Origin: a virus
Strand: one strand, 5' to 3'
Virus record (IMG/VR): IMGVR_UViG_3300027724_000010
Span: 5,815-69,814 of that record
Length of the DNA: 64,000 nucleotides
Made by a program: the position numbers and the translations under genes. Shown here one piece after another: positions 1 to 64,000 of the stretch; positions within the stretch are counted from its first letter, which is position 1; each line of letters starts with the position of its first letter. Below the pieces are notes generated by a model. That model was given only the letters and a program-made list of their open reading frames with translations. It did not search any database and had not been told where the DNA came from.

Positions 1-177
1 AAAAAGAATAATAAATATTCAGATAATTTTATAAATGGTACACAAAGTAGATATGTATATTCTATTAAACCAGAAAAAGATATTATAGTTACTCCTAAAA
101 AAACAAATAAAGATGATGCAGATGCTTTTTTTGATAACGAAGAAAATAAACAATTAGAAGCTCAACGACAACGAAAA

Positions 178-636
178 GTGGATGAAATTAACTCTATTGT
201 AGATATTAATAAGCTAAACGAAATGGAGTCTAAAGTACCAGCAGATAAATTAGAGTTTTATAAACCACATTTTGATAGACGTCGACAAGAGTTAAAAACT
301 CCAAATATACCAAATCAAGAAGCACCTAAAGTATATGCTGATAGAGTAGTTACTGTTAATGGTAGAGAAATACTTGTTAAAGTATCTGGTGGTATGTATT
401 ACACTAATGGTAAAGCTGTACCAGAAACAGAGAATGTAACTATAAGTCTTGCTAGAGTAAAAATAGACATCATAGATGGAGTACTAAGAACAGCTAATCA
501 CGAAGGTAAAAATTATTATATTTTATCAAATGGTAAAGTAGTAAGTGCTGATGCAGAAACTTTAGGTTCTGAAACAGTAAAAGATAGATTTAAAAAAGAT
601 ATAATCATAGCGAAAGCTTCTAAATATAAGTGCTAA
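178..636 (+). CDS. hypothetical protein; stop overlaps the next gene's start (TAATG)
   Basis: 152-aa ORF with ordinary amino-acid composition, co-oriented with and translationally coupled to the giant ORF. Confidence 0.6.
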   Translation: MDEINSIVDINKLNEMESKVPADKLEFYKPHFDRRRQELKTPNIPNQEAPKVYADRVVTVNGREILVKVSGGMYYTNGKAVPETENVTISLARVKIDIIDGVLRTANHEGKNYYILSNGKVVSADAETLGSETVKDRFKKDIIIAKASKYKC

Positions 637-3600
637 TGGCGTGTAAAATAAGTGTAAAAGATACAGTATATAATAGTATTGCTAATATAGCAGGTAGTGA
701 AGACGTATTCAGTAAAGAAGCAGCAATTAAAAAAGCTAGACGTATTAATGCTATATGGGGTGATAAAACAGCTACTATAACTCAATATAGAAGTGAAGGT
801 GGTTATAAAGTAGTTACTCATAACCTAGATAAAATAATAGAAAGAGAGTATGAAAAACAATTAAGAATCGAACAAAATTTAAATCAACAACTTGGTAACC
901 TTAATAACGATATACCTACTTCTGAAGCTGAAGTATCAATAGAAGAAGAAGTATTTGATAATACTTTCGAATTCTATAATGTTAACAATCCAGATAAACT
1001 TAGACAATCACAAATACGATCTTTAAATAGTTTATTAGATAGATCTGTAAGAGCATTAGGATTTACTAAAACTACTATAAAAAAATATAATGAAGATTAT
1101 CAACGTAGAAATCCTGGTAAAAAGTTAAATCAACAAGGTCTTATAAATCTAATAGATAAACAAATTGCTCTTGGTGAGAGATCTGAAATAGATGGTGTAA
1201 CTTATGCTGAAGAAGTATTTCATGGTATTGTAGCAGCTAACGAAACAGCTCAGGAGTTTCAAGATATAATCAATCTTAGAGATGCTGATGGTATATTAGA
1301 AATATCTAAAACAGATATATATAAGAAAAATTATGAAACTTATATGTCTGCTTATGGTGGTGATGAGAATAAAGTTAAATTAGAAATAGTAGGTAAACTA
1401 CTTGCTCAAGCAATATATGATAAATTTGCTTATGATAGTATACCACAAAAACTATTAAGAGCTATTGATAAATTCTTTTCATTTTTTACAAAAAAACTAA
1501 GATTAGCTAATCTATTAGATAGAAATCAATTTAATAAAGATTTGTATGCTGCTTTAGATATAGTTATGGAGAATTGGCAAAACGATATGTATAATCATCC
1601 GTTTACAACTGCTGTTCCAGTAACTGTTCCATTTGTTTTTAAAGAAATAAATAATTTTGAAGATACTATTATAAAAAATACATCAGAATTACGATCTAAA
1701 GTTAGACAATTAGAAGAGAGACAAGGTGGATTGATAGGTAACTATAATACAAAATATGAAGATTTAACTAAAAAATATTCAGGAATATCTAATAAAACAA
1801 AATATCTAGCAGATTTAGAAGCTAAAGCTACGAAAACACCATTATCTAGATATGAGCAACAGCAAGTCTCAGAATTAAAAGAGTATTTTATTCTTAAAAA
1901 TATAGATGATATAGATGTAAATAGAGAGAAACAAGTAAAAACTATTAATGGTAGAATAAAAGAAATAAATAATCTAATAAACAAAAATAAACTACAATTA
2001 GGTATACATACTTATTTTTTTGGTATTAATAATAGTGGTGGAGCAAATGAAGATATAGAACAACTTTATAAATATATGCAAAAAGTTGTTAAACAAAAGT
2101 TATTCTTGAGTATGGAATCTTGGCACAGCTTAAACGAATCTTATAACTTACATATAAATATCATAAACGAATTGCGAGCTTGGTACCAAGATAGTAGTAA
2201 TGGTAGAAATGAGTTTCCAGAGTTAACAAAAGAACAAAATAAAAGATTAAAAGATGTTGTATTTGGATTAAAAGTTAAGTTGGATTGGATAAATACATCA
2301 TTAAATTCTTCTGCTAAATCTGTTAAAAGAGATTTTCATAAAAAATATGTAGATTTAAATCCAAATATAGATACAACTGAAAATAATAGTTATACAGAAA
2401 TAGGTAACTTTAGAAAATATTTCGGATCACTTAGAAACGCGCAAGACGAAACTGCTAGATTATTCTATAAAACAATAATGGATGTAAATAATTTAGTTCA
2501 TAATAAAGTATTAAATAATACTATAGATTTTTATAATAAACATAAAGATCTTATAAAAAGAATGGGTCCAAAAGAGTTTAATAAACTTAGAGAAAAAGAT
2601 GCTAGTGGTAATCAAACACATTATTGGTTGAGTGATAGATTAACAAGCGTATTTGAGTTTAATTATAATTCGTTTAGAGAAACAACTATTAAAAATTTAA
2701 TAATATACGCTAAACAAAAACATAACAAAGATTATAACATACCGTTTGATGAGTTCGAGTTATCTGAGTTTTTTAATGCTACAACTTTAAATAATATTTC
2801 TTCTGCTGTATTAGATAACGAATTACTAATAAGAGAAGAATTGCGTAATATGTATAATGCAGCATATGGTAATTGGATAAGTTTAAATACAGAGCTTAAA
2901 TACAACTATGAAGATATTATAGAACAGCGTAGACTATCTATGAATAAAACTAAATTTGCTAAATGGTTACAATTAAATGCTCCTACTCATACATATACTA
3001 AAAAAGATGGTACAGTTGTTACTACTGTTATTTATAAAGGAGAACTTATTAAACCATCGAGCGGTCAAAAAAACCTATTAGGTAATCTAACAGAAGATTA
3101 TACAAATCCAGAATACAATAGATTAAGATCTACTAATCCAGAATATATAGAACTATTAGAAGATCTAAAAGAAAAATCGTTAGATGCTAAGCGTAAATTA
3201 CCTTTACATAATTACTCATGGGAGTACTCAGAAAGATTACCACAAGTATCTAAATCTACTATGGATTTATTTGGTAGTAGTTTATCTAACTATACTGAAA
3301 AATTTAAAGAATCATTTTCAGCTAGACCAGATGATGATATGTATGCTAATAGAGCTGGTAATACAATATTAGAGAGACCACCTATTAGATTTATAGAAAA
3401 GATAAATCCAGATCTAATAACAGATGATTTATTTAAATCAGTAATGATGGTAGAAGAAATGTCTGTTAATTTTGTAGAGTTTACTAAAGAATTACCTACT
3501 TTACATGGTATATTAGATTTAGTTAAACGCGGAGATGTTGTAGACAAAGGTATAAGACTATCTAAAAATCCTAGAGATTCGGTATCTGATTTAGAAAAAA

Positions 3601-5144
3601 AGATGAGAGATGTAATGCTTAGAAGTGTATACGGTGGTAAAGATGAACAATCTTATAATCTAACTATAGGTAGTGTAGATCTTAATAAAGTATTAGATAG
3701 ATTAAAGAAGTATATACGTAACGTTAGATTGTTAGGTAATACTACTGCACAACTTACAGGATATTTTTCAGCAATGCTAAATAAAAGTGAAGAGATATAC
3801 GCTAAAAATTTAGATGGTAAACTATTATTAGAGTCTGAAAAAGAAATGTATTTACATACTATAAGTATTACTAATGATGCTATATCTCCTATTAAAACAA
3901 GTAAACTAACTGCTGCATTACAATACACAGGGTTAGTAACTAATAACATAGAGACCTTTGCTAATGTTAATAGAAGTAAATTATTAAGAGCAGCTAGTAA
4001 AACTATTAATTATGGTGGTTGGGAAACTATAGATGTACTTGTTAAATTACCAATTATAATGACAATAGCTAAAGAAATACGACTTGTTAATGGTAAATGG
4101 TATACTAAAAATAGTTATACAGTAGATGATGATGGTTGGTTAAATGGAGAATCTTTATGGGGTATGATGGAGTTAGAAGATAATAAAATAAAATTTGATC
4201 CTAGAGTAACTCAACAAGTAAAAGATTTATGGTTAACCAAATCAAGAGTATTAGCTAATCAAATAGATGGTCAACTATCTGATTTAGATAAAGCCTCTAT
4301 ACATAATCACTTTCTTTTTAAGTTTTTTACAATAAATATGAACTGGTTATATGAAAGATTAGATAGAGGATTTAAAAAAGAAATATTTGATTGGCAAACA
4401 CAACAAGTAGAAGGTGGTTATTATGTAGTAATTTGGAGAGCTATACAAAGATCACCAATACAATTTGTTAGTGATGTATTCAAACATAACGATCAGTTTA
4501 CAGAATTAGAAAAACAATCATTACGTAGAGTAGCTCACACCTTAGTAGCAGCTACAATGTTATTTATGTTTGTTTATATAGTAACTGCTATATCTTTAGA
4601 TGACGATGATGATGACGACAATCCAATGCTAGCATATTTTATATACATACTTAATAGATTACAGATGGAAGAAAACTCTAAAACATCATCTGTAGATTTA
4701 TTCTCGTATATTACAAGACCAGCAGATGGTATAGATCAATTGGACGATTATTTACCAATAGTAAAATGGATAGCATTTTTAGCTGGAGAATCAGAAGAAG
4801 TAGAATCTGGTATATATAAAGGTTACGATCAAAGTACTAAAAAACTTATACAAGCTACCCCACTATTAAAAGGTTTCTATGAAAATATAGGTGGTGGTGT
4901 AATAAACGAAGCGTTAGGGAAACCAGAAACAAGTATAACAACAGCTATTAGTGGTAAAAACCAAGTAATAAAAAGTAAAATAAATAGCGATATGGGTAAC
5001 TTAGCTTTAGTAGGTATGGGATTATTTACTAGATTTTCTGGATGGGCGTTAGGTAGAACAATAGCACCAGTAGTATCTAAAAATTATAAATCTAGTTTTA
5101 TGGATTTACCTACTAAAAAAGCTCAAAAAGATAAAAATAAATAG
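636..5144 (+). CDS. very large (~1503 aa) coiled-coil-rich virion-type protein, possibly a tape-measure or internal/ejection protein; the true start is likely the ATG at 636 that overlaps the upstream stop
   Basis: single uninterrupted 4.5-kb ORF, long K/E/N/L-rich helical stretches, one C-terminal hydrophobic segment followed by a poly-Asp tract (LDDDDDDDN); no catalytic motif recognised. Confidence 0.8.
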   Translation: MACKISVKDTVYNSIANIAGSEDVFSKEAAIKKARRINAIWGDKTATITQYRSEGGYKVVTHNLDKIIEREYEKQLRIEQNLNQQLGNLNNDIPTSEAEVSIEEEVFDNTFEFYNVNNPDKLRQSQIRSLNSLLDRSVRALGFTKTTIKKYNEDYQRRNPGKKLNQQGLINLIDKQIALGERSEIDGVTYAEEVFHGIVAANETAQEFQDIINLRDADGILEISKTDIYKKNYETYMSAYGGDENKVKLEIVGKLLAQAIYDKFAYDSIPQKLLRAIDKFFSFFTKKLRLANLLDRNQFNKDLYAALDIVMENWQNDMYNHPFTTAVPVTVPFVFKEINNFEDTIIKNTSELRSKVRQLEERQGGLIGNYNTKYEDLTKKYSGISNKTKYLADLEAKATKTPLSRYEQQQVSELKEYFILKNIDDIDVNREKQVKTINGRIKEINNLINKNKLQLGIHTYFFGINNSGGANEDIEQLYKYMQKVVKQKLFLSMESWHSLNESYNLHINIINELRAWYQDSSNGRNEFPELTKEQNKRLKDVVFGLKVKLDWINTSLNSSAKSVKRDFHKKYVDLNPNIDTTENNSYTEIGNFRKYFGSLRNAQDETARLFYKTIMDVNNLVHNKVLNNTIDFYNKHKDLIKRMGPKEFNKLREKDASGNQTHYWLSDRLTSVFEFNYNSFRETTIKNLIIYAKQKHNKDYNIPFDEFELSEFFNATTLNNISSAVLDNELLIREELRNMYNAAYGNWISLNTELKYNYEDIIEQRRLSMNKTKFAKWLQLNAPTHTYTKKDGTVVTTVIYKGELIKPSSGQKNLLGNLTEDYTNPEYNRLRSTNPEYIELLEDLKEKSLDAKRKLPLHNYSWEYSERLPQVSKSTMDLFGSSLSNYTEKFKESFSARPDDDMYANRAGNTILERPPIRFIEKINPDLITDDLFKSVMMVEEMSVNFVEFTKELPTLHGILDLVKRGDVVDKGIRLSKNPRDSVSDLEKKMRDVMLRSVYGGKDEQSYNLTIGSVDLNKVLDRLKKYIRNVRLLGNTTAQLTGYFSAMLNKSEEIYAKNLDGKLLLESEKEMYLHTISITNDAISPIKTSKLTAALQYTGLVTNNIETFANVNRSKLLRAASKTINYGGWETIDVLVKLPIIMTIAKEIRLVNGKWYTKNSYTVDDDGWLNGESLWGMMELEDNKIKFDPRVTQQVKDLWLTKSRVLANQIDGQLSDLDKASIHNHFLFKFFTINMNWLYERLDRGFKKEIFDWQTQQVEGGYYVVIWRAIQRSPIQFVSDVFKHNDQFTELEKQSLRRVAHTLVAATMLFMFVYIVTAISLDDDDDDDNPMLAYFIYILNRLQMEENSKTSSVDLFSYITRPADGIDQLDDYLPIVKWIAFLAGESEEVESGIYKGYDQSTKKLIQATPLLKGFYENIGGGVINEALGKPETSITTAISGKNQVIKSKINSDMGNLALVGMGLFTRFSGWALGRTIAPVVSKNYKSSFMDLPTKKAQKDKNK

Positions 5145-5154
5145 ACATAAAAAA

Positions 5155-5186
5155 AAAGAGAGAGATAAGTTCTCTCTCTTCTTTAA
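5155..5186. terminator. bidirectional rho-independent terminator between convergent genes
   Basis: perfect hairpin GAGAGAGA-TAAGT-TCTCTCTC flanked by an A-run upstream and a T-rich run downstream. Confidence 0.6.
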
Positions 5187-5398
5187 TATCTTCTTTTACT
5201 AAACCAAATAGATAATATTACCCAAAATAGTAATCCCATTATCAATAATAATGGTGATCCCCATAAAGGTAATGTTACTAACCACCATCCCCAATTTACA
5301 TATCCAAATACTTTTAATAATAAAAATACTATAAATATTGTAGCTGGAACAGCTCCTAATTTAAAACTTATTGTTAATCCTTTTTTTTCGTTACTCAT
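5183..5398 (-). CDS. small membrane protein (2-3 TM helices)
   Basis: 71-aa ORF, strongly hydrophobic with W/G-rich segments. Confidence 0.5.
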   Translation of the reverse strand: MSNEKKGLTISFKLGAVPATIFIVFLLLKVFGYVNWGWWLVTLPLWGSPLLLIMGLLFWVILSIWFSKRRY

Positions 5399-5781
5399 TT
5401 TATTAATTTTAAACCTTCAAATAAACCTACTTCTAAAGCTTTTTCATAAGTATCATAACCACTAGAATAATAATCGCTAGAATCACCTATATTATGAAAA
5501 TCTTTACCATAATAATCTATTTCTACTGTATATTTAATATCTTTTATAGATTCTATATTTTCACTATAAAAAGTAACTTCTACTATACAATTATGCTCTT
5601 CTCTTAACCACTTTTGTAGTAAAGATTGTGTAGGTGCTGCAATATCAAGTAAATATAATTGATTATATGGACTATGATGTACAAATGTTTTACTTTTAGC
5701 ATAATAATAATGAGATGGAGCATTAAATCCTTTTTCTTTAGCTAATTTTGCTGTTTCATACTTTACTACTTCTTCTGTCAT
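5395..5781 (-). CDS. hypothetical protein
   Basis: 128-aa ORF; ATGA overlap with the downstream gene. Confidence 0.6.
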   Translation of the reverse strand: MTEEVVKYETAKLAKEKGFNAPSHYYYAKSKTFVHHSPYNQLYLLDIAAPTQSLLQKWLREEHNCIVEVTFYSENIESIKDIKYTVEIDYYGKDFHNIGDSSDYYSSGYDTYEKALEVGLFEGLKLIK

Positions 5782-5832
5782 TTTATTAAAGTTTGTGTTG
5801 TTATTTCTAAAGCATATAATGTAGCATCTTCA

Positions 5833-6099
5833 TTATTTATCATCATAAGTAATTTTATAAGTAGAATTTAATGTTTTAAAAGTATTATCATCTATAACTT
5901 CTATTACCACAGATGTTATTAAATCTCCTACATAACATGATTGACCTATTACAGGTCTTTGTATTATTACACCATATGATTTTCTACCTATATTAATACC
6001 ATTAGGATGGTTATTATTAAATTTATTATCTTCTATTTTTTCTAAAGTAGCAAATTTAAATTTTGATAAATCTATTATTGTTTTTTCTATTTTACTCAT
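5833..6099 (-). CDS. hypothetical protein
   Basis: 88-aa ORF in the co-directional gene string. Confidence 0.5.
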   Translation of the reverse strand: MSKIEKTIIDLSKFKFATLEKIEDNKFNNNHPNGINIGRKSYGVIIQRPVIGQSCYVGDLITSVVIEVIDDNTFKTLNSTYKITYDDK

Positions 6100-6100
6100 T

Positions 6101-6604
6101 TTAATTTTTAATTATTTTATTTTTATAATTTGTATAACAATTATAGGCATCTATTTCGTTATAAAATCCACCTAAATATTTTGTTTTATTATTTATTTTA
6201 ATTTTAGCAATCCATTTATTTCTTTCTTTACTATAACTTACACCTACATATTTGGAAGATGTTTTTAATTTTCTACTATTATTATAATGAGTGGTATTTT
6301 CTCTTCTATTAAGATACTCTAAATTGGTTATATTGTTATTTGTTTTATCAAAATCAATATGATTTACTTCTTTTATAGAATCATATAAAAAATGTTTAAT
6401 AACTAATCTATGTGCTAGATAAGAAATAATTTTATTATTTTTAGTTAATCTAAATTGAATATATCCATCTTTACAATAGTGATATTTTAATAACTTTTCT
6501 TTATTAAACCTTAAAGATTTAACACTTCCTAAATTACTAACTTTATATAAACTTTCATAACCTATAATATCTATCCAAATTTCATTAAAATTTTGTTCAT
6601 TCAT
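6101..6604 (-). CDS. HNH homing endonuclease (I-HmuI-like) with NUMOD4 and C-terminal AP2 DNA-binding domains
   Basis: N-terminal WIDIIGYESLYKVSNLGSVKSL (NUMOD4-like), AHRLV…NNITNLEYLNRRENT (HNH_3-like), C-terminal YVGVSYSKERNKWIAKI…LGGF (AP2 domain). Confidence 0.8.
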   Translation of the reverse strand: MNEQNFNEIWIDIIGYESLYKVSNLGSVKSLRFNKEKLLKYHYCKDGYIQFRLTKNNKIISYLAHRLVIKHFLYDSIKEVNHIDFDKTNNNITNLEYLNRRENTTHYNNSRKLKTSSKYVGVSYSKERNKWIAKIKINNKTKYLGGFYNEIDAYNCYTNYKNKIIKN

Positions 6605-6685
6605 GACTAATTATTTAGTCACAAAATTACAAAAATTATTTTAAATAATTAGATAATCACATAAATCTTACTCATATTAATTTAT

Positions 6686-6859
6686 TTAAAACGTTCTAAA
6701 ACTATTTTTCATTTTAGTAGTACCTATTTCTGTACTAATAGTATAAAGACCAGTATTATTATCATATTCTGTAATAACACCTTCTTCTACATATTTATGG
6801 TTTATCCATAATCTATCATGAAAATATATTTTTGTTCCTATTGTATATATTTTACTCAT
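6686..6859 (-). CDS. possible small protein (57 aa), below the ORF-track cutoff
   Basis: ATG…TAA ORF with ordinary composition (MSKIYTIGTKIYFHDRLWINHKY…) in an otherwise empty intergenic gap. Confidence 0.3.
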   Translation of the reverse strand: MSKIYTIGTKIYFHDRLWINHKYVEEGVITEYDNNTGLYTISTEIGTTKMKNSFRTF

Positions 6860-6934
6860 CTTTTAAATATTTTATTATACCAATAATAAATATGCATAGA
6901 GAATACTATTATTCTTTTAATAAAAATATTCATT

Positions 6935-7402
6935 TTATAATACTTTATAAATTATATCTAAATATTCTTCACAACTTGAATAGCTTGGTAATCTTTTATA
7001 AGAATTGTTTACTATTTTTTTATACTTTTCATCCATTACACAAACATAAGCAAGATTATCTTGATAAAATATATATGCTATATTATACATAAAATTTTCT
7101 ATTATAACAGTTTGTTCAGTTACAAATGCTGATGTAGACATACCACGTTGCCAACCACCTGATCCACTACCCCATGTTTGTTTTACAATATGTATATTTA
7201 TATCATTCCAATTCTCCATTTTACCTTGTTTGTACAAAGAAGTTATAGGTCCTTTAACAACAACATTTTCCCAATATTCTAGCATTTTGTTTATTGCTAC
7301 TTTACCACCTTGACCTACTAAATAATTAGCGTAACTATTATACTTATCTAATATATTTAGTAAATCTGCTATATCTTTTATATCTATTTTATATCTATCC
7401 AT
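6935..7402 (-). CDS. hypothetical protein, probable partner of the adjacent nucleotidyltransferase
   Basis: 155-aa ORF whose stop is 2 nt from the NTase start; G-rich loop WGSGSGGWQRG. Confidence 0.55.
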   Translation of the reverse strand: MDRYKIDIKDIADLLNILDKYNSYANYLVGQGGKVAINKMLEYWENVVVKGPITSLYKQGKMENWNDINIHIVKQTWGSGSGGWQRGMSTSAFVTEQTVIIENFMYNIAYIFYQDNLAYVCVMDEKYKKIVNNSYKRLPSYSSCEEYLDIIYKVL

Positions 7403-7403
7403 T

Positions 7404-8453
7404 TTAATACTCTTTTCTTATCTTTAATAACAATTTTTGTAATTGTTTTTGATTTACTTCTCTTGGTAATCCGATTTTATTTTCTTCAAATAACTTTTTA
7501 ACTTCTTCTTCTAAATTAGAAGCTAATTCTATTATTTCTTCATAAGAATATTTACCATTACGGATATCTATTAATTGATCTTTTTCTGATCTATTTAATA
7601 TCAATCCATTACCTAATATAATATCTTTAACAGTATATAATAATCTTACACAATGAGATAAATTTTTAGTATCATATTCGTTAGCTACTTTAGCATTATC
7701 TTGATATCGTAAGGGATTACGTTTTTCTAACCATTCTTGATACTCTCTATAATCTTTACAGTGTGTAGAATAAGCATTACGATCAAAGCGCATATATTTT
7801 AAAAATCTACTATCTTTAGGTATACTTTTTAGTTGTACATCATTACTATTTTCATTTATTATACCACCAGCTTTTCCTAAATAATACATACTATAAATAT
7901 CAGGAAAATTATTTACAGACGCTAATCCTATATCATTTTGATTTTTACTAATTATTTCAAAATACTTAGTTAATGATACAGAAAACTCTCTATCCATAAG
8001 TACATAACAAAAATCTAATGGTGTTTTACGCTCCATTCTAGTTTTCTCCCAGTTAGTTTTCTTATTCATACCTTTAGCTTTTTTAATCTGACTAAACGAA
8101 TATCCTAAAAAAGTATGTTTTAGTTTAGTAGTTAAAAAAGGTGTAATATCTGGAAAGTATTCTTTCCATTTATCAGTTGTAAAAGTAATTTTATCGCTTC
8201 CGAGTATATCCACAATATTAGGATTACCTTTAACTAGTAGTTCTATAAATCTACCAATCTCGTAATAAGTAATATCTTGTTTAGCATCGCTTATTTGTTC
8301 TATATATCGTCCAGATAATATCATACTAGTAGGTAGGATATAAACACCTTTAATGTCTATATCACTACCTTCTTTATTTGTACCATATAAGTGAGAACCA
8401 ACAATACATTCGTGTATTATCCATCCACTTTTTTTGAGTTGTTCTACATTCAT
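7404..8453 (-). CDS. Pol-beta superfamily nucleotidyltransferase (predicted-NTase family), substrate unknown
   Basis: N-terminal GSHLYGTNKEGSDIDIKGVY matches the [GS]x9-13 DxD minimal NTase signature; 349 aa. Confidence 0.7.
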   Translation of the reverse strand: MNVEQLKKSGWIIHECIVGSHLYGTNKEGSDIDIKGVYILPTSMILSGRYIEQISDAKQDITYYEIGRFIELLVKGNPNIVDILGSDKITFTTDKWKEYFPDITPFLTTKLKHTFLGYSFSQIKKAKGMNKKTNWEKTRMERKTPLDFCYVLMDREFSVSLTKYFEIISKNQNDIGLASVNNFPDIYSMYYLGKAGGIINENSNDVQLKSIPKDSRFLKYMRFDRNAYSTHCKDYREYQEWLEKRNPLRYQDNAKVANEYDTKNLSHCVRLLYTVKDIILGNGLILNRSEKDQLIDIRNGKYSYEEIIELASNLEEEVKKLFEENKIGLPREVNQKQLQKLLLKIRKEY

Positions 8454-8546
8454 TTTTTCTTAAATATATTATCAAAGAAATCTGTAAAAAAAGCTAATAT
8501 TATAACTATTTGTACAATAGCACTACATATCATTATAATTGAATTA

Positions 8547-8918
8547 TCACTCATTGTTTTGTATTTTTAAATTTTTAGCAACTTCTGAAAAATATCTATC
8601 TCTCCAAACAATAGATTCTTTTTTATGGTCTATATGTTTTTGCTCGTTTAATTTATCATTTAAACATTTTACTTGGTGTAATAGTTCATTAATACGTTCG
8701 TTTTCTAAAAACTGTTTAGTCCAACCATTTGTTTTTAATTCTTCTATTTGTTTTGGAGATATCTCTTTATTTTTTATAGTTTCTTCTAACTCTTCTATAT
8801 AAGATTTAGCTTGTCCTAGTTCTATTTGAAGTTTAGAAATCTCTTGTTTTTGATATAAAACTATATCATCTTTTGTATATTTTCTTTGTAACTTCAACAG
8901 ATACGCTCTATCATCCAT
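8547..8918 (-). CDS. coiled-coil hypothetical protein
   Basis: 123-aa ORF with K/E/L/Q-rich heptad-like sequence. Confidence 0.5.
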   Translation of the reverse strand: MDDRAYLLKLQRKYTKDDIVLYQKQEISKLQIELGQAKSYIEELEETIKNKEISPKQIEELKTNGWTKQFLENERINELLHQVKCLNDKLNEQKHIDHKKESIVWRDRYFSEVAKNLKIQNNE

Positions 8919-9000
8919 TACTCGTAGTATCTATATCTAGGTATTACTCTAGCACAAACTCCATGTGATCTACTAAACATTCTTCTAAACATTCCTTTTA

Positions 9001-9243
9001 TCATTTTTTAAATATTTGATTATTTTTAGCTATAAAACTTAATATCTCATAATCTTTTTCTACTACTTTTTCCCAGAACTCAGGATTATTTTCTACTTGT
9101 ATACATAAAATCTTATAATGGTAATAACCTATACAATCAGGATTATAATCTATATCATCTTTATCTTTTTTAGTAACTAACATACCTACTTTCCAATCTT
9201 TAGGTAAAGATGGATACCATTTTTTTAATTTATAACTACTCAT
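9001..9243 (-). CDS. hypothetical protein
   Basis: 80-aa ORF overlapping the upstream gene by 8 nt. Confidence 0.45.
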   Translation of the reverse strand: MSSYKLKKWYPSLPKDWKVGMLVTKKDKDDIDYNPDCIGYYHYKILCIQVENNPEFWEKVVEKDYEILSFIAKNNQIFKK

Positions 9244-9967
9244 ATTTTTTATTAAATTTATCTAAAATTTCTAATTGATAATCATCTAGTTTACTTCTAA
9301 CATAATCTATATCATCTTTAGTAAGATCATTATTAATATGATTACTAAGTTCTCCTATAATACTAGCATTAGTATCTGTATCTCCACCTATCTTTACAAT
9401 CTGTTCTATAAGTTTTTGTGTTACAGGGTGTTTTTGTGAATTATAAATAGCAGAAATTATTGTTAAAGTGTCCATAGCATTTATACAAAACTTATTTAGT
9501 ATTGGTGCTCCCATAAAATTTACTTGTTTAAACACATACATAAAATATAACAAATAAGCTGCTCGTATTGAATCTTTATGATTATGAGTACAAATTACAG
9601 AGTCTTGTATTAAACTTTTACTATACATTGCTGGAGCTAACCTCATTAAACATCCATTACCATAACTAGTTATATAAGCTTCTGGATGATTTTCACACCA
9701 TTTAGCAAAATTATCACCATATCCTGGACTACCATCATCATCAGTATTAGGATATAGATGATACCACTTTTTATAAGCTTCTGCAAAAGGTATATCATGT
9801 AATACAGCATCAGCACTAGCTAGTGTCATTATACTGTCATCTGTAATATGCGAATTAGGATTATGTAAGTTAAATTCACTATAATCACCTTTATATTTAA
9901 ATTCATAAGGTTGTCCTGCTAAATCACCTAATATAGCACCATAAAGTTTATTTATACATAAAGACAT
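9236..9967 (-). CDS. ADP-ribosylglycohydrolase (DraG/ARH family)
   Basis: N-terminal YGAILGDLAGQPYEF and overall size/layout typical of ARH-fold hydrolases; C-terminal GGDTDTNASIIG matches the ARH Mg-binding acidic motif. Confidence 0.7.
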   Translation of the reverse strand: MSLCINKLYGAILGDLAGQPYEFKYKGDYSEFNLHNPNSHITDDSIMTLASADAVLHDIPFAEAYKKWYHLYPNTDDDGSPGYGDNFAKWCENHPEAYITSYGNGCLMRLAPAMYSKSLIQDSVICTHNHKDSIRAAYLLYFMYVFKQVNFMGAPILNKFCINAMDTLTIISAIYNSQKHPVTQKLIEQIVKIGGDTDTNASIIGELSNHINNDLTKDDIDYVRSKLDDYQLEILDKFNKKYE

Positions 9968-10289
9968 ATTTTTGTTTTTTACCTATTGTTAATAATAAAA
10001 ATCCACTTAACCACCTAAAAAGATGTATATTAGATTCTTCTTGTCCAAAAAAATCTTCTACATTAAAACAATGTAATACTAATTTATCACCTTTTGTTTT
10101 AGAAAGTTTTTTAAAAAAAGATTCATATATAAAATCTTCAAATTCCCAGTAACCATCTAATATATCTAACTCATTATTTAGATTTTCTAAAGTTATACTA
10201 TCACCATTAATTTTTATAGTATTAGTATTTATTCTAGCTCTTATTTCGTTACTAGGTATAAACTCTTTAAGTAGATCTCTTATAATCAT
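9948..10289 (-). CDS. hypothetical protein
   Basis: 113-aa ORF; ATGA overlap with the upstream gene. Confidence 0.5.
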   Translation of the reverse strand: MIIRDLLKEFIPSNEIRARINTNTIKINGDSITLENLNNELDILDGYWEFEDFIYESFFKKLSKTKGDKLVLHCFNVEDFFGQEESNIHLFRWLSGFLLLTIGKKQKYVFMYK

Positions 10290-10930
10290 TCTGCTATACT
10301 ACTATTGTGGTGATCTAATATTTTTACTTCTCTTTTATTCATAATATCTATTAAATACTCATAAGTAAATGGTTTATATTCTCCTAATAGTTGTATTGCG
10401 GAATCTATTCCTACATCAAATGCTTTTATAGAATTATAATATTTATGTATAAGTGATTTACCAGTTCTTATATTATCATGAACATGACCATAAAAATGAT
10501 AACTACTTCTACCTATAGAATCCCAACTTAAAATAGGTTCATGAGAAAGTACACATAATTTACCATTTATTATTACATTTTCTCTCCATCCTAAGTAAGT
10601 TACATTATTATCTTTACATGCTTGCACTAGTCTTTCTACATTATCATGATTACCACGTAATACATAAATATTATTACAGTTTAAAGATTTAAATAATGCA
10701 TCATAATCTTTATCTCCAAACATTAAATCTCCTAATATGAATAAATAATGATGAGGTAAAACATAATTATTTATATTACCTATAATTACCCCATTCATAT
10801 GATCTACAGATTTAAAATCTCTAGTTGCTCCACTTTCCCATGTACTTAAATCTTTAATAAGGTTAGAATGATTAATGTGTAAATCTGATACTAGATGTAC
10901 TTCATTATCTGGTGCTTTTATTTTTATCAT
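10286..10930 (-). CDS. calcineurin-like metallophosphoesterase
   Basis: motifs VSDLH, GDLMFGD and GNHD in the canonical order. Confidence 0.75.
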   Translation of the reverse strand: MIKIKAPDNEVHLVSDLHINHSNLIKDLSTWESGATRDFKSVDHMNGVIIGNINNYVLPHHYLFILGDLMFGDKDYDALFKSLNCNNIYVLRGNHDNVERLVQACKDNNVTYLGWRENVIINGKLCVLSHEPILSWDSIGRSSYHFYGHVHDNIRTGKSLIHKYYNSIKAFDVGIDSAIQLLGEYKPFTYEYLIDIMNKREVKILDHHNSSIAE

Positions 10931-11139
10931 CTTTTAAATTTTACTTCTATTTTAGTATTTTTTTGTCTTTTAATATGCGGAAAATAATAACTAAGATTAT
11001 TATATATATTATTTGTTATTTGCTCTGGATCAAGATTAGTAGTATAAAAACTATATAACACTTCAGTAGTATTTTGATTAAATCTCCATTTTTTATGATT
11101 CTTTTTAAGTTTACAATCATATATTTTAACAACAATCAT
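10927..11139 (-). CDS. hypothetical small protein
   Basis: 70-aa ORF coupled to the upstream gene. Confidence 0.4.
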   Translation of the reverse strand: MIVVKIYDCKLKKNHKKWRFNQNTTEVLYSFYTTNLDPEQITNNIYNNLSYYFPHIKRQKNTKIEVKFKR

Positions 11140-11258
11140 TTACTTAAACAAAGTATCTTTTAAATAATTTATTACTTCATTTACAAAATTATCAAACTCT
11201 AACCAATCTAAATCAATTTTTTTATCTGTTTGTCTCATTTTAAATTATTTAAATATTA

Positions 11259-11290
11259 TAAAAAAGTAGCAGCTAACCCCTTACTGCTAC
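11259..11290 (-). terminator. rho-independent terminator (minus strand)
   Basis: GTAGCAG-CTAACCCCTTA-CTGCTAC hairpin followed on the minus strand by a T6 run. Confidence 0.5.
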
Positions 11291-11470
11291 TATATCAGGG
11301 AATAATGGGAATCACTTTACCCACTACTTTGATTAACCTGCTCATAGTCCACTATGATGCTTCTATATACTATAGATTTTCGCCTCTTTGTTATATTATC
11401 TACAACCCCTTCGCTAACAAAGGATAGGTTTAGTATATTTACTCTACTTATATGGAGAAAGGGATTCAGG

Positions 11471-11995
11471 TTATTTAACTTTATAAGATGAACCACCTAC
11501 AGTAACTGATATAATTTTTTTAGGATCTACTAGTTTAAAATTACCTTTATTAGTTTTAACAACTAAATATCCTAAAGAATCCATAAAATTTTTATCAGAC
11601 ATTTGTCCGTTTAATGTTCTAATACTACCATCTTTTTTTTCAAAAGTAATACCAAAAAACTTACCAACATTTGTTCTAAGTATTTTTACTACTGCTTTTT
11701 TAGAAACATTATTTTGTGTAGTAGCAACAACAGGAGAAACTTGTTGAGTAATTGGTGCAATATAATATACTCTATATTTCCCATCTTTATATGTTAAATT
11801 TGGTATATAAAACATAGCTGTTTGATCCATTATTTCACTAATATCTGCTTGATAGAATTTCTCATTAGGATATAATTTTCTACACTCTATTTTTATATCC
11901 AAAGTTGTAGTTGGTCTAACAGCAAGTAATTGTTCAGCTACTGCTATAACTGTAGCTTCTAACTTATTTAATTTTTTAACTTTTACGTTTGACAT
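11471..11995 (-). CDS. hypothetical protein with a K-rich N-terminus
   Basis: 174-aa ORF; basic N-terminal segment suggests nucleic-acid binding but no motif recognised. Confidence 0.55.
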   Translation of the reverse strand: MSNVKVKKLNKLEATVIAVAEQLLAVRPTTTLDIKIECRKLYPNEKFYQADISEIMDQTAMFYIPNLTYKDGKYRVYYIAPITQQVSPVVATTQNNVSKKAVVKILRTNVGKFFGITFEKKDGSIRTLNGQMSDKNFMDSLGYLVVKTNKGNFKLVDPKKIISVTVGGSSYKVK

Positions 11996-12000
11996 TGTTT

Positions 12001-12465
12001 TTATTTATTTTCGTAATTAAATTTTTTATATTTTTTAAGCTTTAACGTTTTTATTTTATAACTATCCATTTGTTTAGCTAAATTTACTAAACCAAAATTT
12101 ATAGCACCTTGTATTATACAATTAAGATAATCAGGTGTTGGTAACCTATCAAGATGATCGTGATATAAACTCATATTTTCAATATATACACAAGCTATTT
12201 CACTATCTATTATAAAATGTTGTTTTTCATAAAATGCTTCAAACATATCTAGCCTTTTATGTTGTGTAGGTGTTAATATATATAATATACCTTCAACAAT
12301 ATTACCTTTATTTGGTCTTATATCTGCATAACCACGTGGAGTTATATACAACTCATAATCTACAAGGTTGTATTTACCAAAAACTTCTACTTTACCAACT
12401 CTAGCTTCTAAACGATCTATAAGTAGATTAGATCCGTAAGCGAAATACAATAATCTTTGCATCAT
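12001..12465 (-). CDS. gamma-glutamyl cyclotransferase-like (GGCT/AIG2 fold) protein
   Basis: N-terminal YFAYGSNL motif characteristic of GGCT/AIG2. Confidence 0.7.
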   Translation of the reverse strand: MMQRLLYFAYGSNLLIDRLEARVGKVEVFGKYNLVDYELYITPRGYADIRPNKGNIVEGILYILTPTQHKRLDMFEAFYEKQHFIIDSEIACVYIENMSLYHDHLDRLPTPDYLNCIIQGAINFGLVNLAKQMDSYKIKTLKLKKYKKFNYENK

Positions 12466-12944
12466 TTGTTATAAATTACAACTGTAACATCACAGTCTTT
12501 TAATTCTTGTTTAATAAGAAGTTTAACTACATCCCAATCGCCGCCTGCAATACCACATCCTATTTGCGGTAATCCTATATGCTTACCTTTAAATTCATGA
12601 TTCATTTTACGTAAACATAATGTTAAAGCTTCATAATCTAAATTAGGTCCTAGCTGATATTGTGTGTAAGCATTTACAACTACTACTCTTGGATGTATTA
12701 TTTCATCATTTATAAATTTGTAATATTCTCTATAACTTATTCTACCTAATTTATTGATATCTCCTTTAAGCATTGGTAATTCTAATGGATATTTTCTAAA
12801 ATTATTAGTATCAAATATATCACTCATTTGTTTAGCTATACCAGCACCTTGTAAACAAAAACAGTTCGTTCCATGTGCTATAACATCAAAAGAGCCTGCA
12901 AGCGCAAGCTCTATTAAATTTCCATCTATTTCTCTATATTGCAT
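12462..12944 (-). CDS. macro-domain-like protein (ADP-ribose binding/processing)
   Basis: HGTNCF…GAGIAKQ glycine-rich loop and ~160-aa size consistent with a macro domain; divergent. Confidence 0.5.
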   Translation of the reverse strand: MQYREIDGNLIELALAGSFDVIAHGTNCFCLQGAGIAKQMSDIFDTNNFRKYPLELPMLKGDINKLGRISYREYYKFINDEIIHPRVVVVNAYTQYQLGPNLDYEALTLCLRKMNHEFKGKHIGLPQIGCGIAGGDWDVVKLLIKQELKDCDVTVVIYNK

Positions 12945-12946
12945 TC

Positions 12947-13162
12947 TTATTTCATTTTATAATTATGATATATATTACTAAGTTCGAAACCTAAAAAAGC
13001 AAAAGAAATAATTGTAATAGTATCTATATAAATATTTTCTTTACCTAAAAAAATAACTATTAAATAATAAATTACAGTTGGTATAAGAAAAGTTAAAACC
13101 ATTATAGCATAAATTATAAAAAAGTATTCTATAACAGAAAATATTTTTTTTAATGTTTTCAT
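12947..13162 (-). CDS. small membrane protein
   Basis: 71-aa ORF with two hydrophobic helices. Confidence 0.45.
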   Translation of the reverse strand: MKTLKKIFSVIEYFFIIYAIMVLTFLIPTVIYYLIVIFLGKENIYIDTITIISFAFLGFELSNIYHNYKMK

Positions 13163-13171
13163 GTTATTTAT

Positions 13172-13363
13172 TTAGTACCAACAAGTTACTATAGATGCTG
13201 GTGGTATAAAAACACCTATAAGATGTATTACTTCTTCTTTGAAAGGTGCTTCAAAATCACAATTAAACAATCCAACAAGATTTGCAATCCAACATACTGC
13301 TATAAAAACCCATATTAAACATCCAAAAAGGGATATCCCATCATCTAAAATATCGTTTCTCAT
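13172..13363 (-). CDS. small membrane protein
   Basis: 63-aa hydrophobic ORF. Confidence 0.4.
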   Translation of the reverse strand: MRNDILDDGISLFGCLIWVFIAVCWIANLVGLFNCDFEAPFKEEVIHLIGVFIPPASIVTCWY

Positions 13364-13432
13364 TTTTATTTATTTGTTATTAATTTACAAAAGCTTCCAT
13401 TTCTTAAGCTCTTGTTGTGTAAAATTTCTAAA

Positions 13433-13882
13433 TTAATCTTTTTGACAATCTCCTCTAATTCCAAACATAATTGGAAATCTTGGAAGACCATCATCAGTAT
13501 ATTCAAAAAATCTTATATTAGCAATCTTACCAATATATTTTTCTTTGTTAGTTAAAAATTCTTTTCTATCTTCGTGTGAGTATTTTAATCCTGCTCTAAA
13601 AGTATAGGTATTAACACCAGATACCTTTTGATTAGTATATTTTAATACTGGTACTCCCCATTCTGGACGTTGTTCGGCAGGTACAATATCAACTATTTCA
13701 GCATCTATATCTTGAAAATCTTTATACTTTAATAAATTAGACGATCTACCATTACATTTGTAATACCCATCAGTTCTTACAATAGATCCTTCATATCCTG
13801 TCGATATAAATTCTTTATGATATTCTAATAATTCTCTTTCGTTTTTTATTTTAAATGTATCTACTAATATTATAGTATTCAT
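13433..13882 (-). CDS. ATP-dependent DNA ligase, C-terminal fragment (motifs IV and V plus OB domain)
   Basis: EGSIVR (motif IV) and LLKYK (motif V); C-terminus YIGKIANIRFFEYTDDGLPRFPIMFGIRGD closely resembles Chlorella-virus/T7-type minimal ligases. Confidence 0.8.
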   Translation of the reverse strand: MNTIILVDTFKIKNERELLEYHKEFISTGYEGSIVRTDGYYKCNGRSSNLLKYKDFQDIDAEIVDIVPAEQRPEWGVPVLKYTNQKVSGVNTYTFRAGLKYSHEDRKEFLTNKEKYIGKIANIRFFEYTDDGLPRFPIMFGIRGDCQKD

Positions 13883-14496
13883 ATTTTATTACTTTTTTTA
13901 ATATTATCTATTGCCCAAAGTGCTTGTTGGTTTTTATAATTAAAACATTTACGCTGTTCTTCGGGATCTGTTAAATCGAATAAAGAACATGGGATAATAT
14001 GATCAATATGCCACTCACCATAGTTATCCCATGACATATTATTTACAAATGATTTTTCAAGATGTATTTTAAATTCTTCAATTGTACAACCTATTAAATC
14101 CATAGTAGTATTTGATTTTTTAGATATTCCAAAAATAGCATGGTGCACTCTAGTTCTTAAATTTTCTTTAAGTCTATAATTAATATCTATTTTTCTTCTT
14201 TCTATTTTATTATTAGGGTGAGATACTCTATATCGTTTATTAGTTGCTTTAATTACTTCTGGATATTTTTCTCTATACTCTTGAGCTTTTTTAAGAATTT
14301 TTTCTGTATTACTATTATAGTGATTTTTACTGTATTGTATATGCCTTTCAGGATCTGCAGCATAAAGTTTTCTTCTTCTTATATTATTGCAGTCAACACA
14401 TACATACCATTGATTCTTTAAATGTTTAAACTTATCAATATTTAAAAAATTATTACAATGGTTACATTTTACATCACCGTTTTCATTTGTTTGCAT
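13879..14496 (-). CDS. HNH endonuclease inserted between the two ligase halves
   Basis: N-terminal Cys pairs (CNHC…CVDC) and canonical HNH WHIDHIIPCS…N motif. Confidence 0.8.
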   Translation of the reverse strand: MQTNENGDVKCNHCNNFLNIDKFKHLKNQWYVCVDCNNIRRRKLYAADPERHIQYSKNHYNSNTEKILKKAQEYREKYPEVIKATNKRYRVSHPNNKIERRKIDINYRLKENLRTRVHHAIFGISKKSNTTMDLIGCTIEEFKIHLEKSFVNNMSWDNYGEWHIDHIIPCSLFDLTDPEEQRKCFNYKNQQALWAIDNIKKSNKI

Positions 14497-14550
14497 ATCT
14501 GTACTTTATTTTAGTACAAATATACACATTTTATTTTACTTTTTATTATA

Positions 14551-15201
14551 TTATTTCAGAATATTTTCTAATTTATCTTTTCTTTCTGAATATAATAAAT
14601 CAGGATCAACAATATCATAAACATGATATTTTACATTTTCTGTTTCTCCTTTTCTATACTTCTTAATAAGTTTCATATTATCCTGAAAACCTAATCCATG
14701 AGCGTATAATTCTCCATCTAAAATAATATCTTGTGGAGTAATTTGTAATAATTCTTTTTGAATATGTTCCATATTTTCAATAATTCTACCATCTCTAGAG
14801 ATTAATTTAGGAACTCTTCCATCAGCGTATATATGAGCTAAACAACGCATACCATCTAACTTTGGTTGTACAAAACAATTATTCCAATCTATTTTGTGTG
14901 CTTCGTCTTTATAAGATTTAGCTAGCATTGGTAGTTGTACTGTATTATCTTCTGCTTCTTTTTCTGTTAAAAAATATCCTTCTTGTAACTTAGAAGCAAT
15001 TATAGAATTAACTTCTAATACTGCTTGTTGTTCTGCTGTAGTAGCGTTAGCTTTACCTACATTTTTAGGTTTAGCAACTTTAGTATGTTCTACTTCATTT
15101 GCTGTACCAACCATACCAGAACGCTGTATAATACTACTACCATTTGCTATTACATTTAAGTATCTAGTATTTCCATGACTATCTTTACGATATATTATCA
15201 T
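14551..15201 (-). CDS. ATP-dependent DNA ligase, N-terminal fragment (adenylation domain motifs I-IIIa)
   Basis: KLDGMRC (motif I KxDGxR), ILDGELY (motif III) and YHVYDI (motif IIIa). Confidence 0.8.
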   Translation of the reverse strand: MIIYRKDSHGNTRYLNVIANGSSIIQRSGMVGTANEVEHTKVAKPKNVGKANATTAEQQAVLEVNSIIASKLQEGYFLTEKEAEDNTVQLPMLAKSYKDEAHKIDWNNCFVQPKLDGMRCLAHIYADGRVPKLISRDGRIIENMEHIQKELLQITPQDIILDGELYAHGLGFQDNMKLIKKYRKGETENVKYHVYDIVDPDLLYSERKDKLENILK

Positions 15202-15362
15202 TTTAAACTAATTTTATTATATTATTTATAGTACTTGTTTTTTGATTTATAACATTATGTTGATATAAATCATAAAATTTAAAATCATCAGATACATATT
15301 CAAAAATAGCATAACCATCAAGTTGTAATCTTAATATCCCAACTCTATAAAAATACTCTTTT

Positions 15363-15680
15363 TTATTCATTTTTTAGTAATTTTAGATATATGTCTTTAT
15401 GCGATTCTTTAAAAAATGATTCAGAATATGTATGTAGTAATTCATTATTACAGTATTTTAATACGTGTTTATTATATAATTTATAATGTATTTCGCTTTT
15501 ATCTGTATTATCGTTTTCTATACACCATTGTATTTTAAAACCATTCAAATATCTAGGTTCATCTGATTCTTTACACTCGTTTAAGCGCTTTCTTAATATA
15601 TGTAATGGATTATTTTCATAACCCATAAATTTTAGAGCAGCTTCTTCTTCTGAAAAAGCTACTCCGTTTATCATTATCAT
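15363..15680 (-). CDS. hypothetical protein
   Basis: 105-aa ORF. Confidence 0.5.
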   Translation of the reverse strand: MIMINGVAFSEEEAALKFMGYENNPLHILRKRLNECKESDEPRYLNGFKIQWCIENDNTDKSEIHYKLYNKHVLKYCNNELLHTYSESFFKESHKDIYLKLLKNE

Positions 15681-15681
15681 C

Positions 15682-16032
15682 TTAAAATAATTTAATAATT
15701 TTTGTTAAACCAATATATTCTTCTCCTCCGCCTTCATGCTCACAACATTTTCTTATTTTTAATTTATATAATATTTTATCTATTAACCAGGGTATAGTAA
15801 TGGTAGGAATAACTCCCTTAACATTATATGAATCTATTATTTGATTAAGATACCATAACTGTTCATAAGTATTTACTCTAACAGTTAGATCGTTTAAAAA
15901 TCTTGGTCTATTTACATACATACGAATACCTTCTTCAGTATATTCTTGTTCTAATTTTTTAGCTATAGCGTAACTAGTATCGTCTGGATATTTAACTATT
16001 TGCATTTTGTTCTCTATTATCACCATCACCAT
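15682..16032 (-). CDS. hypothetical protein
   Basis: 116-aa ORF; likely uses an internal start because it overlaps the upstream gene. Confidence 0.5.
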   Translation of the reverse strand: MVMVIIENKMQIVKYPDDTSYAIAKKLEQEYTEEGIRMYVNRPRFLNDLTVRVNTYEQLWYLNQIIDSYNVKGVIPTITIPWLIDKILYKLKIRKCCEHEGGGEEYIGLTKIIKLF

Positions 16033-16492
16033 GAAGAGTATTTGTTTCTCTTCTTAGCATTAGTTTGTTATAATTATCTTCTAGTATTTTTAATATTTCT
16101 TCTTCTGGAAGATGATCTAATATACCAAAAGCAAAGTTAGATAGTATATAATAAACTTTTTCTTTATCTATTGGTTTATTATCTCTATAATGTTTTTTTA
16201 CTATACCGTATAACAACTCAACTCTAAACTCTCTCTCATCTAACTCTTTTCGTTCTGTTATTACTTTATTAAATGATATACCTAGTTCGTTACATAAAGC
16301 ACATAAGTACCATACTACATCACCTAACTCTTTATTTATACTTTCTTCTGATTCACCATCTAGTATTTTTTCTTTTACTTCATCTATCTCATCAAAAAGA
16401 CCTACTAAACAGTAATATAAACCAGCATCATCTACTTTTTTAGGGTATACTGCTGTTTTATTTATAATTTCTTCGTATTTTATTAAATTCAT
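15992..16492 (-). CDS. MazG-like nucleoside triphosphate pyrophosphohydrolase
   Basis: LFDEIDEVKE…ELGDVVWYLCALCNELGISF matches the MazG EExxE/ExxD metal-binding helices. Confidence 0.75.
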   Translation of the reverse strand: MNLIKYEEIINKTAVYPKKVDDAGLYYCLVGLFDEIDEVKEKILDGESEESINKELGDVVWYLCALCNELGISFNKVITERKELDEREFRVELLYGIVKKHYRDNKPIDKEKVYYILSNFAFGILDHLPEEEILKILEDNYNKLMLRRETNTLHGDGDNREQNANS

Positions 16493-16770
16493 TTTTTATT
16501 TATTTTTAATCTTTCGTGTAATCCAAAATCAGCACCAATAAGACCACCAACTAAACTAAATATAACCAATAAATAGTTACCTTTAATTATAGCATTTACT
16601 CCTATAGCTGTACTTATTAACCAAGTTATATGAACAATGCTACCTGTCCAAAATAACTTCCATCTATCTTTTTCTATATTAGCATTTACATTTACAGTTC
16701 TATAATATATAAATATAAACTGAGTAAACAATATTATAAATGCTTGTAACCAAATATTAAGTGTTTCCAT
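16489..16770 (-). CDS. small membrane protein (3 TM)
   Basis: 93-aa ORF with three hydrophobic helices. Confidence 0.5.
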   Translation of the reverse strand: METLNIWLQAFIILFTQFIFIYYRTVNVNANIEKDRWKLFWTGSIVHITWLISTAIGVNAIIKGNYLLVIFSLVGGLIGADFGLHERLKINKK

Positions 16771-16821
16771 TTAACTATTTTTATAAGTTTTCATAATTTA
16801 GTATTGTTCTCCACTCTTCCA

Positions 16822-17115
16822 TTATTTAATGTTTTTGTTATTAATTAAATAATGATAATTATAAAAAAGCATATTACACATAACATGGGCAGAATGGGGT
16901 AATTGAGATTCAGAATCATATACTTCACCATCCATCATTGCTGTTAAATGTCTCATAGCGGATTCCATTATTTCTTTATCATCCAATCCACCTTTCCAAT
17001 TATCTGCTGTATATTTTTTTGCACCGTATTCTAATACGCGAACCATTGGTTCTAAAGATTTCCACTCTACTAAACTCCATTTAGTTTTACCTTCATTATA
17101 TCTACTTCCTGACAT
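16822..17115 (-). CDS. dATP/dGTP pyrophosphohydrolase-like protein (DUF550 family)
   Basis: WSLVEWKSLEPMVRVLEYGAKKY…W…AMRHL…GE…DSESQLPHSAHVMCN matches the DUF550 pattern recalled from phage homologues. Confidence 0.6.
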   Translation of the reverse strand: MSGSRYNEGKTKWSLVEWKSLEPMVRVLEYGAKKYTADNWKGGLDDKEIMESAMRHLTAMMDGEVYDSESQLPHSAHVMCNMLFYNYHYLINNKNIK

Positions 17116-17144
17116 ACTTTATATTTTTACATTTTATATTATAT

Positions 17145-17181
17145 TTTAAATTAAAAACCCCACCCACTTTTCAGCAGATGG
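17145..17181 (-). terminator. probable rho-independent terminator (minus strand)
   Basis: G/C-rich inverted repeat (ACCCCA…TGGGGT) followed by a T5 run on the minus strand, downstream of the 17210..17392 gene. Confidence 0.4.
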
Positions 17182-17209
17182 GGTAAACGAACACTTATGT
17201 TTAAAACTT

Positions 17210-17392
17210 TTATGTTACTTCTTGTAACATTCCTGAATCTATTAAAATTATATCCGCAGATCCAGTAACAGCTAATTTATTTAAAGCTACTACTTGATCA
17301 TCTGTTAGTTCTGGAAGATATAGAGTAATTTTAGTACCTTTATCAGCCATAACTCCATTGTGTTTTAAAACAACGCTTTCTAATCTTATCAT
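17210..17392 (-). CDS. hypothetical small protein
   Basis: 60-aa ORF. Confidence 0.4.
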   Translation of the reverse strand: MIRLESVVLKHNGVMADKGTKITLYLPELTDDQVVALNKLAVTGSADIILIDSGMLQEVT

Positions 17393-17435
17393 TTTTATAA
17401 ATTTATTTACTGCAAAGATACAATAAATAATTATA

Positions 17436-18086
17436 TTAATGATAAATACTTTCTTTTATTTTATCAAATTCGACAAAATATTCTCCATCTATTTCTTCTA
17501 GAAACTTATCTTTTTTATATTTACTTTCCGGAGAAAGTATTTCTCTAAGAACTTCTTCTAAACTTTTATGCTTCAATACTATTTTAGCTGGAATATTTTT
17601 TAAAAATAAATAATCTATAACTTCGCTTTTAGAATTTACTTTTGTTCCGAAATATTTAATAGTTTCTTTATACTCTTCAGATACTGCAGAATATCTAGAA
17701 TTAATTATTTTATTTATATCGTTATCCCATTTAGGATCTATAGATAAATAAATTATTACTTCGTCTTCTTTTATATTTATTTTTGAAAAATATTTACAAT
17801 TTACTAATAAATCAAATAGAGTGGGTAAAGGTTTATTTAAAAATATTTCATTATTGCATAATTCGTATTTTTTAAATAAAAGCTTTAATGTTCTATCGTA
17901 ATTATCATCTACTTTTTCAAACAAATAACAATTTATTAAACCATTATCATAACATAAACCCTGTAAAGAGTATTCAGCATTAGCTTCTTTTGATTTTACA
18001 TTGCTTAATATATCATTAAATAATGGTAATATTAGTACCGAACTTACAGTGCATTTATTCCACAACTCTCTATACGTCATCATCAA
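17436..18086 (-). CDS. hypothetical protein
   Basis: 216-aa ORF. Confidence 0.55.
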   Translation of the reverse strand: MMMTYRELWNKCTVSSVLILPLFNDILSNVKSKEANAEYSLQGLCYDNGLINCYLFEKVDDNYDRTLKLLFKKYELCNNEIFLNKPLPTLFDLLVNCKYFSKINIKEDEVIIYLSIDPKWDNDINKIINSRYSAVSEEYKETIKYFGTKVNSKSEVIDYLFLKNIPAKIVLKHKSLEEVLREILSPESKYKKDKFLEEIDGEYFVEFDKIKESIYH

Positions 18087-18264
18087 TTATTTCTACTACA
18101 TAATCTTCTTTTGTTAAATTTAATACTAAATCTAACATTTTATTTGTTGTAAATTTTTTTACATCTTCTGGCAAAACATTAAAATTTATCAAATTTGATT
18201 CTAACTCTTTTATCTCATCTTCTGTAGATAAAAGAATATATGCTTTTATATTGTTATTTTTCAT
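18070..18264 (-). CDS. hypothetical small acidic protein
   Basis: 64-aa ORF. Confidence 0.4.
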   Translation of the reverse strand: MKNNNIKAYILLSTEDEIKELESNLINFNVLPEDVKKFTTNKMLDLVLNLTKEDYVVEIIDDDV

Positions 18265-19231
18265 TTTCTATAATATATTTTGCTTTTATTTTTATAATTG
18301 TATTATGTAAACTTTGTTTTGTTTTTATATAAATATTTTTATTACCATAAATATTCCAACCTTGTTTTGTGTATCTAGATCTTACTCTATTCCAATAATA
18401 TAATTTTTTTAAATCTGTTCTGTTTGTTGTTATATTAGTTAAATTATCTAATAAATATTTAGTATAAGCATCTTTACTTTTATACTTTCTTACAATATTA
18501 TCAATATATGTTCTACCAAACTTATTAGAAGAAAAATATAATCTAAACAGAACTTTAACCGATTGTATATTATAATAATTGTATAATGTCAATAATGTCA
18601 TATATTGAGCATTAGTAGATTTTAATTTATCTAAATAATCAGATACAAAATCAGTATGTAATAATAACGGTAAATCTTCTTCTACTAACAAACTAAGATC
18701 TACAAAAGGTTTATCTATAGTATATTTAGAATAAATATCATAAAGTTTTTTAGCATCTTCTGTTCTAATAACAAGAGTTAAAGAATCATCTATTAAATCA
18801 AATTTACCAGCTTTCATTGTCCATTGTTTCCACGATTCGAACCTACTAACGCATGTAGGATTATTTGTATTTAATGAAGCATCAAATACAGTATCAATAC
18901 CCCTATAATGTGCAGTAGCATTTGGCTGAACCGTATTAAAATATACCCATACATTAATACCTCTAAAAGAAATATTTTCGCATGTAGTATTTGTATCAGA
19001 AAAAATATAATCTGCTTTATGGATATCTAATACCTTTTTCAGATTATATTTTTCTTTTACAATATTTATCCTATTTTTAGGAGTATTTAAATTATTACTA
19101 TAATATGTTTTATTTTTTTCTATATTATAAATATATTTCGTAGGTATTAATAGATTTTTTAAATCATTAATAAACAGCTCTAAATTAATATATCTATCTG
19201 AATTTTTTATTTTATATGTTTCTATATTCAT
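18254..19231 (-). CDS. hypothetical protein
   Basis: 325-aa ORF. Confidence 0.55.
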   Translation of the reverse strand: MNIETYKIKNSDRYINLELFINDLKNLLIPTKYIYNIEKNKTYYSNNLNTPKNRINIVKEKYNLKKVLDIHKADYIFSDTNTTCENISFRGINVWVYFNTVQPNATAHYRGIDTVFDASLNTNNPTCVSRFESWKQWTMKAGKFDLIDDSLTLVIRTEDAKKLYDIYSKYTIDKPFVDLSLLVEEDLPLLLHTDFVSDYLDKLKSTNAQYMTLLTLYNYYNIQSVKVLFRLYFSSNKFGRTYIDNIVRKYKSKDAYTKYLLDNLTNITTNRTDLKKLYYWNRVRSRYTKQGWNIYGNKNIYIKTKQSLHNTIIKIKAKYIIENEK

Positions 19232-19237
19232 TTTATT

Positions 19238-20452
19238 TTATTTAAAAATTGAAAGACATCCTAATACAACATCTTTAAATTTTACTTCTGATTTAGCTAA
19301 TGATTTTAAAATAAATAATTTATTATCTTTTTCAAAAACACTACTATTACCTATTTGAATCAATCTACTTTTTAATTCTGGAGTTACTGGAACGTTATTT
19401 TCAATTATTCTATCAATATAGTTAGATAATCGAAATGTAATAACACTTCTTATAACATATTCATTTTTAGATAAAGCAAAAGATTCTTCAATTCTTTTAA
19501 CTACTGTTTCAAATTTAGGTGTACTAATAATCTCTTCTGGTGTTATTATCTTATCAAAATCGTTGTTTATAAACGCTCCAAAACTATGAATAACATCTCC
19601 AAGAACTATTTGTCCTAGTTCGATTATTTTTGGTAAATCGTTTTTAGTATTTGGATATAATAGAGCTACCTGTTTAAAGAAGTTAGTCCATCTACGAATA
19701 GAACAAGCATTTGTATATTTTTTATCACTAGAATAACCAGAAACTACTTCTGGATTCATAAATATAAAATTTACATATTCGTCTGGAATAATTTTTCTAT
19801 CATCAATATATAAACCATCTGCAAAAGCGCACCAAGCTTCTTTGTTCCACTCTATTTCTATTGGAGTGATTCTATCTGCTTGTGCTCCATCGAGCTGTTG
19901 GACGTCATAATTTCCATCGTCTGGATTAGAAGATAAAAATACAGATACACCTTTTGGTAATTTCCAACTACCAAAAGCTTTTTCTTTAATTATCTCCATT
20001 ACTGCGTTTTGAAAAAATCCTAAGTTTCTACTAAAATCGTCTAATACAAGTATATCACCTTCTTTAACTCTAGATACAAAATCAGGTATAGCATCGCTCA
20101 TAACTGGATCGCTGTTACCCATTACCCAACCATTATCTATATAGTTTGGTATTTGTTTTTGAGTAATCCATTTTTTTACAACACCAGTTTCAGTATCTTT
20201 ACATACTTCTATCTTTATCATCGGATAACCTTTTAATTGTCCAATCTCATCGAACTGAGATAATCTAACAATTTCACAATGTATACCCTTTTCTTTTGCA
20301 AAACTTTTTAATATCTCTGTTTTACCAATACCATGCTCTCCAACTAACATTAAAGCAGCATTATCCATTTGCATGTTTAAATCACATGCTAATTTATTAG
20401 TATTATAAAAAATTTCGATATATTTTTTCGCATCAATTAAATTAAATTTCAT
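19238..20452 (-). CDS. AAA+ ATPase (MoxR/CobS-like)
   Basis: Walker A LMLVGEHGIGKTE and Walker B ILVLDDF; ATGA overlap with the downstream vWA gene. Confidence 0.7.
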   Translation of the reverse strand: MKFNLIDAKKYIEIFYNTNKLACDLNMQMDNAALMLVGEHGIGKTEILKSFAKEKGIHCEIVRLSQFDEIGQLKGYPMIKIEVCKDTETGVVKKWITQKQIPNYIDNGWVMGNSDPVMSDAIPDFVSRVKEGDILVLDDFSRNLGFFQNAVMEIIKEKAFGSWKLPKGVSVFLSSNPDDGNYDVQQLDGAQADRITPIEIEWNKEAWCAFADGLYIDDRKIIPDEYVNFIFMNPEVVSGYSSDKKYTNACSIRRWTNFFKQVALLYPNTKNDLPKIIELGQIVLGDVIHSFGAFINNDFDKIITPEEIISTPKFETVVKRIEESFALSKNEYVIRSVITFRLSNYIDRIIENNVPVTPELKSRLIQIGNSSVFEKDNKLFILKSLAKSEVKFKDVVLGCLSIFK

Positions 20453-21699
20453 TTACTATCAATTTTTAATGTTTTAAAATTATTACCCCAAGAACTTCTA
20501 AATGATTCTATAGATATACCATTACTAGTTAAAACCACAATCATTGGTTTTAAAGGTTTAACTTTTGTAAGAGATACATAACCATCAGTTAAATAAACAA
20601 TAGATGCTACATCTTTACATTCTTTGTTAATATACGCTATAGCAGGATCAACTACTGTTCCACCACCACCACTATAACCTTTAGTAGCTAATCTAGATAA
20701 TAATTCCGTAGAATTTTTATATGGATAAATGGAATCTTTAGTTATACTAGCATCACATTCGACAACTAATATATCCATTTTTGATTTTTTACCAATATTA
20801 TCTAACTCACTAAATGCTTCTTCTATATTTTTACCGTTCATAGAACCTGATGTATCTACTATAACTACTATTTTAGGTTTAAATTTTACTTTAAACATGG
20901 TTACATCATCAAAAAATTTAGATGGTTTAGTGTAACTTTTCTTTATTATAATTTTATTAGAAAATAAACCAATAAACGATTTTAACTCGTTTTTCCAATC
21001 AATTTTAGATATATTAGCGTTTAATAAATCAGATATAAACTTTTTTAAGAAACCAGGGATTGATCCCTGATTTCTATTTAAAGCATTAGCTTCTAATAAT
21101 ATTTTATTAACCTGAGCTTCTATTGTTTTATCTAGTACTTCTTGTGATACTTCTGATTTTTCTAACTTTTTCCATAAATCGTGATCTATCATCAATGGTT
21201 GTCCTTTAGAAGAACATTGATTATATAAATCTTTAAATTTAGGATTATTAGATTTTTTTAAAAAGTTATAAATAGCATCAGTACCTTCTTTGACTATATC
21301 TATTGGTACTTTCATATTATCATCATCGTACCAAATACCACCTTCTATAAAATAACTTTTATCTTTAAATATTTCATCTATTACTATATAATTTATATAA
21401 GCATCTGTAGAAATATTAAATAAATTAAAATCATCATAATCTTTGTATACTCGATAATGTTTAAGAATCAAATGATGTAACTCATGTAATAATAAAAATT
21501 GATTTTTTTTATGATTTTTACTATCTATTGATAACCAAAAATCAGGATTTAAATTAATTTCAAAATTTATACCATTCAAAACTAACCCCGCTGTTGTTAA
21601 AGAATTACTAAATCTTATACTAATTAAAGATAAAAAGTAAAAATAAAAATTACTATGTGCTTGTAATTCATAATTTACATCACCTATTTTTGGATTCAT
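20449..21699 (-). CDS. putative metallopeptidase-vWA protein (DUF2201-like layout: HExxH N-terminal domain plus C-terminal von Willebrand A domain)
   Basis: HELHHLILKH (HExxH) in the N-terminal half; VVIVDTSGSMNG (MIDAS DxSxS) in the C-terminal half. Confidence 0.7.
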   Translation of the reverse strand: MNPKIGDVNYELQAHSNFYFYFLSLISIRFSNSLTTAGLVLNGINFEINLNPDFWLSIDSKNHKKNQFLLLHELHHLILKHYRVYKDYDDFNLFNISTDAYINYIVIDEIFKDKSYFIEGGIWYDDDNMKVPIDIVKEGTDAIYNFLKKSNNPKFKDLYNQCSSKGQPLMIDHDLWKKLEKSEVSQEVLDKTIEAQVNKILLEANALNRNQGSIPGFLKKFISDLLNANISKIDWKNELKSFIGLFSNKIIIKKSYTKPSKFFDDVTMFKVKFKPKIVVIVDTSGSMNGKNIEEAFSELDNIGKKSKMDILVVECDASITKDSIYPYKNSTELLSRLATKGYSGGGGTVVDPAIAYINKECKDVASIVYLTDGYVSLTKVKPLKPMIVVLTSNGISIESFRSSWGNNFKTLKIDSK

Positions 21700-21708
21700 T
21701 TTTTAATT

Positions 21709-23424
21709 TTATGACTTTTTAATTACTTTTGCTACTTCTTCTTGAATACTTTTATTTCTTTGATCTCGCATTCTTTGTAACATATCTTCTCGATCTTTCA
21801 ATACTTGCTCATATGTCATATTGCTAAATTTATCAACAACATCATTAAAACCAGTACTACCATCTGATGTTTTTGTATTACCCAACGGATCGGTATTATC
21901 ATCAACTGATTTTTTATAAATACCAGTTGCCGTATCATATTTTATTTTCAATGCTGGTTTAACATTTAATCCATCGTCTATTCTCCTATCCAGAATATCT
22001 TTTACCGGATTAGATTTGGTAGTATTGTAAATCGCATATGAATTAGATACGTTATTTAATATATTCCAAAGCGAATCTTTAGAATCATTATCTTCTGTAA
22101 ATATATTACTATATGGAACAATAACTTTTTTTAATTCATCATCCGCTGCTGACACATTTATTAAAGAATTGTTATTTAAATAATAATGATCATAAAAATA
22201 TTTTTTAACTCGTCTTATATTTTCTAAAGTTATTTCTAATGTTGCTTTATCTTTAATATATGCTGTTAAACAATCTTCTAATTCGATTTTTATCTTCGTA
22301 TTCATTACATTAGAGTAATTATTTATAGCATAATCTATAATTGAAGAGTTTATTAATAACCACATTAAAATATAATCAAAATTATAAGTACTTTGTAAAC
22401 TACGAACTTCAATAGTAGCATGACTAAATGGTTTACATAAATAATTAAGAAAATTAATATTATAATACCTACCTTCTAGATTCCATTTAGATGTACCATT
22501 AATATATTCATTAAGAGATGGTAAAGAATCAATAAAACTTGTTTTAATTCTATTATCAATTCTAAATAATTTATAAATAGATTTAACATCTTTATCAATA
22601 AGTTTTGGTAAATTTTTACAATGATCTCTACCGTTTTTTTGTAATTTATCTGCTAAAAACTTTGTATCTTTTTTATATGGAATTATTAATTGATTTAACT
22701 CATCTGTTAATCTTTGAAATAAAGAATACATAGATAATAACTCTGTTTCTCCTTTAACAATGTTTCCTATATGTATATGTAAACTACAATATTGATCTAT
22801 ATCTGTACATGTTCTAGCAAAGTTCAAAAACTTTCTTAAACTTTCCATATTTTTTATATTCATTATATTAGATACATACTCAGCTCCAGTTATTGAACCA
22901 TCATATAATACAGCAAATCCCATATCATTAGCAATATCTTCTTTTATATAACCTCTACTAGTTTCTAATTCAAAACCATAAGTATATGTTATAAAATCTA
23001 ATACTGATCTTTTATTCTCGTAGTTATTTAATGATCTATTATAATGACTTATATTATATATTTTTTTATCTGGAGAATATTTATTAGTACTTGATATAAA
23101 TCTATCATATTTTGATATATATACATCTTTATTATCGGTAATATTGATCAGTTCATCTTTAAATCTCTTTAAATAAGATGCACAAACTCTATAAGTATGA
23201 TTTCTAAACATCAAAGTAATAGTTTTACTTGAATATTTAGTATTATTATCTATAATATCAGTATAACTAATTAATTTTGATTTATTTTGTATACTATTGG
23301 TATAAGTATCAAATTCTGTATTAACTTTTGGAACATATTTACCATCTAATAATACAGCTGTAACATCTTTAGTATATACTTTATCGTTTATTATTACTTG
23401 ATTTTTTTTTATTTTTTTTTCCAT
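21709..23424 (-). CDS. amidoligase-like protein (GCS2/glutamine-synthetase-like carboxylate-amine ligase, Amidoligase_2-type)
   Basis: YDGSITGAEY…CSLHIHIG motif shared with the paralogue at 28330..29214; sits in an operon with GATase-II, ATP-grasp and GGCT genes. Confidence 0.5.
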   Translation of the reverse strand: MEKKIKKNQVIINDKVYTKDVTAVLLDGKYVPKVNTEFDTYTNSIQNKSKLISYTDIIDNNTKYSSKTITLMFRNHTYRVCASYLKRFKDELINITDNKDVYISKYDRFISSTNKYSPDKKIYNISHYNRSLNNYENKRSVLDFITYTYGFELETSRGYIKEDIANDMGFAVLYDGSITGAEYVSNIMNIKNMESLRKFLNFARTCTDIDQYCSLHIHIGNIVKGETELLSMYSLFQRLTDELNQLIIPYKKDTKFLADKLQKNGRDHCKNLPKLIDKDVKSIYKLFRIDNRIKTSFIDSLPSLNEYINGTSKWNLEGRYYNINFLNYLCKPFSHATIEVRSLQSTYNFDYILMWLLINSSIIDYAINNYSNVMNTKIKIELEDCLTAYIKDKATLEITLENIRRVKKYFYDHYYLNNNSLINVSAADDELKKVIVPYSNIFTEDNDSKDSLWNILNNVSNSYAIYNTTKSNPVKDILDRRIDDGLNVKPALKIKYDTATGIYKKSVDDNTDPLGNTKTSDGSTGFNDVVDKFSNMTYEQVLKDREDMLQRMRDQRNKSIQEEVAKVIKKS

Positions 23425-23425
23425 T

Positions 23426-24865
23426 TTAATATGTTTTTATGGACAACGATTCACCATTTGCAACAAAAGTTGCTGTTGTTGGACCAAATAACGGACGGAT
23501 TGTTACTTGTAAATCATCAAATTTAGTTATATAATCTAAAGTACCGTCTGTTTTTTTATAAACTACAGTATGTAATTGTCTTTCTTTAAAAAACGGTATA
23601 AAATCTATTACTGTATTAAGTAACCTAGGTTGTTCACTATTAAAAAATTTATCTGCAGAATCTGATTTATTATAAAATCTTCCACGAATAGCATTATAAA
23701 TATGTTTATCTTTAACTATAATACCATCCACAAAAAGTATTTTATTAGTATAACTAGATTTTTTACTAAATAAAGCATACATTTCTTTCATAGCTGTATT
23801 AGGATTTAAAACACACTTATATTCTCCTTCAAGTGGTTTTCCAAGATTCATATCAGTATATCTACACTGATGTAAATTAATTCTTGGGTGTGCTACAGGA
23901 GAATCATTAAATGTTTTTCCTTCAGTAATATTTTTAATTATAGCTACATTTGTACTATGATTAACTACACCAGATGTTGCTTTAATTTTTGGCGCAGTAT
24001 AATCCCAACCGAGATAATTATTATTATAATAAGTTGTTTTCTCTTCATGATTTCTAACTATAATTTCAGATTTCTCTAACGCATGATTATGAAATGTTAA
24101 TAACTCATTATTTTGTACTTCTTGTACTTTATATAACCTATCAAAAACAAGATATAACGCATTTTTGATACTACTAAAATACCAACCACTAGGTGTTTCT
24201 ACATAATACAAAGGTCTCTCTTCAGTATCGTTATTAGCACCTTTCCATGCTTTAAAACAATTATTAGTATAATATAATAATGCAGCATATCCTTTGTAAA
24301 ATTTTAAAACATCAGCTTCATCTGCTTTACCAGATAGTGCTCTTCCTAGCGACATTGCTAAGTAATGCGAGTCTATATGTAATTGCTCATCAACATTCTC
24401 TACATCTTTTAAAAATTCTCTTTTAATATCATACATATTTGATAAAGTCCCGTTATGAGCTAAAGAAAAATGATTTAACCCATCCGAAGATTTATATACA
24501 AATGGATGACAATTATTAACATTATAAGTACCAATTGTACCTTTTCTTGTATGAAATATACAAGGTTTATTTAGTAATGGTATCTTTTCGATATTTTCGA
24601 ATTCGCTAGCTATAAAATCTCTAGCTTTTTTTTCTAAATTAGTACCAGTAAATCTAGTATCAGCTATAGATAAACCACAAGAATCGGTACCTCTATCTTC
24701 ATTTATTATACCTAATAAGTATAATTTATTTATATTAACTTTTTTACCCTTCTTCGGATAAAAACCAGCAAGTCCACAAGCTAATATATTTCTATCTGGT
24801 TTCATTAAATATCCCATAAATAGAGATATTAAAAAATAATATATTATAAAATTAATCAACATCAT
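23426..24865 (-). CDS. class-II (Ntn) glutamine amidotransferase-like protein
   Basis: N-terminal …ILACGLAGFY with a candidate nucleophile Cys after a short leader, plus DRGTDSCGLS; 479 aa. Confidence 0.5.
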   Translation of the reverse strand: MMLINFIIYYFLISLFMGYLMKPDRNILACGLAGFYPKKGKKVNINKLYLLGIINEDRGTDSCGLSIADTRFTGTNLEKKARDFIASEFENIEKIPLLNKPCIFHTRKGTIGTYNVNNCHPFVYKSSDGLNHFSLAHNGTLSNMYDIKREFLKDVENVDEQLHIDSHYLAMSLGRALSGKADEADVLKFYKGYAALLYYTNNCFKAWKGANNDTEERPLYYVETPSGWYFSSIKNALYLVFDRLYKVQEVQNNELLTFHNHALEKSEIIVRNHEEKTTYYNNNYLGWDYTAPKIKATSGVVNHSTNVAIIKNITEGKTFNDSPVAHPRINLHQCRYTDMNLGKPLEGEYKCVLNPNTAMKEMYALFSKKSSYTNKILFVDGIIVKDKHIYNAIRGRFYNKSDSADKFFNSEQPRLLNTVIDFIPFFKERQLHTVVYKKTDGTLDYITKFDDLQVTIRPLFGPTTATFVANGESLSIKTY

Positions 24866-25373
24866 TTTTAAAATTTTTTATTACATTTTTTGAAAAAGTT
24901 ATTAACTGCTCTATACTAGCTTCGTTTTTCATTGTATTAGCTAGTAGTGATATAATCCAGACATTTCCAGAAACATATCCTTTAGTATTATCAATTCTAT
25001 CTATAGATGCCCCATTAAGATTTCTACCATTACCATACACATAATCTAATTTTACATTTAATAGTGGACAATGTGTAGGTAAAATTTTAAAATCATCTTC
25101 TGTTATTGAGAATTCTATATTTCTAGTTCTAGCTGTATTTTTAGCAGTTAATAATTTTACTTTTAAATAATTTTCGCTTTTATATTTAAGCTTTTTCTTT
25201 TTATATTTTTCTGAAGAATATAAAGTTTTAATTTTATCTGTTTTTCTATATATTTTATCATATTCATTTTTACATATTTTACAATATTCTGATAAACCAG
25301 AATTTGTATTTTTGTTTTTATGAAATTCCATATTATCTTTTTCTATATTACATTTTTTACATATCTTTTTCAT
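24852..25373 (-). CDS. HNH homing endonuclease (zinc-finger N-terminus, IDRIDN-type HNH core)
   Basis: CKKCN…CKIC Cys pairs and NGASIDRIDNTKGYVSGNVWIISLLANTMK. Confidence 0.7.
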   Translation of the reverse strand: MKKICKKCNIEKDNMEFHKNKNTNSGLSEYCKICKNEYDKIYRKTDKIKTLYSSEKYKKKKLKYKSENYLKVKLLTAKNTARTRNIEFSITEDDFKILPTHCPLLNVKLDYVYGNGRNLNGASIDRIDNTKGYVSGNVWIISLLANTMKNEASIEQLITFSKNVIKNFKNDVD

Positions 25374-25398
25374 TATATTTTATATTCTTCGCTATATA

Positions 25399-27234
25399 TT
25401 ATTTTTTATCAATTAATCTTACAAATTCTTTTAAATAAACCGAAGCAGTAACTTCTGCCATACTTGGTGCAGAGTTAATTTCGATTATAGAAAATTCTGG
25501 AGAACTATTTTTACGTTCGTTTCCATCTTTATTTAAATTGGATTGTACTCTAACATCACAAGCTCCAAAATCTAATCCAACAGATTTGAGAGCTTTTATA
25601 CACTCATTCTGGATATTTTTTAAATTAACAGGAGCATCAAACAAAGGATTTTTCTCACTAATCCAATTACAGTTACTATTGTTAAAGAACCATTTTTGAT
25701 TAGCTGGAGTATCATTTCTCCTAAGCTTTCTCCACATTAAAAATACTCCATTAGTACTTACATGTATTCTATATTCTTTTGCAAAATTTTTAAATTTCTC
25801 AAAGATATAGTTTTCTATATTTCTACCTTTAGACCAACGTAACAACTCTTGTTCACTATCTAACTTATAATTACCTGTTCCACGAGATCCTAATATATGT
25901 TTTGCAACAATAGGATATTCTATATTAGAACCAGCTAAAGCACTAATAACATTGTCTATAGAATTTTGATAAACATACTCTGGTGTAGTTACTTTACCAT
26001 TTATAAAACAACGTTTCATTAGTAACTTAGATGAACTATTAGTTATAGCTTCTTCACTATTTAATACTACATCATACTCTTTAGTTGCTTTTGTTGTAGA
26101 TCCTAATCTTATTAATACTTTTTTAGTACTTTCTAAAACTTTTCTAAATACTCTATGAGATGGATGTCTAGATTTAATCTCAACTTCGTATCTTTTTTTA
26201 GTTTTATCTATATCATCTAAATAAGATTTATAATCAAATGTATATAATCTATCAACTAATTGATTAGTTAAACAATAACTATTATCAGGATTAAAAATAT
26301 AATAGATTTGTCTATCACCACATTGTACTTGATTACCTAATTTAATATAATCTCTAGACCTAGATACTTTATTAAGATATTTTTCTAATTCTACTGGGAA
26401 ATTATAAGCAATATATTGATCCCAAGATCCAGTATTTGGATCTATAGTTATACCTCTAATTTTAAAATCTACAATTTTATATTGTTTAAAAATATCCATT
26501 TTAGGATTATCTTTAGAATTATATAGAATAAAAGAAGTACTACTTTTAGCTATTTCGTTTAACTGTTTCATCGTTGTTAAGGCTTTTTCTATTGTTGTTT
26601 CATATGGTTCTTTAGTTTCACCTAAATATAAACCATATGGACCTGCTGCATTAGAAGCAACTTTATTAAAATGAGCTACTAACTCTTTTACAGTTACTTC
26701 TTTACAAACTACTGGAGGTAAAAAAGTATAAACTGAACTATTTATAGAACACCATGATAATTTTTTAATTCGATCAAACTCTGAATCATTTTTATCACAT
26801 ATATTTAAATAATTAAAGAGTATTTGTTGACCATAATAAAAATGTCTAAACATACAAAACGCATAATATCTATGTCTACTAGAAGTATAATCTCTTAAAT
26901 CTAGTTCAACAATTATAGACTCATTTATAGTAGTATAATTGCTAAGAAATTCGTATTTACCAGTAGCTTTAGATTCAAATATTTTAAATTTAAATCCAAA
27001 ATTTGATATTTCTTCTAAAATTTCTTCAAATGTTTTTTTAGTTTCATCGCACATTATTTTTATATCATCTTTCTTAAGAAATAGATACATATATCGTGAT
27101 GATGCTCCTGTAATAGCACCATTACAACCATTTAATCTATTAATACTACTACCAAGTAATAAATCTATATTCTCTTGTGTAAAAGGAGTACTACGAAATA
27201 TATGTGCAGAAAAATTTGATGTATTATGTCTCAT
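25399..27234 (-). CDS. ATP-grasp ligase (RimK/glutathione-synthetase-like C-terminal domain) with a large N-terminal domain of unknown function
   Basis: C-terminal YPIVAKHILGSRGTGNYKL…EYRIHV…E…N matches the ATP-grasp fold signature. Confidence 0.65.
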   Translation of the reverse strand: MRHNTSNFSAHIFRSTPFTQENIDLLLGSSINRLNGCNGAITGASSRYMYLFLKKDDIKIMCDETKKTFEEILEEISNFGFKFKIFESKATGKYEFLSNYTTINESIIVELDLRDYTSSRHRYYAFCMFRHFYYGQQILFNYLNICDKNDSEFDRIKKLSWCSINSSVYTFLPPVVCKEVTVKELVAHFNKVASNAAGPYGLYLGETKEPYETTIEKALTTMKQLNEIAKSSTSFILYNSKDNPKMDIFKQYKIVDFKIRGITIDPNTGSWDQYIAYNFPVELEKYLNKVSRSRDYIKLGNQVQCGDRQIYYIFNPDNSYCLTNQLVDRLYTFDYKSYLDDIDKTKKRYEVEIKSRHPSHRVFRKVLESTKKVLIRLGSTTKATKEYDVVLNSEEAITNSSSKLLMKRCFINGKVTTPEYVYQNSIDNVISALAGSNIEYPIVAKHILGSRGTGNYKLDSEQELLRWSKGRNIENYIFEKFKNFAKEYRIHVSTNGVFLMWRKLRRNDTPANQKWFFNNSNCNWISEKNPLFDAPVNLKNIQNECIKALKSVGLDFGACDVRVQSNLNKDGNERKNSSPEFSIIEINSAPSMAEVTASVYLKEFVRLIDKK

Positions 27235-27237
27235 TTG

Positions 27238-27615
27238 TTATTTTTTATTAAAATCTCCAGATTTAACAACTCTACCATCATCATTATTAAAGTATAACCA
27301 TGCTTCAATAGTTTTACCATTTAAATTAACAGGTATCAACTCTCTTTTGTACCAACTACCATCATGATTTTCAGGATCATATCCTTCTAATCTATCTACT
27401 CTTGGTAAATCTCTTTCTTGTACTTCCCATACATCTACTACTATTTGTGTATCGGGTGTTTTATTTACAAAAGGTATACCCCTTTCTTTCATTTGATATT
27501 TCTCTACTGTTACTCCAGTACCTTTATGATTATCTCCAGTATCTATTAATCTAGAGTTGGATCCATTTTTACGAAGTGTGCCGTAACATGCTATATATAT
27601 ACTTTCTTTATTCAT
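27238..27615 (-). CDS. gamma-glutamyl cyclotransferase-like (GGCT/AIG2) protein
   Basis: ACYGTLRKNGSN…DRLEGYDPE…Y motifs of the GGCT/AIG2 fold. Confidence 0.7.
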   Translation of the reverse strand: MNKESIYIACYGTLRKNGSNSRLIDTGDNHKGTGVTVEKYQMKERGIPFVNKTPDTQIVVDVWEVQERDLPRVDRLEGYDPENHDGSWYKRELIPVNLNGKTIEAWLYFNNDDGRVVKSGDFNKK

Positions 27616-27757
27616 CTTTTAATTTATTTTTATAAAAATTTTTTACTAAATTTATTATTTCTTCATCACTCCAATCTTGCTTCATCATATTGTACCACCA
27701 ACAAGTTACTAAATATATTTTATATTATGGTACTACTATTATACCATATGTTGATAT

Positions 27758-28333
27758 TTAATATAATTTATTTATTAAATCTTTTATATAAGTTAAATTA
27801 TGTCTGTAAAAACCAGCACTATGCATCCATTCTGGATGAAACTGTACTGTTAATGCTTTTACTTTTGGAAACCACAGTATCTCTGGTTCTATTATACACT
27901 TTATTTCTTCTTTAGCTGTATAATGATGTTCAGTAGCGATACTACTATACCCAAACACTTTAAAATTTTCATCTTCTATAATATTTTTTGTCCACACCAA
28001 TTGATGATGTGCGCTATTTGTTAATATTTCTGTATCAAAAATACCTGTTTCTAGATTTCTTATTTTAATATTGTGCTCACTTGGATGCTTCATGTCTTGT
28101 ATAAGCGTTAATCCATTTAAAGCAGCAATTAATTGATGTCCACGACAAATACCAAAAATAGGTTTACCTTTTTTAACAGCATCGTAATACTGATTTATAT
28201 GTAATCTATCTTGATCAGATGGTTCTGGACCATAAATATTAGATTTATAGTTTTCTTTACCATAAATAGATGGATGGATATCAGCACCACCTGGTAAAAC
28301 TACAAAATCTTCACTTAAAAATCCATATTTCAT
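27758..28333 (-). CDS. class-I glutamine amidotransferase-like gamma-glutamyl hydrolase (PuuD/peptidase C26-like)
   Basis: VLPGGADI…GICRGHQL nucleophile elbow and C-terminal H…E (QFHPE). Confidence 0.7.
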   Translation of the reverse strand: MKYGFLSEDFVVLPGGADIHPSIYGKENYKSNIYGPEPSDQDRLHINQYYDAVKKGKPIFGICRGHQLIAALNGLTLIQDMKHPSEHNIKIRNLETGIFDTEILTNSAHHQLVWTKNIIEDENFKVFGYSSIATEHHYTAKEEIKCIIEPEILWFPKVKALTVQFHPEWMHSAGFYRHNLTYIKDLINKLY

Positions 28334-29214
28334 ACTGTTTCTAATATTATAAAGTCGTTATTTCTAATTAACTTGTTTTTTAACTTTTTACAAGCTTCTC
28401 TACTATATTCTGTATCATCTACTAATTTTAAATTATCGTAGTATTTATCATAATACTCATCCAATAAATTAGCATCTAATACTTTTTTTATCATTTTTAT
28501 ACCGTAATCCACAAACTGTGGATAGTTGTGTATACCAGCCCCTAACACTCTATATTCTATTCTATTAGATGCTTCTTGATCTTTACCTATTATTCTATGA
28601 TCGCTAAGATTTCCATATAACTTTCGTCTATCTACATCTTTATCATAATACATAGATTGAAAACCTAAAAATACATCATTAAGAATCATAAATTTATGTA
28701 ACTCTTCTTTTGTATATTTTTCATCCCAACCATAATGAATATGGTAACCACAACTTCTCAAATTACCTACCATAGCTGGATCTGGTCTAAACGATATATC
28801 ATTCCGATATACACTATAACTTGGTTCACAACCAAAAGTCATAGCTTGTTCGTTATCTAACTCCATCATATTATATCTAGCACTAGATACTATATCTAAA
28901 CTATACATTGGATCAATTTCTGCTAACCATTTATTAGTATATTCAATACAATCGTCAATTATAGATTTATACATCCAATACTCTTTCATTGGTGGTAATG
29001 TAAACTCTATCATTACATTATCTAATTGTTGAAAACATCCTTCTAAAGCTATAGGTTTAGGATCTTTTTTTGTACCTTCTACTATATTTATTAGAGATTG
29101 ATATTCATTTATACCCTTTATTATACACGGAAATTCAGGATCTCCCCCTATCAAAAAATTTGATTTCATTTTACTAGTTATTTTTATAATAAATATCTTT
29201 ATTACCCCATTCAA
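28330..29214 (-). CDS. amidoligase-like protein, paralogue of 21709..23424
   Basis: SCGYHIHYG motif equivalent to the HIHIG motif of the paralogue. Confidence 0.45.
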   Translation of the reverse strand: MNGVIKIFIIKITSKMKSNFLIGGDPEFPCIIKGINEYQSLINIVEGTKKDPKPIALEGCFQQLDNVMIEFTLPPMKEYWMYKSIIDDCIEYTNKWLAEIDPMYSLDIVSSARYNMMELDNEQAMTFGCEPSYSVYRNDISFRPDPAMVGNLRSCGYHIHYGWDEKYTKEELHKFMILNDVFLGFQSMYYDKDVDRRKLYGNLSDHRIIGKDQEASNRIEYRVLGAGIHNYPQFVDYGIKMIKKVLDANLLDEYYDKYYDNLKLVDDTEYSREACKKLKNKLIRNNDFIILETV

Positions 29215-29692
29215 TTGGAGTTTTGTTATTTTTTATGAGTATTTTATTTATATTTATAAACACATCACTACCCACAAATACTTTTTTACCAGAATATTGA
29301 TCACTCATTGGGTGAACAACTTCTAAAATATTTCCACTAACTATATTTGTTTTAAACTTTTGAGCATCTCTACCCATCAATAACCAAATAATATCTGGTC
29401 TTTTTTTACTTAAACTTGTTATTAGATGCTCAGTAAATGGTTTCCATATTTTACTATGAGAACCAGATAAACCTTGCTCAACAGTTAAAGAAGCGTTTAA
29501 TAATAAAACACCTTGCTCGCACCAATTAAACAATGATTTAGCTTGATAAACAGGATTACCATATATTGGAAACCCTGTTCTTTTTAATTCTTCAAATATT
29601 ATTTTTAAACTAGGATTTATATATCCATTTTCTGTAGCAAATGCTACTCCACACGCTGATGGTACACACTTGTATAATCCAGGATAAGGCAT
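29174..29692 (-). CDS. uracil-DNA glycosylase, exon 2 (family 1 UDG C-terminal two thirds)
   Basis: GVLLLNASLTV…GSHSKIWKPFTEHLI…IIWLLMGRDAQK…HPMS is colinear with family-1 UDG from the GQDPY motif onward. Confidence 0.85.
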   Translation of the reverse strand: MPYPGLYKCVPSACGVAFATENGYINPSLKIIFEELKRTGFPIYGNPVYQAKSLFNWCEQGVLLLNASLTVEQGLSGSHSKIWKPFTEHLITSLSKKRPDIIWLLMGRDAQKFKTNIVSGNILEVVHPMSDQYSGKKVFVGSDVFININKILIKNNKTPIEWGNKDIYYKNN

Positions 29693-30763
29693 TTTGTTAT
29701 CACTAAGACTCTTTATTCTTAGTTTCTGTACTTTTATTTTCGAGTTATAGGTACAGTTCAGACTATATCTTCTACTTTTCAGTAGTGCTGATTTCGTGGA
29801 TATATTATATTCTATAAATTATTATTTATAGTTTCAATATCTAGTCGTTAGGCATTTACTAATATATTATTATTAGATTTAGCAAGGGATTGTCCACTTC
29901 TGGATATTCCCCTTTTAACAGCATTTATACAGAACCCTCATGTAATTTATATATCATTGAAGGAATAATATAAGGTTTAATTATATTAGTAAAATTTATA
30001 ACAGATTTTAGTTTTATATAAATAGAATTATAATAGGAATGATAACTTGCTTCTATATTAAATTTATCTTTTAATAATTTTATTAAAAATAAAACTTCTT
30101 CTTTTGAGAATGAGCAAGTATATATCATATATCCATGTGTAGCTTTACTACCATCATCCATAAACCAAATTGCTAACCCAAAAGAATCAATTTTAGTTAT
30201 AAAATCTTTATTGATAATTTTAATATTATCTTTATAAAAAAAATTTCTATATTTACTAAATATAGGATTAGATTTACTTTTGAAAGTATAATTTTGATTT
30301 AATTTATTTTTAAATCTATTATCTATATTTTCGTAATATCTAAATTTTCCTGCTAATTTAAAATCATTTAAAAAATTATGTTTATATTGACAATACTCTT
30401 TTTGTTTTACACCATGTGCGAAAACCATGCTGGATTGTTTTGCTAATCCTGATATTTTAGATAGGTACCCATCACCTAATAATGAACCAATTATAAATTG
30501 ATCCAAAATATCCGAATCTATACTTAGATATCTATTCGATTTTAAACTATAACGATTTAAATCTGAAATGACCTTTTTTACAGGTATTTTCAGCAAATCA
30601 GCAATTTCTATATTAGTTAATTTATTAGAATATAATTCTAATATATTTTCTGTTAATTTACTTTTTTTTCGTATTTTCATTGTGAATTATTTTTCACAAA
30701 TATACTAAATTAATCCTAATATCCCAACTTTATTATATTAATAAATTGTTAAATATTTTAAAA
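29690..30763 (-). mobile_element. group I intron interrupting the UDG gene after the GQD codons; carries a LAGLIDADG endonuclease ORF
   Basis: UDG ORF breaks at GQD|PYPG; minus-sense R-like CCTAACGACTAGAT (~29843) and S-like GATATAGTCTGAAC (~29748); the last intron base is G (omega-G) immediately before the CCT codon. Confidence 0.65.
29925..30680 (-). CDS. LAGLIDADG homing endonuclease (double-motif)
   Basis: FIIGSLLGDGYLSK and LAIWFMDDGSK motifs ~100 aa apart. Confidence 0.8.
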   Translation of the reverse strand: MKIRKKSKLTENILELYSNKLTNIEIADLLKIPVKKVISDLNRYSLKSNRYLSIDSDILDQFIIGSLLGDGYLSKISGLAKQSSMVFAHGVKQKEYCQYKHNFLNDFKLAGKFRYYENIDNRFKNKLNQNYTFKSKSNPIFSKYRNFFYKDNIKIINKDFITKIDSFGLAIWFMDDGSKATHGYMIYTCSFSKEEVLFLIKLLKDKFNIEASYHSYYNSIYIKLKSVINFTNIIKPYIIPSMIYKLHEGSV

Positions 30764-31009
30764 ATCCTGTCCCAATATAACAACTTTCGTATTATCATAC
30801 TCGCACTCACTAAATGCTCTAAATACTTGATTTTTTTCAGGATATACGATTGTATTTTCATATAATACATCTAAATTATTTAACAATTCGTCTAATCTAG
30901 AATCTAATCCTGTTTCTTTTACAAAATTATTCCACGTTTTAAACTCCGGAACCATTTTTATAATTTTTAGAACCATTTGTAGCTTTAAAAAATCCAACAC
31001 CAAATTCAA
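30758..31009 (-). CDS. uracil-DNA glycosylase, exon 1
   Basis: …VYPEKNQVFRAF…KVVILGQD matches the UDG N-terminal segment up to the water-activating GQDPY loop. Confidence 0.8.
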   Translation of the reverse strand: MNLVLDFLKLQMVLKIIKMVPEFKTWNNFVKETGLDSRLDELLNNLDVLYENTIVYPEKNQVFRAFSECEYDNTKVVILGQDF

Positions 31010-31090
31010 ATAAAATCACACATAATAAATACCACCAGCTTGGTTGTATATCGTCTGGTAACATTAGTTGAACTAGTATAAACGTTTCTG

Positions 31091-31420
31091 TCATATACCT
31101 AATAAATTTTTAATTAAATTAGAAGAATAATTATCATATAATTCTTCCGAATGGTACTGAACGGCAGCTATTGGTAAAGTTTCATGTCGAAATGCTTCAA
31201 TAAGTAAACCACCATCTTCAGTAGAGTCTTCAGAAAACAATAAAGGTTCTAAATCTTTACCTAAATTCAATAAACAAACAGCTTGATGATGATGAGAATT
31301 TACTTTAAATTCTTTAGTATGTTTTTTTACAGTATATGGTGTATCAATACCAGAATAAACGTCGTGAGCTGTAGCCCATCTACTAGATGATTGTGGATGA
31401 TATATTAAATTTTGAGTCAA
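31091..31420 (-). CDS. class-I GATase-like gamma-glutamyl hydrolase, exon 2
   Basis: …SHHHQAV…LPIAAVQYHSEE corresponds to the catalytic His/Glu region of class-I amidotransferases. Confidence 0.65.
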   Translation of the reverse strand: MTQNLIYHPQSSSRWATAHDVYSGIDTPYTVKKHTKEFKVNSHHHQAVCLLNLGKDLEPLLFSEDSTEDGGLLIEAFRHETLPIAAVQYHSEELYDNYSSNLIKNLLGI

Positions 31421-31423
31421 CTT

Positions 31424-32410
31424 AGATCCAAAATATACTGCTAATTGTTGTCAATTTGTTATCTTACAAGTTCTTTATCTTGTAATTCTTATAGTTTCCT
31501 ATAAGTTCAGACTATATCATATTCTTTATAATTTATTTACTTTTTATAACTATTATTAATATTTTTTATTATATTTGCACTTATGAATAAAAATGAACAA
31601 ATAGTAAAATCGCTTCATAAAGAAGGATTAAACGATAGTCAAATTAATGCTATAAGTGGTATATATAGAAGTACTGTTGGTAAAATACGTAAAAAATTAG
31701 ATTTAGAATCTAATGGTTCTAAATATGTACCATTATACAGTAAACTTAAAGAACTCTATTTGGATAATCTAACGGATTCTGAAATAGCTAAAAAATTAGA
31801 TATATCAGATAAAGCTGTATTCTATATTAGAAAACAATTAGATTTAAAAACCAAATTTAAAGTTAAAAAATATTATAACTCTATTGATAAAAGAAAAGGT
31901 TACTGGTTACGTAATATTCGTAATTCAGCAATGCAAAGAAATTTAGATTATAACTTACAAATAGAAGATTTTGATTTACCAGAATTTTGTCCACTACTTG
32001 GGACAAAATTAAATTATAATGGTAAACCAAATGATCCTTATAACGCTAGTATAGATCGTATAGATAATACTAAAGGTTATATTAAAGGTAATGTTATAGT
32101 TATATCTAGAAAAGCTAACCAAATGAAAAATTCTGGTACACTTGACGAATTATTAACTTTTGCTTCTAATATCAATATTCTTGTAAATTATTATAAAGAT
32201 CAAGGCGCTCTTGGAGATATTACCGACGTATTTCCAAACATAGTATTATGTAAAGAAATTTAGTCTCGATCTCTAGTCGTTGAACTTTTAAAGTTATTTC
32301 TAACTAAACTTAGCTGCTGATTGACATATACAATATATATTGTACTTAGTGTTCCAGCAATTCACCTCATTTTTAACCATAAATCACTTTATGGTGGGTC
32401 CCAACATTAG
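31424..32410 (-). mobile_element. group I intron in the class-I GATase gene, carrying an antisense HNH endonuclease ORF in its P8 region
   Basis: host ORF breaks right after GICLGF; minus-sense R AAAGTTCAACGACTAG (~32280) and S GATATAGTCTGAAC (~31503); plausible U/G splice sites giving …GICLGF|TQNLIYHPQ…. Confidence 0.6.
31583..32263 (+). CDS. HNH homing endonuclease (IDRIDN-type) with an N-terminal helix-turn-helix-like region
   Basis: PLLGTKLNYNGKPNDPYNASIDRIDNTKGYIKGNVIVISRKANQMKN; encoded opposite to the surrounding genes and the intron. Confidence 0.75.
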   Translation: MNKNEQIVKSLHKEGLNDSQINAISGIYRSTVGKIRKKLDLESNGSKYVPLYSKLKELYLDNLTDSEIAKKLDISDKAVFYIRKQLDLKTKFKVKKYYNSIDKRKGYWLRNIRNSAMQRNLDYNLQIEDFDLPEFCPLLGTKLNYNGKPNDPYNASIDRIDNTKGYIKGNVIVISRKANQMKNSGTLDELLTFASNINILVNYYKDQGALGDITDVFPNIVLCKEI

Positions 32411-32721
32411 TTAAACCCTAAACATATACCGAATATAGGAGTTTTAGAATCAATATACGCTTTCAATCTATTATTCATAAAGAAATCTTTATAAACATCT
32501 GTATTAGAAGTATAAAATCCTGGTACTTCACCATAATTTGCTGGATTAACATCTAATCCACCTGGTAATAGTATCATATCTACATCTACTTTTTCTTCCC
32601 ACGGTAATATAATACGTGGATTACCAAAATTACTAATAAACTCTAAATATGTTTTATTAGCACCAAAACTGTTATCACCCATAGATGATCCTGGAATACC
32701 TATTACTTTTTTTTTACTCAT
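32407..32721 (-). CDS. class-I GATase-like gamma-glutamyl hydrolase, exon 1
   Basis: ILLPGGLDV…PIFGICLGF nucleophile-elbow region; the ORF stops immediately after it. Confidence 0.65.
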   Translation of the reverse strand: MSKKKVIGIPGSSMGDNSFGANKTYLEFISNFGNPRIILPWEEKVDVDMILLPGGLDVNPANYGEVPGFYTSNTDVYKDFFMNNRLKAYIDSKTPIFGICLGFN

Positions 32722-33116
32722 TATTTTGTTATTTTATTTATCCACATCTTTATAGTATTACCACTAGATGGATTTATAAAAGTTTTTACTAACAACCAGT
32801 TATTATTCTTTTCTAATACTTTCTCAAGAAATACACAAGTACCATAACCATTTGTATTTATAATTAAATCATTATGACGTTTTGCTATTTCTGTAAATAA
32901 TTCTGATATAGCATCTATATGATCACTACTAAAATCACTATATCCAGTCATTCTAAAATTACCTATTTCGGATGCACCGCAACAATAAGGTAAGTCACTT
33001 ATTAACATATCTATAGTAGATAAACCATTATTATAACTTATTATTAATTGATCATATTTAAATAAACTATCTATCCAACTTTTTAAATCTTTAATTTTAT
33101 ATTTGTTTTCCATCAA
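32721..33116 (-). CDS. hypothetical protein
   Basis: 131-aa ORF; TGATG overlap with the GATase exon. Confidence 0.5.
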   Translation of the reverse strand: MMENKYKIKDLKSWIDSLFKYDQLIISYNNGLSTIDMLISDLPYCCGASEIGNFRMTGYSDFSSDHIDAISELFTEIAKRHNDLIINTNGYGTCVFLEKVLEKNNNWLLVKTFINPSSGNTIKMWINKITK

Positions 33117-33181
33117 CCACCTAAACTATCGTTAATAATATCTCCATTATCATCAAATGGATTTGTTAATTGTTTCATCTT

Positions 33182-33712
33182 TTAAATATTTATTACTGAA
33201 ATATAAACTCTATTTTTAGTTCTTTTATTTACAACATCATGTATATCTTTCCAACCATTAGTTTTTAATAACTTTCTTTGGTGAGTATTTTGCTCTATAT
33301 CTGTACATAGTATAGATGAGTAGTTTAATACTCTACCTATATCTTGTCTAAATTGGTTTAAAATAGTACCAATACGCATACCACGATATTTTTCAGTTAC
33401 ATTAACATTACAACTAACCATAAAAGCACAACAATGTGGCATCTGATATAGCTTCCATGTAGATATAACTTCTTCTTCGTATTTTACAGCATAATCGCCT
33501 AATCCTAAATTAGTTGCAACAAATACATAGTTATTCATATCAAATGGTACACCACGTTCTTTAGCATCTTCTCTAGCTTCTTCTTCTGATTTTGAGTATT
33601 TCAACTCACCTATTAGATTTTTATCTTTATAAAAAGTTATATCATTAATATCACAAGATAATATTCCTGCTAATATTTTACGATATTTATCTAATATCTC
33701 TAATGTTTTCAT
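33182..33712 (-). CDS. GNAT-family N-acetyltransferase
   Basis: YRGMRIGTILNQF (R/Q-x-x-G-x-G/A acetyl-CoA loop) in the right position of a 176-aa protein. Confidence 0.6.
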   Translation of the reverse strand: MKTLEILDKYRKILAGILSCDINDITFYKDKNLIGELKYSKSEEEAREDAKERGVPFDMNNYVFVATNLGLGDYAVKYEEEVISTWKLYQMPHCCAFMVSCNVNVTEKYRGMRIGTILNQFRQDIGRVLNYSSILCTDIEQNTHQRKLLKTNGWKDIHDVVNKRTKNRVYISVINI

Positions 33713-34673
33713 CTCTTTTTAATTTTTGTTTAAACAACTCTTCTAAATCTTCATAACTATATTCTACTACAAAAGCAAATGGATCTTTACATCCAGTATC
33801 TAATGGTAGATTAAAATAGTTAAGACCATATTCGTTTGTATATTCTATACATTTTTTAACTCCTGTTGCATCGTTATCATAATTTACATAAATAGTTTTA
33901 AACCTTGTTTGTAAATCATAAATATCGAAAGGAGATATAAACATATTTTCTGTATGCGGAGCTATTGCGGGATATCCAAGTTTAGACCAAACTATTATAT
34001 CTTTATAACTTTTAGTAATTATTAGTATATCACCTTTTTCTGGTAATTTATCATAACCTTGTATATGACCAGCTACATTTTTACCATAAAACTTTAATCT
34101 TGGATCTTTAGCTAGTGGTCTATAACCTTTATATATTTGATTTTTTTTATCAAACATATATATAAATAACGGATCTCCAATTTTAGATTTATGCCATATA
34201 ATACCATTATTTCTAATCTCACCAGAATAAATATCCCAATATTTTAAATCTTGTGCTGTAATATTTGCTTTACTCCAATATTCTAATTCCCAATCATGAA
34301 AATAATTTCTAATCTTGCAATAAGATTCGATTTCATTTGTTATAGGAGTATTTATTGTTATTTTTTTATGTTCTTTATTTAAGTATATATCGTTATATAT
34401 TTTATCGTAAGCTTGAGCTATTGATATATTAAAATATTGAGCAACAAATTCTACAGCGTTTTTTGGATTATTACTAATACCAAAATCAGTCCATTTCCAT
34501 TCACCATTATAAAAAGAAATTCTAAAACTAGCATTTCCTTCAGTACGAAGTGGAGATTTTATCCATTGATTATTCTCAAATTCTCCTATATAATAAATAT
34601 ATATATCTTCATCAGATACATAGTTATTTAAATCTTTTTTAGTGTAAATGTATATATTATTTATATCAAACAT
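33687..34673 (-). CDS. putative DNA primase (TOPRIM-type)
   Basis: C-terminal half has ILIITKSYKD…YVNYDNDATGVKK resembling TOPRIM DxDxAG; N-terminal region RTEGNASFRI…W; located next to the DnaB-like helicase block. Confidence 0.45.
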   Translation of the reverse strand: MFDINNIYIYTKKDLNNYVSDEDIYIYYIGEFENNQWIKSPLRTEGNASFRISFYNGEWKWTDFGISNNPKNAVEFVAQYFNISIAQAYDKIYNDIYLNKEHKKITINTPITNEIESYCKIRNYFHDWELEYWSKANITAQDLKYWDIYSGEIRNNGIIWHKSKIGDPLFIYMFDKKNQIYKGYRPLAKDPRLKFYGKNVAGHIQGYDKLPEKGDILIITKSYKDIIVWSKLGYPAIAPHTENMFISPFDIYDLQTRFKTIYVNYDNDATGVKKCIEYTNEYGLNYFNLPLDTGCKDPFAFVVEYSYEDLEELFKQKLKRDENIRDIR

Positions 34674-34684
34674 TCTATATTATA

Positions 34685-34716
34685 TAAAAAAAGAGAGTAG
34701 CATTACACTACTCTCT
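34685..34716 (-). terminator. rho-independent terminator (minus strand)
   Basis: GAGAGTAG-CATTACA-CTACTCTC hairpin followed on the minus strand by T7. Confidence 0.55.
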
Positions 34717-34747
34717 AATAATCAAAAATATTTAAAATGCATACACG

Positions 34748-35377
34748 TTATATGTCATCAATACTAGATATTGACAATTTTGTATCATCTTCTTCTTCTG
34801 CAACACCAGTTAATCCAGCAGCTTCTATCAAATCTAATTCATAAGAAGTATATTGAAAATCTGGTTTACCATCTATCATTGGTTGTATTACACCTTTACC
34901 CCTGTATTTAGGTAATTTACTATAACCATTTTTATCCTTTACTACTTTTAAGTATACAGGATCATTGGTTTTATTAGTATTTACAACTTCACAATACTTT
35001 TCTACAAACTCATCAAATGTTTGTACTGCCGGTATTGTATTCATTGTAGCTTGACTAACTCCACAAGATGTAGCTATATGTCTAATATACCCCATATATT
35101 GCTTCATTAATCTATCATACTCTTCTTGAGCAGTCTCTGTTGTACCATCTTCTTTTAAACGATTATTATTACAGTACTCCAATTTAGGAGGTAATAATGA
35201 ATCAGTTAAAAACGAAATAGTATCATCACTATCATTTATGCGTTTAAACATAAACTTTACAGCAGAAATATGCTCATTTGGTTCTACTGAATGTAAAACT
35301 ACATTATCTACTGCTGTACTTACTGGAAACGGTACTGTGGTTCTTTTTTTACCACCTGTGTTATTAATATCAAACAT
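34748..35377 (-). CDS. hypothetical protein with an acidic C-terminal tail (possible ssDNA-binding protein)
   Basis: 209-aa ORF ending …AEEEDDTKLSISSIDDI, reminiscent of phage SSB acidic tails; no OB motif verified. Confidence 0.5.
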   Translation of the reverse strand: MFDINNTGGKKRTTVPFPVSTAVDNVVLHSVEPNEHISAVKFMFKRINDSDDTISFLTDSLLPPKLEYCNNNRLKEDGTTETAQEEYDRLMKQYMGYIRHIATSCGVSQATMNTIPAVQTFDEFVEKYCEVVNTNKTNDPVYLKVVKDKNGYSKLPKYRGKGVIQPMIDGKPDFQYTSYELDLIEAAGLTGVAEEEDDTKLSISSIDDI

Positions 35378-35395
35378 ATTTTATGTATTTAATTT

Positions 35396-35734
35396 TTATT
35401 TGTTATTTGTTATTTCTACTTTTTTGTTTTTAATAGCAGTTAAGTAATCTGCATTTTTATGTAAATTTATATAACTAGAATGAACAGCTTGTAAGCTATC
35501 CAAATCTGTTGTTGTTCGAATTATATCTAAAGCATCATCTAACTCACTTCTACCTTTAGAAGCCCAATCTCTAAGAATACCACCAGTATCTTCTGATATA
35601 AGAAACTCTGGTACATCTGTAAATAACCCTGTTCTATCTTTAGATGAAGTCGCTAAATGATTATCATTAGTAATCTCAAACACTAAATCCATTTCGTAAC
35701 TAAAACCATCTCTTGTAACTTCTTGTAAACCCAT
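35396..35734 (-). CDS. RecA-fold ATPase (Sak4/AAA_24-like), exon 2
   Basis: continues the RecA-like core (…DLVFEI…SSKDRTG…) after the intron. Confidence 0.5.
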   Translation of the reverse strand: MGLQEVTRDGFSYEMDLVFEITNDNHLATSSKDRTGLFTDVPEFLISEDTGGILRDWASKGRSELDDALDIIRTTTDLDSLQAVHSSYINLHKNADYLTAIKNKKVEITNNK

Positions 35735-36321
35735 TTTTTGTACAGTATTTTTACCGTTAGATCCAGTAACAATAGCAAACTCTTCTTTTCTTCTAACAGT
35801 ACAAAATACATGACAACTTGATGTTAATATCGCATCAATGAAACGATTATGTCTTGGAGTTACACTACCCCAATTCTGAAATGTACCACCTAATCTAGAA
35901 TGTATTTCTAAACAACCCGTTTAGATTCTTATTATTTCTAATAAGCTTAGACTATATCTTATTTATTATTAAGCATGTATTTACTATTATAAATATAATT
36001 AATATTATTAATTGTATTAACAATACAATAAATACCAGAAACTGGTGAAACGGATCTCCAGTTACTTAATATAAATTGCTCCGTTTCGGGAATACTATTT
36101 AGTATTTTATCCCTACTCCCCATCACAGGGATAGTCGTTGAACTTTCACCATTTAAGGCGCTTAGCTGCTGATTGTCCATTTTATAAATATTTTTTGCAA
36201 ATATACAATAAATATTTAAATATATATATTATTTTCAAACTTTCACGCTTATTTTTTCAAATTACGTTGTAGTTAACATATCTTTAGGAGTTTCCAGCAA
36301 TTAGAAGCATAAAGGCAGTTG
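35735..36321 (-). mobile_element. ORF-less group I intron in the RecA-fold ATPase gene, homologous to the GATase intron core
   Basis: minus-sense R AAAGTTCAACGACT (~36145) and S GATATAGTCTAAGC (~35950); shares agtcgttgaacttt…cttagctgctgattg…ccagcaatt blocks with 32270-32370; elevated local GC. Confidence 0.6.
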
Positions 36322-36645
36322 TTATTTACCTTCTCCGCTCCATTCATGTGTGATACTATCTATTATAATTACATCCATTTCAGCTTTTTCTGCTGTATGG
36401 ATAGCTTCAATATATCTTTCTGGAGTATACGGCGCTGTTAAACTTATAGTATTAAACTCACCCATATCCGAATATAAAGAAGCAGAATCTCTCTCTGTGT
36501 CTATTACACAAATCTTAGACCAATCTCCACATAACCCATATGCTGTTTTTAAAGCACTATAGGTTTTACCACTACCTGCTGATGCAGAAAATAGTATTCT
36601 CAATTTTTTAGCTTTCTTGGAAGCTTTCTTTAAAACAAAACTCAT
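36322..36645 (-). CDS. RecA-fold ATPase (Sak4/AAA_24-like), exon 1
   Basis: Walker A SASAGSGKT and Walker B VIIIDSITHEW. Confidence 0.65.
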   Translation of the reverse strand: MSFVLKKASKKAKKLRILFSASAGSGKTYSALKTAYGLCGDWSKICVIDTERDSASLYSDMGEFNTISLTAPYTPERYIEAIHTAEKAEMDVIIIDSITHEWSGEGK

Positions 36646-36673
36646 ACTCTATATTTAAATTTTTTATATTTTA

Positions 36674-37168
36674 TTAATCATAAATCGAACTTTTGATTAG
36701 ATCATCTAACCAAATAGTTCCCGAATTAGGAACTTTTAACAATACACAGGCGTATTCACGAGCGTTTAATTTACGATTATAATCAAAAGATTGATCTTCG
36801 TTTATTAATCCTGTTTTAGTTGTATAAACAATACTCTGATCATTTATTTTGATAGTGTATTTAGCAGATGGATCATCAACTACTACATTAAGCTGATCAA
36901 GATGATCTTTATCTATTTTGTAGATAAAAAATCCATTCATATCATAATAATAACTACCATTAACCACATCATGATTCTGAGGTACTACTATATATAAAGG
37001 ATCGCTTTCTATAGCCATCAATCTATTACCAAATACTTTAATAGTATTTGTAGGTTTATGTAATATACAAACACTACAATTTGGTGAATCTATATCTAAT
37101 CTATCTTTTATATATTTTTTTGTTTCTTGGGTTTTCAATATAAAGAACCCAGGTTTTATATTTGACAT
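36674..37168 (-). CDS. hypothetical protein
   Basis: 164-aa ORF. Confidence 0.5.
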   Translation of the reverse strand: MSNIKPGFFILKTQETKKYIKDRLDIDSPNCSVCILHKPTNTIKVFGNRLMAIESDPLYIVVPQNHDVVNGSYYYDMNGFFIYKIDKDHLDQLNVVVDDPSAKYTIKINDQSIVYTTKTGLINEDQSFDYNRKLNAREYACVLLKVPNSGTIWLDDLIKSSIYD

Positions 37169-37178
37169 ATTTTATATT

Positions 37179-38198
37179 TTAATATTCTACATTTTTTCTT
37201 TTAAGAGGTATTATAGTATTTACTTCTAACTTATTAATAAACTCTTGGATAGACTCTCCAACATCTCTCCCTTTGATAATATGAGCATAAAGTATACGTT
37301 CTTCTTTACCGTTTACTACATGAGTAAGCGGTCTTCCATTATATTCTGTACCTTTACCATTAGATTTTAAATATTTATATGGACTATTTAATACTAACAT
37401 TACATCACATATATGATACAACTGTCTACCAAAATAAATATCTGTATATAAAGGATACATAAGTTCACTTTTATGTAATCTTTCTGGTTTTAGCATGGAA
37501 TCGTTTAATTGAGATAATATTAAACTTGTAACACAAGCTTTGTTATTACCATTTTTATCACCATTCGCATTAGAATAACGTTTTTTAATTATATTTAGTT
37601 TATTAACTAAGTTATTAATTGCTTTATGCTCATCATCTCCATCGACTAATAAAGTATGGTCTAAACACATTAATACTTCTTTACCGTATCCAGGTTGACC
37701 TTCTGAACAAAATAAACAAATATAGTTATATATTTCTTCATCTGATCCACCATATTCGTAATAATATATCGGAAGTTTGGATAATGCTTCCAATTGTGAT
37801 TGATCTATATCTATATCAGCAGCTTTGAGATATAAATCTTTAACTTTAATATTATTAGCTGCTGAAATAATTCTACTAATCAATGATCTAACAGGCATTT
37901 CTAAAGTAAAAAACAAAACTACAGTATTCGGATTTGCTATTGGTGCATGCATTATTATATTATTTAATAATGTAGTTTTACCACTACCAGAGTGTCCAGC
38001 TATACAACATACAGTATTTTTTGGAATACCATCTAGCATAGCTTCGTTAAGATTCGAATACGGTGTTTTTATACCGGGTACATACCCATCTTTTAGTTTA
38101 GATATATAATTATTGTATTGATCAATACCTTTTGTTACTGAGATCATATCATTAGTAACACTATTTGCTTTAAAAGAGTTTTTTTTTACAAAATCCAT
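37179..38198 (-). CDS. DnaB-like replicative helicase (RecA-like C-terminal domain)
   Basis: CIAGHSGSGKTTLLNNII…VVLFFTLEMPVRSL…R matches DnaB helicase H1/H1a/H2 motifs. Confidence 0.75.
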   Translation of the reverse strand: MDFVKKNSFKANSVTNDMISVTKGIDQYNNYISKLKDGYVPGIKTPYSNLNEAMLDGIPKNTVCCIAGHSGSGKTTLLNNIIMHAPIANPNTVVLFFTLEMPVRSLISRIISAANNIKVKDLYLKAADIDIDQSQLEALSKLPIYYYEYGGSDEEIYNYICLFCSEGQPGYGKEVLMCLDHTLLVDGDDEHKAINNLVNKLNIIKKRYSNANGDKNGNNKACVTSLILSQLNDSMLKPERLHKSELMYPLYTDIYFGRQLYHICDVMLVLNSPYKYLKSNGKGTEYNGRPLTHVVNGKEERILYAHIIKGRDVGESIQEFINKLEVNTIIPLKRKNVEY

Positions 38199-38245
38199 TT
38201 TTATGTTATATGTTATTTAATTTTTATATTTTATATTTTTATTTT

Positions 38246-38779
38246 TTATACTTCGTATATTACACCATCTAAAAATATAGATTCTGAACTAGAAGAAACA
38301 GATACAGAAGATCTTCTTTGTTCTTCTTTTTTTAATTCTATAATTGTATTGTGTAATCTACTATCAAAAACTCTCGATCTATCATATTTATATATAAAAT
38401 TAATAAGATCTCCCTGATAAGGGTATTGTTTTGATCTACACCAGTATATAGCAGCTTCTATTACATCTTCTGCTGTATAGTTATGTAAGAATTTTTTATA
38501 AGCTACTTTTAACCTACTTTGTAAAGCGTTGCTACTACATCTATTACCTTCTGGAAAGGTTTCTAATAAATTTTTTAAGAACTGTTTATCTTCATAAAAT
38601 TTTTGTTTATTTGTTATACCTAATTTACTTGCTGTTTCATCTGTTAATATGAGATTATCAAAAGATAACTCATTATCAAAATCAATTTCTGCAAAACCAT
38701 GTGCTACGAGCGATGCTATAACAGATGGTTCTACCATTCTTGCTAAAGATGCTATTTGATCGTTTGTATAATCATTCAT
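38246..38779 (-). CDS. hypothetical protein
   Basis: 177-aa ORF. Confidence 0.5.
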   Translation of the reverse strand: MNDYTNDQIASLARMVEPSVIASLVAHGFAEIDFDNELSFDNLILTDETASKLGITNKQKFYEDKQFLKNLLETFPEGNRCSSNALQSRLKVAYKKFLHNYTAEDVIEAAIYWCRSKQYPYQGDLINFIYKYDRSRVFDSRLHNTIIELKKEEQRRSSVSVSSSSESIFLDGVIYEV

Positions 38780-38996
38780 ATAATTGTCCTACTTTAAACT
38801 TTTTAGGGTTTTCACCAGAAATACCGATGATAATGTTCTGTATATCTACAGTTATTACTGTATCTAATCTATTCTTTCTTAAATATACTCCATTGATTAT
38901 TTCGTACTCAACTGAAGTTTTCTTTTTCTTACTGTTATTTTTTAATTCTCTTTGTTTAACAGTAGATTCTCTAATTTTTATATCTTTTCTAGGCAT
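38772..38996 (-). CDS. hypothetical small basic protein
   Basis: 74-aa ORF. Confidence 0.35.
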   Translation of the reverse strand: MPRKDIKIRESTVKQRELKNNSKKKKTSVEYEIINGVYLRKNRLDTVITVDIQNIIIGISGENPKKFKVGQLYE

Positions 38997-38999
38997 GTT

Positions 39000-40070
39000 T
39001 TATATTAAATCTTGTAATGCGGTTTCTATCCAAACTTTCTGTATTGTATTTTTACTCAACAATACATCTAACTCTGCTGTGTAATTCTCTCTATATAATA
39101 TACCACGTAAAAGTTTTTGCTGTACCATATCATTAGAACTATTAATATCTGCTAATAAGCATCTATCTAAGTTTTCATAATTTTCACCAGCACCACCTTT
39201 ATTTACAAGTACTAAATGATTAATTTTACCTTTTTTAAAATCATTAAAGTATTTATCATCGCTAGTACCGTGATAAAAATATTTTGAAATCTGTTCGGCC
39301 ATTTCACGAGTATTAACAAATACTAATACTCTTTGATCTTTATATTGTTCTAAATAATTCTTAATAAATCTTATTTTAGATTTTAACGTATTTAAAAATC
39401 TAAGTCGGGTAAGCGCTAATAACATTTTTCTATTGGAGTTTGTTTCAGAATCTATTCGCAAAGATAAAGAATTATAATTTTTAACTTCGCTTGTGTAGAA
39501 TGATTTTTTAACTCCTGTAACTTTATCTTTGTATTCTACTAAAATATCCAAATCAGTAGATAAAGGTAATAATATATAATTAACATTAAAGGGAGCAACA
39601 TCTTTCGCATTAACTGCATCTTGTGTAGTATATTTATATACTAATTCTAATTTTAACGCATTAAAAATTATATCTCTCTTTGTACGATTATTTGGAATAG
39701 TACCTGTCATACCAACAATTTTTTTATAAGACATTGTTGATACTATATCAAATCTATTCTTATTTAACATTTGTATCTCATCCAATATTACAATATCCCA
39801 ATCAGTATTGGAATATTTTTTTAAACTATTATAACAAATAGCGTGAATATTTAACTTAAACCCCCATTTTTTAATTTCATTTGGTAATCCTACGTCTCTA
39901 ATTTCAGTATTTGGTACTAACCACAATACTCTTCTATATTTATTTTTATTAATAAAATGTAAAAGAGCTAAGGTTTTACCGGATCTTACGGATTTCTGTA
40001 TTAAACATTTATCACAACTATCTAAAATAGATTGTAACTCATCTTGAGATGTTGTGAGTGTATATTTCAT
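39000..40070 (-). CDS. superfamily-2 (DExD/H) helicase
   Basis: Walker A SVRSGKT and DExx box VILDEIQ, followed by a second RecA-like domain. Confidence 0.65.
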   Translation of the reverse strand: MKYTLTTSQDELQSILDSCDKCLIQKSVRSGKTLALLHFINKNKYRRVLWLVPNTEIRDVGLPNEIKKWGFKLNIHAICYNSLKKYSNTDWDIVILDEIQMLNKNRFDIVSTMSYKKIVGMTGTIPNNRTKRDIIFNALKLELVYKYTTQDAVNAKDVAPFNVNYILLPLSTDLDILVEYKDKVTGVKKSFYTSEVKNYNSLSLRIDSETNSNRKMLLALTRLRFLNTLKSKIRFIKNYLEQYKDQRVLVFVNTREMAEQISKYFYHGTSDDKYFNDFKKGKINHLVLVNKGGAGENYENLDRCLLADINSSNDMVQQKLLRGILYRENYTAELDVLLSKNTIQKVWIETALQDLI

Positions 40071-40169
40071 TTTTTAAATGTTGGTTTTTTGTATATTCTT
40101 GATTTAAGTGGTACTACCAATAACAAATATACTATAACTATTGGTAACACCATTGTTGCAAATATAATA

Positions 40170-40631
40170 CTAATAATATTCATGACCTAATGTTTTAATT
40201 ATTAATTTTCTTTTTCTTATCTTTTTTATATCTCTTTTATTTGTTGCTGTTTTAGGATTAAAAAAGTATAAAATATCACACTCTCTTAAGCGGTCTTCTA
40301 ATAAACAACTAGCAATTTGTAGATCATGTTGTGTAAAAGTATCAGATATAACATATTGATTTTTTTGATAAATAACATCTATAATAGATGACGGAAACTC
40401 TACATTGTTCATACGATTTAATATAGAGCTTCCTATCGCTATTTTATCAATATCTGGTGTACCATTACCTTCTGCGTGTAAAACTCTCGCTATAAGCTCT
40501 GAATTGTGTTTTAGAGCATATTCTGTTAATAATTCACTATGTATTATCTGCTCTTGTTTTTTAACATCCTTATAAGCAAAATATATAAGAAGAATTAAAA
40601 TTATAGCACCAGTTATTGTTAAATATTTCAT
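40170..40631 (-). CDS. SleB-like cell-wall hydrolase (Hydrolase_2) with an N-terminal signal anchor; probable endolysin
   Basis: N-terminal TM helix; HAEGNGTPDIDKIAIGSSILNRMNNVEFPSSIIDVIYQKNQY matches the Hydrolase_2 core. Confidence 0.65.
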   Translation of the reverse strand: MKYLTITGAIILILLIYFAYKDVKKQEQIIHSELLTEYALKHNSELIARVLHAEGNGTPDIDKIAIGSSILNRMNNVEFPSSIIDVIYQKNQYVISDTFTQHDLQIASCLLEDRLRECDILYFFNPKTATNKRDIKKIRKRKLIIKTLGHEYY

Positions 40632-41080
40632 ATTTTTACTGTTAATTTTTCATCAACGTATATACATACTTTGACAAATTTATTTAATAAATAATTTATA
40701 CCATTACAAGGTGGTACTATAATATAATTATAAAACACCTGAGACCAAAAACCTATATAATAATATTTAAACTTATCATATTTTGTTTTTAATAATGATA
40801 AATGTTCAATATATTTTTGTTCTTCACCATTTTCTCTATAATAGCGATCATCTGTTACATACTTTTTTACATACTTTTCAAAATATCTTTTTTCATTATT
40901 ATAAGGTCTATAAAACTCTTCGTAAATATATACATTACTAGATACAGTAACACCCATAAAAACTACAGAAATTAAAACGTAAAAAAATATAGGAAAATAA
41001 CTCCATAACATAAATAAAACATATAAGAGGATTGGTATTAATATAAACCATCTACCTTTAATTTCTTTTTTATCAGACAT
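40628..41080 (-). CDS. small membrane protein (lysis cassette candidate)
   Basis: two TM helices near the N-terminus; overlaps neighbours. Confidence 0.45.
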   Translation of the reverse strand: MSDKKEIKGRWFILIPILLYVLFMLWSYFPIFFYVLISVVFMGVTVSSNVYIYEEFYRPYNNEKRYFEKYVKKYVTDDRYYRENGEEQKYIEHLSLLKTKYDKFKYYYIGFWSQVFYNYIIVPPCNGINYLLNKFVKVCIYVDEKLTVKI

Positions 41081-41519
41081 ATTCGTTGTTTTTAGGTATT
41101 TCTAAAAAATTAGCTTCTATATGTTGATTACCAGAGTTTAGTAAGTTACCTTTAGATAAATAATTACCTATCAGTTCTAAATTATCTAATCGTTCTGTTA
41201 ATTGTTTATTAGATATATTACCCATGCTAGTTTCCATTATTAGATTATTTACTGCACCAGATAATAAATCTTGTTTACGTTTTAACTCATCTTGTTCTTT
41301 TTCCATATCTGATCGAAAATCTATACTAACATATTCTTGAGAGCCATATGATGCAAACTCCATAATATAATAGAAAAAGAAACCATTCAAAAGTAAAAAC
41401 AAAAACATCTTAAAATCACTATCGAAAGCTGGATATATTACATAATCGATAGCTAATACAGCTAGAAAACCTAATAGTTTTCTACCATATATACCAGAAA
41501 ACAAATTAAAATTTTTCAT
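41073..41519 (-). CDS. membrane protein with a C-terminal coiled coil (spanin-like candidate)
   Basis: two N-terminal TM helices and a K/E/Q-rich C-terminus. Confidence 0.45.
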   Translation of the reverse strand: MKNFNLFSGIYGRKLLGFLAVLAIDYVIYPAFDSDFKMFLFLLLNGFFFYYIMEFASYGSQEYVSIDFRSDMEKEQDELKRKQDLLSGAVNNLIMETSMGNISNKQLTERLDNLELIGNYLSKGNLLNSGNQHIEANFLEIPKNNEYV

Positions 41520-41739
41520 CTAAATAATTGTTAATTATAGGAAGAAGTTCCAAAAAAAAGTACATAATAAAATATATCGCAGAGCACGAATCAATTACAT
41601 AAGTAAATATAGCTCTTGTATGTTGTAATTCGGTAGTAGTAGTTAATGAATAATCTATACCTGTAAAAAATGTTATATAATTTGTATATATCAGACATAC
41701 AGTAAAAATTAATAACCAAAATTTCTGACTACCTCTCAT
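41506..41739 (-). CDS. small membrane protein (holin-like candidate)
   Basis: 77 aa with two TM helices. Confidence 0.45.
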   Translation of the reverse strand: MRGSQKFWLLIFTVCLIYTNYITFFTGIDYSLTTTTELQHTRAIFTYVIDSCSAIYFIMYFFLELLPIINNYLDEKF

Positions 41740-42110
41740 TAGTATTTAATATTTAAGGTTAACTTATCATTTATATACTTAAAACCTTCGTTTACTGCAA
41801 ATAGAATAACTCCTGGTATAAATAGAAAAACTACAAATACAAACGGCATGTCATCTTTTATATGTTTTGTCCAAATATTTATAATATATTCTATTATTGC
41901 TAATACTACAAACATACTTATTATTACTAGAGATGCATTAAATAAACGTTCCCAAAAACCTGGTGGTGCTTCTCTTAATCCTTCTGAAGTACAATAACAT
42001 AACGACATATCATTAAATACATCTATACTTTGTATTATAAACCAATATATAATATATATTATAAATGGTACCATAAGTACTACTATACCTGGTATTTTAA
42101 CTGTTTTCAT
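41739..42110 (-). CDS. small membrane protein
   Basis: 123 aa with three TM helices. Confidence 0.45.
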   Translation of the reverse strand: MKTVKIPGIVVLMVPFIIYIIYWFIIQSIDVFNDMSLCYCTSEGLREAPPGFWERLFNASLVIISMFVVLAIIEYIINIWTKHIKDDMPFVFVVFLFIPGVILFAVNEGFKYINDKLTLNIKY

Positions 42111-42111
42111 T

Positions 42112-42414
42112 TTATTTAATTGTTAAATATTTATCTAAAAATTTATTAATAATATGTATAATAAAAAATATTAAATATCCAAACCATAATAATAATAATG
42201 GATATTGTATTATTTCATCGTTACTATATTCATAATTAGTTAAGTTTTTACCATGTGTAATATCATAATAAGGCCATATTAAAAAACTACTAAATCCAAT
42301 TGTAATATAATATACTTTTGCTGGAATTTTTTCTAAATAAGGGAAACTATATGTTAATATTATATATAATCCATATAGTATTACAGGAATCCAAAAAAAC
42401 CATCTACCTTTCAT
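42112..42414 (-). CDS. small membrane protein
   Basis: 100 aa with three TM helices. Confidence 0.45.
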   Translation of the reverse strand: MKGRWFFWIPVILYGLYIILTYSFPYLEKIPAKVYYITIGFSSFLIWPYYDITHGKNLTNYEYSNDEIIQYPLLLLWFGYLIFFIIHIINKFLDKYLTIK

Positions 42415-42489
42415 CTTTATTTAAATTTATTGTTATAAGCTAAATAATTAGCATAAATTATAAGTACTAAATATAATAAGTGACTACCT

Positions 42490-43179
42490 TTAAGATTCAT
42501 ATTCAATTTTTATTGGTAAATTAATAGGATTATGATGTAGATCAACAATACTAGCATTAATAAATGTAGTATCACCAATTAATCTATATCCATAATTAAA
42601 AATATTTTCTTCATCGTGTAAATGTCCAAATATATGATAATTTGGTTTTACTCTACCTAATACGTGATTAAGTAAAGATTTACACCCAACTTGTTCAGTA
42701 AGAGTATTATTAACATGTGTAAGATCTAGTATACCCTTTGGTGGACCATGTGTAATAAGAATATCCGTATTATCCGGTATTTCATCCCAATATGTATTTA
42801 TTTTATGTCTAGGTACATTATAAGCCCATCCTGTACCAAAAGTAGGAGTATATGGAGATCCAAATATTCTTATTTTATTAATTACAACTAATTCGTGTAT
42901 TAATCTATAAATATTGTTATACTCATATATATCTTTATAAATACCATGTTCACTAGTATTATGGTTACCTGGAACATATATTTTGTATTTAAATGGTAAT
43001 TCAGCATACCAATCTATAAATTCTAATTGAGCATTGTGATTAAGTACGGGAGATTTTGAATTAGCAGTATCTCCAGCACATATAATCATATCTACACCAT
43101 CTATGAACTCAGGATCATATAAGAATTGATCTAACCACTTATGTTGCTCATGGGTATCAGATATCGCTATTATTTTCAT
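42490..43179 (-). CDS. metallophosphatase (Ser/Thr phosphatase / lambda PPase-like)
   Basis: ISDTHEQH, GDTANS, GNHN, THGPP and GHLHD motifs in order. Confidence 0.75.
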   Translation of the reverse strand: MKIIAISDTHEQHKWLDQFLYDPEFIDGVDMIICAGDTANSKSPVLNHNAQLEFIDWYAELPFKYKIYVPGNHNTSEHGIYKDIYEYNNIYRLIHELVVINKIRIFGSPYTPTFGTGWAYNVPRHKINTYWDEIPDNTDILITHGPPKGILDLTHVNNTLTEQVGCKSLLNHVLGRVKPNYHIFGHLHDEENIFNYGYRLIGDTTFINASIVDLHHNPINLPIKIEYES

Positions 43180-43197
43180 TTCGTATTGTAAACATTT

Positions 43198-44109
43198 TTA
43201 AATTATTTCTTGATTTTCAATTTTATTAACAATTTTATAAGCTTGTGATATATACCAATCTTTGTTTAGATTAGGATATCTCTCTTTTATCTTTTCAACT
43301 TTAATTCCTTTTTTGTAATCAAATATTTCTTCTTTTGGTATATTTAAAGCTAATGTAACTGGTGTATTAGCTTCTATAGCATCTATACCATCTTGTTTTT
43401 TACCTTTAGTCCAAAATTTAGATATTGTTTGATTACCACCAGCATAGTATCGTAAAAATCTATGATTCATCAATTCTGATTTAGCTACTTTAAGATCGGG
43501 ATTATAAGTAGTTAATAACCAAGAATAACTACCAGATCCTTTTACTCCATAACAAAAATCATAAATATTATTATGATTGTTTATTGTATCTTCTATAGGA
43601 GTACCATTTTTAAAATATTCTTGTAATGCTTGTGGTATAATAGAAGCAGAAGAATCTTTATGATATGCTCCTGATTTTATTAAATCAGCATGAGTTTCAA
43701 ATACCCCTTTGGTTTTGATATCTCCAGATTCTGTGATTGCTAAATAATTGTTTATGTCCCGAATTACATATTTTCGGTAAACATTAGTTTCATATGGTAT
43801 TTTACATATATTAGTTATTTCTTCAAATATAGAATTTAATAATTCTACATCTTTTCGTTCTACTAATATTTCTATACCATCAGTATTTTTAGATAAAATC
43901 GTTGCAGTGGGAATTCTTGTATATATTTTATCTGCTAGCATACAAATGGTTAATATGCCATTTATAGTAGTAAATAAAGTAAATTTTGTATCGTATAATG
44001 CTGAATATTCAGAATTAGATAGGCCAAAAATTAAATTTATAAGAATCTTTGTGCTATAATTCAATAAATATTGAGTTTTTTTATCGTACGTTTTTCTTTT
44101 TTCGTACAA
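43198..44109 (-). CDS. family-B DNA polymerase, C-terminal exon (motifs B and C); the annotated start is an alternative codon and the exon probably begins upstream
   Basis: KILINLIFGLSNS (KxxxNSxYG-like motif B) and LSKNTDGIEILV (DTD-like motif C). Confidence 0.5.
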   Translation of the reverse strand: MYEKRKTYDKKTQYLLNYSTKILINLIFGLSNSEYSALYDTKFTLFTTINGILTICMLADKIYTRIPTATILSKNTDGIEILVERKDVELLNSIFEEITNICKIPYETNVYRKYVIRDINNYLAITESGDIKTKGVFETHADLIKSGAYHKDSSASIIPQALQEYFKNGTPIEDTINNHNNIYDFCYGVKGSGSYSWLLTTYNPDLKVAKSELMNHRFLRYYAGGNQTISKFWTKGKKQDGIDAIEANTPVTLALNIPKEEIFDYKKGIKVEKIKERYPNLNKDWYISQAYKIVNKIENQEII

Positions 44110-45137
44110 TCCCTCTAATAAATTACAATATATTTCTGAAGGTATATGCTTTGGAGATACCTTATTTTTAAATTGTAAATGCGGATAATAACTTACACTT
44201 TTTGTTATCTACTATTACTAGTAGTGTCGGACTATTTCTTAATTTTACGCCAAATAAATCCATATATAGTTGGTTTATATCCATTGCATACTGCATAGAT
44301 ATTTTGCCATTTCCAACTAGGATTTTGTTGTAGAATATCTTCTACTGAGTTCCATATTTTTATAAGATTCATATTTTTATCATATTGATAAAAACAATTC
44401 ATCTTTTGTTTAGCTTTACTAACATTATCACTCATTATGAGTTTAACATTAGGGTTATCTCTCCAGAATATTTTAGATCTATTACCTATTTTAGTAGCTC
44501 TACTGGGATTATTTTTATAACTTTCTAGTTGGGATTTAGACATTAGTTTTTTAGTTTCGTCACTAACTATATTAGATTCATCACTATTATCCGATCTTAA
44601 ATTATATCCACAACGTCTATCTAAAGACGTATAATAATTCATCCAATATAACTCTCTATTTTTCAATAAATCTTCATCTCTATCTAAAACTTCAATAACT
44701 ACTGTTTTAAAATTATCAGCTCCATATTTATACCAAGAATTTATTAAATGTCTATTTTCATCTTTACTTTTAGATTTTAGAGTAGATCTATGATGAACTA
44801 ATCTTTTATATATATTATAAGATCTTCCTATATAAATTTTATTATTTATAATATTTATAATACCATATATCCCACATACGTTATATGTTTCTTTTCTATT
44901 TATAATCATATTTTATATTTTAACTAACGGCAAAGATAGTTAAAATATTTAATATTGCGTAAAATTTTGGACGCTTTTTCATTATAGTTTATGTATTATA
45001 CTATAACTACTTCCTGTTATTAAGATATATCGCTATATCTCAGGTAGTCTCTGCACCTTCTCTCTCTGAGAGCTTGGCTCAAGATTATCCTAACTATAAA
45101 ATTAGGGTTTCCTTGAATTCATCCAATAGTTTTAGTT
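44110..45137 (-). mobile_element. group I intron in the DNA polymerase gene carrying a GIY-YIG endonuclease ORF
   Basis: minus-sense R-like GTGCAGAGACTACC (~45040) and S AAGAAATAGTCCGAC (~44213-44228, just 3' of the endonuclease ORF); the exon-1 ORF ends inside PolB motif A (…FDFN). Confidence 0.55.
44232..44909 (-). CDS. GIY-YIG homing endonuclease
   Basis: CGIYGIINIINNKIYIGRSYNIYKRLVHHRS (GIY…YIG…R…H) then E…N in the catalytic domain, followed by a basic DNA-binding C-terminal half. Confidence 0.8.
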   Translation of the reverse strand: MIINRKETYNVCGIYGIINIINNKIYIGRSYNIYKRLVHHRSTLKSKSKDENRHLINSWYKYGADNFKTVVIEVLDRDEDLLKNRELYWMNYYTSLDRRCGYNLRSDNSDESNIVSDETKKLMSKSQLESYKNNPSRATKIGNRSKIFWRDNPNVKLIMSDNVSKAKQKMNCFYQYDKNMNLIKIWNSVEDILQQNPSWKWQNIYAVCNGYKPTIYGFIWRKIKK

Positions 45138-46112
45138 CTACTCTGTTATGTTAAAGTCGAACGTTATGATTACAAATTTTTCATTACTTTCGTATATACC
45201 CGATTCTACTGCCGAGTGGATCCCTCCAGATCCTATTTGTGTTGTTAATCCTTTATATGTAATAGATTTAGATACTGAATTTTTCAAACTTATAAGTTTT
45301 TTATCTGAATTGATATTACTTTTTAAAGTAGGTATCAAGGTTGTAGACTTATAAAATTCTAAAATCTCATTATATATAGGTAAATTAAATTTAATATACG
45401 GTAATATTATATCTTTAATATCTATTTTATCATAATAAGTTCTTAGTTTTGAAAAATCTCTAGTATCAATACTCATAGCTTGTGATAAATATTTATAAAA
45501 ATATTTCTTACCCATATCTGGTTCTGGAGAATTTAATATATCAATCTTATGAAGATTACCAAACTCTATTCTAAGCTTAATTAGTTCTTTTGTTATATTA
45601 AATACATCTCTAGTTACTTCTACGTCATATTTACAATATTTAATAACTTCATTAACTTGTGCTAGTGTTTTTATTTCGTCATTAAAATGATACGGTAAAT
45701 CTTTTATACTTTTTTTTCTAAGTATAAACTCTAAAGCTTTTAAACTCGTAGTTTTTGCTCCGCGTGGTCCATAATTATTTACTAACATGAGATCTATTGT
45801 TTTATTACACAATTTATCTTCTCTATAAATAGGCCACTCACTATTTATTAACTCATCATTAAACTCTTTTATTTCTTTTGCTGTAGATAATCCTGCTTTA
45901 ACTATTCTAGTTAAAATATTCATATCATAACCTAAAGAGTTATAACCAATAAAATAAGTATTTTCGTTATCTTTTAGATATTGTCGTAAATCTCTTATTT
46001 GATTGATATCATTCCACACTGTAAATACTGTATGTTTATTTTCTTTTGGATCATAAAATACAGCAACAAACAAATTTACATAAACTTCCAAATCGAACAG
46101 GACTAATTTCAT
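45138..46112 (-). CDS. family-B DNA polymerase, N-terminal exon (3'-5' exonuclease domain up to motif A)
   Basis: Exo I LVLFDLEV, Exo II FIGYNSLGYDMNIL, Exo III YCKYDVEVT, and the start of motif A ITFDFN at the C-terminus. Confidence 0.65.
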   Translation of the reverse strand: MKLVLFDLEVYVNLFVAVFYDPKENKHTVFTVWNDINQIRDLRQYLKDNENTYFIGYNSLGYDMNILTRIVKAGLSTAKEIKEFNDELINSEWPIYREDKLCNKTIDLMLVNNYGPRGAKTTSLKALEFILRKKSIKDLPYHFNDEIKTLAQVNEVIKYCKYDVEVTRDVFNITKELIKLRIEFGNLHKIDILNSPEPDMGKKYFYKYLSQAMSIDTRDFSKLRTYYDKIDIKDIILPYIKFNLPIYNEILEFYKSTTLIPTLKSNINSDKKLISLKNSVSKSITYKGLTTQIGSGGIHSAVESGIYESNEKFVIITFDFNITE

Positions 46113-46151
46113 ATATTTTATTTTAAAATTTTATATTATATTTATCAATAT

Positions 46152-46409
46152 TTAAATAATTATTGATTTTAAATCTTTTATTATTAATTCTTCCACAACT
46201 TCCCAGCAATCTATATATAAACCATGATCAAGTAAACCAATAATTGTTGGATCAGTTATTTCTATATAACCCACAACAAAATTTAAATTACTTAAATTAG
46301 CATTTTCTATACCTATAGTCATTAATATATTTGCGTTATTACTATTTTTACTATCAACTACAGATACCCAAATACCAAAAAATATGTTAGTATTATACCA
46401 ATAACTCAT
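46152..46409 (-). CDS. small protein, possible degenerate member of the tandem family
   Basis: 85 aa with only weak resemblance (…VVEELIIKDL…). Confidence 0.4.
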   Translation of the reverse strand: MSYWYNTNIFFGIWVSVVDSKNSNNANILMTIGIENANLSNLNFVVGYIEITDPTIIGLLDHGLYIDCWEVVEELIIKDLKSIII

Positions 46410-46677
46410 TATTACTTATATTATTTATATCTTCTATTATTAACTTATTAAGTGTTTCTTTTAGTTGTAAATGCATATTATGATTTATAATATTAATAAT
46501 AGTAGTATTTTTTATTTGTATATGTTTTATCATAGGATTTAAATTAATTAGATCATTTACATCAACATAACAATGAAAATAAGATCTTTTAGATTTGTAT
46601 ATACTTTTTTTTTTATTTACTATTGCTATTACTATTATACCCTTAATTGTTTTTTGAATTTCGTAAAACATCTTCAA
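46393..46677 (-). CDS. tandem-family small protein
   Basis: contains NTTIINIINHNMHLQLKETLNKLIIEDI. Confidence 0.55.
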   Translation of the reverse strand: MKMFYEIQKTIKGIIVIAIVNKKKSIYKSKRSYFHCYVDVNDLINLNPMIKHIQIKNTTIINIINHNMHLQLKETLNKLIIEDINNISNNELLV

Positions 46678-46975
46678 ATCGATTTAATATGTTTTTATCG
46701 TTTAAATCTTCAACAACTATAGCTCTAAAACTAATATATAGCTCTTTATGTATTTTATGATTTAACATATTTATTATGGTATTATTTTTTATTTCTATTA
46801 GTGGAGAATTTGTATTTTCAAAAATAGTACTTATTATTTTATTATATACTTTAGATATTTCTTTTTTGCTTACTATACTATGATGAAGATAAATATTTGT
46901 TTTATCTGTAATAGTTATATAAGCTCTTTTTGACCGATCATCTCTATTTAATCTATAATAATATTTAATGTTCAT
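46643..46975 (-). CDS. tandem-family small protein
   Basis: contains TIINMLNHKIHKELYISFRAIVVEDL. Confidence 0.55.
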   Translation of the reverse strand: MNIKYYYRLNRDDRSKRAYITITDKTNIYLHHSIVSKKEISKVYNKIISTIFENTNSPLIEIKNNTIINMLNHKIHKELYISFRAIVVEDLNDKNILNRFEDVLRNSKNN

Positions 46976-47264
46976 ATTTTATAATTATTGAGTGTTTTGC
47001 ATACATTATTCTTTTAAACTCTTCTTTAATCAACATAGTAAATATCTCTTTATTAGATTTATATCTATCATTTCGTATCATTGATAAAACTATATCATTA
47101 TTTATTCTATGTGGTTTCTTATAATATACAGATTTTTCTGGTGCTTTAAAATCAAGATAAATTACTCCACTATAAAGATTGCGATGACCTTTTTTGTTTG
47201 TAATAATTAATGTATTAGATCCCGCATAATTACTTAGTTTATAATAGTATTTAGGCATTTTCAA
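46965..47264 (-). CDS. tandem-family small protein
   Basis: contains IVLSMIRNDRYKSNKEIFTMLIKEEF. Confidence 0.55.
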   Translation of the reverse strand: MKMPKYYYKLSNYAGSNTLIITNKKGHRNLYSGVIYLDFKAPEKSVYYKKPHRINNDIVLSMIRNDRYKSNKEIFTMLIKEEFKRIMYAKHSIIIKYEH

Positions 47265-47568
47265 TATTTAATTTTTTAAAAAGTTTATCAATATCTTCTT
47301 TAACAATTATATCAAATATATCTCTATTACTTATATGTTGTTTATTATGAATCATTTTTAATATTATTTCATTTGTTACCGGATAAAATCTATTAGCAAG
47401 AACTTCTTCATCTTTTAGTACTTTATTTTTAAAATTATAAGTTTTATAACTTATAACTGAATAAGGTTTATCTGGATTTTTGATATTTTGTAAATCTATA
47501 AAAATTGTTTTAGTATTATTAATAATAACTGATGAAAATATCAATCTGTAACCTATTTCATTATTCAT
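47251..47568 (-). CDS. tandem-family small protein
   Basis: contains IILKMIHNKQHISNRDIFDIIVKEDI. Confidence 0.55.
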   Translation of the reverse strand: MNNEIGYRLIFSSVIINNTKTIFIDLQNIKNPDKPYSVISYKTYNFKNKVLKDEEVLANRFYPVTNEIILKMIHNKQHISNRDIFDIIVKEDIDKLFKKLNIENA

Positions 47569-47582
47569 CTTAATATAATATT

Positions 47583-47912
47583 TTATTTATATGATACTCT
47601 AATATAATCATACCAAACTCCGTTTTCTAATATAAAATTACCAATATCTTCTTTTAATAATATAGTAAATATTTCTTTACAGTTTAAATACCTACCTGTT
47701 TTAATCATATCTATAATTAAATCATTAGTTATTTTATGTTTAGTATTATTTAAATAATCTATATTAGTAGCTTTACAACCATCTACAATAATAAATATTG
47801 CAGGTTTAAAAACAGTACATATTTTATTTTCATTTATTTTATATTCTTTTATACTAATACAAGCTTCTATATTAGTATCAAAACCTTTACGTAGTGTTAT
47901 TTGATAAATCAT
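47583..47912 (-). CDS. tandem-family small protein
   Basis: contains LIIDMIKTGRYLNCKEIFTILLKEDI. Confidence 0.55.
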   Translation of the reverse strand: MIYQITLRKGFDTNIEACISIKEYKINENKICTVFKPAIFIIVDGCKATNIDYLNNTKHKITNDLIIDMIKTGRYLNCKEIFTILLKEDIGNFILENGVWYDYIRVSYK

Positions 47913-48231
47913 TACTTGTACGTTCTATTATTTTTTTAATTTCATTATTTACATCTTCGTTTACTATAATGTCAAATAATTCTTCATTTGCATCGTAATG
48001 TTTAGAATCTATAATATTTAAAACTACTGGGTTTGTAATTTCTATATTTAAACCACCTAAATACTTTAACTGTAATAATTGTTTATAATAAGATGTTTCA
48101 TCTATATCGAATCTATAGATACCATTCCAATGTAGACTACCTTTTTTTTCAATTATTTTTACTCTAATAGTATCAAAAGAGCTTTTAATACCTGGTGTAA
48201 TTATTACATAATATAGTTTACTCTCTTCCAT
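47887..48231 (-). CDS. tandem-family small protein
   Basis: contains VVLNIIDSKHYDANEELFDIIVNEDV. Confidence 0.55.
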   Translation of the reverse strand: MEESKLYYVIITPGIKSSFDTIRVKIIEKKGSLHWNGIYRFDIDETSYYKQLLQLKYLGGLNIEITNPVVLNIIDSKHYDANEELFDIIVNEDVNNEIKKIIERTSNDLSNNTT

Positions 48232-48559
48232 ACATTGTTTTTTTATAGTAAGCTATTTTTACTTTTGTAGTAAAACCTACTTGTGTACCAGTAATAAATT
48301 TAACAACCCATGTTTGATGTGAGTATATTACAGATACTTTTTCTTTTTTTCGTTTCTTATTTTCGGATCCTATTTCTATAAATTCATACTCTTTTTGATC
48401 TTCTGGTATTTCTGAGTTTATATCTCTATATAATAAGATAGCATCACCCCTATATGATTTTTGATTATTCCAACTTAACCAAATAGGGATAATGCTACCT
48501 TCTTTTAAATGTTTTTTGTGAATCTTGTGCTGCATATTATTTTTTATGCAAAAATACAA
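48218..48559 (-). CDS. hypothetical protein interleaved in the array; lacks the family motif
   Basis: 113-aa ORF, K-rich. Confidence 0.45.
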   Translation of the reverse strand: MYFCIKNNMQHKIHKKHLKEGSIIPIWLSWNNQKSYRGDAILLYRDINSEIPEDQKEYEFIEIGSENKKRKKEKVSVIYSHQTWVVKFITGTQVGFTTKVKIAYYKKTMYGRE

Positions 48560-48567
48560 GATTTATA

Positions 48568-48978
48568 CTAATAATCATAATTTATATAAATAAAATAATC
48601 TTTTATATCTTCTTTTATTAATATTTGAAATAGTTCAATATTTGATTGAGCATGTCCTGATTCTATCATATTAATAACACTAGAAGATTGAACTGGTATT
48701 TTAGTATCTGATACACTAATAAATTTATCCCAAAAGGTTAACATAAATATATGTTCTCCATCTTTTGATATATATCCTTTAGAATTATTATTGTTTTTAG
48801 CAAATTCGTAAAAATATATAGGTTTTTTTATAACTTCATCATTTAATTTATCTATTGCTATTATAACTATAAAAACAAAAAATAAAAAAATAAACAAAAA
48901 ACCAAAACTATGCATAAATACTTCATTAGTCATAATACTGATATTTTGTAACCATATCGGGAAAAATATAACTATCAA
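48568..48978 (-). CDS. tandem-family small protein with an N-terminal TM helix
   Basis: hydrophobic FGFLFIFLFFVFIVIIAI and SVINMIESGHAQSNIELFQILIKEDI. Confidence 0.55.
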   Translation of the reverse strand: MIVIFFPIWLQNISIMTNEVFMHSFGFLFIFLFFVFIVIIAIDKLNDEVIKKPIYFYEFAKNNNNSKGYISKDGEHIFMLTFWDKFISVSDTKIPVQSSSVINMIESGHAQSNIELFQILIKEDIKDYFIYINYDY

Positions 48979-49306
48979 AATCTTCTTTAATTAAGATATT
49001 AAATAATTCTTTATTGTTTAAATAATGACCAGATTTTAACATACTTAAAATAACTTTATCTTTAATATATATTTTATTATCTGGTAATATTTTATAAACA
49101 CTACTATATGTTATCAGTATTGCATATTTAACTTCTAAATCACTAGATTTGATTGCCAGCTTTATTACAGTATCATTATGTATAACATAATTATAATAAT
49201 ATAAACCAGTATTAACTATATATGGTTCTTCAGTCATTTTACTGTGTAATATATATAAACTACAAATAGTAGCAACAATACTTACAATAGCTACAAACGC
49301 TTCCAT
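48926..49306 (-). CDS. tandem-family small protein with an N-terminal TM helix
   Basis: contains VILSMLKSGHYLNNKELFNILIKEDF. Confidence 0.55.
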   Translation of the reverse strand: MEAFVAIVSIVATICSLYILHSKMTEEPYIVNTGLYYYNYVIHNDTVIKLAIKSSDLEVKYAILITYSSVYKILPDNKIYIKDKVILSMLKSGHYLNNKELFNILIKEDFDSYIFPDMVTKYQYYD

Positions 49307-49680
49307 GTTATATTTTTACTATTTTTATTAAAATAATCATTAATCATTATCTTAAATATATCAGAAGATGTTTCATATCTTTCTTCTTTAATCATTTTAA
49401 GAATTAATTTATCTTTTAATTTTAATTTACATATTTCAGTTATATCTGTATGACTAGTAGGTGATATTTCGTCATATATACTACAAATAGGATGAATACT
49501 ATCATTATATTTCATTTTAACATGAATATTAAACAACTCAATAGAATTAACAATATCACTATATTTATATATTGTTAAATAGTAGTAAACATTATTTTCT
49601 AAATAATATAATCTTATTTGATCTATTAATAAAGGTATTATTGCACCAAGAATGAAAAAACCAATAGACTCATCTAACAC
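49291..49680 (-). CDS. tandem-family small protein with an N-terminal TM helix
   Basis: contains LILKMIKEERYETSSDIFKIMINDYF. Confidence 0.55.
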   Translation of the reverse strand: MLDESIGFFILGAIIPLLIDQIRLYYLENNVYYYLTIYKYSDIVNSIELFNIHVKMKYNDSIHPICSIYDEISPTSHTDITEICKLKLKDKLILKMIKEERYETSSDIFKIMINDYFNKNSKNITWKRL

Positions 49681-49957
49681 GTTTGGTATATTTTCTTTTT
49701 GGTTTTATAGTTGTTTCTACAACTTCTACATCTGATTCCACAATTGGTTCATTTACCTTTACACTTTCAAAGATAGGATCAAAAAATACATTAGGGGTAT
49801 CTTTGTTTATTTTATTATTTAATCTTTCATTTTGTTTATAAGTACTATTTGTAATTATAAAATTAAATAAAAACGCCAAAACCATAACACCTGCTATAAA
49901 TAAAAGAGCTAACATAATTATTATTTTAATAGATTTAAAAAAATGTAGAGATAGCAT
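49670..49957 (-). CDS. small membrane protein
   Basis: 95 aa with one TM helix; lacks the family motif. Confidence 0.45.
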   Translation of the reverse strand: MLSLHFFKSIKIIIMLALLFIAGVMVLAFLFNFIITNSTYKQNERLNNKINKDTPNVFFDPIFESVKVNEPIVESDVEVVETTIKPKRKYTKRVR

Positions 49958-49993
49958 TATACTATCTCTACGTATACTAATGATTGAAAAACA

Positions 49994-50794
49994 TTATTGT
50001 TTTTGTAAAAGTATATTTGTTCCAGATCCAAATACGTTTCCAGAACCATATTTACTTATACCTTTTCTCGCCCATTCTAATTCTATTTCTAATTCTTTTA
50101 GTTTTAGATTAGCTGGTGTTGATAATAGAGTTGCTGATTTAGCATCAAATTGAGCAGCTTCGTATTTACCTTTAGCTTCTGCTACAAGAGCATTACCAAG
50201 ATTAAGCTTTTCTTCTTCCATTTTAGATGCTAACTTATTTTTCTCTACTTGTTCAGCTGTTTTTTCTGCTTGTTGTGAGATGGTACCCGGTAAATCTACA
50301 TCTGTAATTTGTACTCTTGCAAAGGATAGATAGAAATTTGGTAATTCTTCAGATAAAATTTTACCAAGCTTTTCTTCTGCTTCTGCTCGTTTACTAAGAT
50401 TCAGATCTACTGCTGTATATTGAGGTATAACTTCTTTAGCTGCTGATTTTATTGTTTTTTCTAATTTAGCTTCTACATCAGTAATTTTACTATGTAATAA
50501 ATTTACTTTATCAGGAGTATAATTAAAATCTACAGATATTTCAACATTTGTAAGCATAGAGTTTAAATCATTAAACTCAAATTTTGATATAGTTGTTTTT
50601 TCTCTACAATCGTACTCTACCAAATCATCAAACATCCAATGTAACCCACCGTGGAATCCTTCTGGATAAATAGTTGTCATATTTGTTTCACCACCCCAAC
50701 TCACTTCTACACCCTTATGTCCAGGCGATACGCTTTCGCATGATCCCAAACTAAATACTAATAAAATAGATAAATAACTAAAAAACTTTTTCAA
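49994..50794 (-). CDS. SPFH/Band-7 (prohibitin/HflK-like) domain lipoprotein
   Basis: signal peptide with lipobox LVFSLGSC; SPFH core …ARVQITDVDLP… followed by an A/E/K-rich helical region. Confidence 0.7.
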   Translation of the reverse strand: MKKFFSYLSILLVFSLGSCESVSPGHKGVEVSWGGETNMTTIYPEGFHGGLHWMFDDLVEYDCREKTTISKFEFNDLNSMLTNVEISVDFNYTPDKVNLLHSKITDVEAKLEKTIKSAAKEVIPQYTAVDLNLSKRAEAEEKLGKILSEELPNFYLSFARVQITDVDLPGTISQQAEKTAEQVEKNKLASKMEEEKLNLGNALVAEAKGKYEAAQFDAKSATLLSTPANLKLKELEIELEWARKGISKYGSGNVFGSGTNILLQKQ

Positions 50795-50967
50795 TTTTTA
50801 ATGTTTTAAATGTGTTAAATAAAATCTTCATGATCGTTTTTATAGAGTCGATCAATACTCTCTTTTGAACCATCATCTGGTACTGTTCGATTAAAATATC
50901 GATATGTTACCCAAAATAAATAAATAACAATGCTAGGCGTTATTATATACAAAAATAGTTTCATTTC

Positions 50968-51249
50968 TTATTTTTTTCTTGTACATATTAAAGAACCCTT
51001 AGCATGAGCATCTTCTGCAAAATCAGATGCTAACTCAACAAATACGGTAGTATTGAAATTGCTACCTACGTCAATAGTTCTACAATATTTACCAGCATTA
51101 AACCTGCCGGTAGCTATTGCGTTACCAATTTTGCGAACAAAATTGTCCTTTCTAGAACATCTCGACGCTGAGAGTAATAGTTTTCCATCTACTACATCTC
51201 CTACAACCGTTACTCGATTGCTTTTGTGTTTACTGTGAAGTACTAACAT
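50968..51249 (-). CDS. hypothetical protein (GC content noticeably higher than its neighbours)
   Basis: 93-aa ORF rich in G/A/R/V codons. Confidence 0.5.
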   Translation of the reverse strand: MLVLHSKHKSNRVTVVGDVVDGKLLLSASRCSRKDNFVRKIGNAIATGRFNAGKYCRTIDVGSNFNTTVFVELASDFAEDAHAKGSLICTRKK

Positions 51250-51324
51250 AAATTAAATTAAATTTTATTCTTTATTCGCAATAAAAGAAGAGTTACTATT
51301 TCTAGTAACCCTTCACTCTCAAAA

Positions 51325-53163
51325 TTACGAACACATTTCTCGTACTAAGTCATACCGATTGGACTGGTACAAACTTTTTAATGGAGTATATATATCGATA
51401 ATATCCATATCAGATATTTTTGTAAATACCTGATTTATTGTACTCATATTATAAGTACAAATATGAATAACATTTTCGATATTATCGAAATATCCAGATT
51501 TATTTACAGAATCTCCAAGCTTTGGTACATCCCATAATACTATTACACCATCCCAGCTAAACCACTGTCTCATTTTCATCTGAAAATCAGCCATACTAGC
51601 TGCTGCGGAGTGAGAGTTGTTTAAATCACCATCAGATATTACAAGCATAACTTGATAATCGCTGACTTGCTCTCTTCTATGTGCTTTTTCTACTTCACTA
51701 GTAGAAGAATCTACCCATTTACGAATATTTTCAGCTATCCCTGTAAAGTTAGTTGAACCCATACTAGCATTAACAAATGCTCCAACACTATTAAAGTTAG
51801 TTTGGAAATCTGCTTCTCTATCTACTAATTTACTTACTACTACTGATTGTTTACCCATAAATCTATTATTAGATGTTAGAGCTGTACTTTGATCTGTAAT
51901 ACAATCAGTTGCTGTACCAAATCTAAATAGTAAGTTATCCATTTTGTTTGGATTCTTTAATAAAGCAAGAGTTGTTAACAATCTAGCAATCTGCATAGGT
52001 CTACCATTCATGGAACCACTACAGTCTACTATTGGTAGTAATGGTACATTAAACTCTACTTTGTCGAGTATTGCTTGTATTGTAACATCTGTGGCTTTAC
52101 CTTGTAGAAATTGCTCAAGATAACTAAACAAAGAAGTAGCACCAACGGTTACTTTAGCATCTTTAGTAACTTTAGCTAATTGAGCTTTCTCATTGTCAGA
52201 TAAACCAACAGTAGATGCTTTAGCTTCTAGAATACGTTTTTCTTGTTGTAGTTTAAGTTTAGATTTCTCCCAATCTAAAAACCATTTAGACAACTTGGTC
52301 CATTTAGTTTTTGGTTTATCATCACCATCTAACAATCTACGTCTAACTCTATATCTAGCACCACTTGGTAGCGTGTTTATCCAATTTACAAACTGTTCTT
52401 TATCAAACTCAGCAATTTTACCAGTGGAAAACAATACAAACTCTAAATTTTGATTATATTGTTTTTGCCATTCTTTATACCCAACAAATGCGGTATAATT
52501 TTCTTTTACATCAACTAACCACTCCATCTCTTTCGATAAATCTAATACTAATCTATGATAGCATTTCATTTTATCTTTGGTTCGATTCTGAAGTTGTCTT
52601 TTACCTGTAACTGTGCCGTCTTTTTTTTTAGCTATTCTAGCACTAGATCGTGGTATATGTACAAATTTTGCTACTTGATGTTTCATAAAAGGGTTGTTAC
52701 CCCTAATATATTTAGCAAGTAATTTTATCAATCCAGTATATGCAATAGGGTTATTTTGAATTATATTTAACAATCCCCATACACCAGTAATAGATTTCTT
52801 ATTAGTTTTTATTTGAAGAGTTACTAACTCTCTTAAACCAACATATTCTACTATTAAAGGCAAAAATTTTACAAATGTTTTAGGTTCAGCATTAATTAAC
52901 CAACTCACATACTCTATCCATTGTGGATTAGCAGCATTACCACCAGCATCTACTTTAGATTTAAATATGTTATGTTGTCGATTAGTAATATCACCTAAAC
53001 TGAAACATATAATATGAAACAATTGTATAAACATATTGTTATCCCCTGCTTCTCTTCTAGCAGCATCTAAATATTTAACAATTGATCCTTTTACGCCATT
53101 TTGAAATAGCGCAAATAAACTTTTTAACCCATAGAATGGGTTTTCATAAACTAACTTTTTCAT
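51325..53163 (-). CDS. von Willebrand factor A domain protein (CobT-like partner of the adjacent AAA+ ATPase)
   Basis: LPIVDCSGSMNG MIDAS motif in the C-terminal third; 612 aa. Confidence 0.7.
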   Translation of the reverse strand: MKKLVYENPFYGLKSLFALFQNGVKGSIVKYLDAARREAGDNNMFIQLFHIICFSLGDITNRQHNIFKSKVDAGGNAANPQWIEYVSWLINAEPKTFVKFLPLIVEYVGLRELVTLQIKTNKKSITGVWGLLNIIQNNPIAYTGLIKLLAKYIRGNNPFMKHQVAKFVHIPRSSARIAKKKDGTVTGKRQLQNRTKDKMKCYHRLVLDLSKEMEWLVDVKENYTAFVGYKEWQKQYNQNLEFVLFSTGKIAEFDKEQFVNWINTLPSGARYRVRRRLLDGDDKPKTKWTKLSKWFLDWEKSKLKLQQEKRILEAKASTVGLSDNEKAQLAKVTKDAKVTVGATSLFSYLEQFLQGKATDVTIQAILDKVEFNVPLLPIVDCSGSMNGRPMQIARLLTTLALLKNPNKMDNLLFRFGTATDCITDQSTALTSNNRFMGKQSVVVSKLVDREADFQTNFNSVGAFVNASMGSTNFTGIAENIRKWVDSSTSEVEKAHRREQVSDYQVMLVISDGDLNNSHSAAASMADFQMKMRQWFSWDGVIVLWDVPKLGDSVNKSGYFDNIENVIHICTYNMSTINQVFTKISDMDIIDIYTPLKSLYQSNRYDLVREMCS

Positions 53164-53194
53164 TTTTGTTTTTTTTGTTTTAAGTTAATTATAA

Positions 53195-54301
53195 TTAAAA
53201 TGCAAATTTTGATGTTGCACCATTAAATACGTATATCTTCTCTAAAGATAATTTATAGACTTCGTTTTTAATATCTTTAATTAAATTATCGATAACAAAT
53301 ACAGTATCATCTTCAGTTACACCTTTATCTTTAGCATTAATATACTCTGTTATTTCACTTATTAATCTTTCGGAATCAATAGTTACTTTAGTATCAACAC
53401 TTATTTCTCTTTTTAGTGATTCACATAAAGCTTCTGATGGGTAATAATAAAATATCCTATCATTATCATCACTAAATCGTATAGCATTAGAAGATACACT
53501 TGGTAATCTCATTGATTCATAATACGGTTTAGAATTTTTTGTTAACGAGTAATAATATTTATAATTTTCTTCTTGTATATTTAAACAATTCGAATATTTT
53601 ATAAAATTATTAATTCCGTGTATTTTTATTACACCAACAATACTATTACATATATCATATGATAAATTTTTTATTTTACTTAAGTAATTTAATAATTCTT
53701 TTTTCATAGATATTTCTATAATACTAGAAATAAATTCTAAACCTTCTTCTGGTAATAATCTATCGAATTTAAAATCAAATATAAATCTACCAGGTCTATT
53801 AAAAAAGTAATTACTTAATTTACTTTTATCGTTAAAACTACAAATCGTAATTACTTTTTTACCAAAATCTATTCCATCTAAAAATGTTAATAACGTATTA
53901 GATGAGTCTTCTTTTGCATATAATTTTTCAAACTCATCGAAAAATACAATAACATCAGAATTTATTCTATTAATAATATCTATAATAGTATTACCAGATA
54001 ATGCTTCATCTATAAATATTGTTGGTATTTTAGATTCAATAATAAAATTTTTAATGGTTTGAGTTTTACCCATACCACTTAAACCTGAGAACAATGCACC
54101 AAAACTATTTGATTTATTAGTGTGTTCTAATAATAAATTAACATATTCGTTAGATATACCAAACATTTTTTTATATTCGTAATTTGGTAATTTACTTAAA
54201 TATGTACCAGTCATTGTTTGTACAATTTTGTAAATACCTAGTGGTAAACTATCAATGGTTTCACCACTATTAAAATGAACTTCATTATTACTTTTAATCA
54301 T
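53195..54301 (-). CDS. AAA+ ATPase
   Basis: Walker A GALFSGLSGMGKTQT and Walker B VIVFFDEFEK. Confidence 0.7.
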   Translation of the reverse strand: MIKSNNEVHFNSGETIDSLPLGIYKIVQTMTGTYLSKLPNYEYKKMFGISNEYVNLLLEHTNKSNSFGALFSGLSGMGKTQTIKNFIIESKIPTIFIDEALSGNTIIDIINRINSDVIVFFDEFEKLYAKEDSSNTLLTFLDGIDFGKKVITICSFNDKSKLSNYFFNRPGRFIFDFKFDRLLPEEGLEFISSIIEISMKKELLNYLSKIKNLSYDICNSIVGVIKIHGINNFIKYSNCLNIQEENYKYYYSLTKNSKPYYESMRLPSVSSNAIRFSDDNDRIFYYYPSEALCESLKREISVDTKVTIDSERLISEITEYINAKDKGVTEDDTVFVIDNLIKDIKNEVYKLSLEKIYVFNGATSKFAF

Positions 54302-54339
54302 TATTAAAATTTTATATTAAAAAAAATATACTATAAGAA

Positions 54340-54378
54340 TCTATCCGTAGCGGATTGACTCGGATTCGAACCGAGAGT
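54340..54378 (-). ncRNA. tRNA 3'-half-like element (T-arm plus a second hairpin); not a complete tRNA
   Basis: minus-sense CTCGG-TTCGAAT-CCGAG T-arm followed by an ATCCG-CTA-CGGAT hairpin; no matching 5' acceptor strand, D-arm or anticodon arm found. Confidence 0.3.
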
Positions 54379-54411
54379 AACCATTTGTTATTTATTATGA
54401 GTATATTAAGG

Positions 54412-54517
54412 TAAAGCAGATGGGACTCGAACCCACGACCACGGCTTTATCAGTGCTGTTAAATTATTATAAGTAGATATTCTACTATACGTGCTCTACC
54501 AGCTGAGCTACTGCTTT
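54412..54517 (-). tRNA. tRNA-like gene with a ~35-nt insertion between the D-arm and anticodon arm; anticodon-loop-like CUGAUAA (Ile GAU-like); non-canonical
   Basis: acceptor AAAGCAG/CTGCTTT, D-arm GCTC-AGCTGGTA-GAGC and T-arm GTGGG-TTCGAGT-CCCAT are all canonical; the middle is 56 nt instead of ~22 and the anticodon stem is weak. Confidence 0.35.
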
Positions 54518-54559
54518 ATTAAAATACACTATTATTAGTCTAACCAATTGACGTACTAT

Positions 54560-54592
54560 CCATGCGGATTGTATAGGACTTGAACCTATCTT
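54560..54592 (-). ncRNA. tRNA 3'-half-like element (T-arm plus a second hairpin), driven by the conserved promoter copy 1
   Basis: minus-sense ATAGG-TTCAAGT-CCTAT T-arm followed by ATCC-GCAT-GGAT; the 3' tail CAATCCGC is shared with the element at 54340. Confidence 0.3.
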
Positions 54593-54606
54593 GCTCGAAA
54601 GCTATT

Positions 54607-54649
54607 AGTTATTATAAGTGTATTATTTGTATCTTTGTCAGATGCGAGG
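54607..54649 (-). promoter_or_regulatory. sigma70-like promoter, copy 1 of a conserved 43-nt element
   Basis: minus-sense CCTCGCATCTGACAAAGATACAAATAATACACTTATAATAACT has a -35-like CTGACA, ~18-nt spacer and -10 TATAAT; 42/43 identical to 55721-55763. Confidence 0.5.
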
Positions 54650-54758
54650 GGAGTACAGGATTCGAACCTGTGTTACGAGCACCCAAAGCTATTTTAAAGT
54701 ATTATAAGTACGTAAACATACTGTATATACGCGTCCTAAACCACTAGACGAACTCCCC
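54646..54758 (-). tRNA. tRNA-like gene with a ~39-nt insertion between the D-arm and anticodon arm; anticodon-loop-like UUUGGGU (Pro UGG-like); non-canonical
   Basis: acceptor GGGGAGT/ACTCCCC, D-arm GTCT-AGTGGTTTA-GGAC and T-arm ACAGG-TTCGAAT-CCTGT are canonical; the insert is related to that of the 54412 element (CGTATA…TACTTATAATAMTTTAA). Confidence 0.35.
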
Positions 54759-54977
54759 AAAAAATCATACTATATCTACAAATTAAAAGTCTGTTGCTGA
54801 AACCAGCTTAAGTTATTATAAGTATGATTATTTCTTAATTATTACTGAACATTACACAATTACTCTTTTCTATCTCTCCAGTATCTACATTAAGTGTAAT
54901 TACAACTGGTAATAATTTTGTTATTTTTTTACCTGTTACTGTCATGTAACAAGGTATATTTGCTTTTAAAGCATCCA

Positions 54978-55181
54978 TTATATCCTGGTTTTTAAAGTCT
55001 CTATTTCTTTTTTGATACGTTTTATATCCTTTTCTGATAATGGTGTACTAATAACAGCTATTTTATTACTGTTAGTAATATCTTTTATTCTGTTAACTTT
55101 AACACCAGATTTTAATTGATTTTCTAATCTATCAATTACTAATCTTCTTCTACCAATTGTTTTTACGGATTTGTTTATCAT
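54978..55181 (-). CDS. hypothetical small basic protein
   Basis: 67-aa ORF; ATGA overlap with the upstream gene. Confidence 0.45.
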   Translation of the reverse strand: MINKSVKTIGRRRLVIDRLENQLKSGVKVNRIKDITNSNKIAVISTPLSEKDIKRIKKEIETLKTRI

Positions 55182-55648
55182 GATAATAATTTGTTAGTGT
55201 CTGTTAAAAAAGTAGCTATAAAATTTCTTTCTTTAGTAGTTAAATTAAGTAACTCCTTAATTATCCACTGTATTGGTTGTAAATCTGGAGTAACTTTACC
55301 AGTTTCTTTAGATTTATGTTGATTTTTAACATTACTTTTAGTAAATCCATTTTTAGAACCAACCGTTATCATGGTATCTTGTTTCTTTAAAGTTTGATAA
55401 TAATATGCATTTATATTCTCAACTTTTCTATGTGGTAATTTTTCAGCTGCTATTACAAATGCATACTGTAAATTGTTGGGATAATCTGCTACACATTTTT
55501 TAATAATAACTCTTTCCCATTCTGCATACGGAATTCTTACTTGTTTTACTCCACTTTCTTGCTTCATTGTAAATTTGTTTAAATGTTTAAATAATGCGGA
55601 AAACAGAGGTCGTGATCCCCATACCTTACAGTACCAACACTTTAGCAA
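55178..55648 (-). CDS. hypothetical protein; the true start is probably the internal ATG at ~55568 (MKQESGVKQ…), since the annotated 5' end runs into a structured non-coding leader
   Basis: 156-aa ORF whose first ~27 codons lie in a GC-rich hairpin region. Confidence 0.55.
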   Translation of the reverse strand: MLKCWYCKVWGSRPLFSALFKHLNKFTMKQESGVKQVRIPYAEWERVIIKKCVADYPNNLQYAFVIAAEKLPHRKVENINAYYYQTLKKQDTMITVGSKNGFTKSNVKNQHKSKETGKVTPDLQPIQWIIKELLNLTTKERNFIATFLTDTNKLLS

Positions 55649-55700
55649 AGTGTGCTCACCCTGGTGAGTTTGCTTTCCGTTAAAAACACACTAATATTAA
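55590..55700 (-). promoter_or_regulatory. structured 5' leader / candidate cis-regulatory RNA downstream of promoter copy 2
   Basis: minus-sense CGGAAAGCA…TGTTTTCCG closing helix enclosing hairpins CTCACC-AGG-GTGAG and CACTTTGC-TAAAG-TGTTGG (CACTTTG/TAAAGTG), locally GC-rich. Confidence 0.35.
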
Positions 55701-55720
55701 TTTCCCTAAATCTTTTTATG

Positions 55721-55763
55721 AGTTATTATAAGTGTGTTATTTGTATCTTTGTCAGATGCGAGG
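55721..55763 (-). promoter_or_regulatory. sigma70-like promoter, copy 2 of the conserved 43-nt element
   Basis: same CTGACA-N18-TATAAT arrangement; overlaps the stop codon of the small Zn-ribbon ORF. Confidence 0.5.
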
Positions 55764-55912
55764 CCAACAATCTTCAAAATCTTCGGAACATTGTTCTTCA
55801 TATTCTAATAATAATTCAGTATTACATTTCGGACAATTATGTGATTCATTAATATTAGAATATACTTCTAATTCAAATAAATCATAATTACAATTAGGAC
55901 AATTCATTTTAT
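55757..55912 (-). CDS. possible small zinc-ribbon protein (51 aa), below the ORF-track cutoff
   Basis: MNCPNCNYDLFELEVYSNINESHNCPKCNTELLLEYEEQCSEDFEDCWPRI with two CxxC pairs. Confidence 0.35.
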
Positions 55913-56045
55913 TATTACTTTTTTACAAAATTTCTTAATATATTCCATATCTAACGTCTTAATATCAATAAATTTTGGAACACTACAAAATTGTTTTAAA
56001 TTAAAGTCGTATAAAAGATCATTTACCTTTAATGTTTTTACTTTC

Positions 56046-56462
56046 TTAAATTTCATAATCAGTTTTAAAATAATAGTTAAAAATTTTACATTCTGGATTT
56101 AAGTTTTTAAAATCGGGAAATAACGTATCACCAATTGTGTTATCATCGATATGTGAAATATGTAATTCGGTAAATATTGGTGCAAATTTTTCATAAGTTT
56201 TTTTACCACCAATACACCAATCACAAGTTGGACACCCATCTTCATTTAAATAAGAATGGATTACGATTTCTCTACCCTTTAATGGTGGAAGTGTTTGTGC
56301 TGTTCTCCAACCAACTAACAATGTACCTCCCATTGTTAATGTTTTAAAATGTTTGAAATCTTCTTTTGATTTCCATGGTAATCCATCGTTTAATCCGATG
56401 TACCCTAAATTGTTAACGGCTAAAATCGCTCTCATATTATTTACATTTGTTTTCTTCAACAA
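56046..56462 (-). CDS. dihydrofolate reductase
   Basis: AILAVNNLGYIGLNDGLPWKSKEDFKHFKTLTMGGTLLVGWRT…LPPLKGREIVIHS…GG and …GDTLFP follow the DHFR motif order. Confidence 0.8.
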   Translation of the reverse strand: MLKKTNVNNMRAILAVNNLGYIGLNDGLPWKSKEDFKHFKTLTMGGTLLVGWRTAQTLPPLKGREIVIHSYLNEDGCPTCDWCIGGKKTYEKFAPIFTELHISHIDDNTIGDTLFPDFKNLNPECKIFNYYFKTDYEI

Positions 56463-56625
56463 TTATCACTTCAGTTCCTTGATAAATTCTACCAGTACAT
56501 AAAAATTGATCAACAAATTTTTGTGCATCTTCATGTGTTTTAAAATTTGTTCACCCATTATGTTAAAATTAATTAACACAAATATACGTAAATTTTAAAA
56601 CCTAGAGAAAAAGATTATAACTTAT

Positions 56626-64000: not shown

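Follow-up and report, generated by a model that had tools for sequence, protein, structure and literature searches.

On the basis of comparative sequence analysis, we propose, with a probability of roughly 0.75, that an intronless homing endonuclease cassette has created a functional two-piece ATP-dependent DNA ligase in the phage studied here. The locus resides within the window, i.e., the whole stretch of 64,000 nucleotides that was analyzed, taken from a contig of at least 69.8 kb, and its parts are as follows:

14551-15201, minus strand: ligase N fragment, 216 aa, ending in its own TAA stop, recognized by PHROG and Pfam matches
14851-14862, minus strand: motif I (KLDG), N fragment
14710-14718, minus strand: motif III (DGE), N fragment
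14614-14628, minus strand: motif IIIa (YHVYD), N fragment
14497-14550, minus strand: spacer of 54 nt from the N-fragment stop to the HNH start
13879-14496, minus strand: predicted free-standing HNH-type (beta-beta-alpha-metal) endonuclease gene, 205 aa
13433-13882, minus strand: ligase C fragment, 149 aa, with its own ATG in an ATGA overlap with the HNH stop
13775-13792, minus strand: motif IV (EGSIVR), C fragment
13721-13735, minus strand: motif V (LLKYK), C fragment
13448-13480, minus strand: motif VI (RFP...R.D), OB domain, C fragment
13763-14608, minus strand: putative mobile cassette, limits approximate, delineated by breaks in DNA homology and a drop in protein identity

The three open reading frames, the 54-nt gap and the 4-nt overlap had been described in the initial annotation, and their coordinates and location on the minus strand were all confirmed. 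The N fragment covers positions 130-359 of the PHROG 114 profile (E = 7e-43) and the C fragment positions 367-500 (E = 6e-34). Pfam family DNA_ligase_A_M (PF01068) is distributed over both, with 1-146 falling in the N fragment and 152-204 in the C fragment, and OB_2 (PF14743) matches the C fragment (E = 1.9e-9). Joined together, the fragments are colinear with intact homologs and amount to 216 + 149 = 365 aa vs. 362-367 aa for the latter. The fused sequence matches ligases in the PDB (E = 1e-20), and its AlphaFold model, compared using Foldseek, resembles the full-length ligases of ASFV, T4 and Chlorella virus (TM up to 0.74, E = 1e-23). In 68 homologs the motif columns of the nucleotidyltransferase (NTase) domain (I, III, IIIa, IV and V) are invariant or nearly so, and motif VI (RFP...G.R.D) is conserved among homologs. 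Judged by these matches, which are far beyond chance, the outer open reading frames together encode a single ATP-dependent DNA ligase, each of them a consecutive portion of it. This agrees with the earlier proposal of a ligase encoded as two open reading frames around a free-standing endonuclease gene, and no second ATP-dependent ligase homolog was found in the 64-kb window.

With regard to the position of the break, the picture differs from the one first drawn. In the N fragment, an N-terminal DNA-binding-type domain (approximately residues 1-90) is followed by the initial three quarters of the NTase domain, while the final quarter of the NTase domain and the complete OB domain make up the C fragment. 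The NTase domain itself is shared between both open reading frames, with motifs I, III and IIIa in the former and motifs IV and V in the latter. In the AlphaFold model of the fused protein (pLDDT 93.4), the junction at residues 216/217 falls into a short loop between a helix formed by residues 204-214, the last structural element of the N fragment, and a strand formed by residues 220-222, and the OB domain begins only at about residue 273. Alignment to the Chlorella virus ligase, a check that had been recommended, places the junction at about residue 120-125 of the approximately 190-residue NTase domain. Model and alignment concur that the protein is broken within the catalytic NTase domain, at a surface loop that separates motif IIIa from motif IV. 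The interdomain NTase-OB linker, in which the initial annotation had placed it, is ruled out because motifs IV and V of the NTase domain are contained in the C fragment ahead of the OB domain, and a linker position is thus the wrong argument for a functional split.

The endonuclease gene has its own start and stop codons and is not housed in any intron or intein. Its stop and the start of the C fragment are joined in the ATGA overlap, two consecutive TAA codons in the frame of the C fragment lie just 5' of the C-fragment ATG, and translation of the two genes is probably coupled. The N fragment and the HNH gene share the same frame; read-through from one into the other is ruled out by three in-frame TAA codons in the spacer. 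The whole arrangement recurs in more than 10 contigs that were independently assembled from different samples with different assemblers. Within the spacer, TATATTTG at positions 14517-14524, 20 nt upstream of the HNH ATG, fits the Bacteroidota -7 consensus TAnnTTTG, which is found exactly in the spacers of four out of six split lineages and near-exactly in the remaining two. Across the whole window, TAnnTTTG occurs seven times at a distance of 10-30 nt upstream of start codons (expected: 2.4 +/- 1.5), and TATATTTG may be the endonuclease gene's own promoter. A scan for sigma-70 promoters and terminators yielded no excess over shuffled background, and no terminator-like site was found at the locus.

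The product of the middle open reading frame features an N-terminal zinc-ribbon-like element (CxxC...CxxC) followed by a helical repeat region, and a nuclease motif, WHIDHIIP...N...N, at its C-terminus. Assignment as an "HNH" endonuclease is only moderately supported, by this motif, by PHROG matches and by weak fold matches; Pfam HNH models gave no significant match to the protein or to 72 relatives, and comparison of the family profile with PDB sequences returned nothing meaningful. In tblastn searches against annotated phages all relatives proved at most 44% identical and none was situated within a ligase, and in viral and metagenome contig collections identity did not exceed 50%; the closer relatives (49-60% identity) came from a large protein database. 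The family is mostly encountered away from ligases (hundreds of loci). Among 160 loci containing relatives, a ligase is a neighbor only at L017 and L099, where it is intact. At L099 the distant family member is located directly downstream of the ligase gene.

Where the window has the split ligase, close relatives of the phage carry an intact, single-frame ligase of 362-367 aa (365-367 aa in the syntenic relatives), as became apparent from the comparison with genomes lacking the insertion that had been proposed earlier, and individual sewage projects contain intact as well as split alleles. A megablast search of annotated phages with the 2-kb region was negative, so that no cultured close relative is available. 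All five nearest relatives of the HNH protein, i.e., those with 49-60% identity, are flanked by ligase fragments that are broken at the identical place, the N fragments measuring 214-219 aa and the C fragments 138-142 aa; two further N fragments, P0259 and P0296, terminate at the same residue. The same split at the same break is found in at least six divergent lineages, in which the HNH proteins are 49-60% and the ligase halves 42-58% identical. Every split allele retains all six ligase motifs, the position of the C-fragment start codon is constant across all split lineages, and the new termini are conserved among split alleles as (Y/F)S(E/D)R...L.NI(F/L) and M-x-N-I-x-L-V-x-T. The connecting loop is two to six residues shorter than in intact relatives, with zero added residues, and more than 15 contigs yielded no frameshifted or truncated split copy.

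DNA homology to intact alleles ends at position 14609 and restarts at 13874 or 13762, and protein identity to close intact relatives falls from about 100% to 20-48% over residues 193-250, a segment for which other split alleles are the better match (44-52% identity). By these comparisons, the block that consists of the last approximately 18 N-fragment codons with the stop, the spacer, the HNH gene and the first approximately 40 C-fragment codons differs in ancestry from the remaining ligase gene. L001 and L002 resemble P0003 over codons 5-118 and match the window exactly from codon 186 onward, across the spacer and into the HNH gene. Between L179 and L181, the equivalent block is 80-89% identical and the flanks are 100% identical, pointing to a cassette swap. 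Among close relatives, the insertion is polymorphic for presence and absence at a single site, with co-converted flanks. Taken together, these patterns indicate that the HNH gene and the ligase codons next to it are transferred jointly, as one cassette.

Selection acting in the split state can only be read from the cassette-linked codons since recombination with intact alleles takes place in the outer portions of both fragments. For L179 vs. L181, Nei-Gojobori estimates of dN/dS, obtained for a genome of 26% GC and with dS in the cassette-linked codons near saturation, are 0.12 for the N fragment, 0.18 for the C fragment and 0.19 for the HNH gene. The 55 C-fragment codons traveling with the HNH gene in this pair exhibit a pS of 0.72 and a pN of 0.13 (Fisher p = 5e-10), and the C fragments of the window and L003 differ by five synonymous and zero non-synonymous changes. 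Substitution patterns of this kind argue that the cassette-linked ligase codons are under strong purifying selection at the protein level.

These data bear directly on the possibility that a selfish insertion inactivated the ligase and that the two open reading frames are decaying remnants in a phage relying on the ligase of its host. Phage ligases are often dispensable, as in T4 and T7, and as the host enzyme can substitute, an inactivating insertion could be tolerated. The location of the break within the catalytic domain would fit such a scenario, as would the recent transfer suggested for the cassette in the window lineage by the complete lack of differences in the spacer and the HNH start between two backgrounds. 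Decay is, however, difficult to reconcile with open frames and six motifs kept over the divergence of at least six lineages, with constant start and stop positions in all of them, with the absence of damaged copies and with the marked excess of pS over pN in the cassette-linked codons, and we regard inactivation as unlikely. Of the two outcomes that the initial annotation had offered, a functional split is favored by its recurrence and by the purifying selection, and not by the location of the break. In line with the definition of "genes-in-pieces", two open reading frames colinear with an uninterrupted homolog are both kept by selection.

A functional split could also be combined with a domesticated endonuclease that now serves as an assembly or regulatory subunit of the ligase or as part of a nick-and-seal repair or anti-defense module. 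Purifying selection on the HNH gene, its apparent translational linkage to the C fragment in every lineage and the family member next to the ligase at L099, suggestive of a recurrent association, can be cited for this idea. Purifying selection is nevertheless expected for a homing endonuclease gene that is still spreading, most family members have no ligase beside them, and presence/absence polymorphism, together with swapped cassettes and mosaics that resemble co-conversion, is typical of a mobile element that is still active, which renders domestication quite improbable.

The statement in the initial annotation that there is no room for an intron proved accurate. The non-coding part of the insertion is limited to the 54 nt upstream of the HNH gene, for which other lineages have only 27-41 nt, non-coding sequence is lacking downstream, and a group I intron core (P3-P9), which takes about 200 nt or more outside the open reading frame, is absent. 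An Rfam search of 2.6 kb around the ligase locus produced no match at E<=10. As a broad scan of the DNA polymerase region of this phage (3.5 kb) missed a group I intron that was detected in a 1.1-kb scan, the ligase search was repeated at narrow width before the negative result was accepted: the 781-nt insertion alone did not match RF00028 (group I intron) at E<=10, under conditions that do reveal the intron in the polymerase gene (E = 1.2e-9 and 2e-4). Moreover, the C fragment has a conserved ATG of its own, unlike the second polymerase exon. Intein blocks were not detected, and the fused sequence aligns continuously with intact homologs and PDB ligases without extra residues; split inteins are ruled out by this alignment and by the fragment lengths. 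All these features of the sequences indicate that neither RNA nor protein splicing restores a single ligase chain. Restoration of one chain, be it through an intron of group I or II containing the HNH gene or through split inteins in a "fractured gene", is therefore barely credible, even though introns are a very common home of phage endonuclease genes and one is present in the polymerase gene of this very phage, some homologs carry an intein in motif I (P0245) and there is a described case of a fractured ligase in which split inteins surround a homing endonuclease gene (Dassa et al., 2009, PMC2677866).

For the functional two-piece ligase that we favor, the following course of events is conceivable. 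A free-standing HNH-type homing endonuclease cassette would have become seated in the NTase surface loop between motifs IIIa and IV, providing an upstream stop codon, a short spacer that probably contains a promoter, and a downstream start that overlaps the end of the endonuclease gene. The HNH protein would presumably cleave site-specifically, and the cassette would have spread among related phages by endonuclease-stimulated or ordinary homologous recombination, with crossovers resolving in the conserved DNA for motifs IIIa and V and thereby giving rise to mosaic ligase genes. Two polypeptides would be made, one with the N-terminal domain followed by motifs I, III and IIIa, the second with motifs IV and V and the OB domain including motif VI. 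As the break lies inside the catalytic domain, activity would need two chains that associate non-covalently and co-fold into one nucleotide-binding beta-sheet core, and we infer that the fragments do reassemble and form an active ligase.

In the literature searched, coverage of which is incomplete, neither an endonuclease-split ATP-dependent ligase nor a precedent for a two-chain NTase core in an ATP-dependent ligase was found. The split ligase is best read as a member of the known "genes-in-pieces" class with the ligase as a new host gene. This class is exemplified by nrdA-a/mobE/nrdA-b of Aeromonas phage Aeh1 (Friedrich et al., 2007, PNAS, cited in PMC2988022; Crona et al., 2010, PMC3045599). 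In both systems there are two open reading frames with their own stop and start, splicing is not involved, the gene is intact in related phages and sequences flanking the insertion deviate from uninterrupted alleles. In contrast, the host gene in Aeh1 encodes ribonucleotide reductase, activity of the split NrdA has been shown experimentally where that of the split ligase is deduced, and tails created by the insertion are essential for NrdA assembly, whereas the ligase fragments have no insertion-derived terminal tails relative to intact ligases and their loop is even shorter. The ligase split, furthermore, has been found repeatedly, in several divergent lineages. Other endonuclease-associated split genes comprise the T4 topoisomerase genes 39/60 with mobA, gene 43 with seg43 in Aeromonas phage 25 and nrdD in Felix O1-like phages (PMC2988022, PMC4837284). 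All of them resemble the ligase locus in having an endonuclease gene between the halves of a replication or nucleotide metabolism gene and differ from it in host gene and endonuclease family; in none of them does the split fall within the catalytic fold of a covalent nucleotidyltransferase.

Intronless homing and localized marker exclusion are established for the free-standing seg and mob endonucleases of T4 (PMC2988022), and exchange boundaries have been mapped (Barth et al., 2023, PMC10448857). There, too, flanking DNA moves along and co-conversion tracts or boundaries lie beside the nuclease gene, as in L001/L002, the mosaic of the window and L179/L181. The T4 genes are usually intergenic, however, while the ligase cassette sits inside a coding sequence and carries codons that keep both halves translatable. 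In "fractured genes", split inteins flank a free-standing endonuclease gene, one DNA ligase locus included. That locus and ours share a two-piece ligase around a homing endonuclease gene in environmental phage-like DNA; the former has split-intein halves and trans-splicing, the latter no intein sequence. The ligase of T5 is of the NAD-dependent type. In T5-like phages, e.g., AKFV33, the ligase is annotated as two open reading frames as well, which are adjacent by the description in the paper (ORF119 and ORF120), where no intervening endonuclease gene is mentioned (PMC3326045).

Very few cases of working genes split by free-standing homing endonucleases have been studied; a 2023 paper cites only the Aeh1 ribonucleotide reductase as proven. 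Against this background, the split ligase is a natural test of the assembly of an NTase core from two chains and an example of a selfish element carrying the sequence that is needed to neutralize its own damage. It also calls for attention during annotation since the halves are easily mistaken for truncated or pseudogenized ligases, and, as a possible application, a ligase that is split by nature could be used as a two-component enzyme whose assembly is conditional. More tentatively, as a conjecture that we would not yet bet on, the sequences could be taken to suggest that the mobile unit is a self-contained "split-site module", equipped with its own stop, promoter and start as well as complementary ligase termini, that enters divergent ligases at the same loop and leaves a working two-subunit enzyme behind. 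If true, such a module would correspond, at the level of protein complementation, to a self-splicing intron, its conserved termini would act as assembly elements that are portable, and the NTase core would constitute a naturally validated split-enzyme scaffold.

The initial annotation described an ATP-dependent DNA ligase encoded as two open reading frames (ORFs) on either side of an HNH endonuclease gene, and its three pairs of ORF coordinates, the 54-nt gap and the 4-nt overlap were all recovered among the minus-strand ORFs of the window:

14551-15201, minus strand, ligase N fragment (216 aa)
54 nt, minus strand, spacer from the N-fragment ORF to the HNH ORF
13879-14496, minus strand, putative HNH-type endonuclease gene (205 aa)
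ATGA, minus strand, overlap of the HNH ORF end with the C-fragment start
13433-13882, minus strand, ligase C fragment (149 aa)

Together, the N and C fragments represent one ATP-dependent DNA ligase, the second continuing where the first ends. In PHROG 114 ('ATP-dependent DNA ligase'), profile positions 130-359 match the former (E = 7e-43) and positions 367-500 the latter (E = 6e-34), and of the 204 positions of Pfam DNA_ligase_A_M, 1-146 lie in the N fragment and 152-204 in the C fragment, where DNA_ligase_OB_2 follows; a failure to align with successive ligase domains, named earlier as an argument against a split ligase, was thus not encountered. When joined, the fragments comprise 365 aa. 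Thousands of single-chain homologues align over the full length, the nearest of which have 362-367 aa and up to 79% identity, and the alignment with the Chlorella virus ligase runs unbroken over the junction.

As initially annotated, motifs I (KLDG), III (DGE) and IIIa (YHVYD) reside in the N fragment, and motifs IV (EGSIVR) and V (LLKYK) in the C fragment, to which the OB domain also belongs; the C fragment further contains motif VI. The break had been placed in the NTase-OB linker, which is wrong, since motifs IV and V still belong to the NTase domain. In an AlphaFold model of the joined ligase (mean pLDDT 93.4), which superposes on the full-length ASFV, T4 and Chlorella virus ligases, the junction at residues 216/217 lies in a short loop that links helix 204-214 to strand 220-222, strands 248-253 and 262-269 represent motifs IV and V, and the OB domain begins only at about residue 273. 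Judged from motif placement and these modeled domain limits, the N fragment comprises an N-terminal domain and roughly the first three quarters of the catalytic domain, whose remaining quarter is joined to the OB domain in the C fragment. In ligase alignments, the break coincides with the family's most variable segment, in both length and sequence.

Three stop codons in frame within the spacer rule out read-through from the N fragment into the HNH gene. Split inteins, as known from a 'fractured' ligase (Dassa et al., PMC2677866), are excluded because both fragments hold only ligase sequence and nothing extra. With regard to splicing, the earlier statement that there is no room for an intron holds: the non-coding part of the insertion amounts to 54 nt in the window and 27-41 nt in related split loci, and no intron was detected at E<=10 in Rfam scans of 2.6 kb around the ligase locus and of the 781-nt insertion alone. 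As a positive control for this negative result served the DNA polymerase gene of the same window (43198-46112, minus strand), which is likewise in two pieces with an endonuclease ORF between them:

45138-46112, minus strand, polymerase part 1 (PHROG 1252 positions 53-357)
44232-44909, minus strand, GIY-YIG endonuclease ORF (non-coding flanks of 228 and 122 nt)
43198-44109, minus strand, polymerase part 2 (PHROG 1252 positions 386-654)

Here, a narrow Rfam scan of equivalent width returned a group I intron model at 44967-45126 (E = 1.2e-9; 43.8 bits, under the gathering score of 50) and a second match at 44208-44374 (E = 2e-4), both missed by a broader 3.5-kb scan, and the UAGUC P7 strand of the intron overlaps the stop codon of the GIY-YIG ORF. 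No separate ATG opens the second polymerase exon, in contrast to the ligase C fragment, whose ATG is conserved in all split lineages.

The proposed comparison with phages lacking the HNH insertion became possible through contigs of the same phage group (among them L009-L012, carrying ligase P0002, and L013 and L014, carrying P0003) that encode an intact, single-ORF ligase at the syntenic locus. They share the neighborhood MazG...ligase...GGACT with the window, and DNA homology ends at 14609 and picks up again at 13874 or 13762. Sewage and wastewater projects that yielded split alleles also yielded intact ones. An intact ligase elsewhere in the phage had been named as contrary evidence; within the 64-kb window, no second ATP-ligase homologue and, among ORFs above 550 aa, no ligase domain was found.

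Comparison of these alleles points to a mobile unit larger than the endonuclease gene. The N fragments of the split loci L001 and L002 are only 84% identical to that of the window, with dense differences in codons 5-118, where their sequence is identical to intact P0003, few in codons 118-185 and none from codon 186 via the spacer into the HNH gene. The window's own ligase is a mosaic: intact ligase P0001 is matched at 92-100% identity over residues 1-120, P0002 at 96-100% over residues 110-195 and P0001-P0003 alike at ~100% over residues 265-365, and residues 193-250 around the break reach only 20-48% with these proteins and a better 44-52% with other split alleles. In two further split loci, L179 and L181, a block made up of spacer, HNH gene and the first 55 C-fragment codons is 80-89% identical between flanks that are 100% identical on both sides. 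Together, these three patterns identify as the mobile unit a cassette of the endonuclease gene and the adjoining ends of both ligase fragments, and such a pattern is predicted by intronless homing with co-conversion (PMC2988022, PMC10448857). In P0001, P0002 and P0003, the intact ligases of close relatives, the C-terminal 100 residues are ~100% identical to each other and residues ~195-250, from motif IIIa to motif IV, diverge strongly; this is the segment occupied by the cassette in split alleles, and its divergence may stem from recombination or from selection for escape from cleavage.

The initial annotation weighed a ligase functioning in two pieces against an inactivated one and leaned to the former. 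The five nearest HNH relatives (49-60% identity) come from differing genomic contexts, a 162-kb contig among them, and every one is flanked by ligase halves, with an N fragment of 214-219 aa on one side and a C fragment of 138-142 aa on the other. Two additional N fragments, P0259 and P0296, stop at the very residue where these do. All cases share one break: N fragments stop after (Y/F)S(E/D)R...L.NI(F/L), C fragments start with M-x-N-I-x-L-V-x-T, and the C-fragment start reaches 4-32 nt into the 3' end of the HNH gene. Ligase halves of different split lineages are only 42-58% identical, and all six catalytic motifs are kept in all. The comparison of L179 with L181 gave dN/dS values of 0.12 (N fragment), 0.18 (C fragment) and 0.19 (HNH gene), for fragments whose outer parts exchange with intact alleles. 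The 55 cassette-linked C-fragment codons evolved in the split state because they always travel with the HNH gene, and here pS is 0.72 and pN 0.13 (Fisher p = 5e-10). Both sets of estimates come from a simple counting method, with dS near saturation and a genome of 26% GC. High synonymous next to low non-synonymous divergence indicates that it is the protein that is constrained, rather than the DNA serving as a homology arm. The probable functionality of the two-piece ligase is argued mainly from this protein-level constraint. Of the initial proposal, functionality is thereby favored over inactivation; the reason then offered, a break in the linker, does not stand, as the break is inside the NTase domain.

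The HNH-gene family has 910 relatives in the protein database, occurs at hundreds of viral and metagenomic loci and is not represented by a Pfam model. The modeled protein (pLDDT 89) has a CxxC...CxxC element on its N-terminal side, a helical array and, on the C-terminal side, a beta-beta-alpha unit bearing WHIDHIIP...N...N; no family member deviates at D165, H166, N189 or N198. In L099 (38-1804; same phage as L017), a distant family member with 42% identity is located 57 nt downstream of an intact 370-aa ligase and may be an intergenic form of the same endonuclease-ligase association.

Genes around the ligase locus are all co-oriented, and the region lacks terminator-like hairpins. Translational coupling is suggested by the overlap between the HNH stop and the C-fragment start. 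Promoters of Bacteroidota have the -7 consensus TAnnTTTG. The spacer contains TATATTTG (14517-14524) 20 nt upstream of the HNH start, and of six split lineages, four have the motif in exact and two in near-exact form. Seven TAnnTTTG motifs are found 10-30 nt upstream of start codons in the window (2.4 +/- 1.5 expected), and each of its three endonuclease genes is preceded by one of them. Several starts have the motif 16-21 nt upstream, e.g., at 14517-14524, 44931-44938, 17413-17420, 30697-30704 and 6622-6629 (minus strand), and TAATTTTG lies 17 nt upstream of the third endonuclease gene. Together with the lack of Shine-Dalgarno sequences at start codons here and the GC content of 25.8%, these motifs hint that the host of this wastewater phage belongs to the Bacteroidota. 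Further features of the window are:

6101-6604, minus strand, third endonuclease gene (NUMOD4, HNH_3 and AP2 domains)
20449-21699, minus strand, ORF with conflicting annotations (PHROG 1314 'HNH endonuclease', E = 2e-46, vs. Pfam DUF2201 VWA-like plus metallopeptidase; no nuclease domain by Pfam)
37179-38198, minus strand, 339-aa ORF (DnaB_C profile, only positions 1-106 of 255)
38246-38779, minus strand, unassigned 177-aa ORF between the 339-aa and 356-aa ORFs
39000-40070, minus strand, 356-aa ORF (DEAD and Helicase_C pieces)
57774-57858, minus strand, single tRNA-Leu (anticodon TAA)
630-5144, plus strand, opposite to almost all other genes, 1504-aa ORF (no Pfam or PHROG match)

The split ligase would work like the nrdA/mobE genes-in-pieces of Aeh1 and other endonuclease-split T4-type genes (PMC2988022, PMC3045599). 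It differs from them in that the host gene encodes an ATP-dependent DNA ligase, that the cut lies inside one catalytic fold without added tails and that the split is conserved as a cassette across several lineages. Annotated phages yielded no close counterpart, and the literature searched, with incomplete coverage, no earlier description of such an endonuclease-split ATP-dependent ligase. In the ligase homologues P0245, P0258 and P0286 (~700 aa), a ~340-aa insertion with LAGLIDADG-like motifs directly follows motif I (KLDG/C...HN/C, slashes marking its borders) and is an intein. With this intein after motif I and the HNH cassette, mobile elements of no fewer than two kinds target the ligase family, each at its own site.

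Follow-up and report, generated by a model that had tools for sequence, protein, structure and literature searches.

A crAss-like-phage locus resembling the phiEco32/LUZ24-type amidoligase module: gene content, conservation and possible function

Gene content of the cassette

The window, the whole 64-kb stretch of viral DNA analysed here, carries on its minus strand, at positions 21709..33712, genes for an Amidoligase_2 protein, a class-II Ntn amidotransferase (GAT-II), an ATP-grasp ligase, a GGACT, two Peptidase_C26-type glutamine amidotransferases (GAT-Ia and GAT-Ib), a COOH-NH2 ligase and a GNAT-like protein. The enzyme families that a preliminary description had placed at these positions are all real, as judged by Pfam, PHROG, NCBIfam and homologue profiles, with direct profile matches for the ATP-grasp, GGACT, C26/GATase and COOH-NH2 ligase proteins. 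Each protein has a fold and family assignment, and the catalytic motifs are intact. The cassette sits in the replication gene block, with the primase on one side and nucleotide-metabolism genes downstream. Because the genes are closely spaced on a single strand, co-transcription is likely, and no strong minus-strand terminator was found between 34692 and 19753.

Three of the proteins are ATP-dependent carboxylate-amine ligases: the RimK-like ATP-grasp, the PF14395 COOH-NH2 ligase and the PF12224 Amidoligase_2. The phiEco32-type COOH-NH2 ligase, type 2 (28330..29169, minus strand), matches phrog_3815 'COOH.NH2 ligase' at 1.3e-34, and 24 of 26 aligned orthologues match PF14395; E27, E70, H158, R196, E220 and R222 are invariant in the orthologue alignment. 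As called, its ORF spans 28330..29214 (294 aa), but translation likely starts from the ATG at 29169; the product would then have 279 aa, the length found in L095, an intron-free relative (97% identical) that served as our reference for intron boundaries. The 571-aa Amidoligase_2 protein (21709..23424, minus strand) has no direct Pfam or PHROG match and no PDB relative by sequence; its earlier assignment as a ligase is nevertheless borne out by homologues, of which 33 were found and several, at 28-48% identity, carry PF12224. Behind a conserved core at about residues 145-345 (GFELET, YDGSITGxE, CSLHIHIG) comes a C-terminal tail that is variable and of low complexity. The proposal that the two HIHxG ligases are paralogues is not supported: they belong to different families, BLASTP between them gives E 0.2, and in a profile-profile comparison the motif alone aligns, at 13% probability.

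The third ligase is a 611-aa fusion protein (25399..27234, minus strand) in which residues ~348-611 form the RimK-like ATP-grasp ligase, matching phrog_2599 (1.6e-28, residues 371-609) and, by profile, numerous ATP-grasp enzymes of solved structure (best E 1.8e-10). Its best NCBIfam matches, all far below family cut-offs, are MptN, RimK and CofF, which are cofactor-tail or peptide alpha-L-glutamate ligases. Residues 1-345 form a separate domain, in which C37, C127 and R130 are invariant and the motif RYYAFCMIRHLYYYQ occurs. The domain is found in 2 of the 88 loci compared below; neither this domain nor the C-terminal domain of GAT-II gave an enzymatic fold match. A gap of only 3 nt separates the ATP-grasp gene from the gene upstream of it, which encodes the GGACT/AIG2-type gamma-glutamyl(amine) cyclotransferase (27238..27615, minus strand; Pfam GGACT 5.8e-17, phrog_2520 6.9e-25), and the two genes also adjoin in phi14:2 and L003 and in UFV-P2 (PMC3890496). 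This is the one GGCT of the cassette; a second counted with it in the preliminary description (12001..12465, farther upstream) is unrelated in sequence and, like the DUF2201/MoxR genes, never co-occurs with the cassette in related loci.

In GAT-II (23426..24865, minus strand), the catalytic domain begins at Cys30, behind a hydrophobic leader of 29 aa; a disordered linker (276-322) leads to a beta-rich C-terminal domain (323-479). The GAT-II residues for glutamine hydrolysis (C30, R107, N138-G139 and D165) are all invariant, and the matches of the protein to PurF and GlmS are slightly better than that to EgtC. The leader is the only one in the cassette; it is missing in close relatives and arrived with a free-standing HNH homing endonuclease (24852..25373, minus strand; IDRIDNTKGY motif), an insertion of ~600 nt relative to L095 at the relatives' GAT-II start codon, where L005 has a homologous 173-aa ORF.

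GAT-Ia, a Peptidase_C26/class-I GATase of 191 aa (27758..28333, minus strand; Peptidase_C26 1.4e-17, GATase 1.8e-12, phrog_7218 5e-22), has its Cys-His-Glu triad (GICRGHQ ... QFHPEW). The GAT-Ib gene is split into exon 1 (32414..32721; Pfam Peptidase_C26 2.4e-10) and exon 2 (31091..31451; 3.7e-6), both on the minus strand, and the ORF halves as called, 32407..32721 and 31091..31420, both match Peptidase_C26/GATase. Exon 1 ends in ...GICLG plus TT, a boundary set by exact collinearity with the intact 222-aa GAT-Ib of L095, which includes GICLGLQQLAVYFG; the spliced product is likewise 222 aa, with GICLGLQQ and the triad His and Glu (VQYHSEE). The top NCBIfam match of GAT-Ib is gamma-glutamyl-CDP-amidate hydrolase (2.8e-14, under that family's cut-off), and weak matches of the GAT-I proteins, again below cut-offs, include this family and gamma-glutamyl-GABA hydrolase. 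In both proteins the Pfam score for Peptidase_C26 exceeds that for GATase.

The 962-nt insert in GAT-Ib (31452..32413, minus strand), an exact insertion relative to L095, is probably a group I-like intron, judging from its ends (a T closes the 5' exon, and the final base of the insert is G), with no Rfam match; an HNH-type homing endonuclease ORF lies within it on the plus strand (31583..32263; DRIDNTKGY motif, HTH_23 match). A second intron of ~1074 nt (~29690..30763), with a LAGLIDADG ORF (29925..30680; LAGLIDADG_2 5.9e-33), splits a family-1 uracil-DNA glycosylase gene (UDG; 29174..30955, minus strand; Pfam UDG 1.6e-6) after GQD. Splicing restores VVILGQD joined to PYPG, and the UDG of L095 is intact (235 aa). 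The statement that homing endonucleases and introns are the only interruptions of the block thus holds for the HNH gene and the two introns but overlooks the UDG, a gene of the replication module that lies within the block and is probably outside the ligase system.

Just after the primase gene, as in L074 and L086, lies the gene for a divergent GNAT-fold acyltransferase-like protein of 176 aa (33182..33712, minus strand), whose CoA motif (YRGMRIGT) is of the R-x-x-G-x-G type. Its own Acetyltransf_1 score (18.7 bits) is below the cut-off; the assignment is borne out through its family of 808 clusters, 14 of 30 members of which match Acetyltransf_1 (best E 5.9e-6). An hmmsearch of the 108 window proteins with this family's profile found a degenerate paralogue, ORF131 (32721..33116, minus strand; E 8e-6), which retains a P-x-C-C motif, lacks the CoA-binding motif and is intact in L095. 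We regard the second C26 enzyme and the GNAT pair as accessories of the module, the 33182..33712 protein being a lineage-variable one.

Conservation across related loci

The grouping of these genes is far beyond chance, the same genes being found together again in 88 related loci that reduce to 42 non-redundant groups. GAT-II, the COOH-NH2 ligase and Amidoligase_2 are all present in 42 of 42 groups, followed by GAT-I (38/42), ATP-grasp (34/42), GGACT (21/42) and UDG (16/42), and this gene-neighbourhood comparison upholds the earlier view of one conserved system for ligating and cleaving amide bonds. GAT-II adjoins Amidoligase_2 in 40 of 40 groups and the two genes often overlap, and GAT-I adjoins the COOH-NH2 ligase in 32 of 38; a GAT-ligase gene fusion occurs in none of the 88 loci. 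The order in the window is ligase - GAT-I - GGACT - ATP-grasp - GAT-II - Amidoligase_2, with the HNH gene between ATP-grasp and GAT-II. Each ligase gene therein adjoins or sits near a gene for an enzyme that, by its characterised relatives, is of a type that cleaves gamma-glutamyl bonds or releases ammonia from glutamine: GGACT directly upstream of ATP-grasp, GAT-I directly downstream of the COOH-NH2 ligase and GAT-II directly upstream of Amidoligase_2. Such pairs are not fixed, because in the Zobellviridae (PA11 and CVT22, which also have the cassette) the neighbour of GAT-II is the COOH-NH2 ligase, not Amidoligase_2. The Pfam description of PF12224 places a GAT-like thiol peptidase or else an Aig2 cyclotransferase beside these ligases, and such partners would accordingly be expected to cut a gamma-glutamyl bond.

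The cassette lies beside the primase in phi14:2, cr108_1 and L003, at the genome start in PA11, and beside PncB and PrsA in Leptolyngbya phage Lbo-JY46; the LUZ24-like phage UFV-P2 carries it as well (PMC3890496). The type-2 ligase of the window matches 299 phage records, and the named hosts of isolated phages among them are nearly all Gram-negative.

Possible functions of the module

Taken together, these observations make it very likely that the block represents, in the form found in crAss-like phages, the phiEco32/LUZ24-type phage amidoligase module, reportedly described by Iyer, Abhiman, Burroughs and Aravind in 2009. A candidate ligation system it is, as first proposed, and a conserved one; its novelty had been overstated, since systems of this kind were known before: the module has families of its own in Pfam (PF12224, PF14395), and GenBank records of the crAss-like phages phi14:2 and cr108_1 already annotate it. 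In agreement with the preliminary description, we found in the literature no biochemical characterisation or identified product of any module member.

Substrates, direction of flux and benefit to the phage are what we infer. Our preferred reading, put forward tentatively, is that the module may form, and trim back, gamma-glutamyl or amide conjugates of a small metabolite with an amine group. Within the infected cell's cytoplasm, a carboxylate, probably that at the gamma or alpha position of glutamate or of a glutamyl conjugate, would be activated by the ligases as an acyl-phosphate and coupled stepwise to the amine of a small, widely conserved metabolite, for which a polyamine-like compound is our preferred candidate. 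The C26, GAT-II and GGACT enzymes would then cut back or remove the gamma-glutamyl groups, or else would use glutamine as a source of glutamate or ammonia. With ligation followed by trimming, glutamylation would act as a transient handle or a neutralising modification; the regulated cycle of ligation and removal suggested earlier was drawn from the enzyme families, and nothing in the sequence bears it out. Several observations hint at such small-molecule gamma-glutamyl chemistry: the preference of both GAT-I proteins for Peptidase_C26 over GATase, their weak matches to gamma-glutamyl hydrolases, the ATP-grasp matches to MptN, RimK and CofF, and the partners named in the PF12224 description. 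No result identifies a substrate, however, all NCBIfam matches being far below family cut-offs. Counting against this reading, the ligases do not belong to PuuA's glutamine-synthetase type (PF00120), and a search of the 64-kb window turned up neither a Puu-like amine oxidase nor an aldehyde dehydrogenase of that kind. The variable pairing of ligases and hydrolases, the HNH gene between ATP-grasp and GAT-II and the lack of GAT-ligase fusions also count against it. Moreover, GATases acting as true ammonia donors could yield carboxamides instead of gamma-glutamyl conjugates.

RimK-family and GS-like ligases also modify proteins (RimK on S6, PafA on Pup, with TTLs on tubulin as a further model), and PF06094 GGACT relatives cleave epsilon-(gamma-glutamyl)-lysine, so the same enzymes fit a less probable reading, peptide tagging of a host or phage protein, in which a tag of glutamate or a short peptide is put on by the ligases and taken off by the C26, GAT-II and GGACT enzymes. 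Iyer et al. reportedly read the module in this way, as did the preliminary description. The RimK-like ATP-grasp domain and the GNAT pair are consistent with tagging, and the 345-aa ATP-grasp N-domain and the GAT-II C-domain could be target-binding domains. However, these accessory domains are lineage-specific, most phages' cassettes doing without the N-domain; no small acidic Pup-like or LysW-like carrier ORF is conserved in the cassette across loci; and characterised C26 and Ntn GAT-II relatives use small molecules.

The invariance of the GAT-II glutamine-hydrolysis residues, and its constant, often overlapping position beside Amidoligase_2, typical of two-subunit enzymes, point instead to glutamine-dependent amidation, in which each GATase feeds ammonia to a neighbouring ligase that converts a carboxylate to a carboxamide on a metabolite, cell-wall precursor or nucleotide, as in MurT/GatD and NAD synthetase. 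The PncB and PrsA genes beside the Lbo-JY46 cassette are a setting where NaAD-to-NAD-type amidation would fit. We nevertheless consider this reading unlikely: GGACT cannot supply ammonia and yet is present in half of the lineages, in some bacteria it takes the place of the GAT partner according to the PF12224 description, GATs and ligases are fused in none of the 88 loci, and the GAT-I proteins resemble C26 hydrolases more.

Passages in PMC10580990 and PMC11318856 attribute to Iyer et al. the proposal that the phiEco32 module modifies the envelope. Modification of peptidoglycan precursors or the envelope that blocks superinfection would suit the Gram-negative hosts and the stem peptide, with its gamma-D-glutamyl and its free carboxyl and amine groups, but appears quite improbable for a cassette that lies among replication genes, or at the genome start in PA11, with no link to envelope genes in the window and with its sole hydrophobic leader acquired along with a homing endonuclease; strictly lytic short-cycle phages, furthermore, profit little from cell-wall-based superinfection exclusion.

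Amidoligase and GATase genes in thymidine-hypermodification clusters are suspected of a side-chain role. That the ligases and GATases here extend or amidate a base side chain is nonetheless highly improbable: despite the position between primase and UDG or exonuclease and the MazZ-like and MazG genes nearby, Pfam searches detected no dUMP/dCMP hydroxymethylase, 5-HMUDK, aGPT-Pplase/AADT, TET/JBP or DpdA-type genes in the 64-kb window, the cassette proteins lack DNA-binding or glycosylase-like domains apart from the ordinary family-1 UDG, and DNA of phage tf, which is LUZ24-like and so of a group that carries the cassette (PMC3890496), can be digested with HaeIII, joined by T4 ligase and read by Sanger sequencing as usual (PMC3517423).

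Comparison with known systems

The closest counterpart, the phiEco32/LUZ24 module, has the same families (PF14395, PF12224, Ntn GAT-II, C26/GAT-I, RimK-like ATP-grasp and AIG2/GGACT), is phage-restricted and, as in the window, lies beside a primase or primase-helicase gene. Sequence identity to catalogued phages is low (23-41%), with no nucleotide match. Unlike that module, the window has the extra 345-aa ATP-grasp N-domain, the second C26 paralogue and the tandem GNAT-like pair; its gene order is rearranged, and two introns and the free-standing HNH gene interrupt the block.

Amine gamma-glutamylation (E. coli PuuA/PuuD, Pseudomonas Pau, Streptomyces GlnA2-4) likewise pairs an ATP-dependent GS-superfamily ligase with a gamma-glutamyl hydrolase of the Peptidase_C26/GAT-I fold. 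The resemblance is one of logic only: those pathways use PF00120 ligases, whereas the window has PF14395 and PF12224 enzymes and no oxidase or aldehyde dehydrogenase. The logic that we propose for the module is found in three characterised systems, the polyamine-catabolic pair PuuA/PuuD and the pairs EgtA/EgtC and BtrJ/BtrG, which serve ergothioneine and butirosin synthesis, respectively; the latter two pathways use transient gamma-glutamyl groups, but EgtB/D/E and an acyl carrier protein are absent here. Pupylation, in which the PafA ligase and the Dop deamidase form and reverse a gamma-glutamyl isopeptide, also relies on GS-like carboxylate-amine ligases, a superfamily relationship drawn from the literature.

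Phage and transcriptional setting

We read the window as a divergent crAss-like phage. The nearest catalogued relatives of several of its proteins are Crassvirales (Cellulophaga phage phi14:2, cr108_1, cr50_1 and others) at 21-41% identity, and the 12-kb block (21709..33712, minus strand) has no nucleotide match among 50,697 phage records. G+C content is 20-31% (mean ~26%), nearly every gene is on the minus strand, and the cassette's neighbours are early or replication genes. Replication and nucleotide-metabolism genes in the window include DnaB, an SNF2-type helicase, a Sak4-like AAA_24 protein, primase and DHFR, together with DNA ligase, MazG (15992..16492, minus) and a protein with a MazZ-like dATP/dGTP diphosphohydrolase N-domain (16822..17115, minus). 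No PurZ was seen in the window. A strong terminator-like hairpin (34692..34716, minus; 11-bp stem and T run) lies just upstream of the primase gene, and no terminator of comparable strength follows on that strand until ~19750, which fits a single long transcript running from the primase gene through the cassette.

Two separate AAA-ATPase and VWA gene pairs are also on the minus strand. One (51325..54301) encodes a 612-aa VWA-like protein and an AAA protein; the other (19238..21699), a DUF2201 metallopeptidase/VWA protein and an AAA_5 MoxR-like protein, adjoins the cassette, but was rejected as part of it because the two are linked in 0 of the 88 related loci. A tandem array on the same strand (46152..49680) consists of roughly ten ORFs (85-135 aa) that are paralogous, match no family and have a ~40-aa C-terminal motif in common (pairwise BLASTP E-values down to 6e-10).

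Ligases, hydrolases and accompanying genes

Every enzyme family named in the preliminary description was recovered where it had been placed, through phrog_2599, phrog_3815, the Pfam families GGACT, Peptidase_C26 and Acetyltransf_1, and, at family level, PF12224 and PF14395. The COOH-NH2 ligase (294 aa, 28330..29214) matches phrog_3815 'COOH.NH2 ligase' at 1.3e-34; 24 of 26 aligned orthologues match PF14395, 'Phage phiEco32-like COOH.NH2 ligase-type 2', the window protein itself does not, and neither sequence nor profile search found a PDB relative. Likewise, the 571-aa Amidoligase_2 protein (21709..23424) has no direct Pfam or PHROG match and a PDB sequence search with it found nothing, but homologues at 28-48% identity bear PF12224, with GFELET, YDGSITGxE and CSLHIHIG as invariant core motifs. 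These profile searches uphold the assignment of both HIHxG proteins to carboxylate-amine ligase families. The two are not close paralogues: BLASTP between them gives E 0.2 and hhalign pairs only an 18-column motif at 13% probability. They are distinct families, always together in the module. The third ligase is the C-terminal part (residues ~348-611) of a 611-aa protein (25399..27234), an ATP-grasp domain matching phrog_2599 at 1.6e-28. It has weak MptN, RimK, CofF and PurK matches and by profile resembles many solved ATP-grasp enzymes; a single-sequence PDB search returned noise only.

Hydrolases are represented by a class-II Ntn amidotransferase (GAT-II, 23426..24865), two class-I proteins and a GGACT/AIG2 protein (27238..27615; Pfam, 5.8e-17). 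In class-II amidotransferases the catalytic Cys comes first in the mature protein and is accompanied by an Arg, an Asn-Gly and an Asp of the glutamine site; in GAT-II, the residues C30, R107, N138-G139 and D165 are invariant. Because PrsA adjoins the cassette in phage Lbo-JY46, we considered GAT-II as a PurF-like amidophosphoribosyltransferase, and rejected this on account of its beta-rich C-terminal domain, with no PRTase, SIS or AsnB-type match. No synthase domain was found in GAT-II, no informative domain fusion among its long homologues, and no fusion of an amidotransferase gene with a ligase gene in the 88 loci. The first class-I protein (GAT-Ia, 27758..28333) matches Peptidase_C26/GATase at 1.4e-17 in Pfam, and both this protein and the intron-split second copy (GAT-Ib) score higher against Peptidase_C26 than against GATase.

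Of the two cyclotransferases originally ascribed to the system, only the cassette GGACT stands. The second, unrelated GGCT-like protein (12001..12465, minus) has no detectable similarity to it, occurs near the cassette in 0 of 88 loci and neighbours a macro-like ORF recognised by eye only (12462..12944, minus). Both fall within a gene group of NAD/ADP-ribose-conflict type (7404..12944, minus) that also encodes an RlaP nucleotidyltransferase (7404..8453, minus) and an ADP-ribosylglycohydrolase (9236..9967, minus).

At the far end of the block, the GNAT protein (33182..33712) alone falls below the Pfam cut-off; its family numbers 808 clusters, and 14 of 30 sampled members match Acetyltransf_1. 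The adjacent ORF131 (32721..33116, minus) is a degenerate paralogue of it, with a P-x-C-C motif and the C-terminal half in common and the R-x-x-G-x-G CoA motif lost. This pair is conserved in L095, an intron-less metagenomic relative of the window.

Conservation across related loci

The 88 related loci, defined as those encoding Amidoligase_2 relatives, collapse to 42 groups at 60% identity. GAT-II, the COOH-NH2 ligase and Amidoligase_2 occur together in all 42, and this gene-neighbourhood comparison bears out the view that the block is one conserved gene system rather than a set of unrelated operons. GAT-I is found in 38 of the 42 groups, with two copies in 11, followed by the ATP-grasp ligase (34), primase (29), GGACT (21) and uracil-DNA glycosylase (UDG, 16). 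Gene order is constrained as well: GAT-II adjoins Amidoligase_2 in 40 of 40 groups and GAT-I adjoins the COOH-NH2 ligase in 32 of 38. Second C26 copies and a GNAT-like gene lie at the same positions in other lineages (loci L068, L074 and L086). In the Zobellviridae phages PA11 and CVT22 and in LUZ24-like phages (PMC3890496), this gene set again lies ahead of the primase-helicase gene. The other conserved neighbours of the cassette are replication genes only (pol A, dUTPase, Sak4). In 12 of the 88 loci a MazZ-like gene is found no more than 10 kb away from the cassette.

Among viral sequences, 158 viral-metagenome stretches encode an Amidoligase_2 relative and 299 phage records are matched by the type-2 ligase. 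Among 185,579 species genomes scanned, relatives turned up in only six MAG contigs (15-161 kb), and these added no bacterial gene context. Five of them, at 105-161 kb, have a size typical of crAss-like phage genomes, and we therefore read them as phage-like. This outcome suggests that the clade is essentially phage-restricted.

Introns and homing endonucleases

The block had been described as interrupted only by introns and homing endonucleases; there are indeed three such insertions, two introns and a free-standing HNH gene, but it also contains a family-1 UDG, itself split by a LAGLIDADG-bearing intron. L095, whose Amidoligase_2 protein is 97% identical to that of the window (nucleotide identity 93-99%), lacks all three insertions; an HNH ORF of 191 aa that the window does not have separates its GAT-Ia and GGACT genes. 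Against L095, the intron in GAT-Ib (gene 31091..32721) is an exact 962-nt insertion (31452..32413, minus; at 757/758 in L095), with T as the last base of the 5' exon and G as the last base of the insert; an HNH ORF lies within it on the opposite strand. Splicing would yield the same 222-aa protein as in L095, with GICLGLQQ. Removal of the UDG intron (~29690..30763, minus; L095 site ~1435-1473) similarly restores VVILGQD|PYPG. Both intervening sequences are precise frame-restoring insertions in a conserved motif, with U before the 5' splice site and G at the 3' end, and the endonuclease ORFs inside them are of LAGLIDADG and HNH types. We call both introns group I-like on these indirect hallmarks (boundary bases, exact insertion, internal endonuclease ORFs), with no Rfam match to either at the gathering threshold, nor at E<=1 in 29000..33300.

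The free-standing HNH gene (24852..25373, minus) is inserted exactly at the GAT-II start codon. We compared this start region (24776..25373) with those of L095 (6228..6260) and two further related loci, L003 (8596..) and L005 (8009..8600). In the HNH-less relatives L095 and L003, GAT-II begins MCGLAGF...; in the HNH-bearing window and L005, a hydrophobic leader of 29 aa, in frame and ending ...NILA|C, places the catalytic Cys at residue 30. This leader, by prediction, must be removed to expose that Cys. An identical leader is present in the protein P0080, the rest of which is only 62% identical, which suggests that the leader travels with the HNH endonuclease.

Some other genes of the window are split or may be interrupted. 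A GIY-YIG ORF (44232..44909) lies between two DNA-polymerase-like ORFs (45138..46112 and 43198..44109, minus) and is probably a further intron or homing-endonuclease interruption; the polymerase call is a reading of the sequence, Pfam having matched the GIY-YIG domain only. The ATP-dependent DNA ligase (13433..15201, minus) is divided into separate ORFs for the adenylation (14551..15201) and OB (13433..13882) domains, between which an ORF (13879..14496) has, by eye, an HNH-like HxxH motif; L095 has the same three-ORF arrangement. Two Rfam tRNA matches on the minus strand (54412..54517 and 54647..54758; 106 and 112 nt) cover the full 71-position model without an ARAGORN call and could represent tRNA genes that contain insertions or introns. 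A 946-nt deletion relative to L095 (15496..16470) lies at ~15701..15778 of the window; of the 324-aa gene affected there, whose product weakly matches a phosphoribosyltransferase family (Pribosyltran), most is gone and a remnant for the N-terminal 116 aa survives (ORF 15682..16032).

Possible function

The block encodes three families of ATP-dependent carboxylate-amine ligase and three kinds of hydrolase, with catalytic motifs intact and gene order conserved. Characterised relatives of the three hydrolase kinds cut L-gamma-glutamyl amide bonds or hydrolyse glutamine. In the pairs PuuA/PuuD, EgtA/EgtC and BtrJ/BtrG, glutamate is put on an amine and later taken off, an arrangement that the window appears to mirror, each ligase gene lying beside or near one hydrolase gene. 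Our preferred but tentative reading is that the ligases would conjugate gamma-glutamyl or amide groups stepwise onto a small amine-bearing metabolite, with polyamines as our preferred guess for the acceptor, and that the hydrolases would trim the conjugates. The C26-leaning GAT-I scores, a GAT-II without synthase domain and the compact ligases of most phages favour a small-molecule substrate; so does the wide diversity of hosts in which the module works, as this points to a universal acceptor.

Pseudomonas accumulates polyamines as an anti-phage threat response. A more specific and rather improbable extension is that the cassette is a phage counter-measure that would disarm a universal host small amine, with polyamines as candidates, by ATP-dependent gamma-glutamylation and further processing. 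If true, the three ligase/hydrolase pairs would constitute a previously unknown phage metabolic pathway in crAss-like, LUZ24-like, phiEco32-like and Zobellviridae phages.

Among the alternatives, protein tagging would use the same ligases on a protein and is doubtful. A pupylation-like system would require a ligase of the PafA/Dop family and a small tag protein ending in Glu or Gln; sequence searches gave no PafA/Dop match, and no small ORF is conserved in the cassette. Glutamine-dependent amidation, with the amidotransferases as ammonia donors, is unlikely. Envelope modification, very unlikely in our estimate, is close to one of the proposals attributed by later papers to Iyer et al. 2009 (cell-wall modification, superinfection exclusion or secondary-metabolite synthesis). 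Modification of DNA or nucleotides is the least probable. The window yielded no hydroxymethylase, 5-HMUDK, AADT, TET or DpdA gene in Pfam scans, and in the LUZ24-like phage tf, restriction enzymes, ligase and Sanger sequencing all work normally on the DNA (PMC3517423). The observation behind the preliminary description is confirmed, and its interpretation is supported in part.

Among multi-enzyme cassettes of tailed phages without a known product, this module is one of the more widespread, and its carriers include therapeutic-candidate Pseudomonas and E. coli phages and gut crAss-like phages. Its substrate, once found, would represent new phage-host biochemistry and could turn out to involve a metabolite, the tagging of a protein, or a modification of the cell wall or of nucleic acids. 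The question of the product is real and widespread, was not first raised by this window, and is more tractable in cultured LUZ24-like and phiEco32-like phages. What the window adds is a minimal conserved core with gene-order rules, lineage-specific extras (the N-domain of the ATP-grasp protein, the second C26 and the GNAT pair), a natural pair of loci with and without the introns, and the odd insertion of a homing endonuclease where the catalytic N-terminus of an Ntn amidotransferase is encoded.

Comparison with known systems

With the Puu/Pau pathway the window has a C26 hydrolase alone in common; its PF00120 synthetase, oxidase and aldehyde dehydrogenase are absent from the window by Pfam. 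Of the components of a thymidine hypermodification cluster, a 5-hmdU source (dUMP hydroxymethylase or TET/JBP), the kinase 5-HMUDK and aGPT-Pplase/AADT, none was matched by Pfam in window ORFs of at least 70 aa.

The module itself is already catalogued, with two dedicated Pfam families and GenBank annotation in phi14:2 and cr108_1. As the preliminary description had supposed, the searchable full-text literature yields no biochemical or genetic characterisation of any member. The phiEco32/LUZ24-type module comprises a PF14395 protein, represented here through phrog_3815 and the orthologue matches; a PF12224 protein, represented through homologues and the invariant core motifs; an Ntn class-II amidotransferase beside the ligases; and, within the cluster, a class-I C26 amidotransferase, an ATP-grasp ligase and an optional AIG2/GGACT protein, all of which the block encodes. 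Judged by this gene content, the window cassette is a divergent version of the known phage amidoligase module.

Follow-up and report, generated by a model that had tools for sequence, protein, structure and literature searches.

A putative group I intron with a LAGLIDADG endonuclease gene in the GQDPY loop of a phage uracil-DNA glycosylase gene

The interrupted glycosylase gene and its uninterrupted alleles

In the window (the whole 64-kb stretch of DNA analysed; all features described here lie on its (-) strand), a gene for a uracil-DNA glycosylase (UDG) is divided by an insert of 1074 nt (29690..30763). Exon 1 (30764..30955), located from the sequence and the list of open reading frames, encodes M1-D64 from ATG 30955 to GAT 30764 and ends in ...KVVILGQD, the Asp64 codon closing at 30764. 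Exon 2 (29174..29689) encodes P65-N235, opens with PYPGLYK... at CCT 29689 and runs to the stop at 29174. The exon 1 reading frame enters the insert for two codons (F, stop) and terminates at 30758. Indeed, as the initial annotation had it, exon 1 ends exactly at the catalytic GQD, with the insert following next to GAT. Of the reading frame it gave for this exon (30758..31009), the end stands but the start does not: the true start is ATG 30955 (MVPEFKTW), as in the intronless homologue P0001, and not TTG 31009. Likewise, the second exon, placed at 29174..29692, does begin with PYPG... and is colinear with the family to the C-terminus, but its start shifts to 29689, since ATG 29692..29690 constitutes the last three nucleotides of the intron.

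Joining the two exons brings GQDPY back in frame and gives a protein of 235 residues, which passes Pfam PF03167 (40.6 bits against a cutoff of 24.3) and for which 7743 homologues were found. The alignment with B. subtilis Ung (3zoq, E 2e-31, residues 7-230) is gap-free across the junction (VVILGQDPY), so that the predicted restoration of the frame is borne out by comparison with solved family-1 UDGs. The joined protein contains the catalytic motifs of family-1 Ung, namely GQDPY, GVLLLNASLTV (Asn segment) and VVHPMSDQ (His loop). The His loop reads HPM and not HPSPLS, and the Y of GQDPY is followed by P and not H; GQDPYP is common to 16 of the 120 listed homologues. From the profile match and the colinear alignment, the interrupted gene is predicted to be a family-1 uracil-DNA glycosylase.

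The boundaries of the insert are exact because sister contigs, 98-100% identical to the window, carry the gene without interruption. The uninterrupted UDG gene, 98% identical, is present on five contigs (L002-L006); L002 aligns with 31451..30774 at 100% and with 29689..28866 at 98%, with no sequence in between. The insert follows U30764, opens with UUUUAA..., closes with ...ACAAAAUG and has omega-G 29690 as its last base, the terminus reading ...AAAAUG|CCU. This comparison confirms the proposed insert of ~1.07 kb at the proposed bounds, and also that it ends in a G (G29690) directly before CCT (29689).

The window appears metagenome-derived and related intron sequences are common, and both would fit an insert that was mis-joined into a UDG gene during assembly. 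However, five independent assemblies from different projects and samples agree at 100% over the interrupted 2-kb locus, and the insert sits in frame at a site bounded by U and G and has a matching guide sequence. The probability of a chimera is hence negligible, and the locus is not an assembly artefact. The exact endonuclease is present on 10 contigs, and the contigs matching the window all come from ENA and JGI metagenome assemblies.

Catalytic core and exon-pairing guide

The whole core, from P3 to P9.1, lies within the final ~235-250 nt of the intron and has a GC content of only 27-28%. P3 (UGCUG 29923..29919 / CAGCA 29790..29786), which has only 5 bp here versus 7 in most relatives, spans 29786..29923 together with the helices it encloses: P4 (AAGGGG 29914..29909 / UCCCUU 29889..29884), P5 (29904..29901 / 29896..29893), P6/P6a (29883..29852) and, after the 5' strand of P7, a P7.1 arm (29841..29799). 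This 5' strand, GACUA 29846..29842, belongs to the R element AACGACUA (29842..29849) and pairs with the 3' strand UAGUC (29765..29761) of the S element to form P7, the guanosine-binding helix. The P8 hairpin CUACU GAAA AGUAG (29785..29772) is followed by J8/7 AAGAUA. The 3' domain (29690..29756) comprises P9 (CUGUAC 29756..29751 / GUACAG 29731..29726), P9.1 (ACUAAGA 29723..29717 / UCUUAGU 29708..29702, loop AUAAAGAG) and the GAUAACAAAAUG tail ending in omega-G 29690. The R-like and S-like elements recognized initially, AACGACUAGA at 29849.. and GAUAUAGUCUGAAC at 29769.., are thus present.

Twenty-five cores of the family to which the window sequence belongs were aligned with MAFFT, the alignment not being fitted to the structure. 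In this alignment, 93.2% of 1136 cells pair, compared with 65.6% after shuffling and 33-39% when slid; the covariation score is 0.670 versus 0.178, and compensatory changes occur at 37 of the 47 pairs. The helices that covary across the 25 relatives are P3 (94.9% paired), P4 (96.0%) and P7.1 (82%), all with compensatory changes, as well as P8 (87%, compensatory changes in 5/5 pairs), P9 (99%, 5/6) and P9.1 (98%, 7/7). In P7.1, GAUAU/AUAUC alternates with GGUAU/AUACC and CACAU/AUGUG and is continued by an inner 8-bp hairpin, so that it forms one extended arm and not two hairpins. For P4, the register AGGGGA/UCCCUU was rejected, as it is paired to 55% across the family versus 96% for AAGGGG/UCCCUU. 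The R and S elements are invariant in all 25-30 aligned relatives; P7 is thus present but invariant, and covariation neither supports nor contradicts it. RNAalifold independently predicts P7, P7.1, P8 and P9.1, and the minimum-free-energy fold recovers P3, P4, P5, P6, P8 and P9 with a z of -3.6; in the minimum-energy fold the guide can pair alternatively with the 3' strand of P9.

The guide AUGAGG|GUUCUGU falls in the final stretch of the endonuclease ORF, preceding P3 by 5 nt and following the 5' splice site at a distance of ~830 nt. GUUCUGU (29929..29935), the 3' strand of P1, pairs over 7 bp with the 5' exon ACAGGAU 30770..30764, with a G.U wobble at the 5' splice site (position -1), while AUGAGG (29936..29941) forms six contiguous P10 pairs with the 3' exon CCUUAU 29689..29684. 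Furthermore, guide and exons covary in six related introns, of which four interrupt other UDG or GQD-coding genes: P1 shows a compensatory A-U/U-A change at position -7, and P10 shows AGG/CCU versus UGG/CCA and extends to 8 bp in L126. In 7 introns from 4 host genes, cognate guide/exon pairs reach 6-7 bp, compared with 1-2 bp for non-cognate exons of other genes. Because both exons pair with a guide located where this ORF ends, the endonuclease gene lies in the P1 loop; the original placement of the ORF in the 5' part of the intron is upheld and refined to this loop. A P1/P2 within the 83-nt leader before the ORF gave a best guide of 3 bp and was rejected in favour of the guide at the ORF end.

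Rfam RF00028 (Intron_gpI) matches core elements locally with 27.1 bits (E 3.4e-5, 296 nt searched alone), below the gathering cutoff of 50, which is an operational detection criterion and not a biochemical definition. A covariance-model scan therefore agrees with a group I intron at the level of the local match but not at the curated cutoff; no intron was found in a gathering-threshold search of the 64-kb window or in an E-value search of 3.8 kb (29100..32900). Our own family model R1, of which the window intron is a seed member, scores it at 102 bits. Of the traits of subgroup IA2 (T4 td type), the extra P7.1 pairing between P7 and the 3' strand of P3 is present, and P2 is absent: the spacer from guide to P3 is only AUAAA, likewise in many relatives. 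On this structural model, we describe the intron as IA-like and P2-less and, given the missing P2, do not file it as IA2. Altogether, the exact bounds, the preceding U and final G, the covarying core, the exon-pairing guide and the local Rfam match substantiate the group I intron proposed in the initial annotation.

The core and the guide also bear on whether UDG is simply a split gene, expressed as two separate polypeptides (residues 1-64 plus 2, and a fragment from AUG 29692) that assemble or are inactive. The stop two codons past exon 1 and the last three intron bases AUG, in frame with exon 2, are in line with this reading, and free-standing endonuclease genes are known to split phage genes. 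However, a simple cassette leaves unexplained why the ORF and exon 2 are separated by a complete, covarying core and why the guide matches both exon ends; moreover, the terminal AUG is not conserved, relatives ending in UUG, CUG or AAG, and the cut inside the catalytic loop leaves an N-fragment of 64 residues. A split gene is thus highly improbable. Splicing of the UDG intron, in turn, is predicted from its sequence. Since unspliced RNA terminates two codons after Asp64, full-length UDG requires splicing, and it can reasonably be inferred from the reading frames that UDG activity would be strictly splicing-dependent.

A real intron need not be self-splicing, and a protein helper might be required for folding of the P2-less core and for bringing the remote 5' splice site to the guide, be it a factor from host or phage or the intron's LAGLIDADG product in the role of a maturase. 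The ~830 nt between the 5' splice site and the guide, the short P3, the low GC content of the core and the lack of P2 all speak for such help, and LAGLIDADG proteins doubling as maturases are established in fungal mitochondria. Yet the catalytic-core elements are all conserved, and the endonuclease belongs to the I-SceI family, for which we know of no reported maturase members. In addition, the position of the LAGLIDADG gene is occupied in related cores by GIY-YIG or HNH genes, so that the helper cannot be one specific protein family. On balance, we consider dependence on a helper unlikely.

Endonuclease gene, exon patch and proposed homing

The intron begins with an AU-rich leader of 83 nt (30681..30763), which forms the 5' part of the P1 loop and contains a hairpin (UGUGAA/UUCACA). 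Situated 17 nt upstream of the endonuclease ATG is a TATATTTG box (30697..30704), which resembles a Bacteroidota-type -7 promoter element and may, judging from its sequence, serve as the endonuclease promoter; the same motif also precedes the intronic ORFs of both neighbouring introns (see below). The homing endonuclease gene itself (29925..30680, loop L1) encodes 251 residues and overlaps the guide sequence with its final codons. It had been read as a double-motif LAGLIDADG ORF, rightly so: the protein matches LAGLIDADG_2 (PF03161) with 114.6 bits against a cutoff of 25 (E 5.9e-33, residues 61-225), and its translation contains the two motifs IIGSLLGDG and LAIWFMDDG, each with the terminal acidic residue. 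Structure matches identify it as a relative of I-SceI (PDB 6x1j, E 4.9e-15; I-SceI PDB 1r7m, E 1e-13), with which it aligns over residues 37-225 of 235 and hence over the whole fold; an HTH-like N-terminal extension of ~55 residues is extra compared with I-SceI. A further profile match is phrog_11023. The ORF is full length with both motifs kept, and we predict that its product has endonuclease activity, with intronless UDG at the GQDPY-coding site ...GGACAGGAT^CCTTATCC... as its target; the co-conversion-like exon patch described next lends this predicted target indirect support.

Alleles with and without the intron differ at 15-17 coding positions, 14-15 of which fall within -10..+27 of the insertion site. 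The upstream half of this patch (30764..30773, -10..-1) contains four differences, at -10, -8, -6 and -5, and reads GGGACAGGAT versus AGCAATGGAT, i.e. GQD versus AMD. Exon 1 matches L002 at 100% as far as position -11, and its one difference outside the patch, at -145, occurs in two of the five intronless contigs. The downstream half (29663..29689, +1..+27) holds 10-11 of the 15-17 differences, with PYPGLYKCV versus PYPGVYKNN in the intronless alleles, and exon 2 is identical to L003 from +28 onward. AMD in place of the near-universal GQD is found in 2 of 120 listed homologues, and GMD in 2 more. The site reads ...TTGGGACAGGATCCTTATCCTGG... in the intronless canonical form and ...TTAGCAATGGATCCTTATCCAGG... 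in the AMD allele.

The locus very probably harbours a mobile group I intron that is of the phage subgroup-IA type and has a P7.1 arm; it is inserted between the Asp64 and Pro65 codons of the UDG GQD|PY loop, in an AT-rich phage whose host is probably a member of the Bacteroidota. We propose that the UDG exons and the intron would be transcribed as a single pre-mRNA, in which the guide would pair with the last seven bases of exon 1 (P1, G.U at the cleavage site) and the first six bases of exon 2 (P10). The core would then bind guanosine at P7 and perform two transesterifications, and splicing would join ...GGACAGGAU to CCUUAUCC..., giving an intact 235-aa UDG. The LAGLIDADG protein, possibly expressed from its own TATATTTG promoter-like box, would cut intronless UDG alleles at the GQDPY-coding sequence, and repair of the break would copy the intron and a short flanking exon stretch into the cut allele. 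The 37-bp patch (AMD...VYKNN to GQD...LYKCV) looks like a co-conversion tract and would be explained in this way, because repair would co-copy flanking exon with the intron.

Alternatively, the divergence could have arisen on the intronless side, as a patch by which those alleles escape the endonuclease. The intron and its endonuclease might even drive evolution of the catalytic loop, with AMD as an escape variant and homing re-installing GQD by co-conversion; we put this forward tentatively and rather doubt it. If it holds, a selfish element toggles a DNA-repair active-site motif in natural phage populations. Translation of the endonuclease ORF crosses the guide and could interfere with P1 formation: as the ORF ends inside the guide, translating ribosomes would, speculatively, block P1, and endonuclease expression and UDG splicing would then be mutually exclusive.

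The non-canonical AMD loop, already present in the closest intronless alleles, and the Rfam score under threshold would also agree with a decaying, non-functional intron in a UDG pseudogene, and UDG is dispensable in many phages. Nevertheless, the exons are intact and encode, with no frameshift or stop, a protein 98% identical to that of the uninterrupted allele. The endonuclease ORF is full length, the conserved core nucleotides and helices are all kept, and the identical locus recurs in five assemblies from different samples. Decay is accordingly very unlikely.

Related introns and comparison with known systems

Two further group I introns, hosted by ATPase and GATase genes, lie within 7 kb, and neither was reported by Rfam at the gathering cutoff in the 64-kb window. 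The ATPase intron reaches 29.1 bits against the Rfam group I model when searched alone; the GATase intron had no match in the 3.8-kb Rfam search. Within the window, model R1 recognized the UDG and GATase introns and no other members of the family. For the third intron, no intronless homologue was present among the fetched loci, and three candidate 3' junctions give AAA_24 scores of 56.3, 53.2 and 49.6 bits. ARAGORN did not call two tRNA-like units with long inserts.

UDG genes on further contigs (L128/129, L130-132 and L135) are cut at GGNCAGGAT|CC(A/T)TAT and carry LAGLIDADG genes 38-46% identical to the present one, and another JGI contig has the same exon1-LAGLIDADG-exon2 order. The 3' domain (P9/P9.1) is common to >100 viral contigs, and the S element of the intron family is found in >119. 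Among 50,697 phage records, a DNA search gave a single match, to crAssphage (BK010471), with 76% identity over the 3' 83 nt. Of 102 isolate-phage records with protein-level UDG matches, the 30 listed (best 37%) all have an uninterrupted gene, so that none of them offers an annotated precedent. Our literature search found no described UDG intron and, for ORFs in the P1 loop, fungal mitochondrial precedents only; the intron is a known kind of selfish element in a host gene for which we found no report. Its compact layout, with the endonuclease in the P1 loop, the guide overlapping the ORF end and no P2, is shared by LAGLIDADG, GIY-YIG and HNH introns, which suggests that endonuclease genes dock at a common site.

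This is a fairly ordinary example and leaves the general picture of group I introns as it was. UDG joins the genes of nucleotide metabolism that phage group I introns target, here at a codon boundary in the GQD|PY loop, and the natural intron-plus/intron-minus pair with its sharp 37-bp patch makes homing and co-conversion accessible to study in uncultured phages of the Bacteroidota type. In the output of gene callers, this UDG appears as two fragments and a LAGLIDADG gene. Since Rfam at its curated threshold misses all three introns in the window, and the S element is so widespread among viral contigs, many phage genes are probably mis-annotated as truncated.

Among known systems, the T4 td intron with I-TevI and the T-even nrdB and nrdD introns (IA2) are self-splicing group I introns, as predicted for the UDG intron, and likewise interrupt phage genes of nucleotide metabolism or DNA repair where a highly conserved active-site segment is encoded. 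They are also alike in carrying a homing endonuclease gene and in spreading with co-conversion of flanking exon, as we infer here. The extra pairing between P7 and P3 is shared with td, and we take the UDG intron core to be very td-like (AAxGGGGAA...GACAAUCCC.UGCUAAAU, AUGCCUAACGACUA, GAUAUAGUCUG). It differs from td in its host gene, UDG, and in its endonuclease, which is LAGLIDADG (I-SceI family) and not GIY-YIG; furthermore, it lacks P2, and its P7.1 is a single extended arm instead of two hairpins. The ORF lies in the P1 loop, whereas that of td sits in a downstream peripheral loop, P6a.

With I-SceI, from the yeast mitochondrial LSU rRNA intron, the window protein shares a monomeric double-motif LAGLIDADG architecture and a coding region within a group I intron, although the match is distant (E 1e-13 to 5e-15) and the predicted target differs, being GQDPY-coding UDG DNA. 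A LAGLIDADG gene in the P1 loop occurs in the fungal mitochondrial IA1 intron cox3-i2 of Hypomyces aurantius (PMC4964425). Such fungal introns share the LAGLIDADG coding region in loop L1 of a subgroup-IA intron but are organellar, encode LAGLIDADG_1-type proteins and reside in respiratory-chain genes; the likeness to the UDG intron drawn here is one of layout.

The crAss-like phages have Bacteroidota hosts and intron-dense genomes. Yutin et al. 2021 found introns through endonuclease domains and described no UDG intron or RNA structures (PMC7886860). The dUTPase intron of Carjivirus communis (BK010471) differs from the UDG intron in host gene, in its HNH endonuclease and in an ORF that runs through the core. 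It nonetheless has the same layout, with the endonuclease ORF 5' of the core, no P2, and a guide, GUAGUCU, followed by UUAAA and P3.

The divided UDG gene and its intronless allele

In family-1 uracil-DNA glycosylases (UDG), the water-activating loop is GQDPY and its Asp is the catalytic residue. On the minus strand of the window, this loop is divided between two ORFs, one closing with ...NTKVVILGQD-F-stop (stop at 30758) and the other reading M-PYPGLYKCVPSACG... (29692..29174), in agreement with the initial annotation, which had exon 1 end at GQD and exon 2 open with PYPG. Joining GAT (end 30764) to CCT (start 29689) gives a 235-aa protein that passes the Pfam UDG model (40.6 bits, cutoff 24.3), retains the GVLLLN Asn as well as the HP(S)-loop His, and aligns gap-free with solved family-1 UDGs, VVILGQDPY running across the junction (e.g. 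B. subtilis Ung 3zoq, E 2e-31). The anticipated in-frame restoration of GQDPY thus holds for the predicted spliced translation, which is colinear with 3zoq. Between both UDG ORFs lies a 251-aa minus-strand ORF (30680..29925) encoding a LAGLIDADG_2 protein (114.6 bits); both motifs claimed for it can be read (IIGSLLGDG and LAIWFMDDG), and the solved structures nearest to it, matched over the whole fold (E 1e-13 to 5e-15), are those of I-SceI and a related intron endonuclease. UDG splicing, endonuclease activity and the endonuclease target are inferred from the sequence.

The best database homologue of the joined protein (P0001, 235 aa, 98% identity) is uninterrupted, and its gene was found on five metagenomic contigs (L002-L006). 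Since L002 aligns to window positions 31451..30774 (100%) and 29689..28866 (98%) and lacks 30763..29690, both ends of the insert are fixed: it is preceded by U and its last base is the G that had been placed immediately before CCT. Mis-assembly does not account for the interrupted version, because the 2-kb locus is 100% identical across five JGI and ENA assemblies and the exact endonuclease protein is present on 10 contigs.

RNA core and guide sequence

At its curated cutoff, Rfam gave no intron match, and none when the region was searched within 3.8 kb. When 296 nt were searched alone, Intron_gpI aligned to 29749..29954 (minus strand; E 3.4e-5) over the P4/P6 segment, the R element and J8/7-S; the proposed covariance-model scan hence returned a local match, yet at 27.1 bits one below the cutoff of 50, while the suspected R and S elements both fall within the alignment. 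Furthermore, the last 280 nt of the intron fold more stably than shuffles (z -3.6), with P3, P4, P5, P6, P8 and P9 in the minimum-energy fold. More than 119 IMG/VR contigs contain the S element, GATATAGTCTGAAC, and most of them have a common 3' domain consisting of the P9 hairpin, a GGAUAAAGAGCC-loop hairpin and a GAUAACA..UG tail.

Covariation was scored for the structure taken from the window sequence in a MAFFT alignment of 25 full cores that was not fitted to structure. Standard pairs fill 93.2% of 1136 cells; shuffled controls reach 65.6%, and sliding the partners by 1-3 columns leaves 33-39%. The covariation score stands at 0.670 against 0.178, and 37 of the 47 pairs show compensatory changes. 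By helix, pairing amounts to 94.9% in P3, 96.0% in P4, 82% in P7.1, 87% in P8, 99% in P9 and 98% in P9.1, while P7 is invariant and hence uninformative. RNAalifold, applied to a separate alignment of 30 sequences, independently predicted P7, P7.1, P8 and P9.1. Across relatives, P3 is formed by many distinct complementary pairs in a single fixed register (UGCUG/CAGCA in the window). Because an extra pairing sits between P7 and the 3' strand of P3, the predicted structure assigns the UDG intron to subgroup IA.

The 83 nt from the 5' splice site to the endonuclease ATG hold no usable guide. The sequence AUGAGG/GUUCUGU at 29941..29929, which doubles as the final endonuclease codons (E G S V stop) and lies 5 nt ahead of P3, forms 7 bp with ACAGGAU of exon 1, a G.U pair falling at the splice site, and 6 bp with CCUUAU of exon 2. 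Given this guide at the ORF end, just before P3 and pairing with both exons, the endonuclease gene fills the P1 loop, and P2 is absent. Related introns repeat the order of guide, (A/U)UAAA and P3: guide GUCCUGU faces ACAGGAU in UDG loci L128 and L131, GUCCUGA faces UCAGGAU in UDG locus L135 and in L126 (a non-UDG gene ending ...NGQD), GGUCUU faces AAGGCU in a DnaB-like helicase P-loop (L122), and GUAGUCU faces AGACUAU in the crAssphage dUTPase. The L135 pair carries a compensatory change at -7, P10 shifts with the exon from AGG/CCU to UGG/CCA, and cognate guide-exon pairs reach 6-7 bp versus 1-2 bp for different-gene combinations. The L122 intron encodes a GIY-YIG protein and the crAssphage intron an HNH protein. 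Many family members likewise lack P2, others having an ordinary P2 hairpin; fungal mitochondrial IA1 introns offer a precedent for a LAGLIDADG gene in the P1 loop (PMC4964425).

Divergent exon patch and related loci

Intron-plus and intron-minus UDG alleles differ at 15-17 positions over the 708-nt coding sequence, 14-15 of which are confined to -10..+27 around the insertion site (15/15 for L003), changing ILAMD/PYPGVYKNN in the intronless protein to ILGQD/PYPGLYKCV in the window. To judge from sequence, this patch looks like flanking-exon co-conversion in endonuclease-initiated homing. P0002, the next relative at 67% identity, also carries AMD; AMD is therefore probably the older state in this small clade, GQD having arrived with the intron. 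In reverse, AMD may be an escape patch against the homing endonuclease. GQD predominates among the 120 listed UDG homologues, of which four of the nearest phage relatives alone have AMD (P0001, P0002) or GMD (P0009, P0017). In this small phage clade, AMD/GMD replaces the near-universal GQD with the catalytic Asp retained (AMD site at L002 1487..1496).

At least three other distinct UDG genes from IMG/VR (L128/129, L130-132 and L135) are cut at exactly the same codon boundary and hold LAGLIDADG genes 38-46% identical to that of the window. On a JGI contig, a LAGLIDADG protein of 260 aa is encoded between exon 1 (71 aa) and exon 2 (170 aa, start (L)PYHNKY); P0006 is a close relative without interruption. 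Because the other UDG introns have a core of somewhat different subtype (GGUGAAUUGCUGG...) and the core nearest to the window's is that of the L122 helicase intron (82% over 239 nt), endonuclease-plus-guide and core have no single simple history in common. The closest relative of the window endonuclease (51% identity) lies in an intron of a non-UDG gene in IMG/VR loci L126/L127 (2494..3440), where exon 1 ends ...NGQD (GGTCAGGAT), exon 2 is unrelated to UDG (TTATATAATG...) and an 8-bp P10 matches this different 3' exon, as if the element had transposed to an ectopic site of similar DNA sequence.

Neighbouring introns and relation to known systems

A 7-kb part of the window holds three group I introns. 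The second, of the same family (32413..31452, minus strand, 962 nt), interrupts a GATase/peptidase C26 gene 700 nt upstream of UDG; the uninterrupted L002 gene fixes its ends exactly (...GGGTT before the intron, ...AACAAATTG at its end, then ACAACAA). Its P1 (GGGUU/GACCC) and P2 are conventional, and it shares the 3' domain of the UDG intron (57 bits with the family model R1). Its endonuclease ORF (31583..32263, plus strand), HTH plus HNH/EndoVII-like (phrog_3322, E 1e-27), lies antisense between R and S, a placement unusual among phage introns. Contigs L003 (about 1..219) and L004 (about 1..180), with intronless UDG, carry a group I intron at another site of GATase (...QYHS/EELYD...), and closely related phages thus vary in occupied GATase sites. 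The third intron (about 35876..36327, minus strand), without an endonuclease gene, lies in an AAA_24 (Sak4-like) ATPase gene, where exon 1 closes with ...HEWSGEG at 36328 and the intron starts at 36327. Its guide, GCCUUU, base-pairs with GAAGGU, the R and S elements map to 36139 and 35958, and Intron_gpI scores 29.1 and 21 bits, both under cutoff; 35876 is the favoured candidate 3' splice site and 35895 a possible one. A 73-aa ORF (35959..36180) passes through the core.

All three carry the box TATATTTG: at 30697..30704 (minus), 17 nt upstream of the UDG-intron ORF; at 31570..31577 (plus), 5 nt upstream of the GATase-intron ORF; and at 36198..36205 (minus), 17 nt upstream of the 73-aa ORF. It occurs at 26 sites in the window versus 15.7 expected, and fits the Bacteroidota -7 promoter motif, TAnnTTTG. 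Such boxes may provide the intron ORFs with promoters of their own and, together with the nearest UDG relatives, hint at a Bacteroidota host.

Elsewhere in the window, 54412..54758 (minus) holds two Rfam tRNA matches (45.9 and 40.4 bits) with normal acceptor, D and T arms and inserts of 46 and 52 nt replacing the anticodon arm, and a weaker third unit between them; all three inserts have a common ACUUAUAAUA...AGC, and ARAGORN made no call for these units, which may be tRNA genes that contain introns or are atypical in some other way. An amidotransferase-type auxiliary cluster (27758..28333, 31091..32721, 23426..24865 and 25399..27234, minus strand) contains two peptidase C26/GATase paralogues, a protein weakly matching the PHROG glutamine-fructose-6-phosphate aminotransferase (phrog_4736, E 1.5e-11) and a RimK-like protein of the ribosomal protein S6 glutaminyl transferase family.

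Group I introns that interrupt conserved catalytic segments of nucleotide-metabolism genes, carry homing endonucleases and spread with co-conversion are textbook cases in phages (T4 td, nrdB and nrdD). The core strings of the UDG intron are very like those of T4 td. crAss-like phages are densely populated by group I introns, reported via endonuclease domains, and UDG is listed among their genes in the same study, which describes no intron in UDG (PMC7886860). Full-text literature searches turned up no UDG intron, and the UDG matches listed from 50,697 phage records are all in one piece (best 37%, Flavobacterium/Bacteroides crAss-like phages). We thus rate as new UDG as host gene, the insertion site, and the compact P2-less L1-ORF layout that is under-detected by Rfam.

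Follow-up and report, generated by a model that had tools for sequence, protein, structure and literature searches.

The locus lies in a window of 64,000 nucleotides of viral DNA (IMG/VR record IMGVR_UViG_3300027724_000010, positions 5,815 to 69,814). It comprises a class-I glutamine amidotransferase (GATase) gene on the minus strand, a group I intron that splits this gene and, within the intron, an endonuclease gene on the plus strand. A megablast search of INPHARED phages gave no match to this phage, which thus has no close sequenced relative in that collection. The features of the locus are the following, in the direction of the host gene:

32414..32721, minus strand: GATase exon 1, delimited by its ORF, by Pfam matches and by the alignment to the intron-less relative L001, which stops exactly at 32414
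31452..32413, minus strand: group I intron, 962 nt, missing to the base from the 98%-identical L001
32396..32418, minus strand: P1, exon GGGUU/U (32418..32413; slash, splice site) with the internal guide UUGGGACCC (32404..32396), from the MFE fold
32376..32395, minus strand: P2 hairpin, ACCAUAAA-GUGA-UUUAUGGU, from the MFE fold
32285..32369, minus strand: P3 5' strand, P4, P5 and P6, Rfam model positions 53-141 (P3 5' strand 32369..32363; P4 32360..32354 with 32320..32314; P5 hairpin 32351..32323; P6 32313..32285)
32274..32280, minus strand: P7 5' strand, A[C]GACUA with a bulged nucleotide, part of the R element
32214..32273, minus strand: P7.1/P7.2-type extension, 60 nt between P7 and P3'
32201..32207, minus strand: P3 3' strand, CGCCUUG, whose complement codes for Gln-Gly of the conserved QGALG in the endonuclease tail
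32183..32200, minus strand: P8 5' strand, pairing with 31540..31521, its complement coding for LVNYYKD of the endonuclease
31583..32263, plus strand: endonuclease gene, 226 aa, antisense to the intron, between R and S
31570..31577, plus strand: TATATTTG, matching TAnnTTTG, the -7 promoter element of Bacteroidota; the endonuclease ATG follows 5 nt downstream
31521..31540, minus strand: P8 3' strand, forming with 32183..32200 an inverted repeat of about 18 bp around the endonuclease cassette
31452..31520, minus strand: J8/7 and P7 3' strand (AUGAUAUAGUCU, S element), P9 (31505..31488), P9.1 (31485..31464) and 3' tail GAUAACAAAUUG; Rfam model positions 221-251
31091..31451, minus strand: GATase exon 2, stop codon included, its spliced translation giving the junction of P0001

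The two halves of the GATase gene had been recognized on either side of the intron by an earlier, sequence-only reading, and both of the corresponding minus-strand ORFs (32407..32721, ending in GICLGFN and a stop, and 31091..31420) do match Peptidase_C26/GATase in Pfam. Exon 1 begins with an ATG at 32721 and ends in GGT ATA TGT TTA GGG TT (G I C L G plus two nucleotides), the intron begins with UAACUAAUG and ends with AAAUUG, with the omega-G at 31452, and exon 2 opens with A CAA CAA TTA GCA, which completes a Leu codon and continues with QQLAVYFGSKLTQNL. The U/G splice sites of that reading are recovered, as a U precedes the 5' site and a G is the last intron nucleotide. In a blastn comparison with the intron-less L001 the alignment breaks at 32414/31451, with about 50 nt identical on either flank. 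The predicted ligated exon junction is GGGTT/ACAACAA (in context, TGTTTAGGGTT/ACAACAATTAGC) and the site in the intron-less allele is GGTATATGTTTAGGGTTACAACAATTAGC (L001, about positions 730-790). Excision yields GICLG-L-QQLAVYFGSK, the same sequence as in P0001 and other uninterrupted homologues, and the spliced protein gives a single continuous Peptidase_C26 match (84.6 bits). Sequence comparison thereby confirms that the intron is real and that it splits a class-I GATase gene at the DNA for the nucleophile-elbow motif G-x-C-x-G, since exact excision restores the ORF of the intron-less relative, in agreement with the earlier proposal. The limits initially given (31424-32410) did locate the intron, but lay from a few bases to 30 nt away from its true span (32413..31452), and the exon 2 start placed at 31420 was wrong: exon 2 starts at 31451, and ten codons (QQLAVYFGSK) had been missed.

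The minus-sense R (AAAGTTCAACGACTAG) and S (GATATAGTCTGAAC) elements, already noticed in the sequence-only reading, each fall within a partial match to the Rfam Intron_gpI model (RF00028). The first match spans 32366..32204 on the minus strand (model 53-154, 39.4 bits, E = 3e-8) and the second 31520..31490, also on the minus strand (model 221-251, 20.1 bits, E = 0.02). They are collinear and on the strand of the host gene. Both come from an E-value scan of a small region; the gathering score of RF00028 is 50 bits, and each piece remains below it because the 681-nt ORF splits the model. A scan of the whole window at the gathering threshold retrieved tRNAs only and no Intron_gpI. E-value scans of larger regions of the relatives L008, L010 and L012-L014 did not retrieve Intron_gpI either, and the homology of their introns to that of the window was established from nhmmer profiles. 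The locally elevated GC content reported earlier exists but is modest (0.33 in the core match vs 0.258 in the window).

The P1-P9 folding that had been proposed as a check results in a group I fold with strong covariation among 15 homologous introns. Pairing over P3-P9, P3/P7 pseudoknot included, amounts to 88.8% and falls to 38-43% when the partners are slid, and 44 pairs are compensatory; the covariation score is 0.44, compared with at most 0.117 for slid partners. None of 500 shuffles equalled the observed values on four of five measures, and 5/500 did so on the fifth, further pair types. Compensatory changes occur in P3, P4 and P6; P3 is 100% paired, with two compensatory columns, and P7, whose 5' strand pairs with UAGUCU at 31514..31509, is also 100% paired, its outer pair covarying between A-U (10/15 introns) and G-C (5/15). 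The P7.1/P7.2-type extension has three helices (8-10), namely a 5-bp outer one (GAGAU/AUCUC), one of GAC/GUC and that of a terminal hairpin, all 98-100% paired with compensatory changes. Pairing reaches 93% in P9.1 (seven compensatory columns) and 71.5% in P8 (ten compensatory columns), the latter in an imperfect MAFFT alignment. At the 5' end, GGGUU/U pairs with GGGACCC in P1, with a U.G wobble at the splice site, and a P10 can be read from the sequence as possible between GUUG of the guide and the CAAC that opens exon 2. An extra P7.1/P7.2 element between P7 and P3' marks the IA2 subgroup, to which the td and Twort introns belong. The architecture found here appears IA2-like on the basis of its P7.1/P7.2-type insert. 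Without the P8 insert the intron would be 324 nt long. Taken together, the matches and the fold support the presence of a group I ribozyme core, and self-splicing is predicted.

The 226-aa ORF at 31583..32263 lies on the plus strand between R and S, as first described. Its assignment to the P8 position holds for the body of the ORF, which is in the P8 loop, but not for its 3' 81 nt (32183..32263, the last 27 codons), which run on the opposite strand through P8-5', P3' and the P7.1/P7.2-type extension. This overlap is constrained on both strands. The dN/dS of the gene (0.05-0.15) shows purifying selection, the position of the stop codon within the ribozyme is constant wherever it was read, and 21 of 25 aligned proteins have the conserved C-terminal tail. 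The identical protein is found in the same context on 10 independent contigs (JGI, ENA, Logan). These observations support the antisense ORF being a real gene.

An antisense gene would need its own promoter, as the sequence-only reading pointed out, and the promoter-like TAnnTTTG element lies just upstream of this one. Its position at 31570..31577, given the consensus and spacing described in Bacteroidota (PMC6847099), predicts a transcription start near 31582 and therefore an almost leaderless endonuclease mRNA. The motif is found ahead of the ATG in the window. Among the other antisense loci, 18 were examined by means of an automatically extracted ORF, in some cases a truncated one, and 11 of these have the motif as well. 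Its distance to the ATG is 5 nt in the window, compared with 28-39 nt in L008, L012, L092, L093 and L094. Upstream of genes in the window the motif occurs at 12 of 94 ORFs (4.6 +/- 2.0 expected), while over the whole 26%-GC window its excess is only marginal (132 vs 112 +/- 11). SD-like cores precede only 2 of 76 ORFs, a scarcity expected in Bacteroidota (PMC6847099). A sigma-70 promoter scan was uninformative (13 promoter-like sites vs 21.8 expected), and a scan for intrinsic terminators found none, including for the antisense transcript. We infer from the upstream element that the endonuclease gene has its own promoter, and the sequence signals suggest a host of the phage among the Bacteroidota, probably one living in wastewater or sludge.

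The protein is made up of two N-terminal HTH units followed by a C-terminal His-Me finger domain devoid of the catalytic His (SIDRIDNTKGYIKGNVIVISRKANQMKN). It displays the beta-beta-alpha-metal fold, and its AF2 models have a pLDDT of 92. The label HNH given to it at first is right as to the His-Me finger fold, but a Pfam scan of the protein returned no HNH-family match and there is no conserved His. Among 120 family members no position carries an invariant His and the zinc cysteines are absent; the invariant residues are C136, D158, R159, G165, Y166, N170, N179 and K182, and where the first beta strand ends, in place of the catalytic His, there is an invariant Arg (D158-R159). Since this Arg replaces the His and no Pfam HNH match exists, the models indicate that the endonuclease is a His-less His-Me finger, nearest in fold to PacI, and not a canonical HNH enzyme. 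PacI (PDB 3m7k, His-Me group 20 of PMC5714182) also lacks the catalytic His and uses a Tyr instead (PMC5714182, PMC4081073); in both, a Tyr occupies the loop that joins the beta strands, Asp and Asn are available as metal ligands and an HTH-like DNA-binding module lies upstream. From their positions in the motif, D158 and N179 are the likely metal ligands and Tyr166 the likely counterpart of the PacI Tyr. Catalysis would then probably proceed through Tyr166, with Asp158 and Asn179. The two proteins are nevertheless only 14% identical, without a sequence-level match, and searches of PDB sequences with two profiles returned HTH and designed-repeat matches only, none for the nuclease domain. They also differ in that PacI is a homodimeric restriction enzyme with two Cys4 zinc sites, while the gene studied here is intron-borne and its family has a single invariant Cys. 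The PHROG family 'endonuclease VII' matches the protein (2.5e-13), and the phage His-Me finger enzymes of the F-CphI/DHHRN (Endo VII-motif) group are likewise tied to group I introns and have a similar motif layout, C..D-x-x-D..G-N..x-x-x-N (PMC6083498). The DHHRN motif reads CX2-4C ... DHDH ... R ... CX2C-N (PMC6083498), whereas the endonuclease reads C-P ... DRID ... KGN ... SxxAN. DHDH and CX2C-N are thus replaced by DRID and SxxAN, the His and zinc ligands that define the family are absent, and membership in this group was rejected.

The antisense layout is shared by 31 loci, corresponding to 27 distinct sequences, all fetched through the endonuclease family. Their proteins are 35-51% identical, and in L008 and L010, for instance, the endonuclease homologues are also antisense to homologous introns. 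In a neighbour-joining tree without bootstrap, 26 of the 27 distinct sequences form one pure clade adjoining sense-oriented intron endonucleases, these sister proteins being encoded in related introns. At 70 of 178 loci, part of a related group I intron is located no more than 2 kb from the family member; the wider family counts 39 sense and 31 antisense loci, and in the 23 sense loci with both intron parts detected the ORF is located between them. Fifteen of the 17 distinct 5' junctions printed are at the site coding for G-x-C-x-G (L012 and L109 differ), and the same intron type has a further copy at a look-alike site, within a DUF932 gene. When a DNA pattern of the core was used to look for copies devoid of the ORF, all five matches were antisense copies containing it, but the pattern spans the region of the ORF stop codon, so that ORF-less copies may exist elsewhere. 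Judging from these sequences, the antisense arrangement is a conserved feature of the whole intron clade rather than a singular oddity.

In several respects the intron resembles the IA2 introns of phages, such as that of T4 td with I-TevI and the DNA-polymerase introns of T7-like phages and cyanophages with I-PfoP3I (PMC3428280). All of them are group I introns in protein-coding genes, inserted at the DNA for a conserved catalytic motif, with an endonuclease ORF in a peripheral loop whose 3' end reaches core helices, and their presence varies among related phages. The ORF of I-PfoP3I and its ribosome-binding site are nevertheless within the intron RNA (PMC3428280) and the homing-endonuclease genes of T4 are all co-oriented with their neighbours, except for the free-standing segD (PMC2988022), whereas the ORF studied here occupies the opposite strand, behind a promoter-like element of its own. 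Its overlap with the core is therefore antisense. In a 2014 review on group I introns of bacteria, neither antisense nor opposite orientation comes up and, in the reviews searched, the endonuclease genes of the bacterial and phage examples are co-oriented with the ribozyme or their orientation is undiscussed. Our literature search, incomplete in its coverage, retrieved no bacterial or phage group I intron whose endonuclease gene is described as antisense; the only earlier reports of this layout in the literature searched concern slime moulds and fungi, in introns of their nuclear rDNA. The nuclear rDNA introns with the antisense His-Cys box genes I-DirII (Didymium S956-2) and I-DsqI (Diderma L2066) (PMC3073962, PMC9548176) also have an endonuclease gene opposite the ribozyme strand and inside a peripheral helix, with sense and antisense versions in one intron family and the same worry over antisense interference with the precursor RNA. 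Those genes are expressed from an internal promoter, as would be the case here from the putative element. However, I-DirII and I-DsqI are eukaryotic, reside in rRNA genes with IE/IC1 cores and rely on a Pol II promoter, polyadenylation and spliceosomal introns (PMC9548176), while the window has a phage protein-coding gene, an IA2-like core, a PacI-like His-Me finger and a bacterial-type promoter element. Moreover, their sense and antisense RNAs are parted between nucleolus and nucleoplasm, whereas no compartment would keep the two RNAs apart here. Membership in this type was rejected, as enzyme family, host gene and domain of life differ and only the antisense layout is common.

The near-identical phages represented by the window and L001 differ by the presence or absence of the intron and, together with an intron-borne gene and a conserved host site, this polymorphism provides the context of a homing endonuclease. 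The intron is probably mobile. We favor, with a probability of about 0.85, the reading that the locus is a mobile IA2-like intron in a GATase gene with an antisense homing-endonuclease cassette in its P8 loop. The minus-strand pre-mRNA would fold into a P1-P9.1 ribozyme with a P3/P7 pseudoknot, and splicing at U32414 and G31452 would produce an intact 222-aa GATase. The terminal loop of P8 would constitute a complete cassette pointing in reverse, with a Bacteroidota-type promoter element and the gene for a 226-aa site-specific endonuclease. Transcription of this gene, from the plus strand, would thus not depend on the host gene, and ribosomes making the enzyme would never read the intron RNA. 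Upon mixed infection, GATase alleles devoid of the intron would be cleaved by the enzyme at the conserved motif, and repair would then copy the intron and its endonuclease gene into the cut allele. A single origin of the antisense layout is most likely, its ancestor being a P8 endonuclease gene that had the sense orientation in the same intron family; as a conjectural route, the arms of the long P8 stem could have mediated an inversion.

Other scenarios may be considered. A free-standing endonuclease gene could have been inserted without any intron, leaving the GATase split into two independent or dead ORFs, and the two separate GATase ORFs called on each contig with the identical endonuclease, as well as the failure of Rfam to report an intron at its gathering threshold, are what such an insertion would produce. 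Yet a group I core lies on the strand of the host gene, 44 compensatory pairs back the full P1-P9.1 fold, joining the exons at the U and G sites gives back exactly the reading frame of the intron-less relative, and both exon halves are intact in diverged relatives, which makes this scenario very improbable. We grant even less credit to the idea that the gene owes its orientation to a recent accident, for example one inversion or an error of assembly, which would be neutral and of no biological consequence. Orientation alone does set the gene apart from ordinary intron endonuclease genes, and sense is commoner in the wider family, but the arrangement recurs on the 10 independent contigs and in about 27 distinct sequences with diverged proteins, with a constant stop position, a conserved tail, a recurrent promoter-like motif upstream and a dN/dS far below 1.

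The intron could also be real but its ORF something other than a homing endonuclease, namely a dead His-Me finger with HTHs, kept as a DNA-binding regulator, as an anti-sigma-like ('Srd'-type) factor or for another phage function, the intron being immobile or mobilised in trans. The loss of the invariant His and of the zinc cysteines and the lack of a Pfam HNH match are compatible with this scenario, as are the names of some PHROG relatives ('Srd anti-sigma factor', 'decoy of host sigma70') and the existence of two other His-Me groups that have neither the His nor an equivalent Tyr and are regarded as inactive (PMC5714182). Nevertheless, the family keeps an invariant Tyr in the loop between the beta strands and invariant Asp and Asn, as in the active PacI. 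In addition, its association with related introns, the presence or absence of the intron in near-identical phages and its spread to a look-alike site of an unrelated gene are behaviours typical of homing endonucleases. A dead enzyme consequently seems improbable, although less so than the two preceding scenarios, and the mobile intron with an antisense homing endonuclease remains the preferred reading.

The partnership between group I introns and endonucleases is a textbook case of a selfish element adapted to life within a gene. A conserved, monophyletic antisense clade in phages implies that it also works in a cell without compartments, even though both RNAs are complementary over the catalytic core. 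A more ambitious reading joins three claims: that this is the first prokaryotic or viral group I lineage with a stably antisense homing-endonuclease gene, that the inversion was adaptive and that the P8 stem flipped the cassette. We regard this combination as tentative and, taken as a whole, doubtful. If it were true, the inversion would clear ribosomes from the intron RNA and end the conflict between translation and folding, a conflict that T4 meets by delaying the translation of I-TevI. Splicing and endonuclease would be coupled by convergent transcription and by the 81-nt dual-strand overlap, and the 3' end of the endonuclease mRNA, being complementary to P8/P3'/P7.1-7.2, could set the timing of splicing or throttle it. 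For the flip of the cassette, the recombination substrate would have been the long stem of P8 (18-bp inverted repeat). The system opens to test the tolerance of splicing to antisense transcription, the benefit of uncoupling endonuclease translation from ribozyme folding and the evolution of 81 nt under protein and RNA-structure constraints on opposite strands. It also defines a large family of His-less, PacI-like His-Me finger enzymes; their target, the stretch coding for the G-x-C-x-G elbow of the GATase, is long and conserved and could appeal to nuclease engineers. For annotators of intron-rich phages, apparently those of Bacteroidota, a lone 'HNH' gene on the opposite strand amid two gene fragments can mark an intron.

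With 25.8% GC the window is AT-rich, and the minus strand carries 94 of its 99 ORFs of at least 60 aa. One of just five plus-strand ORFs in the whole window, encoding a 226-aa endonuclease, is found between the two halves of a minus-strand class-I glutamine amidotransferase (GATase) gene, each of which has Pfam Peptidase_C26 and class-I GATase matches:

32407..32721, minus: GATase N-terminal ORF, ending GICLGFN*
31583..32263, plus: endonuclease ORF, 226 aa
31091..31420, minus: GATase C-terminal-half ORF

A search with a provisional spliced protein retrieved an uninterrupted 222-aa GATase homologue, P0001 (93% identity to the spliced model by BLASTP, 98% over the MAFFT alignment), which reads GICLG-L-QQLAVYFGSK-LTQNL at the junction. 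Exon 2 as given in the sequence-only reading was 10 residues short; the missing residues are coded immediately upstream. P0001 is encoded on L001, a 37.9-kb contig from a close relative of the window phage, with which the window shares three collinear blastn blocks:

window 33170..32414, L001 1..757
window 31451..30774, L001 758..1435
window 29662..28500, L001 1473..2635

Since the blocks break at 32414 and 31451, the first insert relative to L001 is exactly 32413..31452 (962 nt). The flanking exons are identical to L001 for about 50 nt on each side. Exon 1 ends in ..GGGTT and the intron in ..AAATTG, and the joined exons read GGG TTA CAA CAA (G L Q Q). After splicing, the 222-aa product has a single Peptidase_C26 match that is continuous over residues 22-205 (84.6 bits), plus a single GATase match (55.8 bits). 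Identity to L001 is asymmetric, 93.7% over 32414..33170 (exon 1 and the preceding gene) versus 98.2% over 30774..31451, a possible sign that recombination or co-conversion had its boundary at the intron.

The R and S group I elements that had been read by eye are indeed on the minus strand. The Rfam check had a mixed outcome: at the gathering threshold Intron_gpI has no match in the window, where tRNAs alone are reported, while an E-value scan of 31200..32600 recovers two collinear pieces:

32366..32204, minus: Intron_gpI, 39.4 bits, E 3e-8, model 53-154 (P3 to P3')
31520..31490, minus: Intron_gpI, 20.1 bits, E 0.02, model 221-251 (J8/7, P7', P9)

In P1, the exon GGGUU|U pairs with the guide GGGACCC, and the splice site falls at a U.G wobble; next comes a P2 hairpin capped by a GUGA loop. 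The intron measures 324 nt once the P8 insert is left out. Homologous introns were gathered via the endonuclease protein, and nhmmer profiles of the two intron parts, 5' and 3', gave their positions; the joined parts of 15 distinct introns were then aligned and evaluated against a hand-written structure, with P7 entered as a pseudoknot. Standard pairs fill 88.8% of the cells, versus 38-43% after the partners are shifted by 1-3 columns; shifting also lowers the covariation score from 0.44 to 0.117 or less. Two-sided changes are seen at 44 pairs. None of 500 shuffles matches the observed values on four of five measures, and 5 of 500 do so for further pair types. Pairing is 100% in P3 and P7, and in 5 of the 15 introns the outer P7 pair changes from A-U to G-C across a bulged nucleotide; compensatory changes are abundant in P4, P6 and P9.1. 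A three-helix extension of 60 nt between P7 and P3' is 98-100% paired, again with compensatory changes; we take such an extension to mark subgroup IA2, from the td and Twort introns. Covariation across these 15 introns supports a group I fold on the minus strand. One relative (L094:1680-2002, minus) carries an extra, GC-richer P5-loop insertion of about 95 nt (..AAGACACACTGTCTGTGGGAGTTCCCGCAGATTTAG..) that is found in no other intron of the antisense clade.

The body of the endonuclease ORF occupies the P8 loop. Its 3' 81 nt (32183..32263, 27 codons) are antisense to the P8 5' strand, P3' and the P7.1/P7.2-type extension, and the ORF ends in a stop codon complementary to CUA in GAGACUAAA, at a distance of 10 nt from P7. 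The same protein (P0121) is present in the same context on 10 contigs (JGI, ENA, Logan). Two homologues with 42-44% identity, P0125 and P0130, encoded on contigs of 132 and 116 kb respectively, lie inside homologous introns, each as the sole plus-strand gene within a minus-strand gene run. Among 178 plus-strand loci of the family, a related intron is on the opposite strand in 31, on the same strand in 39 and absent within 2 kb in 108; a core DNA pattern has five further matches, all antisense. In a neighbour-joining tree of the nuclease domain (no bootstrap), 26 of 27 distinct antisense sequences form a single pure clade, the 27th falls just outside, and the closest branches are endonucleases from related introns in the sense orientation. 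The chief finding added here is thus that the antisense layout is conserved across a clade, apparently monophyletic and nested among sense-oriented relatives. In the sense group the ORF is likewise between P3' and P7', so both orientations are P8-loop insertions; in 21 of 23 measured loci the sense ORF runs at its 3' end into the 3' part of the intron, by 15-88 nt (mostly 60-80). One hypothesis is that the antisense layout arose through an inversion between the 18-bp P8 arms. Some loci (L026, L029, L053, L092) hold two intron-family copies within a few kb, with 5' parts at 2440 and 5506 in L026 and a second intron at 3..275 in L092, so phages of this kind carry more than one member of the family.

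Several signs suggest that the antisense ORF is a functional gene. The C-terminal YKNQGALGxITDxFPNIxLK is kept in 21 of 25 aligned antisense-group proteins, the other four diverging or ending early. The stop codon has an identical ribozyme position in the window, L008 and L010, and the string bearing it, GAGACTAA, is found in most other introns. Pairs of endonucleases at 85-94% identity have dN/dS of 0.05-0.15. Compensatory RNA changes in P3 and the extension coincide with codon changes in the tail, some of them synonymous and some non-synonymous: where CAG GGC becomes CAT GGC or CAC GGC (Q-G to H-G), the P3 5' strand has changed to match. A regulatory use of the overlap can be hypothesized.

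The initial claim of a GATase-splitting intron with an antisense endonuclease is essentially right, given the L001 insert, the supported fold and the plus-strand ORF; the present analysis adds the exact splice sites, the covariation-supported fold and the 81-nt dual-strand overlap. Antisense endonuclease genes have been described in nuclear rDNA group I introns, for I-DirII and I-DsqI (PMC3073962, PMC9548176). These are His-Cys box enzymes expressed by Pol II, and the two RNAs are kept apart by the nucleolus. The words antisense, opposite and orientation are absent from a 2014 review of bacterial group I introns, a T4 review notes opposite orientation for the free-standing segD alone, and no phage or bacterial antisense example was found in the literature searched, whose coverage is incomplete, so that priority is not certain.

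A sigma-70 promoter scan was uninformative. Shine-Dalgarno (SD) sequences are hardly ever used by this phage. The Bacteroidota -7 element TAHHTTTG, whose G lies at -5 from the transcription start (PMC6847099), is found in the 60 nt preceding 12 of the 94 minus-strand ORFs, versus 4.6 +/- 2.0 under random placement; in the window this enrichment sits 14-55 nt upstream of start codons. The element is likewise present ahead of the endonuclease ATG, both in the window and at 11 of 18 other antisense loci with a script-taken ORF, and several of the loci without it have truncated ORFs. At L008, L012, L092, L093 and L094, 28-39 nt separate a promoter-like GTATATTTG from the ATG downstream of it, and AAAACAA (AAAACAC in L094) shortly precedes the start codon. 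The window has:

31570..31577, plus: promoter-like TATATTTG, 5 nt upstream of the endonuclease ATG

The leader thus looks as if deleted relative to those five loci (5 nt versus 28-39 nt). An internal promoter for the endonuclease gene is likely and, since TATATTTG is 5 nt from the ATG, the mRNA would start near 31582 and be almost leaderless. The low GC content, an SD-like core in 2 of 76 ORFs, the TAHHTTTG enrichment, the lack of an INPHARED DNA match to the window phage, and a crAss-like phage, cr116_1, as the best phage-database match to the endonuclease (41% identity) all point to a probable Bacteroidota host.

The GATase nucleophile-elbow DNA (..TGY MGW GGG T|T..) is the site of 15 of the 17 distinct antisense 5' junctions listed. 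The L109 junction differs. In L012 (2791-3826, minus), judged by eye, the intron appears displaced upstream by about 9 nt, following ..TTCGGGAT (G-I) instead of G-x-C-x-G, with a guide altered to match and about 20 extra nt at the 3' end, which suggests a shifted homing site inside the same motif. In L010 the intron is hosted by a gene for a DUF932 protein, at a site (GGTCTGTGCAGTGGGT|T) similar to that in the GATase gene; the spliced product matches DUF932 across the junction. The common elbow site, this look-alike and the presence versus absence of the intron between the near-identical window phage and L001 point to endonuclease-driven homing with occasional ectopic transposition.

Pfam finds only HTH motifs in the 226-aa protein, while PHROGs places it in an 'endonuclease' family (1e-27), with weaker matches named Srd, endonuclease VII and HNH. 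AlphaFold models of the full-length protein and of residues 95-226 (pLDDT 92) have two HTH units, a long helix and a beta-beta-alpha core. Across 120 family members C136, D158, R159, G165, Y166, N170, N179 and K182 are invariant and no His is. Among known His-Me fingers, PacI has no catalytic His and relies instead on a Tyr in the inter-strand loop (PMC5714182, PMC4081073). Because the family likewise has an invariant Tyr and no invariant His, we infer a His-less, PacI-like mechanism, in which Tyr166 would be the base or nucleophile and Asp158 and Asn179 metal ligands. Membership of DHHRN/F-CphI was rejected, DHDH being replaced by DRID and CX2C by SxxAN.

A second split gene, of the UDG superfamily, lies directly downstream, with an interruption of about 1.1 kb (29663..30773, minus):

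30758..31009, minus: UDG N-part, ending ..VVILGQDF
29925..30680, minus: LAGLIDADG_2 ORF, co-oriented with the split gene
29174..29692, minus: UDG C-part, UDG superfamily

The L001 counterpart is uninterrupted (235 aa). The insert has a weak Intron_gpI match (29976..29749, 27.9 bits, E 8e-5), where the nhmmer 3'-part profile also matches, and probably represents another group I intron, whose endonuclease is sense-oriented and belongs to a different family. TATATTTG also lies 17 nt upstream of the LAGLIDADG ATG. The GATase host gene and the UDG-like gene belong to a cluster at 19238..33116 (minus) conserved in L001, which also includes:

27758..28333, minus: second Peptidase_C26/GATase gene
27238..27615, minus: GGACT-domain gene
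23426..24865, minus: class-II GATase-like gene
19238..21699, minus: AAA_5 ATPase and DUF2201 VWA/metallopeptidase pair

The cluster may be a module for nucleotide or DNA modification, or for gamma-glutamyl metabolism. Elsewhere, two Rfam tRNA matches, neither of which is called by ARAGORN, carry anticodon-arm insertions that both contain CTTATAATA:

54412..54517, minus: tRNA match, 45.9 bits, 46-nt insertion
54647..54758, minus: tRNA match, 40.4 bits, 52-nt insertion

Between the two, near 54575, is a third T-arm-like sequence (GGTTCAAGTCCTAT). Both matches may be tRNA genes that contain introns or are unusual in some other way.
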